A stretch of 64,000 nt of DNA, from the NCBI GenBank assembly GCA_026770705.1, contig JANJGN010000023.1, positions 9,424,001-9,488,000 on the forward strand, written 5' to 3'. The translations under genes were made by a program, and so were the position numbers. Below, one piece after another: positions 1 through 64,000 of this stretch (positions are counted from its first letter, which is position 1; each line of letters starts with the position of its first letter). The notes below the pieces were generated by a model. That model saw nothing but the letters and a program-made list of their open reading frames with translations. It was not told the DNA's origin and made no database searches. The stretch comes from Isurus oxyrinchus (taxonomy: Eukaryota).

Positions 1-239
1 CCCACGTTTATAATGGCCAATGAAATCTGCGAAGCATGTTTATGTAGAACAGAAACAGGCCATTCAGCCCAATTGGTCTATGCTTGCTACTCCCACCCCT
101 CTTCTTCAAATCCTATCCTCCTATTCCTCTTACACTTATGTGGCCTCCAGGTGTCACAGTTACAGGTAATATAAGGTGTTACAGTTCACACAGGGAGTCT
201 GGGTTGCTGTGGTAACATGCAATTTTACATACATGTTGT

Positions 240-478
240 AATCTGGAGCCAAGGATGGCGATAGTGGAGTCTCCAATGTTCTTTCCATCACATGACTGAC
301 CAGGAACCTCTCCTGTTCTTACCACCTGTCATTGGCATGTGTTGGAAGGATTTGCAGGTTGATAATCAACCTGTTTGACCACATTATGACTGCATCTTTC
401 TTGGCCACTCAAGCCCTGGACTTGAACCCGGAACTTCTGGCTCAGATGCAGGGATGCTACCCACTGTGTCACAAGGTC
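240..478 (-). mobile_element. tRNA-derived SINE, degraded; same family as 57033-57255
   Basis: Minus strand shows a tRNA-like head with A box and B box (GGGTTCAAGTCC). The body is clearly similar to 57033-57255 (cttaccacctg..ttggcatgtg.tggaaggatttgcaggttga). Confidence 0.6.
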
Positions 479-479
479 A

Positions 480-760
480 CCTCTTCCCCTTAAATGCACC
501 TATGCTGTCCTCCTCTTGGTGTTAAGTTCAATAGTTTCACCACTCTGGGTAAATAATTCCTCATTGGATTTATATTTAACTGTTATTATAATATACAATT
601 ATAGCCCTGACTCCTGATCTCCTCCCCACCAGTGGAACATCTTCACTACTTTCTGATCAAACCCTTTAATAATGTTAAAGATCTATTAGGTCTTCCCACA
701 GCCCTCCTGTTTCTAAAGATAAGAGACCCAGCCTGCTCAGTCTTTCCTGTTACATGGTCC
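480..760 (-). mobile_element. CR1 LINE 3' fragment, degraded
   Basis: Reverse complement resembles the CR1 ORF2 C-terminus and 3' end seen intact at 28250-28597 and 37380-37810. Confidence 0.5.
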
Positions 761-913
761 CCATTTGTTAACCTTCATGGGCACTCAGTGCTATGACACT
801 GGAGTAGAGTCCACCACTAGGGTTAACCACATATGTAAAGCAGGTTAATGCGCTACAACCATGATTTGTTTCTAACGTGTGAATTTTTAAAAACATTTTT
901 TTTTTGCCATCAG

Positions 914-1064
914 ATAAAATATCATGAAGAATTTGAGAAAAGCAAAGGCACTTCTGCTGCAGCTGGTGAACGAAGGAACTCGAATGATATTCCACAACAC
1001 AATGTCCAGCCTGAGATGCATCGAGGTGAGCTGCCAAGCACACACGATCGCAAACTAAAGACGG
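914..1064 (+). CDS. LASP1: LASP1 internal exon (end of second nebulin repeat plus linker); alternative donor after 1025
   Basis: Acceptor tttttgccatcag at 901-913. Translates IKYHEEFEKSKGTSAAAGERRNSND..., matching LASP1 IKYHEEFEKS...ERRDSQD. Two phase-1 GTGAG donors (after 1025 and after 1064) both fit the next exon. Confidence 0.9.
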
Positions 1065-2113
1065 GTGAGGAAGACCAGTCAGTCAATCTTTGGTTCTAAG
1101 TATGACCACCAGTCCCCGGTCCCTAACACGTTAAAACATCTAGCAGTGGGTTTTTGCATCTGCTGCCCTCTCAAGAGGTCCACTAATAAAACTCTTACCA
1201 CTCTTAGCTTTGAAATTGTCAATTGGGTTGACCACTCATTGTCTGAAGACCTTCCCAATGTCAATCCTGCATTTGTCTTTCACTAATTTGTATCCTTGTC
1301 CAAATGTCACTATAATTTGAATTAGTGCTCCAAATTAACCCTTTCGATACTCTTTACCAAATTATGTATCACATTAGAATCCCATCTTTAGTTAGCAAGG
1401 TTGATTGGTCCTGTTTTTTCTGTTATAATTCCTCCTGTCTGGTCCTGTTTGGTTTATTGGGTATGGAAGATTGTAAAGGAATATTTTAACCCCCTATCAA
1501 ATCTCCCCTTAACCTGCCCTGCTGCAAGGAGATCAACCCCAACCTCTCTGTGCACCCGAAGTCATCAACCCAGCCTCCATTCTGGTAAATCCCTCCTCCG
1601 CCTTCCTTGATATCCAAGCCATGACATCCATCCTAAAGTTTTTAAAATAAATAGATAGTTGACTGGAGCAGCATTTGTCTAGCTAGGTAGGTCTTCATTC
1701 AGTAGGGATGTAATCAAGCATATGCGCACACACCTGATGATTCAAAGTGACATTCTAGCTCTACCTCTTTTATTCCAACCACAGCCCCTGTCATCCTGAC
1801 CATGATTTGCTGACTCTATGGTGCTATATGTGCAGTACCACAAAAGGGGAGCTATGGTTTTGCTGCATGGTGTGTATCCTGTACCATTGCAAATAGCTAG
1901 CTTTTGTAACTCGACATTTCTTCAATTTCCACCCCCATCTCTAAACTTCTTAAATTTGCATCCTCCCCCTACCCTTAGGCCTTGCATTTCCTTCCCATTT
2001 CCATCCCTTTCCTTTCCCAAATCGTATTCATTGTTCTACTTATTCACTGTTCCGAGTATGAGCGGTGTTAATTAGCTCCTGTCTTCTCATTTCCATCATT
2101 GGCCTCTGTGGAT

Positions 2114-3350
2114 GCTGGTGTGAGGTTGGGGGTGGGGGGGGTGAGTGGACGGCTGGTGTGAGGTTGAGGGTGGGGGGGTGAGTGGACGGCTGGTGTGAGG
2201 TTGGGGGTGGGGGGGTGAGTGGACGGCTGGTGTGAGGTTGGGGGTGGGGGGGTGAGTGGACGGCTGGTGTGAGGTTGGGGGTGGGGGGGTGAGTGGACGG
2301 CTGGTGTGAGGTTGGGGGTGGGGGGTGAGTGGACGGCTGGCGTGAGGTTGGGGTTGGGGGGGTGAGTGGACGGCTGGCGTGAGGTTGGGGGTGGGGGGGG
2401 GTGAGTGGACGGCTGGCGTGAGGTTGGGGGTGGGGGGGTGAGTGGACGGCTGGCGTGAGGTTGGGGGTGGGGGGGTGAGTGGACGGCTGGCGTGAGGTTG
2501 GGGGTGGGGGGGTGAGTGGACGGCTGGCGTGAGGTTGGGGGTGGGGGGGTGAGTGGACGGCTGGCGTGAGGTTGGGGGTGGGGGGGTGAGTGGACGGCTG
2601 GCGTGAGGTTGGGGGTGGGGGGGTGAGTGGACGGCTGGCGTGAGGTTGGGGGTGGGGGGGTGAGTGGACGGCTGGCGTGAGGTTGGGGGTGGGGGGGTGA
2701 GTGGACGGCTGGCGTGAGGTTGGGGGTGGGGGGGGTGAGTGGACGGCTGGCGTGAGGTTGGGGGTGGGGGGGTGAGTGGACGGCTGGCGTGAGGTTGGGG
2801 GTGGGGGGGTGAGTGGACGGCTGGCGTGAGGTTGGGGGTGGGGGGGGGTGAGTGGACGGCTGGCGTGAGGTTGGGGGTGGGGGGGGTGAGTGGACGGCTG
2901 GCGTGAGGTTGGGGGTGGGGGGGTGAGTGGACGGCTGGCGTGAGGTTGGGGGTGGGGGGGTGAGTGGACGGCTGGCGTGAGGTTGGGGGTGGGGGGGGTG
3001 AGTGGACGGCTGGCGTGAGGTTGGGGGTGGGGGGGGGTGAGTGGACGGCTGGCGTGAGGTTGGGGGTGGGGGGGGTGAGTGGACGGCTGGCGTGAGGTTG
3101 GGGGTGGGGGGGTGAGTGGACGGCTGGCGTGAGGTTGGGGGTGGGGGGGTGAGTGGACGGCTGGCGTGAGGTTGGGGGTGGGGGGTGAGTGGACGGCTGG
3201 CGTGAGGTTGGGGGTGGGGGGGTGAGTGGACGGCTGGCGTGAGGTTGGGGGTGGGGGGGTGAGTGGACGGCTGGCGTGAGGTTGGGGGTGGGGGGGTGAG
3301 TGGACGGCTGGTGTGAGGTTGGGGGTGGGGGGGTGAGTGGACAGCTGGTG
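2114..3350 (+). repeat. G-rich minisatellite, ~38-nt unit (GCTGGYGTGAGGTTGGGGGTG(7-9)TGAGTGGACG), about 32 copies
   Basis: Directly visible tandem array. Unit length varies about 37-40 nt through the G-run. Confidence 0.97.
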
Positions 3351-4131
3351 GTGTTCAGTTTGGTTGAAATGCAGTTGCCAACGTCTCCACCTCTGATGAA
3401 GGGAAACTGAGAGAACCATATCAACACAACGTGATTGAACATGTTAAAAGGGACTTTCATGAAAAAGCAGCTGTGACAATATTCTCCCTCTGGCTTGCAT
3501 TCATAAAATCCAACAGTGTCTGGTCACCTCACTGCGATGCAAGAAAACTTTTTCCAGACTTGCTGGGCGTTTGGGGGGGTGGGGTGGTGTGGGGAGAAAG
3601 AAATTCTGGAACCGTAGGGAAGATTTACAAGATCGTGCTGGAAGAACATTAGGGGCCATTTGGGTGTCATGACCCTTGTGCTTTGGGAAAAATTCTAAAT
3701 TTTCTTTGTGAGCTGTCCCTTTACGTCCAAAGTGAAACTAAGATAATTCTGGAATATGAGGCTAATTGGACTTCTTGGATATGACATCATTAGATTTTGA
3801 GAAGTTAACCTCCGGCTGGGGTTGCTATGGAACTGAAGCAAAGGATAAATTGACAGTTAATTGGGATATTGAATTACAGCTTGGGTTCTACAAAGGGTGT
3901 AGGACACGGTTGCAGAAAACAAAGACACAGACACAGGTCCTGGTGAAGAAGCAGAGAGAAGTTTCTTGAGAATAGGACAGGGACTGTGACGCTGTGGAAC
4001 ACTTCTTCGTGTTGAATCACCTCTTCAAAATTTAGAGACAAAAGCATATTTTCGATGCTTCATTTTGAAGCCTTTGCTACAATAATGCAAGTTGTTCCCA
4101 AACCCTGTTTAATTCTCTTGCCTTTATTCAG

Positions 4132-4211
4132 GCTACCAGCAACATCAGGAGCCCCAATCCCAAGACTACACTCCGCCCGCTGCCCCATGTGCCCCACCTT
4201 CCTCAACAGGG
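4132..4211 (+). CDS. LASP1: LASP1 penultimate exon (Q/P-rich linker)
   Basis: Acceptor ctcttgcctttattcag, donor GGG|GTAAGT. 80 nt, phase 1 in and phase 0 out. Translates (G)YQQHQEPQSQDYTPPAAPCAPPSSTG, comparable to LASP1 VYQQPQQQP...PAAP...GGG, and bridges the flanking exons in frame. Confidence 0.9.
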
Positions 4212-4254
4212 GTAAGTTCTTGTTTGAACCCTCTAACTGTTCTGTGGGTAAGAA

Positions 4255-5010
4255 GTAACTTGCATTTCTATAGCATCTTGCACCAAAGTTCAGCCCAGTC
4301 AGTCAACAGCTATTGTAATGTTGGAAATGTAGCTACCGATTTTAGCAAGATCCCACAAAGAGCGATGAGAGAAAGAAGCAGATACCTATTCTTGTGATGG
4401 CTGAGGGATAAATATTGACCAGAATACTGGGCAGATTACCCCAGCTGTTTTTTGAAATGGTGTCATGGGATCTTTCTCATCCACCTGAATGGGTGAACGG
4501 GGGCTCGGTTCAATGTCTCATCTGAAAGACAGCACCTCTGACAGTGAAGCATGACTGCACTGGAAATGTTAACCTGGATTAACAGATGCACAGAAGCAGT
4601 GGGGTGTACCATATGCAAGAAGCAATTGAGCAAGACCCCTTTGACAGTGGCTTCCAAATTCGCCACCACTACCACCTCGAAGGACAAAGGCAGCAAATGC
4701 ATGGGAACACCAACACCAAGTCACACACCATCCTGACTTGGAAATACATGGCTGTTCCTTCACTGCCGCTGGATCAAAGTCCTGGAACTCCCTCCCTAAC
4801 AGCACCGTGGGTGTACCTACACCACATGGACTGCAGTGCCTCAAGAAGGTGGCTCACCACCACCTTCTCAAGGGCAATTAAGGATGGGCAAAAAATGCGA
4901 CTTAGCCAGCGATGCTCTCACTGCATTGAAATAATAGAAAAAAATGTCCTCCAGTCTCCAGAATGGGACTTGAACCCATGCATTTAGAGGTAAGAATGTT
5001 ACCCCATGAG
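4255..5010 (-). mobile_element. Deu-domain SINE (SacSINE1-like) interrupted by a LINE 3' fragment at ~4575-4935 (+)
   Basis: Deu-type core on the minus strand (gagggataaatattgaccag). The inserted piece ends with caccaccttctcaagggcaattaaggatgggcaa, the LINE tail shared with 11640-11955 and 15890-16835. Confidence 0.65.
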
Positions 5011-5179
5011 CTGTGGATGTTACTTGAAGCACTTGAAGAGTGGTCATTTAGTGAGGGTCCAGATGGTTAACTTCACCCATGGAACTGTAATGGGAGAGTG
5101 GGCAATGTGTGTGTGATGGTGGGTGGGGAACTAAACGACTCCTTTGATAATCTCTCTCTTTTATCCTGTTGTTTGGTAG

Positions 5180-5353
5180 AAGCGATATAGAGCTGTGTAC
5201 GACTATGCAGCAGCTGACGACGATGAGATCTCATTCTTAGATGGCGACTTAATTGTTGATGTACAACAGATTGACGAGGGATGGATGTACGGCACCGTGG
5301 AGAGAACAGGCGACACTGGCATGCTGCCAGCTAACTACGTAGAAGCGGTGTAA
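5180..5353 (+). CDS. LASP1: LASP1 terminal coding exon, SH3 domain
   Basis: Acceptor ...gtttggtag. Translates [57 protein letters not shown], near-identical to the LASP1 C-terminal SH3. Confidence 0.97.
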
Positions 5354-8300
5354 TGGAGCCCAGATCTACGCCTGCTTATGCTTTGGTTATATATATTATA
5401 AATAAATTACGTATGGATCCCAACAGTAATTTGACAAAAATATTAGGTAAAAACAATAATGTATTAAATTGTGGTTCCGATTACATAACATAGCTATTTC
5501 CATTTCTCTGATCTTAGTATTATTGGAATACAGTCAAAATTTTCTTTGGCTTAACTATCCTGAAGAGGGAAAGCTAGTCAGCTGTTGAAGCTTTTCACTG
5601 CTCTGCATTGTCCAACTCCCTTTTTTTTTAATAATCTGACTCTTTGCAGATCCTTAATTTGAAATTCTTGGTTTTGGATTACCGTACTTAATGATTGATT
5701 TGGATAATCTCAAATTAAGCCTCTTTTAGTCACAACTATCCTAGTTACACTGAAGCATGGTTTTTTTTTGCTTGTAAATTGCTGAAATAACTCAAGGTAG
5801 AGCAGGACCAAAATACAGGATTGTTCTCTCGGCTGGAGGGAGAGTTTGAATAAAGTTTGTCAAAAATTCTGTTTGATTCTTCAACTCTAAACCGAGAGTG
5901 AGAGACACAGACACACACCACATGGAGAGACACAGATGCACATAACACACAGAGACACAGACACAATACACACACACACAACACAGAAAAACACACAACT
6001 CAGAGGGACACAGACTCACGGGAGTGCATTGAGAGAGAGAATCACAGACACACAAATAACAGGAAGACTGGATTTCCAGTGTTCAAAATGCTATTTTTTT
6101 TTTTTACCTCATTCTTAATGTGTTAACCTAGTGAGTGAGTGCAGGAACATTATTTGACTGTGTGCGAAGTATCACAGCCAAATTGTTCAGTGGAACTTGT
6201 CCACAATTCTTGTAAAACCAGAAATCTCAATGTATTGTCTCCTACAGATAGTGGACCCTTTTGGCTCTTGCAATTTTTAGGAGAAGTGAAGCAAGCAGGT
6301 TGGAACAAAAAGCCTCCATAACTGTCCTTTTCCTCAAAAATGGCAGTGGATATTATGGACTGGGTGGGTGACTGACATCAGAAGATCAATTGCTCCATGG
6401 AATTGGAGAAGTGGATGAAACCTGCTGCCAATCTTCCCACCCCCACCCCCCCCCGCCCCCCCATCCTAAACCCGACTGTATGAAAAATCAGTCTTTGTTA
6501 CACTCAACTGGTGTAACATTTTGCAATTACAAGATTGGTGTTCCAATAAAACCTGAAAGCTATTTGTCCCATTCAATATGTTTGCAAGATCAGTGATCCA
6601 ACCTTCGGCTGTACATCCAACATCTGCCACTCATTTCAAATCTATGCTGGAGCTTCTTGTTAGTGACACCTGCAAACTCGATCTAATTTGCTATGTTTTT
6701 GTCCCATTTTGAAAATCAGATTTTGAAGCATTTTATGCCATTGAAATGAAACTGTGAAAGGCTCAAGTTGGCTAAAATATGCAACTTGAAGAGAGATGGA
6801 AAGAAAATGGTTAGTCTAACAGGGATTAATGCATGTTGCTTTTGAATCATTACTGTGTTAACTTATAATACTTGGGGCTTTAGTGAGATTGAATCAGTTT
6901 GCTGTGGAAAAGGTTGCCTGAACAACATTTTATCATTCCTATCAAGTAAAGTTGTGCTGACAATGGAGACCTGTCTCCAAACAACTCCCTCCACCACCTG
7001 GGTATTGAGCCAATGGGAACTAGTCTGGGATCTCTTTACACACACTCGCTGTATCTCATTCAGAGACATGAAGAGAGCAGCAGCACCTATCTTGCTGTGC
7101 CCATGTATATGTCCTTTTATGAACTCAGGTGCCAGAAGTGCACCAGCTGCCCTCAGTGGTACCACTATTTCTTAAAAGGTGTCAACAAGTCATTCATTTG
7201 TAAGTTGGCTGTTTTGACTGGTATTATACAAATTAGTTGATCAATTCCTACTTTTGGTTGTGAACATGATGTTGATGGGTTGATTAAATCTCTCAGAAGA
7301 TTGTATTGTATCATCCAAAGCTCTAACAGCTTTCTGCTGTTATGTTCTATAGCAAACTGCCCAGCATCCTTAGAAAGCATTGTAAATCCTCTGAGCATTT
7401 TGAGGTGGAAGCTGGGTTTATTTTGACTGTTTACAGTGAAATAAATATGAGACGGTTGTGCTCTACTGAATAGAATACTGATTAAATGTTGGAACAGTCT
7501 TCAATCAGGTGTCAGCCTTTAATCTAGACCGTGCATCACAAGTACAGAAATATTTTGTAGCAATTGGATAATTGTGTGGAGGGGTGCTGCTCATGTTTTT
7601 GGCTCTAAAAACAGCAAAAGCAATGGAATCCTTATGTGAAATGGCCTACCCTTTATATAACTGGTTAACTGATATGCTGGTAAAGTTCAGGCAGCTAAGC
7701 TAGCGGACCACTGAAGGTATGTACATAAACACAAATGTGTAGACATTCCGTGCCAATATTAATGACTCTTTCAACATTCCATGGAATCAGTACATTAACT
7801 GCTTAGTCTTAACACGCTATTTAATTTGAAACTTGCAGCTGTTATCGCTAATGAATTGGTAGAAAAATTGTGTTTTTATACACCATGCTTATCATGTTCA
7901 GCTTAGAGCTTTTGCTAAAGATGTTATTGAGTTACCCAAGCACCCGCAAAGAGGAAGTATCTGGAATTAGCTTTGGTCTCTGGGTGGCTGGTTTAAAATG
8001 AGGCTAAGTGCAAGGGGAGCAACTGTGTTTAAGCTACAGTTCCATTGACATGTGTTGGTTTGTTGAACTTGAGGTGGGGGGGTGGGGGGCATAAGGTTAA
8101 AGGTATTTCACCGTGAAGTACTCTGGGTTATTCCCAGCCACGGCATATGTCTCAGCAACCCCATCCCTCACACAGCAGCTTACAAGAAGTGGGGTTCATC
8201 AGCAAAGGGAATGTCCTCCTCTATTCATCTTAAATCACCTGGGCTAAGAAAGTGCCATTGATTTGTGTGACATTTTGCAAGACCAACTATACAACGTGCA

Positions 8301-8570
8301 GAATGTTTAAAAAGGAATTGTTGCAAGAATTTGATGATTGATTAGTTAATTAATTGGAAATTAAGAGGATGGTTGGAAATAAATGGTGGTATTAAAGATA
8401 TATATAAGTAATTGCATAAAATACTGGATATCTGTGATTCAGATGAAGCATGTCTTGGCATTTCTGAATTCTTCATTATGATGCTTGCAATTTTTAGGAA
8501 AAAATGTATTTTTGGCATGGTTCTTATATGACAGATTGTCAATAAACTAAATGATGGTAAATAATATGGG
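5354..8570 (+). other. LASP1: Probable LASP1 3' UTR (~3.2 kb)
   Basis: AT-rich stretch with no recognisable TEs after the stop codon. It ends near AATAAA 8541-8546, followed by U/GU-rich sequence; TEs resume at ~8665. Confidence 0.65.
8541..8546 (+). promoter_or_regulatory. Distal polyadenylation signal AATAAA
   Basis: Canonical hexamer at the end of the TE-free region, with downstream GU/U-rich sequence (tgtgttttatt). Confidence 0.55.
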
Positions 8571-8664
8571 ACAATAGTGTGGAATTTATTTATCTAGAAA
8601 TGTGTTTTATTATTGGAACTATTAATCTGTTCAGTTTACGGAAAGTCTATTATTCCTCAGGAGG

Positions 8665-8965
8665 GAAGAACTTGCATTTATATAGTGTCTTGCATCACCT
8701 CAGACGATCCCAAAACGCTTTACAACCAATGAAGTACCTTCTTCAATGTGCAGTTACTTTTGTAACATAGGAATTGCAACAGCCAGTTTGTGCACAAAAA
8801 GCAATGAGATAACAACCAATTAAACTTTTAAACAATTAAGGGAATAAGTATTGGCTAGAACAGAGGGGTGAACTGCCCTGTTCTTTGAAAAAGTGCCAAG
8901 TGATCTTTTATGGTCACCTGAGAATGCACATGATCCCTTGTTTAATGCATTGTCAGAAAGATTGA
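8665..8965 (-). mobile_element. Deu-domain SINE
   Basis: Minus-strand tail (aacttgcatttatatagtg...caatgaagtac) and Deu core. Confidence 0.65.
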
Positions 8966-9679
8966 GACATTAGAATTGATGAAGTATCGTTTTAATTAGG
9001 ATTATATACAATTTATGAGGTTTGGAGAATTTTGGAGAATAAGGTAATTGTGAATTTAATAAATTCACCTCTGACCTCTTGAACCAGAGAAAACATCCAG
9101 CAGGTACAATTTGCTTTGTCTCTTTAAATCTGTGCTGTGTCTGAAGGGGGAGAATTTCAGATTGCAACACAACATGCAGTTTATCACTGGAGTTTGATGT
9201 TGTGAACAATTCGATGTGATGAATTAAGAATATCACACGGGAAGTTCATCATCTTCACCAGACAGAGATGAGGAAGACCTTTTGAGCTTATCCTAGCTCA
9301 ACCAACAGAACACTACATACATGGATCACAACATCCGATTGGTCCTTAACTGGTGCCAGGATTTTTCACACCCCTGGCTATACACTTTTTTAAAAAAAAA
9401 TCTGAAGTAGGTGCTCATAGCTGTTCAAATTTGTCTTTTGCCTATTTGAACCTGTGCCCAGTGTCTTAGCTGAATTGATCCAAAATCATCTATTATAAAA
9501 TCATCTAATTAAAGAAGCACCACTGAGATCTTCTCATGTAACTTTTAAAGTTGAAAAGTCCTTTCCAGCCTTCTAACTTTGTCTTTGGCTATTGGTGCTC
9601 ATTCTTTAACTATGCCTGGTTTAATAAAAAAAAAAGCTTGTATTTCACATTCCAGGGCTTTCACAAAAAAGTGCTGACT

Positions 9680-9830
9680 CAACTGGAATTCTGAAATAGA
9701 AAGAAAAGATGCTGGAATACTCAACAGGTCTGGCAGCACATGTGGAGAAACAGTTACTGTTTCAGGTCAGAGATTAGGTTCTGATGTAGAATAATTGAGC
9801 TAAAACATGAATCGATCCTCTCTCAGACTG
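9680..9830 (-). mobile_element. Old Penelope-like terminal fragment
   Basis: gctggaatactcaacaggtctggcagca motif shared with the Penelope 3' terminus. Confidence 0.5.
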
Positions 9831-10135
9831 CATGACTTGCAAAGTACCTTTGAGCTGTAATCACTATTGTGATATAGGAAATATGGCAGTGATTTGTGCG
9901 CAATAAGCTCCCACAATCAGTAATGTGAAAATGACCAGATTTTTTTAATGTTGTTGTTTGAGGGATTAAATATTTGCAGGTCATGGGGAGAACTTGCCTG
10001 CTCCTTTTCAAAATAGTGCATGGAATCTTTTACATTCACTGAGAGAAACAGTGCCTCTGTTTAAATGTGTCATATGAAAGACAGCACCACTGACAGTGCG
10101 GCACTCCCTTTGTACTGCATTGCAGTGTCAATCTA
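9830..10135 (-). mobile_element. Deu-domain SINE
   Basis: Deu core and gacagtgcggcactccct head motif on the minus strand. Confidence 0.65.
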
Positions 10136-10995
10136 GAAGGCAGCAAGATTCCACAACTCACTTCCTCTCAACTCCAGGCTCTGATCTGAAACTGAGAAAA
10201 TTTTCTGCATCAGGAAAAACCCTTTTAAGTGAATTAAAAGAAGGTTTTCTAAAAAAAAAATCACAATTCTCTGAATCAATTCACTTCAGCCAGAGAGTAA
10301 CAATACTGTTACTGGGGTGTGGGTTGGGGAAGGAATGAAGGGGAACTGTTCAGTGGGTATGGGTGCTGAAGTGGTCAGTTGCCAAAGCTACCATGTTGGT
10401 AGCTGGGTCAATGTGTATGCTGCAATACAAACTTAATTCAATAGTACATCTGTCAATGTGATAACGTTATGGCATTGTCCCCTCTAAGCAAGATTACTGG
10501 GATGGTGGGAAGCTACAGTTAGCCCCAGCACACTGGGTTTTGGGGAGGGGGGGGATCATCCTCGATGTTGATCCTGATCAATATTCTGTGATAGTTGTTG
10601 GAAAGTGGCTTGTGTGGATGTTGAGTGAGTAGACTGAGCTTCCATTGACATCTTTTAGTGCTGTGCATCATCCAAAACTATGTGTTGGCCCTGTGCATTA
10701 TCTGAATTTGGGAGTGTTGACCTGTGAATCATCTGAACTCAAGTATTGATAAATGGATGAATTAAAATTAAATAGTCTTCCTCACCATGTGATTTTATGG
10801 GACTTATGATCATATTGGGTGTCTGTTATTTGCATCATTTACTACTTTGTTTTTTATGCCTATAACTCCTTCCCGTTTTCCTCCTCTCCCCTCCTCAACT
10901 GAAGCTGCTGACTCCTGTTCAGGTTCAATCCCACAGGAGCTGACAGTCCTCCTATATTACTGCCCATATCTGTGTTTCAACACGGTGTGTAAGAG

Positions 10996-11364
10996 ATAAA
11001 AACAAAAAACTGCGGATGCTGGAAATCCAAAACAAAAACAGAATTACCTGGAAAAACTCAGCAGGTTTGGCAGAGAAGAAAAGAGTTGACGTTTCGAGTC
11101 CTCATGACCCTTCGACAGAACTGAGTGAATATTAGAAGAGGGGTGAAATATAGGCTGGTTTAAGGTGGCGGGGGGGGGGGGGGGGGGTGGTGGCGGTGGT
11201 GGTGTGGTTGTAGACAACCACACCACCCCCCCCACCCCACCTTAAACCAGCTTATATTTCACCCCTCTTCTAAGATTCACTCAGTTCTATTGAAGGGTCA
11301 TGAGGACTCAGCATCAACTCTTTTCTCCGCTGATACTGCCAGACATGCTGAGTTTTTCCAGGTA
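10996..11364. mobile_element. Penelope-derived foldback (two inverted copies of the element terminus)
   Basis: Left arm is the reverse complement of the right arm around a G/C-rich centre. 14-bp TSD ac(g/a)gtgtgtaagag at 10982-10995 and 11365-11378. Confidence 0.85.
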
Positions 11365-11639
11365 ACAGTGTGTAAGAGGCTGTTTGACTCTGGGGGTGCC
11401 ACCAAAAGCAACAAGTTGCATTTATATTGTGCCTTTAACTTAGTGAATGACCCAAGGTGCTCCACAACAGCATAATCGGGCTGGTATTGGCAGTGAGGCA
11501 AAGAAAGATATTTAGATTGGCCAAGCTGCTGCTTACCAAAGAGGGAGGCTTTCAGGAGTACCTTAAAGGAAAGAGAGGTAGGGAGGTTTAGGGAGGGAAT
11601 ACTAGAACTTAGAGGCTGAATAGCTGAAGATGAGGCTCC

Positions 11640-11955
11640 TTGGACAGTATCTTCCAAACCCACAACCACTACCATCTGAGAGATAAGGGCAGCAGATACA
11701 TGGGAACACCACCATCTGGAGGTTCCCCTCCAAGTCACTCACCATCCTGACTTGGCAATGTATCGCCATTCCTTCATTGTCACTGGGTCAAAATCCTGGA
11801 ACGCCCTTCCTAACAGCACTGGGTGTACCTACTATGCCACATGGACTGCAGCGGCTTAAGGCAGCTCACCACCACCTTCTCAAGGGAAATTAGGGATGGG
11901 CAATAAATGTTGGCTTAGCCAATGAAGCCCACATTCCTTGAACAAATTAAAAAAG
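11640..11955 (+). mobile_element. LINE 3' end (CR1/L2-clade family sharing its tail with a SINE)
   Basis: Similar to 16560-16835; ends in gggatgggcaataaatg...cccacattcc plus an A-rich tail. Confidence 0.65.
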
Positions 11956-12049
11956 AAAGGAAGTGGTGGAGGCACATGAGGTTAGGATTGGAAGAACAGA
12001 GACACAGCCCAGTCTGGTCCTGTATTCTTCCTACATCCCCCCCTCCCCC

Positions 12050-12395
12050 TTCTTAGGCTGCCCCTTGGTTCCACTCTGGTTTGATGGGTTCTGAGGCGGC
12101 TGATATGTCCACTGCATGAGCTGCAGACTCTGCCGCACACGGGATGGGGTGATATTGGAGGATTGGGTAGATGGGTTGTTTGGAAGTTCGTGCGTTCCCT
12201 CCAATGTCGCGACTTCACATCTGCACGTTCCCTGCGAATTCTGTCGAAGTGTTCCGTGCCTTCCTGTCACAAGCCAAGGACCCCCATGAGTCAGCGATTA
12301 CATTTGTCTAATTCAGGGATGCTTTGAGGACATCCCTAAAAGCTTTCCTGTCCTCCTGGGAGTCTCCTGCTGCGACCTGGTTCCAAGTAGATCCT
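12050..12395 (-). mobile_element. RTE-clade LINE 3' fragment
   Basis: Minus-strand translation includes FRDVLKASL...DSWGSLACDR and a C-terminal zinc-finger-like VCGRVCSSCSGHISRLRTH, typical of RTE ORF ends. Confidence 0.6.
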
Positions 12396-12543
12396 ACACA
12401 CTAACAGGGATCGTGGACATTGATTGAGGGTAGCAACCCTGGCAGATTTCCTTATCGAGGCCATTTCTCTTGTGGCTCTTGTTAACTTCAAGGCATAATG
12501 CACTTCCCTCCCCATGCACTTGGCGTCTCACTTGTCTTCCACA

Positions 12544-12564
12544 CCCCGCCCTCTCCCTTATTAA
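12544..12564 (+). promoter_or_regulatory. Candidate core promoter of the micropeptide gene (GC box plus TATA-like element)
   Basis: CCCCGCCC at 12544-12551 and TATTAA at 12559-12564, about 75-95 nt upstream of the ATG. Confidence 0.4.
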
Positions 12565-12637
12565 TCTGAAAACGGGGTCATTATTGGGGAAGGCAGTGTA
12601 TTCACTGTCCTCCCGTCTCTCTTTCAATCTGTTCACA

Positions 12638-12715
12638 ATGCTGGATGTCTTCCTGCTGATGCTTTTTGCCATTGTGAGTTTAGTGATCCTTTCCTACATC
12701 ATCTACGTCCTGTGA
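12638..12715 (+). CDS. LASP1NB: 25-aa hydrophobic micropeptide, probable orthologue of LASP1 neighbour (LINC00672)
   Basis: ATG in ACAATGC context; [25 protein letters not shown]. Same length and ungapped match to my recollection of human LASP1NB ([25 protein letters not shown]). Same strand as, and just downstream of, LASP1. Candidate donor CAG|GTTTGT after 12811. Confidence 0.85.
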   Translation: [25 protein letters not shown]

Positions 12716-13307
12716 GACATGGCAGCAGCAGCAACCGGGGATCTGACAAACCTGGAATGCGGAGGCTGTTGGAACCGTGAGAGATGGCTGGCATTACACA
12801 TTTTCCAACAGGTTTGTGTAAAATATTGTTCAGTAATCATTTCTGCAGATTTTCAAACAGCTTACGTCAGTGCAAATAAAAATCCTGGAATTGCAAATTG
12901 CTTTAAAAAAAAAACCCTCGTCTGTTTGCAAACAAAGGAGCTTTAAATGCAAAGAAAAATCCTACGATTTTTGTCCCTTTTTTTGAGTTGGGTTTTATTT
13001 CGGGCAACAGATTTTGTCCTAAAGATCTAATTGGGAACAATGATGTCACCGGCTTTCATTTGTCTTTATTTCGTTCTTGTTTGGACAAATACCAATTTAA
13101 CCCGGAAATGGGGATTGACAGCTGGGAGAGCTAATTAAAGAATGGAGCTGACAACATTCACCCAATAAGCAGAAGCGAGATCTTCAATTCTGGTCCAATC
13201 TGCGGGATCTTATAGCTGAGGATTTGCCTCTTGAGTCTTAAAGGTGTAGGCACGTCCCCATCAGTGCAGAGAGCGATGCCAATTTGGAAACGTCTCGTTT
13301 TGTGATT

Positions 13308-13525
13308 AAAATAAAAACTGAAGAGGCTGGAAAAGCTCAGCAGGTCTGGCAGTATCTGTGGAGAGAGAAACAGAGTTAACGTGTATGACCCTTCTTCATA
13401 TGGACTCGAAACGTTAACTGTCTTTCTCACTGCACTTGCTGTGAGACCTGCTGAGTATTTCCATTTCTCTCTATTTTTATTTCAGATTTCCAGCGTCCGC
13501 CATACGTAGTTTGCTTTTATTTCAA
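13308..13525. mobile_element. Older Penelope-derived foldback
   Basis: gctcagcaggtctggcag arm inverted relative to the gacctgctgagtatttcc arm; centre contains ggactcgaaacgttaac. Confidence 0.65.
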
Positions 13526-14004
13526 CCTAGTCTATAACCTCCTCACTTACATTCATGACCTCCTTCCCCAGCCATGGACTCTGTCTTGTTCTAGAAAGTA
13601 TCTGGTGTATTTTTCTGTCTCATGTGCTTCTTCAGCTTTTGTACAGATGATACCATGATACCCCCCCACCCCCACCCCCACTCCCACTCTGCTGAGTCAA
13701 TCACTTCCCCCTTACCCTCTCAGTCAGCTGCTTTACTTCAGTGTCAGCTGCGGCTTGCCTCTGTCCAGAATGTTGTGCGTTCGAATCTCACTCCAGAGAC
13801 CTAAGAAGCCAAGCTTTTGGTCAGCTGCCCTAATATCTCCTTGTGAGGCTTGGTGTCAGATTTTGTTTGATAATGCTCCTGTGAAGTGCCTTGGGATGTT
13901 TGCTACATTAAATGTGCTATATAGTAGCACATTGTTTTTGATGGTGGCTGCACACACAATGTCTTGGTCCACCACCTTGGCACAATGATAAATATGGACT
14001 ATAA

Positions 14005-14339
14005 ATATTTTTTCTTTATTCTTTCACGGAATGTGGGCATCACTGGCAAAGCCAGCATTTGTTGCCCATCCCTAATTGCCCTTGAACTGCACATTTCAGA
14101 GGGCAGTTACGAGTCGACCACATTGCTGTGGGTCTGAAGTCAATTGTCGGCCAGACTTCCTTCCCTAAAGGACATTAGTGAACAAGATGGGTTTTCACAA
14201 CAATCAACGATAGGCTCATGGTCACCATTACTGAGACTAGATTTTTAATTCCAGATTTATGCAATGGTGGAATTTGAATCCATGTCCCCAGGGCATTAGC
14301 CTGGGCCTCCAGTTTCATTATCTAGTGACATTGTGCCAC
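14005..14339 (-). mobile_element. tRNA-derived SINE with LINE-like tail, split by the LTR element (remainder ~30574-30586)
   Basis: Same family as 18148-18478 and 33070-33345. Its head end (...gccac|catctcccc) resumes after the distal LTR. Confidence 0.7.
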
Positions 14340-15410
14340 TGTTACCGACAGGAGGATGTTTAGTTTAATCAGCCCTAATTCCTCCTCTCACCACCCATTC
14401 GCAACAGGTGTTTTGATTTTGATTTCTCCCTTTACAAGTGGTGGCATATTTCCCAACCCCTCAGTTTTTGTGTGATCCAATTTTTATTAATAATTGCACA
14501 GCATACTCCAGGCAGGGTTATCTCAGAGAGTTCGTTTATTCTCACACACTCAAAACACAGGTGGGATGTGTCGCTATGTAGCCCCCTGTGCATTCATACA
14601 ATAAAAGAGGGGTAGAGAAATAAAGATTTACAGTGCAAAAACCACCAAGGAAAGAATTACTGTTTCATGTGAGTCCAGAGTCCAGAATTGAAGTCCAATG
14701 GTGTATTCCTTCACTGAGATTGGCAGGTTGAAGACTGATTCTGGATAATTCACTTTCTCAGAAGAGATGAGTTCCACGATGGGATAGGCAGTTAGACATG
14801 AATTAGTCTTGTGGACGATGGTGTAGATGTTCGGAAGTGTAGATAGGAGCAGGCATTCAAACCTGGACAGAGCCCTTTTTCTAAGATGCTGCCTCCTAGA
14901 TGGATGACGGCAGACTGAGCTTTGCAGATCCACAAGGCAATATTACAGGTTCTTCCAGCTAGAGGGGAGGGGGGAGGGAGTCATGTCACATGACTTCTAC
15001 CTCTCCACTTTGGTTTTGAGAAGGGTGTATATTCCTTTTTCTGGGCTCCTGATATTGTTAATGTTCCAACCATTAATAATTACAAAGGAAGGTTATAGGG
15101 CTTTTTGTCCTAGCAGATTAATAGACCCCAGTGGCCAGGCCTGACTTATGAAATGTAGATGACCTTTGTACAATTCCTGTTGAATTTAGTCTCTGCAGTT
15201 CACAGTCGTTAGTGTTTCTTCAGAGATAATGAGATGCAAATTCCTTTGATACTACTAGATTAGCTCCTATTGTTCGAAGGTCACAGCCAAGCATGGCTTC
15301 AATCATTTTAGAAAGGTCTTTGACCAGTTATAATATTATCAGAAGTAGCCATGATGCTATATATATATATATTTCATAAAAATATAGTGTGAGGCCTTAG
15401 CTCCATTACA
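14340..15410 (-). repeat. 3' LTR of the Gypsy element
   Basis: Colinear similarity to 29483-30573 over its full length. Confidence 0.88.
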
Positions 15411-15889
15411 TCTTTCACGGCCTTGGAAAAAAACAAATTAATTCTATTTCTTTTTTTCATGTAGTCTTTTGAAGGAAGAATAGGAAGTGAAGAAGTATAG
15501 GTGCATTCTCTCATTCATACTGGCACATCGGACACACAGCCAGTAGGGGCATTGGCTGCTCCCTGCTGCATTTTCTTTTTGATCTTTAAACCTGGGTCAG
15601 TGCATCAGCAAGAACATTGTCCGGTCCTGGGATGTGGAAGTTTCAGGTGACTTGGGATCTTTCAAAATTCATCTTTATGGGGAAGCCTATTCAGGGCTAG
15701 AGTAGTGAATTTTCTCTGTTGGGGACCAGGCATAGACAAAGCCATCGGTTTCAGAACTCTGCCTGTCCAACTCCTGATTAAATGTCTTCAAAAGGGCCTG
15801 GGAATTTTACAGGGTGATTAGCACTCAGGGGACGAGTGATGGTCAAGCTGCTCTGGGTGATCCACAGGGGAGTGCAGGGCATCTCCCCT

Positions 15890-16835
15890 AACATTCATGC
15901 CACACAAGTGCCAGGCAATGACCATCTCCAAGAAGAGAGAATCTAACCATTGCCCCTTGATGTTCAGTGGCATTACCATTGCTAAATCCCCCACCATCAA
16001 CATCCTGGGGGTTACCATTGACCAGAAACTGAGCTGGACTAGCCATATAAATAAAAGCAAAGAACTGCGGATGCTGGAAATCCAAAACAAAAACCAAAAC
16101 AAAAATACCTGGAAAAGCTCAGCAGGTCTGGCAGCATCGATGGAGAGGAATTCTGTTGAAGGGTCATGAGGACTCGAAACGACTCCTCTCCATCAATGCT
16201 GCCAGACCTGCTGAGTTTTTCCAGCTATTTTTGTTTTTGTTTTTATGTAGCCATACAAATACTGTGGCTACAAGAGCAGGTCAAAGGCTAGGAATCCTGT
16301 GGTGAGTAACTCACCTCCTGATTCCCCAAAGTCTGTCCACCGTCTACAAGGCACAAGTCAGGAGTGTGATGGATTTCTCCCCACTTGCCTGTAATAGTGC
16401 AGCTCCAACAACACTCAAGAAGCTTGACACCATCCAGAACAAAGCAGCCCCGCTTGATTGGTACCACATCCACAAACATTCACTCCCTCCATCACTAATG
16501 CACAGTAGCAGCAGTGTGTACCATCTACAAGATGCACTGCAGGAATTCACCAAGGGTCCTTCGACAGCACCTTCCAAACCCATGACCACGACAAGGGCAG
16601 CAGACACTTGGGAACACCACCAGCTAGAAGTTCCCCTCCAAGTCCTTCAGCATCCTTACTTGGAAATATATCGCCGTTCCTTCACTGTCAGTGGGTCAAA
16701 ATCCTAGAACACCCCTCCTAACAGCACGGTGGGTGTACCTACACCATGTGGACTGCAGCAGTTCAAGAAGGCAGCTCAACACCACCTTCTCAAGGGCAAC
16801 TAGGGATGGGCAATAAATGCTGTGAATGAATAAAA
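15890..16835 (+). mobile_element. LINE ORF2 3' fragment, interrupted by a Penelope foldback at ~16055-16246
   Basis: Translates INILGVTIDQKLSWTSHIN and TLKKLDTIQNKAA. The foldback is flanked by TSD tagccata(t/c)aaata. Confidence 0.75.
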
Positions 16836-18013
16836 GAACCTCACTCAGTGAGTGCCAGATTTTTTGATCGGAGGGCTGAATGGCTGTTGTCCAGCTTAGC
16901 TCCTCCCTCTCCACCTTGGTAACATGTAGGTTCATTTGTTCACACCCAGGGACTGTGGTTATGTTGATTGTCAGGAGATTGGGGCGTTTTGAAGGGGCTT
17001 GAAGGGATTCTGGCTCAGTGTCCGGTTCAGGTGCTAGCACAACTGGGGTGTTCCAGCTTCTGCTGCCTGGTGCTGTGGGTTGGCACAGCAACAGGTGGGC
17101 AGTTGGCTCCTGAAGGTGGACTAGCCTTTCTGGGCCCTGATAATAGGGAGTTGGCCTGCTGGCAGGGGCCCCTCCCACATCCTTACCAGGTAGGGCTGCA
17201 GTGCTGTAGCCTGTGGGATGTCATGGATCATTTTAAATATGGTGGTAACCCTGTTAGTCACCTTGCGATTCTGTATTAAGGTGGGCGAGCATGGGGTCCA
17301 ATCTAGTTGGTCAGTTGGGTCAGTGCCTTTTTGGACACTACTGCCTTCTGGTGGTTTTCAGCTAAGTGAGTCATCACCTCAATCTTTCTGGGTCAATTTG
17401 GGAAATATCCTGGTTCACATTTAAATTTGCCATAAAGCTGTCAGCTAAACCAATCATTGGCTTCCTCTTCTGGGCCTTTGCCTTTGGAGAGGGCACTCTC
17501 CTAACTGGTCCCATGTCCCCTGGATCACCTCTGCCCTCAAGTGGAGGTACGGCTCCAGCCACACTCCCTTGTGGCTTTTCAGCTGAGGGAGGCATCTCAC
17601 TCGCTATCTGCTTGCTTGTTTGGATGCTCCCTTTGTCCATAATTATTGCTGGAAAGAAGGTTTCTGCTAGCCATTCTTCAGGCAAGTCCTTAACCTTTTC
17701 CTATCGGGCTTAATAACCCGTGTTCCTTCAGGCTCTTTGGCCATGTGGGGCATCTCATTCATTATTTCTTTCCCTGCTCTGGGACTTCTCTGCTTCCTAT
17801 TTAATCCTGAGATACCCTGTTTTAGATTCTCGTGGCCTTACCTGGACCTCTTTTAACTTTACCGGCTGGGTTTCAGCCTTGGTACATTCAGGCAGCCTTC
17901 ACTCAATATTTACGGGCGCAATTTCACCCTTTTTGTGCCTCTGGGACCTTCCTCAGCTTTCTGCTCGCCTGCAGGTTTCTGCTGGTTGGTGTTGGCCTCT
18001 TTTCTTTAGCTGG

Positions 18014-19068
18014 CTAATTCTTGCTGCCAGCCAAATTGTCCCCAAGGAGGAAAGCGGTTCCCACTACTGGTAGCTCAGGGACAATTCCCACTGTGACAGG
18101 GCCTGAAACAAGGTTGCACTCTAGATGGACCTGATGGAGGGGGTGCATTCTCTGGGGACATGGGTTCAAATCCCACCACGGCAGCTGGTGGAATTTAAAT
18201 TCGGTACATAAAACCTGGAATTGAAAGCTAATCTCAGTGATGGCGACCATGAAGCTTTCATCGATTGTCATTAAAAAAACCCACCTGGTTCACTAATTTC
18301 CTTCAGGGGAGGAAACCTAGCATCCTTACCTGGTCTGGTCTGCATGTGACACCAGACCCACAACAATGTGGTTGGCTCTTAACTGTCCTCTGTAGTGGCC
18401 GAGCAAGCCATTCGACTCAAGGGCAAGTTGGGATGGGCAACAAATGCTGGCCTTGCCATGAAAGAATGAAAAAAAACACAGATCTTCCTTCTACTCCACT
18501 GATCAGTACTTTGGCTTTCAGTGCACTGCCTGCTCTGCTGCACTACCCCACTGGGGCGTCCTTCGGGGGAACTACTCATATGGAGCCCTATTGGACCAAC
18601 AGGCCTCCCATGCAATCTCCAGCACTCAGGTCTGGAAAGGCCTATTTTATTGCCACACCGGTCTTGGAGGGTGGGATTCTCCTTTTGGGCTGCAAGGGGA
18701 GATTCTCACACCCTCTTTTGTGGTTTCTTTTCCTGGTTGGGTGGGGGGGGGGCCTCTCCTAACTAAATCACCCTACTTATCTTTCCAATGCTCACGGGAA
18801 TGGTTTGGGAAGGGTCTGCCTGAGTTTTCAGGCTTATAGCTGAGATCATAGCTGCCTGCTGTGACAGCTGCATCCCTCGCTGTGGGGTTTCTCTGCCCCT
18901 CTAGGTGTATTCGCAGGTTGGAGGGGAAGCAATTTTTGAATTTCTCCAACAATACCAACTCATGCAACCCCTCATAGGTGCATGGGATTCTTAGGGACCT
19001 TACTCATCGGTCAAATGCGATTTGTTTCAGCCTCGTTCAAACTCGATGTAGGTTTGTGTGGGCCTCTT
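18014..19068 (-). pseudogene. Gypsy gag C-terminal capsid and protease-adjacent fragments (SINE inserted at 18148-18478)
   Basis: KRPTQTYIEFER, ELVLLEKFKNCFPSNLRIHLEG...ARDAAVTAGSYDL and HLECNLVSGPVTVGIVPELPVVGTAFLLGDNLAG resemble Gmr1-like Gypsy polyproteins; stops and frameshifts present. Confidence 0.75.
18148..18478 (+). mobile_element. tRNA-derived SINE with LINE-like tail
   Basis: B box GGGTTCAAATCCC; tail gggatgggcaacaaatgctggcc plus A-rich end. Confidence 0.75.
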
Positions 19069-21334
19069 ACAAGTGCACCTAGGACTGAGTGCGTGCAGTT
19101 GTTGGGCTCAATGAAGTATACTTTGAGCGAGAGGTGAGCAGGAGAGGATAAAAGGTGTGGATCGAGAGGCCTACCCGCAGTGAGACCAGCGGTGGAGTGA
19201 CGTCACTAACCACAATGTGATGCAGGGAAAGCAGCTAATTGGTGAGTAGGATTGATGAGGTCTCTAACCTTTTTTTTCTCTCTTCTTAGAAATAATTTCT
19301 TAAGTATGAGATCGATACTGGCGTAAAAAAAATTAATTGCAATAAAGTGTAAAGAGCGGGGGATTCTTCAAGTGTAAAGTGGAAGGAAACCAGAGTAATT
19401 AATTAATAAATTTAATTAAAAATGATAGTGATGGCAGGATGGGTGATGTGTTGCTGCTGCAGCATGTGGGCACTGCTGGACCCCAAAGTGATCCAGAACG
19501 AACACATCTGTAGCAAGTGTTTGCCGCTCTGGGAACTTCAGATCTGAGTTGAAGAGCTGGAGTCTGAGCTGCAGACATTGCGCCACATCAGGGAGGGGGA
19601 AAGTTACCTGGACACTTTGCTGCAGGAGGCGATCACATCCTTCAGATTAAGTAATTCAAATTTGGTTTGTGATGAGGGACAGGAGGGTGTGACTGCAGGT
19701 GAGGCAGGTATGGGGACCTAGAGGTAGCATTCGAGGATCCTCGGACCCTGCACCTGTCCAACAGTTACAAGGTTCTTGCAAGCTGTGTGAACAAGAGTGG
19801 GGACTGCAGGGAGAATGAGTGAACTGACCACGGCACAGTTGTACAGGGAGCCATACAAGTTGGGGGAGGAAATTAGTTTGTAGTAATGATAGGGGTCAGT
19901 ACAATTAGGGGGATAGATACTGTTCTCTGCTGCCGTGAGTGTGAGTCCCAAAGGCTGTGTTGCCTGCCCGGTGCCAGGGTTAAGGACATCCCCTTAGGGC
20001 TGGAGAGGAACTTGGAGTGGGAGCGGAGAGATCCAGTTGTCGTCGTCCACGTTGGTACCAATGACATTAATAGGACTAGAAAGGAGGTTCTGCTGAAAGA
20101 ATTTGAACAGTTAGGAGCTAAATTAAAAAGCAGAACCTCCAAGGTAATAATCTCGGGATTACTACCTGAGCCACGGGCAAACTGGTATAGGGTAAATAAA
20201 GTCAAGGAGTTAAAAGCGTGGCTCAAAGATTGGTGTGGGAGGAATGGGCTTCAGTTCATGCCACCACCAAACACATCTTCCCTTCACCCCCCGGCGGCAT
20301 TCCGTAGGGATTGTTCCCTCCGGCATACCCTGGTCCACTCCTCCATCACCCCCTACTCCTCAATCCCCTCCTATGGCACCACCCCATGCCCACGCAAAAG
20401 ATGTAACACCTACCCCTTCTCTTCCTCTCTCCTCACCGTCCAAGGGCCCAAACAGTCCTTTCAAGTGAAGCAGCATTTCACTTGCATTTCCCCCAACTTA
20501 GTCTACTGTATTCGTTGCTCCCAATGCGGTCTCCTCTACATTGGAAAGACCAAACGTAAACTGGGCGACCACTTTGCAGAACACCTGCGGTCTGTCTGCA
20601 AGAATGACCCAAACCTCCCTGTCGCTTGCCATTTTAACACTCCACCCTGCTCTCTTGCCCACATGTCTGTCCTTGGCTTGCTGCATTGTTCCACTGAAGC
20701 CCAACGCAATGTAGAGGAACAACACCTCATCTTCCGACTAGGCACTTTACAGCCTTCCGGACTGAATATTGAATTCAACAATTTTTGGTCTTGAGCTCCC
20801 TCCTCCATCCCCACCCCCTTTCTGTTTCTTCCCCCTTCCTTTTGTTTTTTCCAATAATTTATATAGATTTTTCTTTTCCCACCTATTTCCATTATTTTAA
20901 AATATTTTTAAATCTTTTATGCCCCCCCACCCCCACTAGAGCTATACCTTGAGTGCCCTACCATCCATTCTTAATTAGCACATTCGTTTAGATAATATCA
21001 CCAACTTCAACACCTCTGTGTTCTTTTGTTCTTTTGTCTGTGACATCTTTTGATGATCTGCTTCTATCACTGCTTGCTTGTCCCTCCACTTCTCTCCTCC
21101 CACCCCCACCCCCCACATACCTTAAAGCAACTTATATTTCACCCCTTTCCTTGGATTCACCTAGTTCTGTCGAAGGGTCATGAGGACTCGAAACATCAAC
21201 TCTTTTCTTCTCCGCCGATGCTGCCAGACCTGCTGAGTTTTCCCAGGTAATTCTGTTTTTGTTTTGGATTTCCAGCATCCGCAGTTTGTTGTTTTTATCT
21301 CTGTGTTTAATTGACTGCCACTGCTCTTCAAGAA

Positions 21335-24090
21335 ATGCCTACCTCCTTGAAAAAGTTCTGTTCTTTTCTGCAACAAGATTTCCGTATCTCTCTGTTGCCT
21401 TGTTCACCTTCTTTGCTTTCCATTTCTCTCCTGGTGTTTGACAAGGTGTTTACTAAAACCTGCTTTCACAGCCATATTTCCTTTCTCAGTGACTGTCTCC
21501 GTCTCCAACTTACCCCACCTGGATTTCAACTGAAATTCCACCCCTCATGTTTTGAACACACCCAGGATTACCGGTATCTCCGGGACATAAAACGTTTCTT
21601 GGACTGCTGTTCCTGTCACATTCTGAGATCCACACTCAGTGCCATGCGTCGCCATATGAACACACTAGGCCTCTCCCTCCAGCAGCACCGCCGTACCCTT
21701 TTTCAAAGCTGCGCGTGCCCCCAGTTTCATTTTATTCTTTGTCTCATCCGACGCCTCAACAAGAAAATTTTTCTCTTTCTCTCAAGTGCTAAGGAACGCA
21801 AGCTCCAACAACTCATCGACACCAACACCCATCTAGGACCCTCCACCCCAGCCTGTCCCTCCGTCCCCACCCCATCTTCCAATCCCAGCCCCAGCCGTGT
21901 ATTCACTATACCCCCTGACCTTCCCCTCTCCGATGCTGAACGTTCAGTGCTCAGCAAAGGACTTAGTTTCATACCCTTACGCCCTCACCTCAATGAATTT
22001 CGGGCTCGGCATGATACTGAACTCTTCTTCCGCCGTCTTCGTCTCCGTGCTCACTTCTTTGGGCAGGACTCCTCTCCCCATTCAACGGATCCTTTTACCC
22101 ATCTCCAATATTCTCCCTCCACTGGACCCCTCCCTCTGGATTCTTACCTTCTCTTGATCTTTTCATTGAGAACTGTCGGCGCGACATTAGTCGTCTCAAT
22201 TTCTCTGCTCCTCTCACCCATTCTAATCTCTCTCTCTCTGAACTTACTGCACTCCGTTCTCCCAGGTCCAACCCTAACATTGTCATCAAACCCGCTGACA
22301 AGGGTGGTGCTGTTGTTGTCTGGCGCACTGACCTCTACCTCGCGGAGGCTGAGCGTCAACTCGCAGACACTTCCTCCTGCCTCTCCTTGGACCATGACCC
22401 TACCACTGAACATCAAGCCATTGTTTCCAGGACTGTCACTGACCTCATCTCCTCTGGGGATCTTCCTCCCACAGCTTCCAACCTGATAGTCGCCCAACCT
22501 CGGACGGCCCGCTTCTACCTCCTACCCAAAATCCACAAACAGGACTGTCCCGGTAGACCGATCGTCTCAGCTTGCTCCTGCCCCACAGAACTCATTTCTC
22601 GTTATCTTGACTCCGTTCTCTCTCCCCTTGTCCAGTCCCTTCCCACCTACATCCGTGATTCCTCTGACACCTTACGTCACATCAACAATTTCCAGTTCCC
22701 TGGCCCCAACTGCTTCCTCTTCACCATGGACGTCCAATCCCTCTACACCTCCATCCCCCACCAGGATGGTCTGAGGGCCCTTAGCTTCTTCCTCGAACAG
22801 AGGCCCGAACAATCCCCATCCACCACTACTCTCCTCCGACTGGCTGAACTTATTCTCACACTGAACAATTTCTCCTTCAACTCCTCTCACTTCCTCCAAA
22901 TAAAAGGTGTGGCTATGGGTACCCGCATGGGCCCCAGCTATGCCTGTCTCTTTATGGGGTATGTGGAACATTCCTTGTTCCAGTCCTACTCCGGCCCCCT
23001 TCCACAACTCTTTCTCCGGTACATCGATGATTACTTCGGTGCCGCTTCATGCTCTCGTCAGGACTTGGGAAAAATTTATTAATTTTACTTCCAATCTCCA
23101 CCTCTCCATCATTCTCACATGGTCCATCTCTGACACTTCCCTTCCCTTCCTTGATCTCTCTGTATCAATCTCTGGTGATAGACTGTCCACCAATATCTAT
23201 TACAAGCCTACTGACTCCCACAGCTACCTCAACTACAGCTCCTCACACCCCGCTTCCTGTAAGGACTCCATCTCATTCTCTCAGTTCCTTCGCCTCCGTC
23301 GCATATGTTCCGATGATGCTACCTTCAAAAACAGTTCCTCTGACATGTCCTCCTTCTTCCTTAACCGAGGTTTTCCACCCACGGTCGTGGACAGGGCCCT
23401 CAACCGTGTCCGGCCCATCTCCCGCGCATCTGCCCTCACGCCTTCTCCTCCCTCCCAGAAACCTGATAGGGTCCCCCTTGTCCTCACTTATCACCCCACC
23501 AGCCTCCGCATTCAAAGGATCATCCTCCGCCAACTCCAGCATGATGCCACCATCAAACACATCTTCCCTTCACCATCCCCCCCCCCCAATTGGCATTCCG
23601 TAGGGATCGTTCCCTCCGGGATACCCTGATCCACTCCTCCATCACCCCCTACTCCTCAATCCCCTCCTATGGCACCTCCCCATGCCCATGCAAAAGACGT
23701 AACACCTGCCCCTTCACTTCCTCTCTCCTCACTGTCCAAGGGCCCACACACTCCTTTCAAGTGAAGCAGCATTTCACTTGCATTTCCCCCAACTTAGTCT
23801 ACTGTATTTGTTGCTCCCAATGTGGTCTCCTCTACATTGGGAAGACCAAACGTAAACTGGGCGACCACTTTGCAGAACACCTGCTGTCTGTCCACAAGAA
23901 TGACCCAAACCTCCCTGTCGCTTGCCATTTTAACACTCCACCCTGCTCTCTTGCCCACATGTCTGTCCTTGGCCTGCTGCATTGTTCCAGTGAAGCCCAA
24001 CGCAAACTGGAGGAACAACACCTCATCTTCCGACTAGGCACTTTACAGCCTTCCGGACTGAATATTGAATTCAACAACTTTAGGTCGTGA
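21335..24090 (+). pseudogene. Penelope RT plus GIY-YIG endonuclease ORF, frameshifted (~22125, ~23068, ~23590)
   Basis: VIKPADKGGAVV, FYLLPKIHK, MDVQSLYTSIP, GVAMGTRMGP, LRYIDD (RT); NLVYCICCSQCGLLYIGKT (GIY-YIG). Confidence 0.92.
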
Positions 24091-24503
24091 GCTCCCTCCT
24101 CCATCCCCACCCCCTTTCTGTTTCCCCCTTCCTTTTGTTTTTTCCAATAAATTATATAGATTTTTCTTTTCCCACCTATTTCCATTATTTTTAAATCTTT
24201 TTAAATCTTTTATGCTCCCCCCACCCCCACTAGAGCTATATCTTGAGTGCCCTACCATCCATTCTTAATTAGCACATTCGTTTAGATAATATCACCAACT
24301 TTAACACCTATGTGTTCTTTTGTCTGTGACATCTTTTGATGATCTGCTTCTATCACTGCTTGCTTGTCCCTACAACCACACCACCGCCCTCCACTTCTCT
24401 ACCCCCACCCAAACCGCTCCGCCCCCCACCACCACCCCCACCCCCCACCCCCCACCTCCCACCTTAAACCAGCTTATATTTCACCCCTTCCTTGGATTCA
24501 CCT

Positions 24504-24542
24504 AGTTCTGTTGAAGGGTCATGAGGACTCGAAACGTCAACT
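24504..24542 (+). ncRNA. Minimal type-I hammerhead-ribozyme-like motif (variant core) in the Penelope terminus
   Basis: AGTT-CTGTTGA-A-GGGTC-ATGAG-GACTC-GAAACGTC-AACT: stem I AGTT/AACT, stem II GGGTC/GACTC, GAAA, palindromic ACGT. Penelope-like elements are known carriers of minimal hammerheads. Confidence 0.55.
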
Positions 24543-27524
24543 CTTTTCTTCTCCGCCGATGCTGCCAGACCTGCTGAGTTTTTCCAGGTAATTCTGCTTT
24601 TGTTTTGGATTTCCAGCATCCGCAGTTTGTTGTTTTTATTTCAGTTCATGGGGCTCTGGCACCAGTACAGGGGTAGAAGGGAGCTGTTCCAGTGGGTTAG
24701 GCTTCACTTGAACCATGCTGGGACCAGAGTCCTGGCGAATCAAATAACAAGGGCTGTAGAGAGGGCTTAAAACTAAATAGTTGGTGGTGGTGGTGGTGGT
24801 GGTGGTGGTGGTGGTGGGGGTGGGGGGGGGGGGGTGGAGTTCTAGAGAGGGGATACCAAGCCTTGCAAAGCAAGAGGATGTGACAGCATTCCAGGGCAGC
24901 TATTTAGGTAATGACACGCAGAGTGTGACAGGAAGGGACAGAGTGTACAAATATTAAAAAAACAGCAGCAAATAGGGTAAAAGGAGGAAAAGCTGGTAAA
25001 AAGGCAAAATTAGTGGCTCTTTACTTAAATGAGTTAACGGCTCAAATGGAGATTAATGTGACTGATCTTGTAGCCACCATGGACATGTGGTTACAAGGAG
25101 ACCAAAGCTGGGAACTAAATATTCAGGGCTACATGACTTTTCAAAAGGTCAGGCAAGAAGGAAAGGGTGGTGGGGTAGCTTTGTTATTATGTGATGGAAT
25201 AAGTACGATAGCAAGAAATGATCTTGGATCAGAAGATGTAGAATCCACATGGGTGGAGGTAAAAAATAACAAGAGGAAGAAGATACTAGTAGGACCAGTC
25301 TATAGGTCCCCTAACAATAGCTATACTGTAGGACAGAGAATAAATCAGAGATAATCAGGGCATGTAAAAAAGGCAATACATTAATCATGGGTGACTTTAA
25401 TTTTCATTTAGATTGGGAAAATCAAATTGATAGAAGTAGCCATGAGCAAGAATTCATAGAGTGTATTCTGGACAGTTTCCTAGAACAATATGTTGTGGGT
25501 CCAACCAGGGATCAGGCTATTTTGGATCTGGTAATGTGTAATGAGGCAGGTTTAATAAAAGATTCCCTAGGAAACAGTGACCATAACATGGTAGAATATA
25601 GCATTCAGTTTGAGAGTGATAAACTTGGGTCAGAAGCAACTGTGCTAAAGTTAAATAAGGATAATTACAATGGAATGAGGGCATATTGGCTGGCGTGGAC
25701 TGGGAAAGGGGTTTAGCAGAAAAAAGATGGTGGATGAACAACAGTAGATGTTTAATAAAATAGTTCATGACTCACAACAAAGATATGTCCCAGTGAGGAA
25801 GAAGAATTCTAGGAAGGAGATAAACCAACTATGGTTAATCAAGGAAGTAAAGGATAATATCAAATTGAAAGAAAAAACATACAACGAGGCAAAGATTAGC
25901 GGTAAGCCAGAGGATTAGGAAAGTTTTAAAAAACTAACAAAAGATGACCAAAAATAATAAAGTGGGAGAAAATAGACTTTGAGGGTAAATCAGCAAGTAA
26001 TATAAAACTGGACAGTAAAAGCTTCTTTAAATATATTAAAAGGAAGAGAGAGGCCAAAGTGAACATAGGCCCCATAGAGAATGAGGCTGGGGGATTAATA
26101 ATGGGGAACCAGGAAATGGCAGAGGAGTTGAATAAATACTTTGCATCAGCGTTCATGTTAGAAGACACTAATAACATTCCAAAAAATACTAAATAATCAA
26201 GGGACAAGCGGCGGGGGGTGGGGGGGGGGGGTGGGGGGGGGGGGGGGGGCGGTGGTGGTGGGGGAGGGAGTGGGGGTAGGGTGGTGGTGGTGGTGGTGGA
26301 TGGGGGAAGGAAATAAATATAGTAACTATCTCTAGAGGAAAAAGGGAAACTGATGAGACTAAAGGCCAATAAGTCCCCTGGACCTGATGGGTTGCATCCT
26401 AGGATATTAAAGGAAGTAGCTGCAGAGATAGTGGATGTGCTGCTACTAATCTTCCAAAAATCCTTGGATACTGGAAACGACCCAGAGGATTGAAGAATGG
26501 CCTATATAACACCCTTATTCAAAAAGGGAGGGAGACAAAAAAATAGGCTAGTTAGCTTAATATCTGTCACTGGGAAAATGTTAGAGTCTATTATAAAGGA
26601 TGTAATAGCAGAGCATTTAGAAATGCATAATATAATCAAGCAGAGTCAGCATGGCTTCATGAAAGGGAAATCATGCTTTAATAATTTATTAGAATTCTTT
26701 GAAGGAAGTAACAAGCAGGATAGATAAAAGGGACCAGTAGATGTCATATATTTGGATTTCCAAAAGGTGTTCGATAAGGTACCACACATAAGGCTACTTA
26801 ATAAGATAAGAGCCCATGGTGTTGGGGGGCAGTATATTAGCATTGATGGAGGATTGGCTAACTAATAGAAGACAGAGAGTTGGGATAAGGGGGGCATTTT
26901 CAGGATAGCAAGCTGTAATGAGTGGAGCGCCACAGGGATCAGTGCTGGAGCCACAGTGAGGATGAGGGAAGTGAATGTACAATCGCTAAGTTTACAGATG
27001 AACATAAATAGGTGGGAAGGCAAGTGGTAAGGATTACATAAAGAGACTACAGAGGGATATAAACAGTTCAAGTGAGTGGGCAAAAACTTGGCAGATGGAA
27101 TATAGTGTGGGAAAATGTGAGGTTATGTATTTTGGCAGGAATAATAGAGGAGCTGAATATTATTTAAGTGGAGAAAAACTGCAGAAAGCTGCAGCACAGA
27201 TGGATTTGGGGATTCTCGTGCATGAATCCCAAAAAGCTAGCATACACGCTCAGCAGGTAATAGGGAAGGCAGATGGAATGTTGGCCTTTACTTCAAAGGG
27301 AATGGAGTATAAAAATAGGGAAGTCTTGCTAAAATTATACAAGGTACTAGTTAGACCACACTTCGAGTACTGTGAACAGTTTTAGTCCCCTTATCTAAGG
27401 TAAGATGTACTGGCATTGGAGCCAGTCCAGAGAAGGCTCACTAGGTTGAGTAGGTTGGGCCTGTACTCATTGGAGTTCAGAAGAATGAGAGGCGGCCTTA
27501 TTGAAACATACAAGATTCTTAGGG

Positions 27525-28233
27525 AAACAGAATTACCTGGAAAAACTCAGCAGGTCTGGCAGCATCGGTGGAGAAGAAAAGAGTTGATGTTTCGAGTCCT
27601 CATGACCCTTCGACAGAACTTGAGTTTGAGTCCAAGAAAGAGTTGAAATATAAGCTGGTTTAAGGTGTGTGTGTGGGGGGCGGAGAGATAGAGAAAGAGA
27701 GAGGTGGAGGGGGGGTGTGGTTGTATGGACAAACAAGCAGTGATAGAAGCAGATCATCAAAAGATGTCAACGACAATAGTACAATAGAACACACCCAGGA
27801 TTACCGGTATCTCCGGGACATAAAACGTTTCTCGGACTGCTGTTCCCGTCACATTCTGAAATCCACACTCAGTGCCATGCGACCATCCATTCTTAATTAG
27901 CACATTCGTTTAGATAATATCACCAACTTTAACTTTAACACCTATGTGTTCTATTGTACTATTGTCGTTGACATCTTTTGATGATCTGCTTCTATCACTG
28001 CTTGTTTGCCCATACAACCACAGCCGCCCCCCCCCCCCCCCCACTCCACCTCTCTCTCTCTATCTCTCCGCCCCCCCACACACACACCTTAAACCAGCTT
28101 ATATTTCAACTCTTTCTTGGACTCGAACTCAAGTTCTGTCGAAGGGTCATGAGGACTCGAAACGTCAACTCTTTTCTTCTCCGCCGATGCTGAGAGACCT
28201 GCTGAGTTTTTCCAGGTAATTCTGTTTTTATTT
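27525..28233. mobile_element. Penelope-derived foldback inserted in CR1 ORF2
   Basis: Inverted terminal arms; 13-bp TSD aagattcttaggg (27512-27524 and 28234-28246). Confidence 0.88.
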
Positions 28234-28597
28234 AAGATTCTTAGGGGCTTGACAGGGTAGATGCTGAGAGCTTGTTTCCCTTGTGGGAGAGTCTGGGACC
28301 AGAGTGTATAATCTCAGAGTAAGGGGGCACCAATTTAAAACAGATGAGGAGGAATTTCTTCTCTCAGAGGGTAGTCAATCTGTGGAATTCTTTACCGCAG
28401 AGGGCTGTAGAGGCTGGGTCATTAAGTATATTCAAGGCTGAGATAGACAGATTTTTAATCAGTAACGGAATCAAGGATTATGGAGAAAAGGCAGGAAAGT
28501 GGAGTTGAGGATTATCAGATCAGCCATGATCTCTTGAATGGCAGAGCAGACTTGATGGGCTGAATGGCCTACTTCTGCTCCTATATCTTATGGTCTT

Positions 28598-29280
28598 TTG
28601 GTTCCAGAATTGCCGGTGATATGCCTCCAGGAATAATTTTGTAGGCAATTAGGATGGCAGACTTGGTCTGCTCATAATTCAGGGATACATTAGGAGGCAG
28701 CATAGAGTAGGCCTCTTGGGCTCTCCCTCCCGGCTGCCCTTGAATTAAAAATGTCCAGATCTCCAACGGCCATTTTAGCTGTCCTGTTATTTTCTCAAAG
28801 GTGGCAAAAAATGACTCTCCATCACTCTCTTTGAATTTAGGAATAAATTTAGTGTACTTGGGGGCCTCAGAGAGTGGTTCTGGGTTAGAGAGATAGGGGC
28901 CGCTACTGGGTAGAGAGAGATTTTCCCTGGCAGCCATCATCTGTCTGACGCCTCTATCTCTTTGAGCTGTTAGCTCCATTTCCAATTTTTGGAGTTGGAA
29001 TTCTTCTCTCTCCCTTTCTCTCTCTCCTCCACCCTCCTGTTCCGTTGCTTGCACGTCTCTTTCACTTTCTTGCTCCCTCTCCTTAAATCCTAGTTGTATT
29101 CTGAGCAGAGTCATGAGCTCTACATATAACTGCTCTACTGGTAACATGAAATCCAAATGTTCCACCAAGAACTGGATCAGTTCACATCACTTTACTAGGC
29201 AATTTTAACCGTACCTCCCCAGCTATAGCTTTCAGTTGTTCTGTGCTAAGGGCTGCCAAAGTTCCACAGTTCAAAATTTC
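28598..29280 (-). pseudogene. Gypsy gag N-terminal part
   Basis: Coiled-coil E/R-rich segment then FIPKFKESDGESFFATFEKI...KWPLEIW...GRAQEAY...NYEQTKSAILIAY. Confidence 0.82.
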
Positions 29281-29482
29281 CTTGCTGGACCAACATTTGG
29301 GCCATTTTATTAGTGTTAGGGAAAAGGAATTTCCTGTGGTAAGTTCTTGTGTTTAAAATTTGTTCCAACCACCAAGTTTTCTCCTTTTGGCTTCCAATTG
29401 AGTCTTATCAGATTTGGCCGTCTCTTAACTTGGACTTTGGTCAAAGTCAAATGGGTCTTGCTGTACTTGAGCTCCCAATTCC

Positions 29483-30573
29483 TGTTAGAGACAGGAAGGA
29501 GCTTTATTTTAAACAGCCCTGATTCCTCCTCACACCACCTGTCTGTAAACAGAAAGGTTTTTTGATTTTGATTACCCCCCTTTATAAGTTGTGGCACATT
29601 TCCCAACAACTCAGTTTTGGTGTGATCCAATTTTCATTAACAACCCCACAGCAAACTCGAGATAGGATAAACTCAGAGGGTTAGTTTATTTCCACACACT
29701 CAAAGCATAGGAAGGGATTGTCACTACGTAGCCCTAAGTGCATTCATACTATAAAATAAGGATTGAGAAAGAAAGATTTACAGGGCAAAGACCACTGAGC
29801 AAAGAATTATTGTTTCATGCGAGTCCAGAGTCCAAAATCAAAGTCCAATGGTATGTTCCTTCATTGAGGTCGGCAGGTTGAGGACTGATGCTGAATAAAT
29901 CACTTTTCCAATAGAAATGACTTCCACAATGGGATAGGCACGTAGAGATGAATTAGTCTTGTTGGTGATGGTATAGAAGTTCAGAAGTCCCAGTAGAAAC
30001 AGCATGGATGGGGGCAGGCATTTGAACCCGGACAAAGCCCTGTTACTGAGCTGCTGCTTGCTGATGAAAGATGGCAGACTGAGCTTTGCAGCTCCACAAG
30101 GCAATATTACAGGTTCTTCCAGCTTGTGTGTGTTGGGGGTGGGGGGGGGGGGGTGGTTTGTGGGTGGCAGTTTATGTCACATGACTCTAACCTCTCCATT
30201 TGGCTTTGACAAAGGGTGAATATTTCTAATATTGCTAATGTTCTATCCATTAAGAATTACAAAGGAAGATTGTAGGGCACTTTGTCTAGCAAACCAGTAG
30301 ACTCCAGTGGCCAGGCCTGGCTTATGAAACATGGATGGCCTTTGTATAATTCCCTTTGAATTTGATTTCTGCCATCCACAGATTAGCCTCTCTTCAGAGA
30401 TAACGAGGTTCAAATTTCTTCGATACTGTATTAGCTCCTATTGTTCAAATGTCACAGCCAGACATGGCTTCAGTCATTTTAGAAAGGCCATTGTCTAGTT
30501 TTAAAATTTTTGGAAGTAACCATGATGATATATATATCATAAAAATATAGTGTGAGGTTTTAGGTCCATTACC
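29483..30573 (-). repeat. 5' LTR of the Gypsy element
   Basis: Direct repeat of 14340-15410, adjacent to the PBS-like sequence and gag. Confidence 0.88.
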
Positions 30574-30904
30574 CCACCATCTCCCCAGTAATAAATAAGT
30601 ATTGGAGGACTGTAAGGTCCCATGGGACTGAACCTTGGCAAGAGCAATATAAATGAAAGTTGTTGGTTGCTGTTTTATCAGTTGTGTTCTTGGTATTTTA
30701 CTTTACGAAATTTAAGATTAAAGGTTATTTGACTGTCTTCGTAACTGAGAGTCTTTGTAACTGGACAAATCTGATTGTTGAACTGCAAAGATTAATCTGT
30801 TTTCTTTCAGGAGTTAACGGGATGTTTCGGAGACAGTTGCATTTTGTACACACAACTACCCTTGTGCCCTTTGTCACTCAGTAAAACTGTTCTTTTTTCT
30901 GCAG

Positions 30905-32230
30905 CTGGCCTCTGGCACAGATGAGAGGCTCTGTGTTGGACTGCTAAGCACATCTTTCTGGGACTCGCCTCCTCAGTGGGATTGTGTGGAATCTTTAAGA
31001 GTTCCAGGAACTGCTGAGCGCCACCTACTCATTGTCACGAAGATTAACAGGGACCTAGAGTTTTCCAAAAAAACAAACATAATCCGTCCCAGGCTTCCCA
31101 ATAGATCCTGGGATGTTGGCAGATGAACTCTGGCTGCTGTGATAGAATGTGCCTTTGGACGAGACATTTAAACCAATAGAATGAGGAAACACCTGCATAT
31201 CTCTGATCCATCGAGAACTGTCAGTGGATTGGAAAGTGATGTCCACTCGGGTCACTGTGGTCTCCAGAGACTTCTCATCGCAGCACTGAGTTGGGTCTTA
31301 ACTGGTTCACCTGTTAACACATCTGTGTAGTGACGAGTTCAGTTTCTTCAGAACAGAATGACAAATCAGACAGATGTTGTACACAGTAGGCACAGTTCAG
31401 TGTTCTGACTGTTAGTGAAAGGAAAGTTAAATTAATATTCCACAAGAGATGCATGGAAATTTTATTGTAGTTTAGAATTATTTATCCAATTGTTCAGCAC
31501 CAACACTGTCCAGACACATCTAATCAAAAAGCCAAATACTGCAGATGCTGGAAATGTGAAATAAGAACATAAAAAATGTTGCGAGAGAAGCAGAGTTGGC
31601 TTTTCAGGTTAATGGCGTTTCATCAGAACTGGAAGAAGTTAGAGACTTACAGGTGGACAATAGAAATGATTAAGTGACCAAGGGGATTACGGTGAAAGAT
31701 AAACAGGGCACGGAATGGAATAACTGAAGAAACAGAAGATGGGTACGCAGGAAGGGTGTGACACGTTTAACGTAGGGCCATTTACTCAATGTATTATATT
31801 TCATTGCCATCTCCCAGAAGGTATTTGAAGCTCACCAACTCGCTTGACAGTGAAAGGCAAGTATCTTTTCCAGCACCAAACTGTTCTCCTTTGTTTGTTT
31901 TTGGGACTCAGTAAATATAAGTGTTTTTTTAAAGATATCTCATATTGTAAAGGATGCTCTGCTTTGTATTGGAACTGATTGAAAATAATAGCTCAAAACC
32001 CACCAAAAATGAACCACCTACCCTGCCCACAGACCCTGATTTTGATTGTCTGATAGAACAGGGTAACATGTGAATCTCTTTTAAAAAAACAGTTAAATAA
32101 CTGAATGTTGTAAATCTGTTATAGAAATCACAGAGGCTTTGGCCATTGGTTTATCAACTGGGGCATCTAAAGAATCTACAGATTTCTGCATTTGTTAACC
32201 TAATAAAACAATAGTTTGGGAGAGTAAATA
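30905..32230 (+). other. Candidate downstream/terminal exon of the LASP1NB transcript
   Basis: Strong acceptor ctgttcttttttctgcag ending 30904; mostly unique sequence; AATAAA at ~32202. The link to the 12811 donor is inference. Confidence 0.3.
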
Positions 32231-32242
32231 CAGAGAAACTGT

Positions 32243-32945
32243 GGGCAAAATTTAATACTGTCCCCTGTGGAGTGTTTGGAGGCAGCGGAGAGCATTTAAT
32301 TGGGTGGGAGGATGGCGAGGGAGGACCCCACTGCCTTCCTGCCTCTGCCCTGGTGGACAGTCTTCCTGCCCCACCATCATCTGGGCCCTTAACCAGGCAA
32401 TTGATGCCCACTTAAGGACCTCACTCTTCCGTTGCTGGTATTCAACAATCGGTGGGTGAGGACTTGCCATGCAGGATGCCCATAAAGATGGGGTTGCTTG
32501 CGGGCTCCTGGTGGGGGAAATTTGTGTGGGGGGGGCTCCCTCATTCAAAGGGAAGGGTGGGGGTTGCCTGCTGAGACGCACACTCCTGCCTTTGCTGCTG
32601 ACCCCTCTCTCCCCTCCTCATGACCAGCCCCAACCCCAACATCTCCCCACTCCCCCCCGGACATTATTCGCCCCTGCCTGGTGATCCTGGACCGCGGGGG
32701 TTGTATCACCGGCAGCAGCCACGCCTCCTCAGGTGAGCAGCCGAGCAATGAAGAGCTGCCGGTCTCAGATTGGGCAGCAGCTCTCAGTGGGCAGGACTTG
32801 TGTCCCTGGCTCCCTGATCCTGGGGAAGGCCCACCACTGCCCAGTTAAGTGCCTGATTGCATTTAATGCAGGGACCTTCCTGAAAAGAGGTGACATAGGG
32901 CTCTTGCCAGCTCTCCTGTCGGCGGTCAGAACCCCTTCGCCTACA
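32243..32945. mobile_element. GC-rich non-autonomous DNA transposon (MITE-like), related to 56061-56635
   Basis: Starts gggcaaaattt; shares internal motifs (ttaagtgcc, gagagctgc.ccaatc.ga) with 56061-56635. Confidence 0.5.
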
Positions 32946-33069
32946 TTAACTTCCTATGTTTCCACTGGCAGGAGGCTTGGTAACCAGAGGACACAGATTG
33001 AAATTGATTGGCAGGGGAGCCAGAGGTGACATGAGACTTTTTTAACACTGGTAATTGCTAAGAACTGGC

Positions 33070-33345
33070 TTTCTTTATTCTTTCATAGGATGTGGGCGAC
33101 ACTGGCAAGGCCAGCATTTGTTGCCCATCCCTAATTGCCTTTGAATTGAGTGGCTTCCTAGGCCATTCCAGAGGGCAGTTAAGAGTCAACCACATTGATG
33201 TGGGTTTGGAGTCACATGTAGGCCAGACCAGGATGGCTAGATTTCCCTCCCTAAAGGGCATTAGTGAACCAGGTGGGTTTTTATGACAATCGATGATAGT
33301 TTCACGGGCACCATTACTGAGACTCGCTTTCAATTCTAGATTTTT
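33070..33345 (-). mobile_element. tRNA-derived SINE with LINE-like tail, 5'-truncated
   Basis: Highly similar to 14005-14260. Confidence 0.75.
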
Positions 33346-33595
33346 TTGAATCTCTGCCACTTTTAGTGTAGGAAACGACACAACGAAGTTATGCAGAGCA
33401 ACCAATTTATGCAGAGCAACCAATTTATGCAGAGCATGATCCCACAAACAACCATGAGGTAAATTTCTTTATAAATGTAACGTCTAATAAAAAGGGATTG
33501 ACAAATTGGAGACTCAACTTGCTAAGGAGATGAGCTTGCAGAACACCTCTTTTTTTAAAAGAGCTTTTGTTTTAAACATGAGCGAGATTAATTAG

Positions 33596-34100
33596 AGCGG
33601 CACAGTGGTGCAGTGGTTAGCGCTGCTACCTTACAGCTCCAGGACAAAAACAGAATTACCTGGAAAAACGCAGCAGGTCCGGCAGCATCGGCGGAGAAGA
33701 AAAGAGTTGACGTTTCGAGTCCTCGTGACCTTATGTCGAAACGTCAACTCTTTTCTTCTCCGCCGATGCTGCCAGACCTGCTGAGTTTTTCCAGGTAATT
33801 CTGTTTTTGTTTTGGATTTCCAGCATCCGCAGTTTTTTGTTTTTAACAGCTCCAGGGACCTTGGTTTGATTCTGACCTTGGGTGTCTGTCTGTGTGGAGT
33901 TTGCATGTTCTCCCTGTTTCTGCTGGGTACTCAGGATTCCTCCCGCAGAAAAAAGATGTGCTGGTTAGTGAGGTGGATTGTCTACAGTTCAATTGTGTGT
34001 GTGCCCTGTGATGGACTGGTGTCCTGTCCTGGTTGTACCCTGCCTAATGCCAATTGCCTGTCAAGGCTCTAACTCCCTGTGACCCTGAATTGGATAAAGC
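33596..34100 (+). mobile_element. V-SINE (HE1-like) interrupted by a Penelope foldback at 33644-33845
   Basis: Head gcggcacagtggtgcagtggttagc; V core tgtgtggagtttgcatgttctccc. The foldback has an 11-bp TSD acagctccagg (33633-33643 and 33846-33856). Confidence 0.8.
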
Positions 34101-35371
34101 ATTTCTGCAAAAGCGAGTGCGATTAATTAAAAGAAAATCCCCCAATTTTCTGCCAAAAGGGATTGAATCCTTTCTGGAAAACAGTTCCAGTTTGTCCTTT
34201 ATTAACTTAACCATTCTGTTGAATAAGGGCTGCTGGAGCTATGGAGATAAGGTGGGTAAATTATAAAGAATGTACAGTACAGAAACAGGCCATTCAGCTC
34301 AATTGGTCCATGCCAGTAGTTACGCTGCACATGAGCAGTCCACCCCCACCCCCAATCCCTCTTCACTTAATCGGCATATCCTTCTATTCCTTTCTCCTTA
34401 AGTGTATCTAAATTATTTGACTCAGCGACTCCATGTGGCAGCGAGTTCCGCGTCCTGAGCACTTACTAGGTAAAGAAGTTTCTGTTGAATTCCTTAATTT
34501 ATTAGTGATTATCTTATAATCATGGCCCTGAGTTTTGGCCTCCCCATAAGTCTAACAAACCCTTTCATAATTTTAAAAGGAGTTGAGATTCCGGTCAGCC
34601 ATGGTGTAACTGAATGGCAGAGCTGACTTGGGGAGTGGGGATGCATAGTCTAATCCTGTCCCTGTAACCACATGCAGGCTTAGAAAGAGAATAGCAGCTG
34701 ACTGTTCAATCATAAAGGGCATCACTTCCCTTGCCCTGGTACATTTTTCACAGGGGTCGCTAACTAGCGATTAGAAATGAAAAACTGAGCGGGTTTTTAT
34801 TTCTTTAACCTTCTCTGAGCTACTGAGACCATGTATGGTTCCCCAGGCGCTGCACTGGCATTTGTACAGTGTCCACTATCCTGCCCTTTTAGGAAATCCC
34901 ATAGTACATCACTTCTATCCAATGGGAGTGCAACCACTGTCGCCATGTAGGCAAAGATCAATAACATCGACTTGCATTTATATAACTGGTGATTCACTTG
35001 TCCCCCTGTAGATAGACACATGGCTGTTGAGTTTGAAGGTGCATGCTTGTAATGTGCAACTCTGTAAATAAATGCTTATAAAAACGTGCAAAGATTGGCT
35101 CCAGTTCTATCCTTCAATTGGCTTTCTGGATATTATCAGGGAGAGACAGACAGGTTTGGGAGGAAACTCCAGATAGCGCTCAGGCGACTGAAGGCTGCAA
35201 TTAAAACCTGTGATGCTCAAGAGGCCAGTATTGGAGGAGCGCAGATACCTCAGAAGGTTATAGGGTAGGGACGTGTTGAGGCTACGGAGGGATTTGAAAA
35301 CAAGGGTGAGCATTTTTAAGTCGAGGTTGCTAAATGGGTTGATTACCTAAGTGTTGAAGCTTGGACTCTTA

Positions 35372-35921
35372 GGGAAGAATTGTCTCCCCGTTGGGTGGGC
35401 CAATTAAGGCTCAGCGCTATCTGTGCGGGCGGGGGGGAGGGGTGGGTGGGGGGTGGGGGGGGGTGAGGAGGGAGAGTCCACACGCGCGTGGAAGGGCGCA
35501 GAAATCTCCCTGAGGCACGGAGCTGCCTCGGGGAGATTAATTTGATTCCGAAAACTTGAGAAAAGTTTTTAAAATAATTCAGACACGTCCCCTCATGTGA
35601 CAGTGTCACATGAGCTGGGACATGTCAATGAATTTTAATTAAAGTTTTTATTAAAGTTATAAACCCTTCATGAAACCTCATCCCGCCCGTGGATGAGGTT
35701 CCATGAAAAATGTGAAGGCCGCCTGGGCTCTTCGCCTGCCTCCCGCCAACCTTAAGATCGGACAGGCAGCCCTGACAACTACTTCAATTAGGTGATTAAT
35801 GGCCTTAATAGGCCTCTTAACAATTCGGCGGGTGCGCAGCCGACTCCCGGTGCTCGCCTGCCGAGCTGGAGATCGGAATGACGCGTGGTGACGTTGGCAC
35901 GCCGACCAGAAGATTCTGCCC
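35372..35921. mobile_element. PIF/Harbinger-type MITE
   Basis: Imperfect TIRs GGGAAGAATTGTC / GAAGATTCTGCCC with TTA duplicated on both sides; internal hairpin aaacctcatcc..ggatgaggtt. Confidence 0.7.
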
Positions 35922-36209
35922 TTAGTTTTTTTCCAGTGTGGCAGTGCCCTTGCCCATTGGACGGGCACAATGACATAATGCAACAACATTTCGGAAAGAT
36001 TTTCTGGCTGTTCTCTGCCTCCCAATTGCTGATTGATCATGATGTGAATCCAGCTCCGTGATGGTGTGATGGGCCTCTGAGCTGACCTGCACATTATTAT
36101 TAATAAACACCTGACTGGAAAATCTAGGCAGGTTCTGGCCTGCGTACATGAGTCTCACGGAACATGTTAAGTTGCCCATTCGTGATATTCTGAGAGAGGA
36201 CCTGATGTA

Positions 36210-36600
36210 AGAAGAGAAAGAAAGACTTGCATTTATGTAGCACCTTTTGCACCTCAGGGCATTCCAAAGGACTTTACAGCCAATGAAGTGCTTTTGAAGT
36301 GTAGTCACTGTTGCAATATAAGAAATATGGCAGCCAATTTGTGTACAACAAGATTCCCACAAAGAGAAATGAGATAAATTACAAGCTGGTCTGTTTTACT
36401 GATGTTGTTTACAAGATAAATATTGGACAGGACTCTTTTATATTTACCTGAGGGGGTAGAGGGACCACAGTTTAGCATCTCAACTAAAGCATCTCCAACA
36501 CTGCAGCACTCCCTCACTACTGCACTGAAATGCCCGCCTAGACTGTATGCTCAAGACTTGAATTAATAACCTTCTGATTCAGAGGCAAGAGTGCTGTCAA
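36210..36600 (-). mobile_element. Deu-domain SINE
   Basis: Tail gaaagaaagacttgcatttatgtagc and Deu core on the minus strand. Confidence 0.65.
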
Positions 36601-36724
36601 TTGAGTTGGAAATTAAGCTAAAACCAGTCTGAACTACTATGTTCCTACAGGTACAAATATTTTAGTATATTGAGACTAAAGGTTTGATTTTAATAATATC
36701 CTTGAGGCATTAGTGGATTGTCCA

Positions 36725-38213
36725 CTAATAAGACACTTGTTAGACCTCAGCTGGAATATTGTGTACAGTTCTGGGCACCACATTATAGGAAGGATGTGAA
36801 CATATTGGAGAGGGTGTAGAAGAGGTTTACAAGAATGATTCCAGGGATGAGAAACTTCAGCTATGAGGATAGATAGGAGAAGTTGGGGCTATTCTCCTTG
36901 GAGAGAACATAAAGATTGACTGGGTGGTTAACAGTGAGGTTGAGTGTCCTGGGCTACAGGAAGATATAGACAGGATGGTCAAATGGGCAGATAAGTGGTA
37001 GATGGAATTTAACCCTGAAAAGTGTGAGGTGATACACTTTGGAAGGAGTAATTTGACAAGGAATATTCATTGAACAGCATGACACTAGGAAGTTCTGAGG
37101 AACAAAGGGACCTTGGTGTGTGTGTCCATAGATCTCTGAAGGTGGAGGGGCATGTTAGTGGGGTGGTGCAAAAGGCATATGGGACACTTGCCTTTATCAA
37201 TCGAGGCATAGATTAAAAAATTAGGGAGGTCATGTTGAAGTTGTATAGAACTTTGGTGAGGCCACAGCTGGAGCACTATGTGCAATTCTGGTCGCCACAT
37301 TATAGGAAGAATATGATTACACTGGAGGGGGTGCAGAGGAGATTCACCAGGATGTTGCCTGGGGTAAAACATTTAAGTTATGAAGAGAGGTTGGATAGAT
37401 GTGGGTTGGTTTCGTTGGAGCAGAGAAGACTGAGGGGCGACCTGATTGAGGTGTACAAGATTATGAGGGGCATGGACAGGGTGGATAGGGAGCAGCTGTA
37501 CCCCTTAGTTGAAGGGTCAGTCACAAGGGGGTATAAGTTCAAGGTGAGGGGCAGGAGGTTTAGGGGGTGTGTGAGGAAAAGCTTTTTTACCCAGAGGGTG
37601 GTGACGGTCTGGAATGCGCTGCCTGGGAGGGTGGTGGAGGCGGGTTGCCTCACATCCTTTAAAAAGTACCTGGATGAGCACTTGGCACATCGTAACATTC
37701 AAGGCTATGGGGCCAAGTGCTGGTAAACGGGATTAGGTAGGTAGGTCAGATGGTTCTTACATGTCGGTGCAGACTCGATGGGCCAAAGGGCCTCTTCTGT
37801 ACTGTGTGATTCTGTGAGTAGAAGGCTGAGAGGAGATTTAATAAAGACATTCAAAATCATGAGGGGGCTGAACAGAGTAGATAGGGAGAAGCTGTTCCTG
37901 CTCATAAAAGGATCAAGAACGAGAGGGCACAGATTTAAAGTGATTCGCAAAAGAAGCAAATGTGACATGAGAAAAATCTTTTTCACACAGCGAGTAGTTC
38001 GGGTCCGGAATGCACTGCCTGGACATGTGGTGGAGGTAGGTTCAATCGAGGCATTCACGAGGGCGTGAGATGATTATTTGAATAGAAACAACGTGCAAAG
38101 GTAAGGGGAAAAGGCAGGGCAATGGCACTAGGTCATAATGCTTATTTGGAGAGCTGGTGCAGAAATGATGGGCTGAATGGCTTCCTTCTGTGCCATTAAA
38201 GTTCTGTGATTCT
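36725..38213 (+). mobile_element. Cluster of CR1 3' fragments (at least two subfamilies, probably nested)
   Basis: [20 protein letters not shown]...RRLRGDLIEVYKI...FFTQRVV. Two 3' tails (ctgtgtgattct ~37810, ctgtgattct ~38210). Confidence 0.85.
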
Positions 38214-38714
38214 GTCTGCACATTATATGCACCGGTCCCCTTCCAAAACCAATTGTTAAAATCAGCCCTCAATATTTCTTTGTGTCTGCGCAGCTGCAAT
38301 GTCAGCACTTTTCCTGCATTCTCATCAATAATTTCCTATTTACCTTACCAATCGCATTCCAAAAAAAAATCATTCAGCTGCCATGAGATCCCTCACCCAA
38401 GTCCAGAGGAAGGATTTGATTGTTTGATGGATTTTATTATATTAAGCGTTGTGAATTCTGAGGTGAGTGAATTGTGAAAACTCAAAGTCAGTTTATATCT
38501 TGAGAAATCCTAGTCTAGACCTGGACAAATCGATCACTTAATTTGCCAGGAGGCTCATGTACAACATCCTAGGCCTCATGGAGCCTGGCACTCAATTTAT
38601 GATGAGCAGGTACATAAAATTACTTAGAATTTACAGCACATAAACAAGTCATTCAACCCCATGGGTCTATGCCCACATTTTTGCACCACATTATTCGTGA
38701 GATGTATTTGCTGC

Positions 38715-39150
38715 AGTTCATGCTACTCTCACCTCTGGGTTCCTGGGTTTAAATCCCACTCCAAGACTTGAGTACAAAAAAAAAATCAAGGCTGACACTC
38801 CAGTACTGAGAGAGTGCGGCACTGTCAGAGGTGCTGTGAGATGTTCTGATGTGTTGCCTGACCTCTTGGATAGATGTCGAAAATCCCATGGTATCATTTC
38901 GAAGAAGAGCTTGGGAGTTATCCCTGGTGTCCTGGCCAATATTTATCCCTCATTCAACATCACAAAAACAGATTAACTGGCCATTGTCACATCGCTGTTT
39001 GTGGGATCTTGCTGTGTGCAAATTGTCTGCTGTGTTTCCTACATTATAACAGGGATCTCACTTCAAAAAGTAATTCATTGGCTGTACAGCACCTGGACAC
39101 ATCCAGTGGTCAACCAGGGGGTTATATAACTGCAAATCTTTGTTTTCTTT
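38715..39150 (+). mobile_element. Deu-domain SINE
   Basis: B-box-like gggtttaaatccc; core gtgtcctggccaatatttatccctca. Confidence 0.7.
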
Positions 39151-39294
39151 TTGCTTCTATCAACATAACCTTCTAATCCTTTCCCCTTCATATCTAGTTA
39201 CCACTTACTATAAATACCAGGCAACATGACAGGCATGATCACTGGCACACTGAAAAAATCTCAATATGTGACAGTATCGAAGTTATAAGTTGTA

Positions 39295-41330
39295 TTTTTA
39301 GAAACTCAGCAAATGTGTTTTCTGCACAGAAGTGATTTTACCTATCGTAAATTACCAGGGGCTTGATGCAAGGAGGAAAGTTTACATCTCCAGTTGCAGC
39401 TTCAGAATTTCAGTCCCAGGAAAACCCTGGACGATTCTTCCCGGTATTTATGAGCAATTAGAAAAGTCAAAAACAGTTTTTGGATTTGGTTTAAGCTTCT
39501 GTCCTTTGCCTTTCCTGACCACATGAGGGCAGCACAGCCCATGATATCTCCCCGCCTCGGCAGTGCTTTACAAAGTTATTGGAAAGGTTTATTTCTTTCG
39601 CTTTCTCTGCGGCCATAAGACTCACTGTCCACATGCACCCAGGGCAGGCAGTAATCCCCTAAACCTCTGCATTCACCACTCTTCAGGTTGCTGCTGGGCT
39701 ATGCATGGGGACTTACCCTTCCTTGACTCTATCCAAATTTCTTTCCCTATGAAGGAATCTAGGCTCTACAAAAGTAGGAGGCCAGTCAGTGCCTTGAGCC
39801 TGCTCCGCTATTCAATTAGATCTGCACCTCAACTCCGTTTACCCACCTTTGGTTCGTATCCCTCGATACCTAACAAAAATCTATCGATTTCAGTTTTGAA
39901 ATCTCCAGTTGACACACAAAGTCCACAGGGAGCTCCAGATTTCCACTGTCTCCAGACTCCCTTATGGGATGAGAAATTCGGATAAAGTCAGGCAAGGACC
40001 TAAGTCTGCATGCATAGCCTGGCAGCAACTTAAAGAGTGTTGCATGGAGAGGTTTGGGGATTACTGTCTGTCCTGGGTGCATGTGGATGGTGGGCCTCAT
40101 GGCTGCAGAGAAAGAGGAGTGGGAGAAACATTTTAGATAATGTTGGAAAGTACTGTTGTTATGATGTGGCAGATGATATGTGCCCAGGTGAACCAAATCC
40201 ACAAGGGAAGCTTGGCCATGCTATCACAACGGTTTTGCTTTATTACGAGAAGATTTGTGCACTGAATTCAGAAGTGATGAGTCCACTAACACTTATAGAG
40301 ATTTTAAAACTTAAATTAAAAACATTTAACAAAAGAAAAGAATACGTAAGATTAGTTACTTAATATTATAACAAATCTCAAAATTCCAAATTAACCTGAC
40401 TCCCAACTACACACCCCCTTTAAGGCAACAGTCCAAATAGATGTTAAATTTAAATAAGCAATCCAGCAAGGTTACCACAGCACCCACTCAACAGTGGAAC
40501 TCCAAAGGCTTTTAACACAACTTTAGCTACTGTAGCAACACTTCTTCTGCAAAAGTTGTTAGCACTTCTTCCAAGGAGAACCTTTCAAGGTTTTACTAGC
40601 CACGCCTACAAAGCCTTCCATCCTTTATATATATTTTATTCTCTTTATTGTGCAAACTCTCATTGATCTACATGTCTTTGGAAACTTACTTTTCCCATAA
40701 TATAAAAATCTTTAATGTTGTCAATAAAGCCTTTTTCCTTTTGGGAAAAATAATAACTTTGTCCTATTTATCTTGTTAGTTGTAAATATCCAACAATCCC
40801 TGTGAAAATCAAACAACTCCCCATTCATCTTAAAATGCAAATTTCATTCACACCTTATCTACTGGCCCTTATAATCTAGCTCACTCATTAGCATTTCAAA
40901 TACCCTTATTACTCCTGACTCTTCTGATAATTTCAACTTTGCAGTCTAACTGACTCTAATTCAGTTAAATCAACCACAGACAGAACCATCCACACTCACA
41001 TCCATAAGCCTACAATAATATTATGAAAAATATGATAGTTTTGTGACCCTGCAGAATGGGGGTGGGGAGGGGAACGTGGGGTGTGCTGCCCTCATGTGGT
41101 CAGGGACAGCAAAGCAATGAAGTTTAAACCAAATCCAAAAACTGTTTTTGACTTTTCTAAGCGTTCATAGTTACCAGGAAGAATCATCTACTGTTTTCCT
41201 GGGACAGAAATAGATTAACTTTGAAGCTATTCACTGCAGCTATAAACTCTTATCCTTGCATTAAGCCCCTGGCCACTCAGATGAGGTAAATCACTTTTTG
41301 ACCGTCCGAAATGTGCTGCTAAATTCCCTG
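39295..41330. mobile_element. Old DNA transposon with ~250-bp inverted arms (39295-39540 and 41080-41330)
   Basis: ttagaaaagtcaaaaacagtttttggatttggttt...ctgaccacatgagggcagcac is inverted at 41082-41160; similarity extends outward on both arms. Confidence 0.7.
40157..41048. mobile_element. Probable solo LTR inside the inverted-arm element
   Basis: Starts TGTTATG; AT-rich body ~0.9 kb, ending near gtgac; no coding signal. Family not identified. Confidence 0.4.
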
Positions 41331-41469
41331 GCTCTAATTTTAAGATTTCTGCCCTCCACCATGTCCACTCTATTAAAACTTTTTTTTTTAACCATTTGAA
41401 GTGACTTGATCAATCATCCTTCCATCCTGTGAACTTGGCAAAACCAGTCAAGTTGATGCAACCTCTCCT

Positions 41470-41915
41470 TGCTGGTTGTGGTAATACCCCTTCCTCTGAC
41501 GCAGAAAGCTGAGTTTAAGTCCCACTGCAGCCACTCGAACACGTAATCTAGGCTGACGTTCACTGAGGGAGTGCTGCATTGTCAGAGGAGCTGCTTTTCA
41601 GATGAGGTCTGAAGCCAAAGCCCTCCCCATTTTTTGTGGTGGGTAGGAAAGATCCCCAGCATTATTTTGAAGAAGAGCAGGGTGTTTACCGTGATGTCCT
41701 CAGTCGATATTTATCCATTAACTAACGTCATTAAAACAGATGATCTGGTCATTACCATGTTGCTGTCTGTGGGAGCTTGCTGTGCGCAAATTGGCTACTG
41801 TGTTTCCTACGTTACAACAGTGACTGCATTCCAAAAATACTTAATTGATTATAAAGTGATTTGGCATATCCTGAGGTGGTGAAAGGCGCTACATAAATGT
41901 GAGTCTTTCTTCTTG
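41470..41915 (+). mobile_element. Deu-domain SINE
   Basis: Core gggagcttgctgtgcgcaaattggct and tail gaaaggcgctacataaatg. Confidence 0.7.
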
Positions 41916-42147
41916 TTCTTGATTTCACCGACCAGAGGAAATCATTTCTCTCCAACTACCCTATCGAAGCTCTTTGACATTGTGAGCATTTTGATCAGAT
42001 TACCCAACCATCGTCTAACGTCAAGGGGAAGTGAATGGCAGCTGTCCAGATAATTAACCCTTTAAGCCTTGGTATCATTATGCCCTGATCTAGCAATACA
42101 TTCACTGCTCCCCACTTAAACCCTGCTGCCAATAAATTATTGACCTT

Positions 42148-42346
42148 GTCCCACCCACCGCCCCTCCCCCACTTAAACCAGCTTATATTTCACCTCTCTT
42201 CTATTTTTACTTAGTTCTGTTGAAGTGTCATTTGGACTCGAAACGCTAACTGTGTTCCTCTCTGCAGATGCTGTCAGACCTGCTGAGTTTTTCCAGCTAT
42301 TTTTGTTTTAGTTTTGGATTTCCAGCATCTGCAGTTTCTTTGCTTT
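42148..42346 (+). mobile_element. Penelope 3'-terminal fragment
   Basis: Terminus with hammerhead-like motif; TSD taaattattgacct on both sides. Confidence 0.8.
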
Positions 42347-42859
42347 TAAATTATTGACCTATTGGCTTTCGTACACTGGCGATAGCTCCCATTCAATGCA
42401 CCATGAACTATTTACATTGACAGAATGTTCCACCAGGCAAGTTTGTCAGCAGAAAGCTCCAAAAGGCAACACTTTTTCCACAGATGTTTACTAACACGGG
42501 GAGAAACATCTGCTGAGTGATTTCTCTGAATAAAATTGCAACCATGTGCTTTCTAAGAATGCTTTTATCATTGCTTTAGAAATAGACCTGACGGAATATT
42601 CCCGTGTGCCTTGTTCCTGTTCCAACGTTCACTTTCCTTCGCTGTGATTTCTCCCTTTCCCGTGGGAGAAAGCCCCACCATGGTAATGTGGAATTTCTTT
42701 TTTCTCCCCGTGTTGAAATACAGAGGCGACCCATTTCTGGAAGCAGCTTCCATCGTCCTCATGATGCTTCACACCTGATGAATTGCTTTTGAAGCCTAAC
42801 ATCGATAAGTTTAGGAAAGGACAAACCACCCCCCCCCCCCACCCCCCCCATCTCCCCCA

Positions 42860-42897
<38 letters not shown>

Positions 42898-43414
42898 TGT
42901 GCACAAAATCACACACACACAGCAGCGTGGTAAAGGGCCAATTAATCTGCTTTTGCTTGTGTGGGTTGACAGATAAATGTTGGCCAGGACAGTACTGCTG
43001 TTCCTCAAAATAGTGTCATGGTACCTTTTAGGCTTCACCTTGATAGACAAATGGATTTAGTTTAATTTTCTGAGCTGGATTTAGCAGCATGAAATCTAGA
43101 AGCCAGCCACAAACGCCAGGTTATTGGAATCTTGAGTTAAAACAGTGCCAAGATATAAAGAGCTTTGAATATGCTTCATCAAGAACTGAACATGCAGAAA
43201 AAAGGCTTTCTCTGATTGATTGAGCGCTTCCATTAACCCAACAGGGAAGACAGCAGCAACATTTCCAGTGGCCTCGATTCATGGTGATTATCATAAATGT
43301 GAAAACAAAAATATATTTACACCAAATGGCAAAGTAAAGCTGCCCCAGAAGACATTGCAGTCTCAAGGCTGCTCATTAATACATGCTTTCCTGAATTTTA
43401 AAGCATTATTGCAA

Positions 43415-43712
43415 GCTGTGTGTGGTGTGCTGTGCATGCATGTGTATAACTGGTGTCTGTGGATGTATATATCTGTACTTCTGTATGTGCAGGCTTGTGT
43501 GCCTCTGTATGTGTACATGTACACACTTACATGTGTGTATGTATCTATGTGTGTGTGTGTTTGTGGGCATCTGTGTGTTTGCATGTATGTATGCATTTGT
43601 ACGTAAGTGTGAATGATTGAATGTTTATGCTTGTATGTGCATGTATATGTGTGTGCTGTGTGTATGTGTTGTGTGTGTGTAAATGTTGTGCATATGTGTG
43701 TGATGTGTACAT
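43415..43712 (+). repeat. Degenerate (TG)n/(TGTA)n simple repeat running into the gap
   Basis: Directly visible. Confidence 0.9.
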
Positions 43713-43956
43713 NNNNNNNNNNNNNNNNNNNNNNNNNNNNNNNNNNNNNNNNNNNNNNNNNNNNNNNNNNNNNNNNNNNNNNNNNNNNNNNNNNNNNNNN
43801 NNNNNNNNNNNNNNNNNNNNNNNNNNNNNNNNNNNNNNNNNNNNNNNNNNNNNNNNNNNNNNNNNNNNNNNNNNNNNNNNNNNNNNNNNNNNNNNNNNNN
43901 NNNNNNNNNNNNNNNNNNNNNNNNNNNNNNNNNNNNNNNNNNNNNNNNNNNNNNNN
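43713..43956. other. Assembly gap (244 N)
   Basis: Run of N. Confidence 0.99.
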
Positions 43957-44280
43957 ACTCTGGTGACATTACACTGCTTTGGTTATTTCCTGTATCCTGT
44001 TTATCTACCAGTTTCTTATCCAGCGCCATGTTCTACCTGAGATTTTTGTGGCACCTGATGTTTTAAATAATCTCATCTTTACCTGACTGTATGCATCACA
44101 GCTTCAATTTTACAGGCTTCTCCTCCGGATGGCATTAAGAAAAGGTATCTGTCTGTGAATCAACAACAGGAAATGAAACCGATTTTCCAACTGATTGTGA
44201 GAAGATGGCACACAGACATCAAAGAGGTCAGCTTGCTTCATCTGGTAAGAAATAAGAAAAAAAACTTGCATTTATATAAT

Positions 44281-45064
44281 TTATATGTGGTCTCCTCTAC
44301 ATTGGAGAGACCAAACGTAAACTGGACGACCGCTTTGCAGAACACCTGCGGTCTGTCCGCAAGAATGACCCAAACCTCCCTGTCACTTGCCATTTTAACA
44401 CTCCACCCTGCTCTCTTGCCCACATGTCTGTCCTTGGCTTGCTGCATTGTTCCAGTGAAGCCCAACGCAAACTGGAGGAACAACAGCTCACCTTCCGACT
44501 AGGCACCTTACAGCCTTCCGGACTGAATATTGAATTCAACAACTTTAGGTCGTGAGCTCCCTCCCCCATCCCCACCCCCTTTCTGTTTCCCCCTTCCTTT
44601 TTTTTCCAATAAATTATAAAGATTTTCCTTTTCCCACCTATTTCCATTATATAAAAAAAAACACCCCCACTAGAGCTATACCTTGAGTGCCCTACCATCC
44701 ATTCTTAATTAGCACATTCATTTAGATAATATCACCAACTTTAACTTTAACACCTATGTGTTCTTTTGTACCATTGTCACTGACATCTTTTGATGATCTG
44801 CTTCTATCACTGCTTGTTTGTCCACACAACCACACCCCCAAACCCCCACCCCCCAACCCCCCCCCCCCCCCCCAACCTCTCTCTCTCTCTCTCTATCTCT
44901 CCGCCCCCCACACATACACCTTAAACCAGCTTATATTTCAACTTTTTCTTGGACTCGAACTAAAGTTCTGTTGAAGGGTCATGAGGACTCGAAACGTCAA
45001 CTCTTTTCTTCTCCGCCGATGCTGCCAGTCCTGCTGAGTTTTTCCAGGTAATTCTGTTTTTGTT
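44281..45064 (+). mobile_element. 5'-truncated Penelope copy (GIY-YIG end plus terminus) inserted in the tail of a Deu SINE (45065-45445, minus)
   Basis: CGLLYIGETKRKL...GLNIEFNNFRS*; TSD ttgcatttatataa. Confidence 0.88.
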
Positions 45065-46689
45065 TTGCATTTATATAACGCCTTTCATGACTACTAAAGT
45101 GCTTTACAGACAATAAAGTGTAGTCACTGCTGCAATGTAGGAAATACTGCAGCTAGTTTGTACAAAGCAAGCTCCCACAAACAGCAATATGATAATGACC
45201 AGATAACCTGTTTTCTTCTTGTGAGGTTGATTGAGGGATAAATATTGGCCAGGACACCAGGGAAAACTCTCCTGCTCTTCTTCAAAATAGGGCTGTTGGA
45301 TCTCTTAGACCTACCTGAGAGGACAAATGGGGCCCGTGGTTTTAATGTCTTACCCGAAATAGGGCATATTTCAAATAAGAAATACTCTGACAGTGCAGTA
45401 CTCCCTCAGTACCGCACTGGAGTGTTAGGCTAGACTTTATGCTTAAATGCCACAGTTCTGACCAACTATCCATTTTTCAGTCTGTCTATCTTCCCTTCTA
45501 CCAGCTTGGGTTGATAAAAAGGCTGTGTCTGGTGAGGCTGCAATTCCCACACACACATAGTTGCAGTGCCTGTGGCATCGAAACCAGTGACATCCTTGGC
45601 AGCTTCCTGCATTAAAGATGGTGCGGACCTAGAAAAAACAGAGAGAGGAGGAGGGAGGGAGCAGAGTTAGAAAGCAAGACGCTGAGTCCCCAGGGTGGGT
45701 GAGACAGAGCCCAGCAGACCATGGCCGGCAGCGGCTGGAGACCAGAGCACCTCTGGTCCTTCGAGCCTGACCATTCATGGAGCACGGAGCATCAGGACTA
45801 CATTACCTGCTCTGTTCCTCTTTCCTCCCCAACCCACAACCCCCACAGCTATGTAACCTCTTTGGACAGCCCAAATAAATCGGGGTCAAAATCTGGAAAA
45901 TACCCCTTCCCCATTCCCCTCAGGTGATTGAAACTAGTCCAGGACTTCAGTTTGGAATAGATTGCAGAAAGAAACGGCCTTTTCTTGAGGAATGAGATTT
46001 GCTGTAAAGTATCGAGGCAGTGCAACAGAGGGGAAGACGTGAGGAGTTTCTGACCGTGTTAGGGGAGGGTATGGGTACAGAGGGATGAGCTGGGATTTGG
46101 CAGACCGCTTTGAAGAATTGATAACCAGAGGGCACAGATTTGATTGACACTGGGGAAAGACAATCATAGAAGAGTACGCCACAGAAAGAGGCCAATCGAT
46201 CCATTTAGTCTCTGTTGGCTCTTTAAAATAACAACCCAATTAGTCCCAATCCCCCACTCCTTCACCATATCCCTGTAACCATATTTTTCCTTCAAGTATT
46301 TATTCAATTCCTTTTTTTGAAGACTATTATTAAATCTGTAGCCATCAGCTTACCAGGCAGAACGTTCTAAATCCTAACCACTTGTTGCATAAAGAAATTT
46401 GTCCTCATGTCACTTCTGGTTCTTTTGTTAATGATATTAAATTTACACACGCTGGTTATTGACCCTTCACCCACTGGAAACTATTTCTCTTTATTTACCC
46501 TGTCTAAGTCCTTCATAATTTTGAACAAAATCTCTGAAGTCTCCTCTGAGCCTTCTTTGGCCTCAGGAGAATGCCAGTCTCTCTGCAATCGGAGAATGTA
46601 TCTTGTAAGGTCACACATTGGACCCTGGTACAATTTTGCAATACTGATAAATAGAATGCGCACTGCACATTAGTCTCAGGTGCTAAGTG

Positions 46690-47352
46690 AACAAATGAAC
46701 ATACGAACATGTGAATTAGGAGCAGGAGTAGGCCCTCGAGCCATTCGATAAGATCATGGCTGATCTGACTGTAACCTCTCACCTATACCCGATAACCTTT
46801 CACACCCCCTTGCTTATCAAGAATCTATCTACCTCTGCCTTAAAAATATTCAGACTCTGCTTCCACCGCCTTTTGAGGAAGAGAGTTCCAAAGACTCACG
46901 AACCTCTGAGAGAAAGAAATTCTCCTCATCTCTGTTTTAAATGGGCGACCCCTTATTTTTAAACAGTGACCCCTAGTTCTAGATTCTCCCAAGAGGAAAC
47001 ATCCTCTATACATTCACCCTGTCAAGACCCCTCAGGATCTTATTTGTTTCAACCAAGTCGCCTCTTATTCTTGTAAACTCCAGCGGATACAAACCCAGCC
47101 TGTCCAACCTTTCCTTATAAGTCACCCTCCCCATTCCAGGTATTAGTCTGGTATTAGTCTAGTTCAGTTCTCTGAACTGCTTCTAACATAGTTACATCCT
47201 TCCATAAATAAGGAGAGCAAAACTGAACACAGTACTCCAGATGTGGTCTCACCAGCGTCCTGTACAACTGAAGCATAACCTCCCTATTTTTATATTCAAT
47301 TCCCGTCGCAACAAATGATAACATTCTGTTAGCTTTCCGAATTACTTGCTGT
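46690..47352 (-). mobile_element. CR1 3' end
   Basis: Reverse complement of CR1 ORF2 C-terminus and tail (gaacatacgaacat...aggagcaggagtaggcc); an older CR1 piece lies at ~46190-46550. Confidence 0.8.
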
Positions 47353-47459
47353 AAACGGCTTAACTTACAGTCTTAAAGGGACCACTGATAGCCGCTCAGA
47401 AAACAGCTCAGGTAAAGTCTTGTAAAATAGATTTCTGTGGGCAAACGAATGCTCCTATT

Positions 47460-47826
47460 TGTGTCTCAGTGGGTAGCACGTGGGCCTCTGAGTCATAAGG
47501 TTGTGTGTTCAAGTCCTTCTCCAGGAACACGAGCACGTAATCGAGACTGACACTACTGAGGAAGTGCTACACCATTCGAAGATTCAGCTTTTGAAATGTG
47601 AAACGAGGTCCCTTTCTGATGTCTTCGGTGGAAGCGAAAGATCCATGGCCACTATTTCAAGAACAAGCCTGGGAGTTCCAGCAGCCTCTTGGTCAATATT
47701 TATCCCTCAACTACATCGCTAAAAACAGTGATTATCCAGTCCTTATCACATTGCTGTCTTTGGGAGCTTGCTGTGCACAAATTGGCTGCTGCATTTGCAA
47801 CGTTATAACAATGACTGCACTTCAAA
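47460..47826 (+). mobile_element. Deu-domain SINE
   Basis: tRNA-like head (tctcagtgggtagc...gttcaagtcc) and Deu core. Confidence 0.7.
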
Positions 47827-47829
47827 CCA

Positions 47830-48152
47830 GAATGAGTAATAATGGTAAAAAGTCAAAGCTTAAGGCTCTTTATCTGAACGCACACAGCATTTGTAACAAG
47901 ATAGATGAGTTGATGGCACAGATGGAAATAAATGACTATGACTTGATAGCTATTACAGAGATATGGTTGGAGGGTGACCAGGACTGGGAACTCAATATTC
48001 AAGGTCATTTGACATTCTAGAAAAATAGACAAAAAGGAAAAAAAGGTGGTAGTGAATAGTGATATAGGTGCAATAGATTGCGATGTGGAATCAGTTTGGG
48101 TGGAAATCAAGAATAGCAAGAGGAAGAAGTCATGGGTGGGAGTTATCTCTAG
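47830..48152 (+). mobile_element. CR1 ORF2 endonuclease N-terminal fragment
   Basis: LKALYLNAHSICNKIDEL...YDLIAITEIWL...WELNIQG, as at 25013. Confidence 0.8.
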
Positions 48153-49042
48153 GCCCCCCGCCCCATTTCAATTTTCAGGAAGGTGGGGGCTCAGCAGAAT
48201 CAGCTGTGCGCCCTCCCACTTGTCATTGGCCAATTGAGGCCATTGACAAAGTAATTAACGTAAGTAATGGACCTGCCTGTCCAACCTTAAGGCTGATGGG
48301 CAGGCCGGGAACCCTGGTGGGCATTAGAAAAAGCATCAAACCTCATCCACGGGCGGGATGAGGTTTCATGTAAGTTTGAAAAAATTTATTAAAAGTGTAA
48401 CTAAAAGTGATGGATGTGTGACAGTGTCACATGAGGGGGCATGTCAGGGAAAATTTTTTTCTGTTCTTAACATTTTTTTAATGTGGAGCCAATCTCCCTG
48501 AGGCAGCACTTAGCCCCAGACAGATGAGTCACTCTTTCGTGTGCATGCGTAAAGAACGCTTCCGTCTCCCTGAGCCTCGGGGCTGCCTGAGGGAGATTGA
48601 AGTGTGTTTTTAAAGGAATAAATAAATACGTTAAAAATTTAATGAAACATGTCCCCTCATATGACTGTGTCACATGAGATGGGGACACGTTTTTATATTT
48701 CAAAGGATGTTTTTATTTAATTTGTAAAAGCTTTAGGAAACCTCATCCCGCTGGTGGATGAGGTTTCCTAAAAGACGTAAAGGCCGCTTGGCCTTTTTCA
48801 CCTGCCCGACAACGGTAAGGTTGGAAGGGCAGCGTAAAATCCGGGTTAATTACCTGGTTAATGGGCCTAACAGGCCTATCAACTATTGGCAGGCGCGCAG
48901 CTGACTCCGGTGTACGCCCTCTGAACGAAACATCGCGAGACTTCGTGATGACGTCGGGACATGCGCCTGATGTCATCGCGCGTCATTTAACGTTCCGGCG
49001 TGTTGGAGGTGTGCCAGCACACCGAATGGAAAATTCTGCCCT
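48153..49042. mobile_element. Harbinger-type MITE with foldback architecture
   Basis: Right TIR aaaattctgccc followed by TTA; two inverted copies of the internal module seen once in 35372-35921. Confidence 0.7.
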
Positions 49043-52000
49043 TAGCGAAGCTTTGGAAAGGCTGAAGGGGAAAGTCACTGAATCAATCCTGAGTTTGAAG
49101 CATCTTGGTTATCAAGATAGACTCAATAAGCTGGGCCCCATACTGAAGCAGGGATAATTTGATAAGATGATGAAAGGAACAGATTGGGCTTGTGCAGTTT
49201 GTTCCAACTAAATAGGTCATGAAGGACCGGGCAACGCCATTTTAAATTGTATTTGAAATTGGATCGAGGTTAGGTGTCAGGATGTGTTTCTTTTCCCAGA
49301 AAACAGCTGACCTCAGAAACAGACTGTAATGGACACTGGTTCCTGGAATTCCTCCTTGTGGGAGCTGGACCAGTTCCTGGCTGCGGTAGAGATCACCTCG
49401 TAAAAGTGTGTAGGAACAGCAGATAATAATCCAGGCCTGGACTAGTATTGTTCAGCTAAAGGGTTCGAAAAGAGGAAGTCTTCCCAAATTAGACTGGGTT
49501 TTTCTCTCCCAGTGGATCCTATGGATGTTGGGGGAGGGGAATGGATATATTGTACCACAGTTGCAAGGGATGGACTAGTGGGTCTTTTCCTGTCAGTTGA
49601 AGGGCACAGATTTAAGGTCATTGACAAAAAAAAAACAGAGCCAACCTGAAGAACCACTGTTTTTACCCGATGAGTGGTTAGAATTTGGAACGTACTGCCT
49701 GATAGGATAGTGGATACAGATTCAGTAGTTGCCTTCAAAATTGAATTGGATGAAGGAGATGAAGGAGAAAAAGTTGCAGGAAAATGGGAAAGGGCGGGAC
49801 TAATTATTTCATCTTTGTTAGAGCTGGCACAGCTTCGATGGGCTGAATGGCCTCTGTACTATACAATGGTTCGATATTATGATCAGAGGAACTGGCAGAA
49901 GCTGATTACACAGGGGTTTTCACTGTTTAACTGTTTCTCTCTGACTGGGGCTCGCATTACATTGACTTCCGACTCTTATCTCTTATTCCCCTTTCGCTGC
50001 TATTTATTGGTCCCATTTTCCCACTATTAGTCCAGCAGAGCCCAAACCGGAAACATTGACTTATATTTTCCTCTGCACTGATACTGACCAATTTGCTGTG
50101 TCGTTCCATCAGTTTCTGTTCTTATTTCAAATTTCCAATTTTAAAACATCTGATCCCGGCTTAATCCAGTCCTGCATCAAGCCAAGTTAACTCGACTCAA
50201 AAAAAAAGGTTGATTACTCTCAGATATGATTCAGCTGCCAGTTGGCCAAGGGAGATTAGACCTCACACTGAAACTCAGGATAACTGAGGGAAAACATAAT
50301 GTGCTGTGGTCATTATTCAAAATGGAAATTTAATAAAGAAAAAGACTCCACAGTGAAAGATTCTTCCCTTTATGTGTTCTTCTATCCCTATTTACAACAA
50401 GTAATGGGTTGTGAAACTATGCAAATTAAGTTTTTTTATACATGTTCATGGGATGTGGGCATCACTGGCTGGGCCAGCATTTATTGCCCATTCCTAATTG
50501 CCCTTTAGAAGGCGATGGTGAGCTGCCTTCTTGAACCACTGCAGTCCATGTGGTGTAGGTACACCCACAGTGCTGTACTTAATATTTACAGCACAGAAAC
50601 AGACTATGCAAATCCAACTCATTTATGATGGTGTTTATACTCCACAAGAGCTTCCCGCAACGTTATTCCATCTCCTCCTATCAGAATAATCTTCTAATCC
50701 TTTCTCCTTTACGCAGTTATCTAGCTTCCCATTACATACATCCAAACCAAATACTGATCCCATATTTGGACAAGATCTTCCAATCACTCCCTAGGTGGGT
50801 TCCAGCTACATGCTTGTCAACTGTTGTGCACACTGTCTCGCATCTCGATTCCACTATTTTAACAATACCTCCATGGTCCAAGCAGTCCTTATAGCGTAAA
50901 ATTATGAGGGCACACAAACTAGGTTTCTCATCAATGTTGACTCATTGATGTTCAATCGAAGACCCTTCAGTACTTCAACAAAGTGGCTGTTCTTTACGTG
51001 TGAGTTCAGATGGTAAGAAAAGGGCAACATCTCTGTTCTTACCTGACATCCATGCTCACTCACTCCTCAGCTGCAGTCCCTGTTAACAATTAGATGGGGC
51101 TTGCCCCTTCCACCTGTTAAGCCTCCTGCAGCACCCTGATCCCAGACCAACTTCTCCAACCCAATGGTACTGAGGCCAATTGTAGCACCCCTGGCATTGG
51201 TGTCTCAGTTGAGATCAGCTAACTTTGTGTGGAGGAGGCATCCTGTCTGGGATCTTCTGAATCTCCATGGCTCTGCACCAGACTGGGCAGTACACCCTAA
51301 CCACTGAACCACATGACGAACAATGCGATGACTTCTGGAGTCAGAACAGCTGATCCGATTGCTGCAAGATAATAATATTTGAAGGATTAATGAACATACT
51401 GTTCTTTGCTGGGGACAGTGTTATAAATCATTTCAAAATGTTATTTATTGCCAGTGCAGTGACTCTTTTGCCAGAATTTTATTAAGAACAGGAAAAATAT
51501 CAGCTTTGAAGCACTTTGGAGTTAATCCTCTGGGAAGGCAGATGCTGAATGTCCACGAAATTGGAAGCTGTAACAATTGTGCTGTGTTACCAAAAAAATA
51601 ATTTTCCTTAAATATAATATTGGCGGAATAATCCCTAGCGTTTATCAAAGTGTGACAGAAAGAAAGAGCTTGCATTTCTATAACACTCTTCACAATGTCC
51701 CAAAGTACTTCACAATCAAGTAATCACTTTTGAAATATAGTGAAACAAGGCAGGCAACTTGCACACAGCAAGATCCAACAAGCAGCAATGAAATAAAAGA
51801 CTTATAAACAGTTTTCTTTACTGGCTTTGGTTGAGGGATGAATATTGGCCAAAATAACAGAGGCATGCTGTCCTACTCTTCTTCAGTGTAGCTCCATTGG
51901 ATATTTTGGATCTAACTGAGGAAGCAGACAGGGGTCAGCTGAAAATCTCGTCCAACGGACATGTCAACATCTGGAACACCAACTGAGGTTACATGCTCAA

Positions 52001-54288
52001 GTCCTCAACTGGGGTTGACACTCTGAACTGTCTCTGAAGCAAGAGAGCTACCAATGAGTCAAGGCTGACACCTCATTATTCCTCCCCTAATTCTTTTCCA
52101 CTCCTGAAGTTGGCATTCTCACCAGGGGTATAATTCCACAAGTGTAGCCATCCCTACACTACATGACTCACATGGCTATTCCTCATCATCTGTAAGCCAA
52201 GTGTGGATATTCATCAGGATGGGATAGGGTGGTGGGGAGGGATCTCTAATCTAATCCAGTTCTACCCCAACATCTATACACACAGTAGCATTTTTCCACC
52301 AGCCTTAATCTCTAGTAAAGCCTTGGGTTCAATACCAGAATTTTTGAGTGCTAGACATGATGCTTGAGCATCCTCATTCAAACCCTCAAACCCAGGTTCC
52401 AAGAGTTAAAATGACAATGCATTAACCCACTACCTGGTCAGCTTCTGTAGTTCCCTTTGTTACTAGCACAAACATAAGAGATTTGGGTTTTTTTGAGCAT
52501 GTGACTCTGTAAGGAAAGGTTAATCAAACTGTTCTGTAGTCTACTAATGTAATGGTGCTATTGATTCCTCTTAATCTTGTACTAATCATAACCTTTACCT
52601 TTTGGCTGTTAAGTGAGAAAGTATTAGTCAATTTAGATGCTGTGGCCACTGAGCTGTTGATTGAAGGTTGACCTTGAAGCAATGGCCATTTTTGTGCCCA
52701 ATTAAAAGATATTTCAGTGCATACTGATATAGATATTTTGTAGAACTTTAATTAGTTAATAGCATGTTCTGCAAAGGAAAAGTTTGTGAATACACCATTA
52801 ATTTTAGAAGCAGGAGATAGGTATGAAATAAACTGATAATTAAAAGTTTCATATTGTAGAGCAGAACAAGCTCTGATAACAGGACAATGTTGGGAAGCTG
52901 TACTGGTCTATAGCAAAAGAATTTGTTAAAACTATAGTTATTAATAAAGGACAAGCTCATTAACATGAAGCTTATACAGAATTGTACTAGGTAATGCAGA
53001 CACAGAAGGTGTAAGAAAAATAAGAGTGACTATTGGAACAGATACTTGGGGTTTGGAAAGGCCTGTGATACCAATCTAGAAGTACAATACATGTGACTCC
53101 TCAACTACACAAACACAGTTTTGTCATAAGTACAGGCTTTGGAGGTACTTTACACTTAATAAATCTTAGTGTCTGTCATTCAATGTGTACGAATCCTAGT
53201 GATATGAGAAGTAAATTAAAAGAACACACCTAAATTTTCTAGCAACAATAATTGATATTGGTGCTATTCTGAAAGTCATAACTTGTACTTAAATGCTTTG
53301 GTAGCTTCTGTTTTACAGTGAAGAAAGGTGTACCTGTTTCATGTACATAGGTTGCGTACTGGGTATGGCAGCATGGATTGGTGTGGTTACGGCATTATGT
53401 GTAGTGTGGATTATTTTGGTGGGGTGTGTGGTTATTATAGTGGAGTACTGTATCGTAGTACCAGGGTTATTAGGGTAGAGTGGGTTGTTGTGGTAATGGA
53501 ATTACTGTGTTTAAATCCAACCATTGTAAATTGTTGAATCCTATGCTAATTAAAAAAAATATATATTTGTTCCAGCATGTGACAAAGCTGATTGATCTTC
53601 ATTTATTGCCCAACCCTGGTTGCAAGTGATTACTTGTATAACTGAGCGGTTTGCTGGCACCAAAACTAAAGCTGCTGAATTTCTGTAAAAACCCACCTGG
53701 TTCAGTCAGCTGCTTCAGGGAAGAGAACGTACACCTCTTATCTAGTCTGGCCTACATGTGACTCCAGTTCACATTATATGCTTATATTTTAACACCCTCT
53801 GAAATGGTTCAAAAAACCACTCAGTTATACAAGTAATCTAAAAGAACCTAGGTTAGAAGTCACAAAGTCATGTCCCAGATTTTGTATATTCACTCACATT
53901 TGACTCATTTTTTGGACTTGGATATGTAAAAACAATGTTAACAAAGGGATCTTGCCTAATATAGGACTTTAGGATTCTGAAAGAGTTTGATATGGTAGAT
54001 GCAGAGAAGACATCTCCACTTGTTGGGGACACCAAAACTCAGGGTCAAAAGTATAAGATAGTTATGAGTAAATCCAATACGGAATTCAGGAAAAATGGTT
54101 TGCATGCAAAGAGTGGTGAGAATATGGGACTCACATCCATATGAATTAGTGGAGTGAAGTAGCATAGGTATATTTAAGGGGGAGCTAGAAAAACACATGA
54201 CGTCAAAAAGAATGGAAGGATATGTTGATGGGGTGAAAAAGGTTGGCAGGGAGGAGGCTTATGTGGTGCACAAACACCAGCATAAACC

Positions 54289-54782
54289 AAAACAAAAGTA
54301 GCTGGAAAAACTCAGCAGGTCTGACAGCATCTGCGAAGAGGAATACAGTTAACGTTGCGAGTCTGTATGACTCTTCATCGGAACTAAGGAAAAATAGAAA
54401 TGAGATGAAATATCAGCTGGTTAGAACTGAATAGAGGGCCAGTGATAGGTGGAGGCAAAGAAGAGATTGCCAAAGATGTCATAGATAAAAGGTCAAAGGG
54501 GTGTTGACGGTGGTGATATTAGCTGAGGAATGTGCTAATGGTGACATTAAGGATAGAAAGCGGGATGAGCAAGTGACAGCTAGCCCTAGTGAGGGTGGGG
54601 TGGGGGAAGGGATTGAAATGGCTAAAAGGTGGAGATAAAACAATGAATGGAAATACATTTAAAAATAATAGAAATAGGTGGGAAAAGAAAAATATATATA
54701 TAAAAAAATATTAAAAATATATAAATTATTGGAAAAAGGGTGATCGGAAAGGGGGTGGGGATGGAGGAGAGAGTTCATCATG
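54289..54782 (-). mobile_element. Penelope terminal fragment (second subfamily) inserted at the end of a CR1 fragment (~53950-54290)
   Basis: 15-bp TSD accagcataaaccaa; hammerhead-like motif with CCGATGA core on the minus strand. Confidence 0.8.
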
Positions 54783-56060
54783 ACCAGCATAAACCAATTG
54801 GGTTAATTGGCTATAAGTTTTATATAATCAGGAGCCAGCAGTTTAGAACATGAATTGTTAAGTCCTCAAAAAAGAGTTGGATAAATATCTTACTGGGAAT
54901 GGAATGGAGGTTGTAGAGGTAGTGGGAGAGTGATGATCAAATACTCCACTTGGCACAATCATTCCTGTGCTGTAGTAGTGGGTGTTGGCTGTGGGGGCAG
55001 CAGGTCAAGGTGGTATAGTGGAGATGAGAAGATGGTAGAATATTTCACCTCAGGGCCCTGTGAATATTTGTGCGCCTTCCCTCAGATTAAGTGACTGAGT
55101 CAAAACACACACAAGAAGTTCATTAACTGCCTGACCTTCACTCTCAGGTCCATAACTGTTGTTCAATGTTCTCAGTACATTTCACTGACACAACGAGAAT
55201 ACCACAGCTGTGTAAAATGTTGCCAATATCTATGATTCTCAATGTGTCCTATCCACCAGATGTATTGCAACCGAGGCTGCCAAGCATTTCCTAAACCCAG
55301 CAGCCTCCACTATCCAGAGGGGCAAGAGTTCCAGGCACATGGGCAACGCCTTCACTTCTAAGTTTCCTTTTAAGTTGCACACGATCCCAATTGGACCTAT
55401 ATCACAAGTGCCTGCACGAGTCACTGGACTATAATCCTGGGACTTCATATCTCAAGCGAACAGCTCTGTGGGAGCATCTTCACTACACCAACTGCAAGGG
55501 CTCAAGAAGGCAGCTCCCCTCCCCCGAACTTCTCAAGCGACAACTGGGGATGGTCAATCAATGCCCAGCGGTACTCACAGCCCCACAATTAAAAACAAAT
55601 TAGGCATTTCTGTCTAAAATAGATGTGCTTTCTATATCACACAGCTTTACTACACATTCAGAAAACAATCACTGCGCTAAAGAATTACTGTCATTCTTCT
55701 TTGCTTCCAAATCTATTTCCTCATTCTAATTTTACACACATTAATAAGAATGACAAAGTTCAACAGAAAGGCTAATTGTGAATTAGAAGCAGTTCCTCAG
55801 GGCCTGGGTTTGTACACTAGTCTAATTAAGGATAATTAAGATAATGACTCTCCAAAGATTCTTTGTCTGAAAATCAATTTGATTTCTTAACTTATCTTGA
55901 CAAGTAATGTAATGTCCTCTAGACTGTTCCACAAAGCCTTAAAATACAAGCAGTTGGATATCATCAGCAGACCTGCTGTTCTGACTCTGTGGATGAATTG
56001 AATATATACTTAGAGAATTGCTTATTTTTTGTGAATAACCCATTTTCAGCTTTAGTCATA

Positions 56061-56635
56061 GGGCTGAATTTAATATTTAAAGACTGGAGTCTTTCCTGCT
56101 AGCTAGAAAACCAGTGGGGGCCCCACATTGCCTCTGTTACTGAAAGGCCTGCCCGAATTAAGTGCCCAACTGGCCAGCAGCAGACCTTTCCAGCATTTAG
56201 GGCTACCCACCCCCCCACCCTGAGAGCTGCTAGCCAATCAGAAGCCGGGCGACTCTCCATTACAGGCAGCGCCACTGGGAGCACTGGCAGCTGCCGGTAA
56301 TGCACCCACCAGAGGCTTCTGATCACTGTGGGAGCCAGGCCACAGGTGAGTGGCACGTGATGGGGGTTGAGGGGAAGAGGTTGCTGATGGGGGGAAGGCA
56401 GGAGAAAAGACTGGGGGTTGGCACTCAATGGGCTTCCCCCTTCCTGATGCCAGGTCCCTTGATCAGGCACTGGGTGCCTTTGAATGGGGGAAACTGCCTC
56501 CCCAGAAGCCTGCAAGCAATCCCAGTTGTTTGAAGCCTGTGAGTGGGCTAATTATAAAATGCTGCCCAATTTTGCTGGTTTATATTTAATTTTACGATAG
56601 TGATTATGCAAGTGAGTTTGAGCAGAAAATTCAAG
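56061..56635. mobile_element. Harbinger-type MITE, degraded
   Basis: Begins gggctgaattt, ends near aaaattcaagc; GC-rich interior related to 32243-32945. Confidence 0.5.
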
Positions 56636-57032
56636 CGTGATCCTTTTGGGAACCCAGCACAATTTTGAGTGCAATTTGCATCCAGAGTGCTGGCTGTGTC
56701 TGAAGATGATTGTCTATCCTCAATGGCCCAGTGACCATTAATGATTATTAGGAGGAGATACTGGCTCAATTTTTTACCCCTCCCTAGCTCAGTGGGCTAC
56801 CCTGTGAGACGAACTGACTTAAAACAAGCACAAACTTAAAAAATTAGAAGTGGCCATTTAGGAGGGAAATCAGGAAACGCTTCTTCACACAGAAGATAGT
56901 GGAAATCTGAAACTCTTACCTTCAAAAAGCTGTGGACCAGATTGAAATCTTCAGATTTTGGTCAGGTAAGGGTCTGCAGTGTTGTGTTCCAGTTCACTTG
57001 GGGAGTCTGAATTACCCTGTCAGCATGCATAT

Positions 57033-57255
57033 TGTAGTCTGGAGCTATGGATAGTGATGGTTCATGGCTGACCAAGAATCTCTTGCTCTTACCACCTGCC
57101 GTTGGCATGTGATGGAAGGATTTGCAGGTTGAGTATCAACCTGTTTGGCCACGTTATGAACACGCCTTCCTTGGCCGTCAAGCCCTGGAGCGGGACATGA
57201 AGTCAGAGCTTCTGGCTCAGAGGCAGGGGACACAATCCACTGTGCTACAAGACCT
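57033..57255 (-). mobile_element. tRNA-derived SINE (family of 240-478)
   Basis: Sequence similarity to 240-478. Confidence 0.6.
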
Positions 57256-57408
57256 CACACTGGGGGGGGGTGGGGGGCGGGGGGTTGGGGGGGGTGGAGG
57301 TTGGGGGGGGTTGCTTATCAAGAAATATGGAGCTAATGCAGCTAAATGGAATTGATAACTTTTAACATGACGCTAAGATCAGTCACATTTTTCTTTTAGA
57401 GAGAGTAT

Positions 57409-57965
57409 GGCCAGTATTTTACATCCTGTGGGTGGGCGTGCGCCTGACCCGAAATGGCATAAAATCACACGAAATGCCATCGGACGAGTGTCCTGATGTC
57501 ATCGCGCACTCGCGTGATATTTCGCTCAGTGGGCATGCGCAGAAGTCGGAAGGGCGCCCGTTGACAAAAAGCGGGCAATTAAACTAACTAACAATCCAAT
57601 TGTAAGTGACTTTTCGTGGCCTGTCCAATCTTACAGTTGGCGGGTGGGCTAGTCGGCCAGGTGGGCTTTACGTTCTTGATGAAACCTCATCTAAGGGCAG
57701 GATGAAATCTCCGTTAGGACTTAAAATGAAAAGGCACATCTGGGTACTGTTTTTTTTTATGATGTCTGCTTTCAGGTGCTTGATTGTGCTGCATGGACAT
57801 TTTTTGCAGCATTTTTGCGGCTCCCTGAGGTATCCGTTTGCCTTCAGGGAGCTCAGTAGGAGCGCTCACCAGCACCCGCGGTGATGTCGGCACCCGCCCT
57901 CTCCCCACCCCCACCGGCAGCGCTGAACCTTTCTCCGGGCGCGTTTCACGCTGGTTGGCCATTAA
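57409..57965. mobile_element. MITE of the 35372/48153 family, followed by a Deu SINE tail (57966-58120)
   Basis: Shares tgatgtcatcgcgc and gaaacctcatc..ggatga motifs. Confidence 0.6.
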
Positions 57966-58228
57966 TTGGCTGTTTGTGGGAGCTTGCTGTGCACAAATTG
58001 GTTGTCACCTTTGCTATGTTATGAACAGAGACCGCACTTCAAAAGTACTTAATTAGCTGTAAAATGCTTTGAGACACCTGATGGTCATGAAGGGGCTAAA
58101 TAAGTGTAACCTTGTCTTTCATTGATTTTTGGCATTTGGATAATTGTAAAAACAAAATCACTGAATAATGCAAAGCACCTGCATTAGTCCTGGGTTGATT
58201 AAAAAGCCCAGTACAACTAAATTACACC

Positions 58229-58619
58229 CGGTGCAGAAGGGGGTCGGGAAGGAGGAGGACCTCCTCGTGAACCTGCTCCTGGGCCTGGCCAAGTTGGCTA
58301 TTAACAGGTCCAGGCAGCAGGCGATCGACGGGGGGAGTCCCGCCCGATTGTTTATCCCTCTTCCGCGGCTACGTTCGCAGCCGGGTGTCTTTGGAGAGGG
58401 AGCACGTGGTGTCTGCTGGCACTCTCGAGGCCTTCCATGCCCGGTGGGCACCGCGGGGACTGGGGTGTTTTGTTGACCCCTGTAATCACATTTTGATTTA
58501 AAGTTTGTAAGTTTCCTTTAAACTTTGTTCTTGGTTTTACAGCTGACCTGAATTAGGGGCTGTGCCTGATTTATCCCAATTTTGTTAATTTAGTTTAATT
58601 GTTTTGACTCTATAAGAGT
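58229..58619 (+). mobile_element. Tx1/L1-clade LINE 3' end
   Basis: EEDLLVNLLLGLAKLAINRSRQQA and (shifted frame) LFRGYVRSRVSLEREH; perfect 17-bp TSD tacaactaaattacacc (58212-58228 and 58620-58636). Confidence 0.8.
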
Positions 58620-58943
58620 TACAACTAAATTACACCTTTTCCTGAGAACTATATGGAGCCTGTATTACGTCACTTCCCATCGTTCCAGCATTTGCAGCCA
58701 TACCTTCAGCTGCCTAGGCCCGAATCTCTGGAATTTCCCCCTTATACCTCTCCACCTTCCTTTCCTATTTCCAGACGCTCCTTCAAAAGTTGACTTCTAT
58801 GATCAAGCTCATGATCATCCGCCCTAACATCCCCTTTAGTTGGTTCGGTTAAACTTCGCTTGATAATACTTCTGTGAAGTGCCTCAGCCCATTTTACAAG
58901 CGCCGCATAATTGCCAATTGTTGTTGTTGATTACAAAGACTAA

Positions 58944-59068
58944 GGCCGGGATTTTCCGGTCCCGTTGGCAAATTCCCGTCCGAACTCAACGGACCTTTGG
59001 CTGGTCCGTCCAATTTTCCGTCCAGCCACATGGATTCCCACCACGGACAGGGCCAGAAGATCCCAGCC
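58944..59068. mobile_element. Short Harbinger-type MITE
   Basis: TIR-like GGCCGGGATTTTC / GAAGATCCCAGCC flanked by TAA/CAA. Confidence 0.55.
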
Positions 59069-59519
59069 CAAGGAAACAATTTAGACAAAACAAAACACTG
59101 CAGCTGCCTGGAAATCTGAAATTAAACGCTGAAATTACCCCAAAACATCAGGGCGCACCAGAAGAGACAGAAGTTAATGTCTCAAGTTAACGACTTTTCA
59201 TCAATGTTTCTCTTTCCACAGATGCTGCTTGAACCTGCTGAATAGAATTTTCCAGAATTTTCTGTTTTTATGACATATGTCTTCCCAGTTTATTTGTGAA
59301 GCTGTCAGAGAATCCTGCAGTGAGAACAAGGTACAGAATCCTTCAATGCAATTACTCATCTCTAGGGAATCTACAGACAGAAATTGCCATATTTTATACA
59401 AACAAATCTGGGGTCTGCAAGAAATGAGGACACCAAAAGATAATAAGGATGCTAATCCAGCTGTGTAGCTTTTCAATCTGACAGGTATACTGTAAACAGG
59501 AATATGATTCTGCCTTTTC

Positions 59520-60075
59520 CTGACTAGCTGAAACCCTCACACATGCCTTTGTTACTTCCAGACTTAACTATTCCAATATTTTCCCAGCCAGCATCCGATC
59601 TACCACCCTTTCTAAACTTGAGCCCCTAAGAATCTCTACTGCCCATATCCTAACTCGCACTTAGTCTCCTTCATATCCCTGTTCTCACTGATCTGGTCTG
59701 GCAAAGCCTTGATATTAAAATTTAAATTCTTGTTTTCAAACCCCTCCAAGGCCCCACCCCTCCCTATGTCTATAACCTTCTCCAGCCCTTCCACAGTCTG
59801 AGATGTCTTTGTTCTTCCAACCTTCTGCCTCCCTGATTTCTTTCACTGCACCATTGGCAGCTGTGCCTTCAACTGTATAGGCCTTAAGCTCTGGGATACC
59901 CTCCCTGACTCTCTCCATCTTGCTTACCATTCCCTCCTCCTTTAAGTCACTGATTAAAATCTGCCTCTTTTGGCTCAGCTTTTGTTCATTCCAATCTCTC
60001 TTAGTGTGACTCATTGTCAAATTTTGTCTGATGATATTCCTCTGAAGTAACTTGGGATATTTTATTATGATATGA
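59520..60075 (+). mobile_element. L2 LINE 3' fragment
   Basis: HAFVTSRLNYSN-like motif (catgcctttgttacttccagacttaactattccaat) and L2 3' region; related pieces at 35130-35330 and 58670-58890. Confidence 0.7.
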
Positions 60076-60194
60076 ATACCAGCGATTCTAGGGCAGAATG
60101 GATGGGTGTTCTTTTCTGTAGTGGTACAGTTCAAACACATAAACGTACACACAAAAAAAACAGGAAAAGATCTTCTTGGTACTACAGAACTTGA

Positions 60195-60642
60195 ATATGG
60201 CTGAAAAGAGGGACATGTTACCAAAGGTTCTTGTCTTGTGCTCATCAGGCAAGAATGTCAAATTTCATAGATCACAAACTTGTGTGTGCTAATAACTACA
60301 CTAACCACCAATTAAGATAATCGGTCAAGCTCCTTACATGGCTCATTTACACTTGCTAAAAGTGACAAACATTCATACGCAGTGACCTGTTCGCTGCAAA
60401 CAAAAGAAATATCTTCAAGCCTTGCGCCTTTTTTAATTCCCAGGAGCTTGGGGAGCCTATAGTTCCCTGTTGCTTTCGCAATAGCAATGCCTCAGCCAAT
60501 CAGAACTGACTTGTCAACCAATCAACATCCGTCTCTCTTGTAGTATAAATTATAGTGATCGTTTGAAATTTGGCATTCTTGCATTTGTCCTGAGGAGGGC
60601 AAGACAAAAAGCTTCAACAACTCGCCTCTCTTTGCAGCAATA
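60195..60642. mobile_element. Foldback of a different Penelope-like terminus with hammerhead-like CTGANGA motif
   Basis: 60195-60277 is an inverted copy of 60556-60642; cores CTGATGA (minus arm) and CTGAGGA...AAGCTTC (plus arm); TSD-like gaaagatcttct on both sides. Confidence 0.55.
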
Positions 60643-62180
60643 TGAAAGATCTTCTGGTCTAGCAAGCACAACCTGACCAGACAGAATGCAGCCCTCATGT
60701 GTCAACAACCCACCCTAGTTACACAACCTCCTGGGAGATCCAATAAAGTAGCAGGAAAAAGACTGAGGGTAATTTAGGAATAAGTGAAATTCCTTACTGT
60801 TACCATTTCTTATTCCCTGAGGTACTCAAGCATATCTGTTTTACTGATGTTGGGTGAAGCTTAAATACTAGCAAAATGGAACTCCACCTCTTTACTTCAA
60901 AATGGTGCCAAGGAATCTTTTACATCCATCTGAGGGGGCAGACAGGGCCTCAGTTTAACGCCACTCCTGAAAGTATCTCTAACTTTTCTTTAGCTTAAGG
61001 CACTTTCCAGTCTCACAAACTAGTTTACTCTCAAAGGACTACACACTTACAACAGGGAGTGGGTCATCTATTCGACTTTTCTTGGCTCTATTCTGGCACC
61101 GTCTCCTTCTAGAAAAGAAAGTCATGGGCTCATGACCCACTATAGTGACTTGGGTGCATAACCTCAGCTGATGGTCCCAATGCAGTACTGAGGGAATGCA
61201 GCACTGCCCGAGCTGCCATCTTTTGGAAAAGAAGCTGAGGCACTGACTGCCTTTTAGTTGGATGTAAAGAATCCTATGGTGCTATTGAAAGCAAAGAATG
61301 TCAGTTTTCCCGCCGTCTTAAAAAATATTTATCCTCAGCCAACAGCCCTTAAAAAAAACTGTTCATTTATCTGATTGCTGTTTGCGAAACCTTGCTGCAT
61401 GCAAATTGGCTGCTATCTTTCGCCATGTCCGAAATCACTGGATTGTTCCCTCTGAGCTGGAAGGAGGAAGGCTACAGAGTAAGAAAGCACATGGTAAATT
61501 AGCGTTGAAACTTTTGGTGATGTGCAGGCAGTGACAAGATTTCAGGGTTGTTTTCCAGGGTTAGGATCTGTCTGGTCTCTCTGCTGCATTTAAAATGCTC
61601 CGTGCCACTATTCTAAGAAGAGAAGGAACGTTTCCCTGGTATCTCGGGCTGAAAGAAATGGATTAACTCTCATTTATCTCATTGCTGTTTGTGGAACCGT
61701 GGCTGTATATAAATTGGCTGCTGGGCCTCACCAAATTCTAAATCACCAGACTGTTCTGTCTGAGCTGGAAGGGAGGTAGCTGCAGAGTAAGAAATCAGAC
61801 ATTAATTAGCCGTAAGTTTTTGGTGTTTATTAGTGATAAGCGCACATTAACAAGTTTGCAAAATCTGCCAAATTTCTCTTCTATTTCTGGCTGATCTGAT
61901 CCCCTTGTAAAATTCCTGGGACAGTCCCTGGCTCGAACGCGCCAATATAGTCGCGAGTTTATACGAGTAACCTTTGTCGATTGGCAGTTTTCTAACTTTC
62001 ATGTCTCAACAGTTACAGAAAAGCAAGATTTTAAAAATAGTTGAAGTCTTATTAATAAACCAGAGACAGGTATTTAATTTCCACAGATTCCACTTATATT
62101 CCAACATGGTTCCAGAAGTTTCTGACCCAGGTTAGACACGCATGGTTTAGATACCTGTAGCTGTAAACGTGGCAGTACCA

Positions 62181-62739
62181 ATGGCATTATTGATGAGCTG
62201 GGTTTCCAGAACATTCTGACACATGTTAGGCATATGCAGTCGCTGTATCTGTAGGTATAAATGTAACCCATGTCATTTATCTGAACACAGTCCCAGGAAA
62301 GGAGTCAAGTAGCAGAAAAGAGGCTCTTGTGCCTTTAATTGAGCAAATATCAGCCGGAACCATCTTAAGAGCGGTAAGTGCCGCTAACAAAGTTTTTTGC
62401 TGGACACTTGAACATCTACCTTCGTTCTTGAGAAGATGGACATTGACATTGAAGGAGTCCAGCAGCATTGGTAATGTTGGGTTCAATATGCAAATTTTGA
62501 ATAGTAGTAATTTGGGGGGGAACCAGCATCTCAATGGTCCAGTTATTAATAATATGGAAACAGTTCTGCAGATACTGAGAACATGGTTAATAATGATTAG
62601 CTGTGGATTGTTAATGTCTTCCACTTACAGTAAATGGCAAAAATATCAACACGGCGGGAGTGTTTCCAACAGCAGCAGAGAAATGGAAAATTTTGAAGAT
62701 TCTGCCCAGATAATTCAATGTGGAATGAAAGGAAACTAA
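62181..62739 (+). pseudogene. Disrupted paralogue (copy A) of the orphan ORF
   Basis: ATG 62181 gives MALLMSWVSRTF*, TGA at 62217-62219, then CSRCICRYKC, a 1-nt frameshift near 62268, then ...EQISAGTILRAVSAANKVFCWTLEHLPSFLR. AATAAA at 62787-62792. Confidence 0.6.
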
Positions 62740-63608
62740 CAGCCATCGAACACTTTTTATTAACTGTGATTTTTTTGTTGAAAGTGAATAAATTAATGAA
62801 CACCTCAAAGTCTGTGCATTGATTATTAGCTAGATAATATTTAAGACGTTACCTGCATAATTATATAATATTTATTATATTAAAGTTATCAGGGTGCCAT
62901 CCTTTGCTCAGGGGGTAGCAGCATTTCTAAGGTAGAGATTTGTGGGTTCAAAATCCACAAGACTTGAGCACAAAATCCAGGCTCTTGCTTGAGTGCAGTA
63001 CTGAGGGAGTGCTCCACTGTTGGAACTCTGTCTTTCAGGTCAAGGGTTTGTCTGGCTTCTCTAGTGGAGTTAAAATGCCCCCTTCCAATATTCAAAGAGA
63101 AGGAGCGTTGAAAGAAATGGATTAACTTTCATTTATCTCATTGCTGTTTTTGGGACCTGGCTGTATATAAATTGGCTGCTGTGTTTTGCCATGTTCTAAA
63201 TCACCGGATTATTCTCTCTGATCTGGAAGGAAGGCAGCTGCAGAATAAACCTAAAGTTTTATTAGTCATGAATGTGCAATAAAAAGTTTGCACAATCTGA
63301 TTAAATTCTCTCCTGGCTCTGGCTGTTCTGATCCCCTTTTAAAATTCCTGGGACGGTTCCTCACTCGAACGCACTAATATGATTGTGAGTTTACACAAGT
63401 AACCTTTGTTGATTGGCAGTTTGCTAACTTTCATGTCTCAAAAGTTACCAAAAAGCAAGATGTAAAAAATATTTTTAAGTCTTATTGATAAAAACAGACA
63501 GGTATTTCATTTCTACTGATGTCATTATTGCATCATGCTTCCAGAAGATTCTGGCCAGGTTAGGCTTGCGCAGTTTAGGACATCTGTAGCTGTAAACGTG
63601 GCACTACC

Positions 63609-64000
63609 ATGGCGTTATTGATGGGTTGGCCTTCCAGAGGTTCGGCCTCATGCATGCGCAGTAGCTGTCTCTGCAGGTATAATTGTGGCTGTGTCGCGTG
63701 TCTGAACACAGACAGTAGGAAGGAGTTTATGCAGCATATCACAGCAGAAGTCGCCAGAAAAATGGCAAGTTCTTTTAAAAATGTTTTGAGATTTATAATT
63801 AGACATTTACCTTCATCCTTTAAAGAAACTAAAGAAATATCAGAAGTGGCTCGGAATTTTAATTTTGACAGAAATAAAATTGCAGAAGTAACGAACAAAT
63901 CGAAGAACATAAATTATTTTAGTCTATTTAATATAAATTGCGTAGTTAACAATTATTATGCAGTCAAAGATAAAAAGGATGAAAATAATTCACTTATCAA
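63609..64000 (+). CDS. Orphan ORF, >130 codons, open to the window edge (copy B)
   Basis: ACCATGG Kozak; MALLMGWPSRGSASCMRSSCLCRYNCGCVACLNTDSRKEFMQHITAEVARKMASSFKNVLRFIIRHLPSSFKETKEISEVARNFNFDRNKIAEVTNKSKNINYFSLFNINCVVNNYYAVKDKKDENNSLI... Open despite AT-rich DNA. Absent from the ORF track, apparently because no stop lies in the window. Confidence 0.6.
   Translation, partial: MALLMGWPSRGSASCMRSSCLCRYNCGCVACLNTDSRKEFMQHITAEVARKMASSFKNVLRFIIRHLPSSFKETKEISEVARNFNFDRNKIAEVTNKSKNINYFSLFNINCVVNNYYAVKDKKDENNSLI

Follow-up and report, generated by a model that had tools for sequence, protein, structure and literature searches.

The window, by which we mean the whole 64,000-nucleotide stretch of shark DNA analysed here, contains the 3′ part of LASP1 and, downstream on the same strand, a spliced gene whose first exon holds a complete 25-codon ORF. 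The features are as follows.

~914-1039 and 4131-4211 (+), earlier LASP1 exons
5180-5353 (+), last coding exon of LASP1 (SH3 domain)
5354-8564 (+), LASP1 3′UTR, with AATAAA at 8541
12544-12551 (+), GC box, named in the first-pass annotation
12558-12565 (+), TATA-like box TTATTAAT, probably within the 5′UTR
12553-12811 (+), exon 1 of the small gene, minimum extent, donor CAG/GTTTGT
12638-12715 (+), 25-codon ORF with TGA stop, LASP1NB orthologue
12719-12811 (+), second ATG frame (GACATGG), 31 codons open to the donor
18978-19241 (+), exon 2 (3′UTR), long form, acceptor CATAG/, donor /GTGAGT, intron of 6166 nt
19031-19241 (+), exon 2, short form, alternative acceptor TTTCAG/, intron of 6219 nt
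30811-32220 (+), candidate last exon, predicted only, strong acceptors at 30811 and 30905, AATAAA at 32202

LASP1 and its neighbours

By mapping of a shark LASP1, three of its exons were located in the window. The best PDB match of the last one is the LASP1 SH3 domain (3i35, E 2.7e-30). Among the best 120 of its 435 matches, the identity of this exon is 100% with one shark LASP1, 95–98% with five other sharks, 91–95% with four rays and skates and ≤89% with bony vertebrates, so that the organism is well supported as a shark. Contigs of three sequencing runs end at 8520, 8520 and 8564 in the LASP1 3′UTR, a weak hint that the small ORF belongs to a separate gene. Like human LASP1NB as described in the first-pass annotation, the ORF lies just downstream of LASP1: 4097 nt (4.1 kb) separate the AATAAA at 8541 from its ATG on the same strand. 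Between the two genes, one run (X2) contributed a small piece at 10560-10726, behind which some LASP1 read-through or DNA may lie. The LASP1 3′UTR is 3.2 kb long, and small insertions at 7321 and 8334 separate the sequenced runs from the window. A long G/T-rich tandem repeat (2100-3350, unit ~35 nt) in a LASP1 intron yields spurious proline-rich frames of 430–475 aa on the minus strand.

The contig also carries an RPL23-type exon (−), 165 kb ahead of the window, and, after the ORF, a CACNB exon (−) at 0.87 Mb and an RPL19 exon (+) at 1.1 Mb. This RPL23/LASP1/CACNB/RPL19 arrangement presumably matches the human 17q12 order. A PSI-domain match, sought for the downstream neighbour, was not detected on this contig. 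The 200 kb after the window contained no clear protein-coding gene and mostly repeat-derived frames in a crude ORF listing (150 of 1140 frames, two of them Pfam-scanned).

Transcript structure and gene layout

Of 17 listed runs, three probable RNA runs, each of a different study, and a probable DNA run were chosen, and their contigs were aligned to positions 3400-23300. The RNA nature of the runs was judged probable, and their two organisms of origin show slight sequence differences from the window. Exon 1 was covered by a contig in all three probable RNA runs (X1, 12559-12808; X2, 12577-12809; X4, 12553-12811), and a GT-AG junction was present in two of them. The X2 contig joins 12809 to 18976, equivalent to 12811/18978 after a 2-base shift, and defines the long form of exon 2; the X1 contig joins 12808 to 19028, equivalent to 12811/19031 after a 3-base shift, and defines the short form. 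The X4 piece ends at the donor, with 557 contig letters without placement, and the probable DNA run reads through the donor unspliced. The exon 1 pieces differ from the window by two to three letters, with no gap in X1 and X2 and one in X4; one change is at 12614 in the 5′UTR, and others may fall within the ORF. In the spliced contigs the donor that the first-pass annotation had seen downstream of the ORF is used, at 12811/12812.

The X2 contig runs 451 letters beyond the second donor (19241), so a third exon exists. The candidate at 30811-32220 lies outside the aligned region. Exon 1 comprises at least 85 nt of 5′UTR, the entire ORF and 96 nt of 3′UTR. Its size (at least 259 nt) compares with 272–273 nt for the ORF-holding first exons of mouse and zebrafish, and the stop codon precedes the junction by 96 nt in shark, 91 nt in mouse and 46 nt in zebrafish. 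A whole ORF in exon 1 followed by a 3′UTR intron is therefore a layout common to the three species. The mouse and zebrafish models have two exons in the published tables (PMC4568590), against three or more in the shark transcript; the supplements of that paper (Mackowiak 2015) gave no exon layout for human.

Both upstream boxes that had been noted, the GC box and the TATA-like motif, are present, but the promoter role suggested for them is not supported. The contigs start at 12553, 12559 and 12577, which does not fix the start site, and two of them cover the TATA-like box. Given this coverage and the length of the mouse and zebrafish 5′UTRs (103 and 149 nt), the box is probably transcribed, that is, part of the 5′UTR rather than of a promoter.

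Exon 2 ends ~640 nt before a GDSL-esterase-like frame (19877-20260; PF13472, E 2.4e-7) of a retroelement remnant, and it may be the exonised 5′ end of an element, although the 264 kb compared contain no second copy of it. Other repeats follow in the window. A reverse-transcriptase element in several frames, which we take to be Penelope-like, occupies 21300-24600 (RVT_1 at 22021-23079), and its 3′ part recurs at 20250-21300 and 44280-44700. Fragmented LINE-type ORF2 frames, presumably endonuclease- and reverse-transcriptase-like, are found at 24900-27500 and 37085-38070. Two minus-strand frames of 201 aa (28584-29186) and 108 aa (17377-17700) resemble retroelement or transposon remnants, with no Pfam match. 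No Rfam family was detected in 8500-33000.

The second ATG, 3 nt past the stop codon, would encode 37 or 65 aa when read on into exon 2, and 37, 65, 68 or 104 aa over real or candidate exons. Its strong context could permit re-initiation. Three pieces of this frame were scanned, with no Pfam match and no sign of coding function, and a bicistronic transcript was dropped as unsupported.

The 25-codon ORF and its orthology with LASP1NB

Translation of 12638-12715 confirmed the nearly all-hydrophobic 25-codon ORF described in the first-pass annotation, hidden, as stated there, at the end of a longer non-ATG frame (93 codons from stop to stop, 12434-12715). The start context TTCACAATGC has the A at −3 already recorded, and C at +4. 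The peptide contains one predicted hydrophobic helix (~residues 4–25), and Asp3 is its sole charged residue. Kyte-Doolittle hydropathy is 2.5–2.95 in all 19-residue windows. Among the 836 ATG-started frames of 15–50 aa in the window, the ORF ranks third in hydropathy and its internal-ATG form second, behind a TG-rich simple-repeat frame; of 60 simulated 64-kb windows, one held an ORF of 20–35 aa whose mean hydropathy was ≥2.5. A further hydrophobic ATG frame at 53341-53478 (+; 45 or 37 aa, hydropathy 2.3–2.4) is of repetitive composition and probably due to chance.

The shark peptide was compared by eye with orthologous peptides printed in paper supplements: human (PMC6886504 file 4 and PMC11305224 file 2), and mouse B230217C12Rik and zebrafish linc-lasp1 (PMC4568590 files 11 and 12). 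All four are 25 aa long. The shark peptide is identical to human at 19/25 positions (76%), in keeping with the human match proposed in the first-pass annotation, to mouse at 18/25 and to zebrafish at 17/25. Sixteen of the 25 positions are invariant in the four species, and by eye the changes at the remaining nine are all conservative. The binomial probability of at least 18 matches in 24, given the peptide composition, is ~5e-10. Human LASP1NB (LINC00672; ENST00000583195; UniProt A0A1B0GWH6) likewise has one coding exon and is named for the adjoining LASP1. It differs from shark by six conservative changes, at positions 4, 6, 9, 13, 14 and 24, the one at 14 being Ser in shark for Gly. The mouse and zebrafish genes, like the shark one, place the whole ORF in the first exon before a 3′UTR intron.

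A single match to the ORF was found in the shark genome by protein and a single one by DNA, in searches that scored the best candidates and that distant paralogues could escape. LASP1NB is thus single-copy in the shark genome, with no paralogue to confuse orthology. Sequence, synteny (LASP1 upstream on the same strand) and gene layout agree, and we consider it practically certain that the shark ORF is the orthologue of human LASP1NB/LINC00672. The conservation of length, sequence and synteny expected at the outset therefore extends to shark.

Protein searches with the shark peptide were blank. There was no Pfam match at E≤10, no exact match, no match among 1.84 billion representative proteins or PDB sequences, and none at E≤10 among nine candidates from a set of 5.8 billion proteins (near and longer lengths); the best ESM Atlas score was 0.80, a lead only. 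With a query of 25 residues, these results reflect low sensitivity, not absence: the 5.8-billion-protein search missed even the human protein, despite five 5-residue words in common with the shark peptide. A chance hydrophobic ORF in intergenic DNA, a reading that blank database, family and structure searches would favour, is refuted by 19/25 identity to human at a syntenic place and by spliced contigs.

These data bear on a locus whose coding status is settled in databases. The expectation that it would be newly shown to be coding does not hold, because the coding status had already appeared in print in 2015 and 2019, and HGNC had taken it up. The 2015 study reports one novel 25-aa lincRNA peptide predicted in three vertebrates, with a conserved ORF (Mackowiak 2015; PMC4568590), a statement that fits the linked mouse B230217C12Rik and zebrafish linc-lasp1 rows. 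Its tables give PhyloCSF scores of 376 in mouse and 94 in zebrafish, flag the ORF as without signal peptide, and list 51 assemblies for the mouse ORF with no cartilaginous fish among them. The 2019 table has LINC00672 as a coding gene with conservation in “vertebrates” and a tetraodon model, three sorfs.org/ribosome-profiling entries, no peptide support, and expression in human and mouse brain (Mudge 2019; PMC6886504). The HGNC entry gives the change from LINC00672 to LASP1NB as due to a change of biotype to protein coding, and UniProt A0A1B0GWH6 has the status “protein predicted”.

No functional study of the peptide (partner, location or knockout) was found in the part of the LASP1NB/LINC00672 literature covered, and no report of a shark LASP1NB, although shark annotations and preprint supplements may already carry the gene. 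In the supplements of a zebrafish micropeptide screen (PMC10188112), the two of four “lasp1” places shown are clasp1a. The shark copy thus confirms the coding status and does not overturn it. New here are (i) a cartilaginous-fish LASP1NB, (ii) the shared gene layout, and (iii) a marginal sign of a conserved helix face. The minimum age of the gene moves from bony vertebrates to the jawed-vertebrate ancestor, and the shark peptide, as the most distant member seen, helps to sort invariant from exchangeable residues for mutagenesis.

A putative accessory membrane helix

Conservation and hydropathy suggest a functional single-pass membrane micropeptide, as first proposed for this ORF. We favour, with a probability of roughly 0.55, a model in which the peptide acts, probably in neurons, as one membrane helix docked onto a larger membrane protein. 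The separate spliced gene downstream of LASP1 would encode the 25-residue peptide, with translation beginning at the first ATG of exon 1. Peptides shorter than the ribosome tunnel insert post-translationally, and the LASP1NB peptide would be freed before its helix emerges and then enter the membrane. One helix would span the bilayer, Asp3 lying at one membrane surface and Tyr20/Tyr23 at the opposite one. An invariant face (Leu7/Met8, Ala11, the small residue at 14, Leu15, Leu18, Ser19, Ile22 and Leu25) would pack on a partner helix, and the interchangeable aliphatic residues would face lipid. The larger protein that carries the partner helix, for instance a pump, a channel, a transporter or an enzyme complex, would be tuned or stabilised in this way. 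The probable neuronal site rests on the brain expression in human and mouse and on the mouse gene, which sits in the largest neuronal co-expression cluster in the published data. RE1 matches in the window did not rise above chance (17 against 11.7 expected, none near exon 1).

The conservation exceeds what hydrophobicity alone needs, and the shark peptide has no soluble domain for another role. At the variable positions (4, 5, 6, 9, 13, 14, 16, 17 and 24) only hydrophobic or small residues are exchanged, and their strongest periodicity is at 95–100 degrees, the alpha-helical repeat. In a permutation test on these four related sequences p was 0.044 (residues 4–25, 100 degrees), against 0.057–0.22 in seven other range or angle settings; p reached 0.022 only when Gly/Ser14 was counted as conserved after the fact. 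This is suggestive of one conserved helix face, with one packing side and one lipid side.

Such a face would also fit self-association into a homo-oligomeric bundle, a pore or a lipid-shaping helix. Positions 7, 11, 14, 18, 21 and 25 form, by eye, a heptad of invariant or small residues, and phospholamban and DWORF oligomerise according to a review. We nevertheless consider self-association unlikely as the mode of action: the shark peptide has no GxxxG or small-xxx-small motif, and a pore would have just two serines to line it. In the known peptides, moreover, oligomerisation is mostly secondary to the partner interaction.

Slightly less probable is that the RNA or the act of translation matters, with LASP1 repressed in cis and the ORF setting RNA turnover through the 3′UTR intron (NMD). 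Reviews describe a p53-induced LINC00672 that recruits hnRNP F/H to repress LASP1, the linkage to LASP1 is kept, and the effects published for LINC00672 are ascribed to RNA, which counts against a peptide mechanism. That literature, in the papers covered, treats the transcript as non-coding, and the text of one overexpression study makes no mention of a peptide. The distance from stop to junction in shark and mouse exceeds the 50-nt rule, and the stop, being codon 26, sits on the border of a start-proximal NMD-free zone (21–23 to ~100 codons) described in a preprint. However, the zebrafish distance falls short of that rule, and no p53 site stood above chance in the window (14 matches against 21.4 expected, none near exon 1). 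An RNA role also needs neither the amino-acid constraint seen in PhyloCSF (376 in mouse, 94 in zebrafish) nor 76% identity between shark and human. The two roles could coexist.

That LASP1NB is a regulin-type peptide acting on SERCA is improbable. It belongs to the same size class and has the single-helix build, and pTUNAR, a neural peptide outside the regulins, is reported to act on SERCA2. The shark peptide, however, lacks the xLFxxF motif, an Asn equivalent to PLN Asn34 or SLN Asn11 and a basic cytosolic segment, and has no Pfam match at E≤10.

Cells often route very hydrophobic C-terminal tails to degradation. Yet a peptide that has a minor role, being broken down or freed as a signal-like fragment, is a still more doubtful account: conservation argues otherwise, and the 2015 tables flag no signal peptide. 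The lack of mass-spectrometry support in the 2019 table would agree with a disposable product, but the missing spectra are explained by the lack of Lys and Arg in this all-hydrophobic 25-mer, from which trypsin yields no peptide.

The docking helix can be extended to a fuller account, which we hold tentatively and with the odds against it: a neuronal accessory subunit whose length of 25 residues goes back unchanged to the jawed-vertebrate ancestor, which docks through one invariant face, and whose mRNA the conserved 3′UTR intron keeps at the NMD threshold. Some effects of LINC00672 cDNA overexpression (autophagy, tumour suppression) would then be due to the peptide. If the peptide has a neuronal partner, results from LINC00672 overexpression call for an ATG-mutant control.

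Precedents exist for such a partner-docking helix. SERTM2 has been reported to bind TASK1, and pTUNAR to bind SERCA2 without a regulin motif. Both are neural, conserved, lncRNA-annotated and single-pass, and we regard them as functional analogues, with no sequence relation claimed. Unlike for LASP1NB, their partners are shown. SERTM2 and pTUNAR have extramembrane segments. The regulins (PLN, SLN, MLN, ELN and ALN) and DWORF are, like LASP1NB, tiny single-helix membrane peptides, several of them encoded by former lncRNAs. The shark peptide, in contrast, has no xLFxxF motif, no Asn, neither the Pro kink nor the GxxxG of DWORF (it contains no Pro or Gly), and no basic or phosphorylated N-terminal segment.

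Follow-up and report, generated by a model that had tools for sequence, protein, structure and literature searches.

Birth-and-death families of immune, toxin and reproductive genes consist of tandem copies with high amino-acid divergence. Lineage-specific (orphan) genes have been explained by fast divergence (PMC7660931, PMC11662153). In PMC8872073, 80 duplicates with a frameshift are described, NOTCH2NL and ARHGAP11B being two examples, in which the shift lies mostly near the C-terminus, and PMC2588116 reports divergence peaks in duplicates under conversion, namely, CG18281/CG17637. The locus analyzed in this work is a pair of tandem units, A and B, at the 3' end of the window, i.e., the whole stretch of 64,000 nucleotides under study. 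The next 97 kb were added 3' of the window (161 kb in total), and positions above 64000, referred to as extended, continue the window count.

Like orphan genes, the predicted proteins of A and B are short, have no detectable homologue and, as paralogues, are 24-26% identical in a helix region; unlike established orphan genes, they are known here from sequence and were compared with one close relative. Similar to NOTCH2NL/ARHGAP11B, the last ~60 codons of A are in another frame and still open, whereas the parent is without known function, and A and B further differ in their predicted start and splicing. As in CG18281/CG17637, a coding peak of mostly amino-acid-changing divergence is found inside more similar flanks, but the flanks of A and B are about 20% diverged. 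In contrast to birth-and-death families, there are two copies, neither start is signal-peptide-like (by eye), no domain was matched, and no disulphide pattern is common to A and B. The locus is probably a pair of genes that is restricted to one lineage, diverges fast and belongs to a known evolutionary kind. The reading that we prefer, and which we hold tentatively, is that of two small lineage-restricted genes with a helix region that may be under selection for amino-acid change. An old tandem duplication generated both copies, and either one contains a long open frame. B would be read from ATG 63609 into a protein of 177 aa, and A from ATG 62106, its main frame being reached by removal of a 124-nt intron, giving 169 aa, of which the C-terminal 60 residues would be frameshift-derived. 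Transcription may be driven by a TATA of SINE-remnant origin, together with a CpG-rich CCAAT region.

The tandem duplication of ~1.46 kb units described in the earlier note is real. Both units lie side by side; the TATA of B follows that of A at a distance of 1458, and the offset between the copies drops to 1391 in the coding block. Homology runs through the 3' halves (score of 103.5 versus 58 ± 9, reached in 0/500) and includes the 3' flank of A (62788-62872, + strand), in which 62/80 positions are identical to the B counterpart at extended 66400-66498 (0/300 shuffles reach the score). The 3' flank of B is displaced by ~2.2 kb that include repeat fragments. More copies had been considered possible to the right, in line with the birth-and-death evolution proposed in the note. 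DNA searches of the 4.98-Gb assembly and the 97-kb extension gave units A and B as the two places only, so that the locus is a pair and not an array or a multi-copy family. Protein searches of the genome with the frame of each copy returned that copy itself, and paralogues as far apart as A and B (below ~25% identity) consequently escape such searches. The unique parts of both units were found at single-copy depth in two contig sets of the close relative, and only the SINE ends are repeated, which rules out the dispersed transposable element that had been raised as a possible explanation. The comparisons with this relative reported below are based on the 40 of 67 substitutions and 12 of 18 indels that were listed.

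The sites reported previously were all found in place: TATATAAA at 61706 and 63164, the donor CAG/GTATTT at 62070 and 63502, CTGTAG ending at 62160 and 63589, ATG at 62181 and 63609, and AATAAA at 62787. The first of these motifs lies in SINE sequence in both units. A SINE remnant opens unit A (61549-61724, + strand; 70/74 identical to B), and a SINE opens unit B (62926-63186, + strand), where contig depth amounts to 19,000-190,000 as compared with ~18 elsewhere. The TATA corresponds to a decayed SINE motif, and TATATAAA is present in 0/14 other copies of that SINE part in the 161 kb. All 24/24 bases around the TATA are common to A and B. Identity between A and B reaches 95% in the SINE part and 81% elsewhere (P=0.004), as would be expected from co-option as well as from a conversion tract. 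At 61147-61515 (+ strand), a SINE of family D2 with ~90 nt of unique flank forms a third partial copy of the unit 5' end, 77-79% identical to both units; within it, the stretch 61357-61515 repeats part of the SINE end together with its flank, 308 nt upstream of the same sequence in A, and the TATA is absent.

Downstream of the SINE part, the putative promoter/first-exon region of A (61800-62069, + strand) contains CCAAT-like boxes, is CpG-rich at 61900-62000 and ends at donor 62070, whereas that of B (63187-63501, + strand; donor at 63502) is poorer in CpG. The observed/expected CpG ratios are 1.29 for A and 0.73 for B, compared with a background of 0.32, and the matching 100 nt contain 7 CpG in A and 3 in B. 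When the 5' alignment is taken as a whole, A and B have lost CpG to a similar extent (7/13 versus 6/11), so that the excess of A over B is local. Among the differences listed, the relative shows no change over the 240 nt of the A promoter at 61800-62039 (P about 0.01, post hoc). The region that follows consists of about 2.5 units of a ~90-nt tandem repeat internal to A (62070-62305, + strand), which holds both candidate acceptors; 62110-62170 and 62204-62264 are 67% identical (E=0.003). The repeat predates the A/B duplication and accounts for the two CTGTAG sites per unit. It is seen in both copies (62070-62305 and 63502-63720), and its units start near GT and finish in AG.

Splice sites were scored with frequency matrices and expressed as percentiles among candidate sites. 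The CTGTAG acceptor proposed earlier, ending at 62160 and 63589, is present as a motif in both copies but scores poorly, at the 74th percentile of AGs, and is doubtful. The second acceptor (62254 in A, 63676 in B) reaches the 95th and 98th percentiles, and the second donor (62131 and 63559) the 97th and 98th. For A, these sites define a gene model with a predicted short coding exon at 62106-62130 (+ strand), which starts at an ATG in strong context and ends in phase 1 at donor 62131 (97th percentile), followed by a predicted 124-nt intron at 62131-62254 (+ strand; acceptor at the 95th percentile). The main open frame at 62255-62739 (+ strand) is stop-free from 62230 to 62736 (169 codons) and corresponds to the frame of B up to ~62560, after which it is shifted. 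Donor and acceptor are in phase, and the predicted spliced product has 169 aa from ATG 62106 or 204 aa from ATG 62001, which is in the same frame. AATAAA (62787-62792, + strand) is located 47 nt past the stop of A.

Two defects had been ascribed to copy A, a premature TGA and a frameshift. Both are present when A is read from ATG 62181, namely, TGA 62217-62219 and a 1-nt shift near 62265; this model gives 12 aa in A. Under the alternative splice, ATG 62181 and this TGA fall into the intron, and the 169-aa frame is intact. A is hence broken under one gene model and intact under the other, and the one fragment seen besides the two copies is the 5' fragment at 61357-61515. For copy B, which had been reported as open over more than 130 aa, the extension of the window places the end of ORF B at 177 aa (63609-64142, + strand; 63609-64000 within the window), with TAA at extended 64140-64142. 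The model from ATG 63609 thus yields 177 aa in B, and the A-type splice applied to B yields 9 aa. No single model keeps both copies intact, so that two different gene models are needed, which counts against the two-gene reading. Among the differences listed, the intact and broken states of A and B are common to the relative, which also has the TGA.

The history of the 3' part of A can be read in two ways. Downstream of 62560, A departs from the frame of B by shifts of 8 and 5 nt, leaving its last ~60 codons frameshifted. The DNA of the A C-terminus still encodes a B-like peptide in other frames, and the stop of A is within one codon of that of B, which suggests that the frame of B is the older one there. 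B might be the sole gene and A a pseudogene, in which an ancestral B-type frame was lost by a stop and three frameshifts, the open frame of A being a leftover plus luck. Such a reading agrees with the silent excess in the 3' part, which leans to the frame of B and not to that of A (P from 0.03 to 0.42, depending on the alignment setting), and with the differences of the relative in A, which look neutral (1-2 of 8 listed are silent, 2.2 expected), as well as with the shared TGA. It has to be set against the 169-codon frame, the shifted 60-codon tail that is open in only 0.7% of shuffles, the donor and acceptor, which are in phase and preceded by a strong ATG, the promoter of A, which is richer in CpG and less changed, and the nearby poly(A) signal. 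Moreover, with flanks diverged by 19-22%, a divergence of 38% is more than A could have reached by neutral decay on its own. We rate the loss of A as unlikely but as a live rival; with an intact predicted spliced model and a CpG-rich promoter that is unchanged in the relative over 240 nt, the view of A as a dead copy is doubtful.

The central claim of the earlier note, that the coding part diverges faster than the non-coding flank, is supported by measurement. The 5' non-coding sequences of A and B are identical at 258/318 and 86/106 positions, i.e., 81% (d 0.22), close to the ~80% estimated by eye, and the distal 3' flank is identical at 62/80 positions, about 78% (d 0.27), in gapped AT-rich columns. 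In contrast, a gapless block of A that ends in HLPS (62335-62433, + strand) retains 61/99 nt (62%; pS 0.23, pN 0.42), and its identity differs from that of the 5' flank at P=1.5e-4. Directly 3' of the stops, identity over 45 nt amounts to 61%. A single change point, at which identity falls from 83% to 64%, was detected (0-1 of 500 permutations); its support interval of 62191-62359 is wide and fits the second acceptor as well as the ATG. The frame has therefore likely diverged faster than its flanks.

A recount of the 31-codon block, which had been picked after the fact, gave the same 57/93 nt and 8/31 aa as before. The proportions of silent and amino-acid-changing differences are pS=5/20.3 (dS 0.30) and pN=31/72.7 (dN 0.63), resulting in a dN/dS of about 2.1. 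The pS of the block is like that of the flank (P=0.55) and its pN is not (P=6e-5), and among the six frames of the block pN exceeds pS in the coding frame alone. Silent changes number 5, as compared with 8-10 under neutral drift, a deficit with P=0.012-0.022 by simulation and P=0.08-0.12 in a second neutral simulation. The mismatches are distributed over the codon positions as 12/13/13, like in neutral DNA, which speaks against selection, and dN/dS is <1 in hand-picked 3' blocks. The diversifying selection proposed earlier is partly supported: the ratio is elevated, but its significance is marginal (Fisher P=0.11 for pN>pS; P=0.01-0.12 in the simulations); positive selection on the block is plausible.

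The contrast could also originate from the flank rather than from the frame, if the duplication were older (d about 0.5), the 5' 700 nt had been homogenised by conversion or were constrained, and the ORFs had drifted. The single change point from 83% to 64%, the SINE part that is more similar than its surroundings, the equal divergence at the three codon positions and the low identity of the 45 nt past the stops are all consistent with this scenario, and tandem copies in Drosophila often undergo conversion (PMC2588116). However, the distal 3' flank resembles the 5' flank (P=0.44) and differs from the block (P=0.02); this check for gene conversion, based on 80 gapped columns of a short flank, argues against conversion at the 5' side. 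The block also contains fewer silent changes than neutral drift would leave. We consider a contrast generated by the flank to be rather improbable, although gene conversion is a live rival.

Several observations suggest that the frames are coding. In 2000 dinucleotide shuffles, the frame length of A (169 codons) was reached in 3/2000 and that of B (187 codons) in 0/2000. Of 44 AT-rich tiles of the interval, only 4 reach 169 codons, namely, those of units A and B and a further two derived from repeats. Between the second acceptor and 62560, the length differences between A and B keep the frame (30, 60 and 3 nt), and most indels of the 5' flank are of 1 nt. In the unique 2015 bases of the units, 38 differences from the relative were listed (1.9%), which makes the duplication about ten times as old as the separation from this relative. 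As far as 64073, 7/15 listed differences in ORF B are silent, 3.5 being expected (P=0.034), and four of the listed indels flank ORF B with none inside. The relative therefore leans towards purifying selection on B. A patch at 63714-63741 (+ strand) accumulates 8 differences in 28 nt, 4 of them silent and none creating a stop (clustering P=4.5e-5); outside this patch, 3/7 are silent (P=0.24). No template for the version of the patch in the relative was found in the 161 kb (best other match of 25/40), and copy A is not its source. The contig of the relative that corresponds to B has 33 inserted letters and that of A 7 gap letters, both unplaced. Two contig sets presumed to derive from RNA matched the repeat ends of the units only, which is neutral with regard to expression. 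B is probably coding, its frame being open beyond chance.

That the units are instead a duplicated non-coding element, regulatory or an lncRNA, with two accidental open frames, appears quite improbable. It would agree with the lack of a homologue, domain or confident structure (pLDDT of 36-37, Atlas recognition <2300) and with a TATA that is accounted for by SINE decay, but both frames exceed the shuffles, only 4 of the 44 tiles (A and B included) reach 169 codons, and B shows a silent excess. Searches of the units against Rfam returned 4 matches, all far below the gathering score, and the z values of 10/10 folds range from -0.74 to +0.22, so that neither an RNA family nor a stable RNA structure was detected. 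Coding by the minus strand, on which A and B have open frames at 62280-62624 and 63578-63913 that agree at 13/32 residues of the block (pS 0.48 > pN 0.37), is very improbable, since three closed frames with the same or higher pS mark the antisense pattern as neutral, the relative changes 8/10 affected codons in the minus frame of B, the minus frames are shorter (115 and 112 codons) and have no shared start, and the conserved promoter-like region would lie 3' of them.

For the preferred reading of two genes, a more specific version can be formulated, according to which the pair would represent a protein family of cartilaginous fish that is new to science, with both copies alive by different routes: a TATA from a SINE, a start in what is the intron of the other copy, a tail born by frameshift, a diversifying helix, and a 28-nt patch exchanged or rewritten between close species as in recognition genes. 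In this detailed form we regard the reading as doubtful. The general reading of two genes is supported by the promoter of A, which keeps its CpG and is unchanged over 240 nt, by the tail that is so seldom open by chance, and by the dS of the block (0.30), which matches the flanks (0.22 and 0.27) whereas dN is 0.63. The fact that the 28-nt patch supplies 4 of the 7 silent changes of B weighs against it.

In the predicted B protein, residues 15-31 include six Cys, residues 46-65 form a strongly amphipathic stretch, and the tail is rich in Asn. The helix region is also present in A, which has no Cys cluster. The hydrophobic moment is 2.0 for the B stretch and 1.66 for a moderately hydrophobic stretch in the shifted tail of A. 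In agreement with the previous assessment that no known family is represented, neither homologue, domain, fold nor Atlas neighbour emerged. In libraries of uncontrolled shark content, 0/20, 0/111 and 0/835 candidates scored at E<=1, and with B as the only query 0 of 1.84 billion sequences matched at E<=0.001. The Atlas gave no match, with recognition values of 1284 and 1864, below 2300, and AlphaFold on single sequences resulted in pLDDT values of 36 and 37. The Pfam family FAS_N (PF17828) aligned with B residues 39-93 at 22 bits, below the cut-off of 23.1, with no match in the block of A, and was taken as a chance helix match. Look-alikes of RHIM and BH3 were dropped, as they are not common to both copies and have no Pfam match. 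Nothing was found in support of the link to immune, toxin or reproductive families that had been suggested. A speculative and rather unlikely role would be that of an intracellular protein whose amphipathic helix binds membranes or a partner, helped in B by the Cys cluster, in the germ line or another conflict-driven tissue; the idea of germ-line expression derives only from the CpG retained in A.

For one shark, a very slow sequence change of 7e-10 per base per generation has been reported (PMC10587355). If real, A and B would form a pair of fast-evolving genes that is missing from annotation, although their lineage is noted for changing very slowly in sequence, and would offer a small model case for duplicates that part via changes in start site, splicing and frame. 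As two predicted genes without known function, their reach is modest for now. A search for publications on the locus (lasp1/plxdc1 synteny in sharks) retrieved none, and supplements and genome annotations may list the ORFs.

The pair is located between LASP1 and a PLXDC1-like gene on the minus strand. LASP1 exons on the + strand were identified at 914-1024 (end of the nebulin repeat) and 5180-5350 (SH3, last exon; best match PDB 3I35, E=4e-31). The PLXDC1-like gene has a transmembrane exon at extended 127067-127222 and its last exon near 107300, and a paralogue with 45% identity is present on contig C3. FBXO47, which in mammals lies between LASP1 and PLXDC1, was dropped as a gene of this interval, since its domain exons were found on a different contig (C30:23961115-23966908). 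Of 207 intergenic frames of 55 or more codons, 147 were compared with Pfam without a match; of two controls, only SH3 matched. Within LASP1, window positions 2114-3348 hold a 37-nt minisatellite (33 copies, 97% matches) with long proline-rich minus-strand frames. A run of 244 N at 43713-43956 adjoins a TG-rich repeat, and retroelement copies with broken reverse-transcriptase-like frames (by eye) are found at 19877-24200 and at extended 132259-134892 and 156664-160020.
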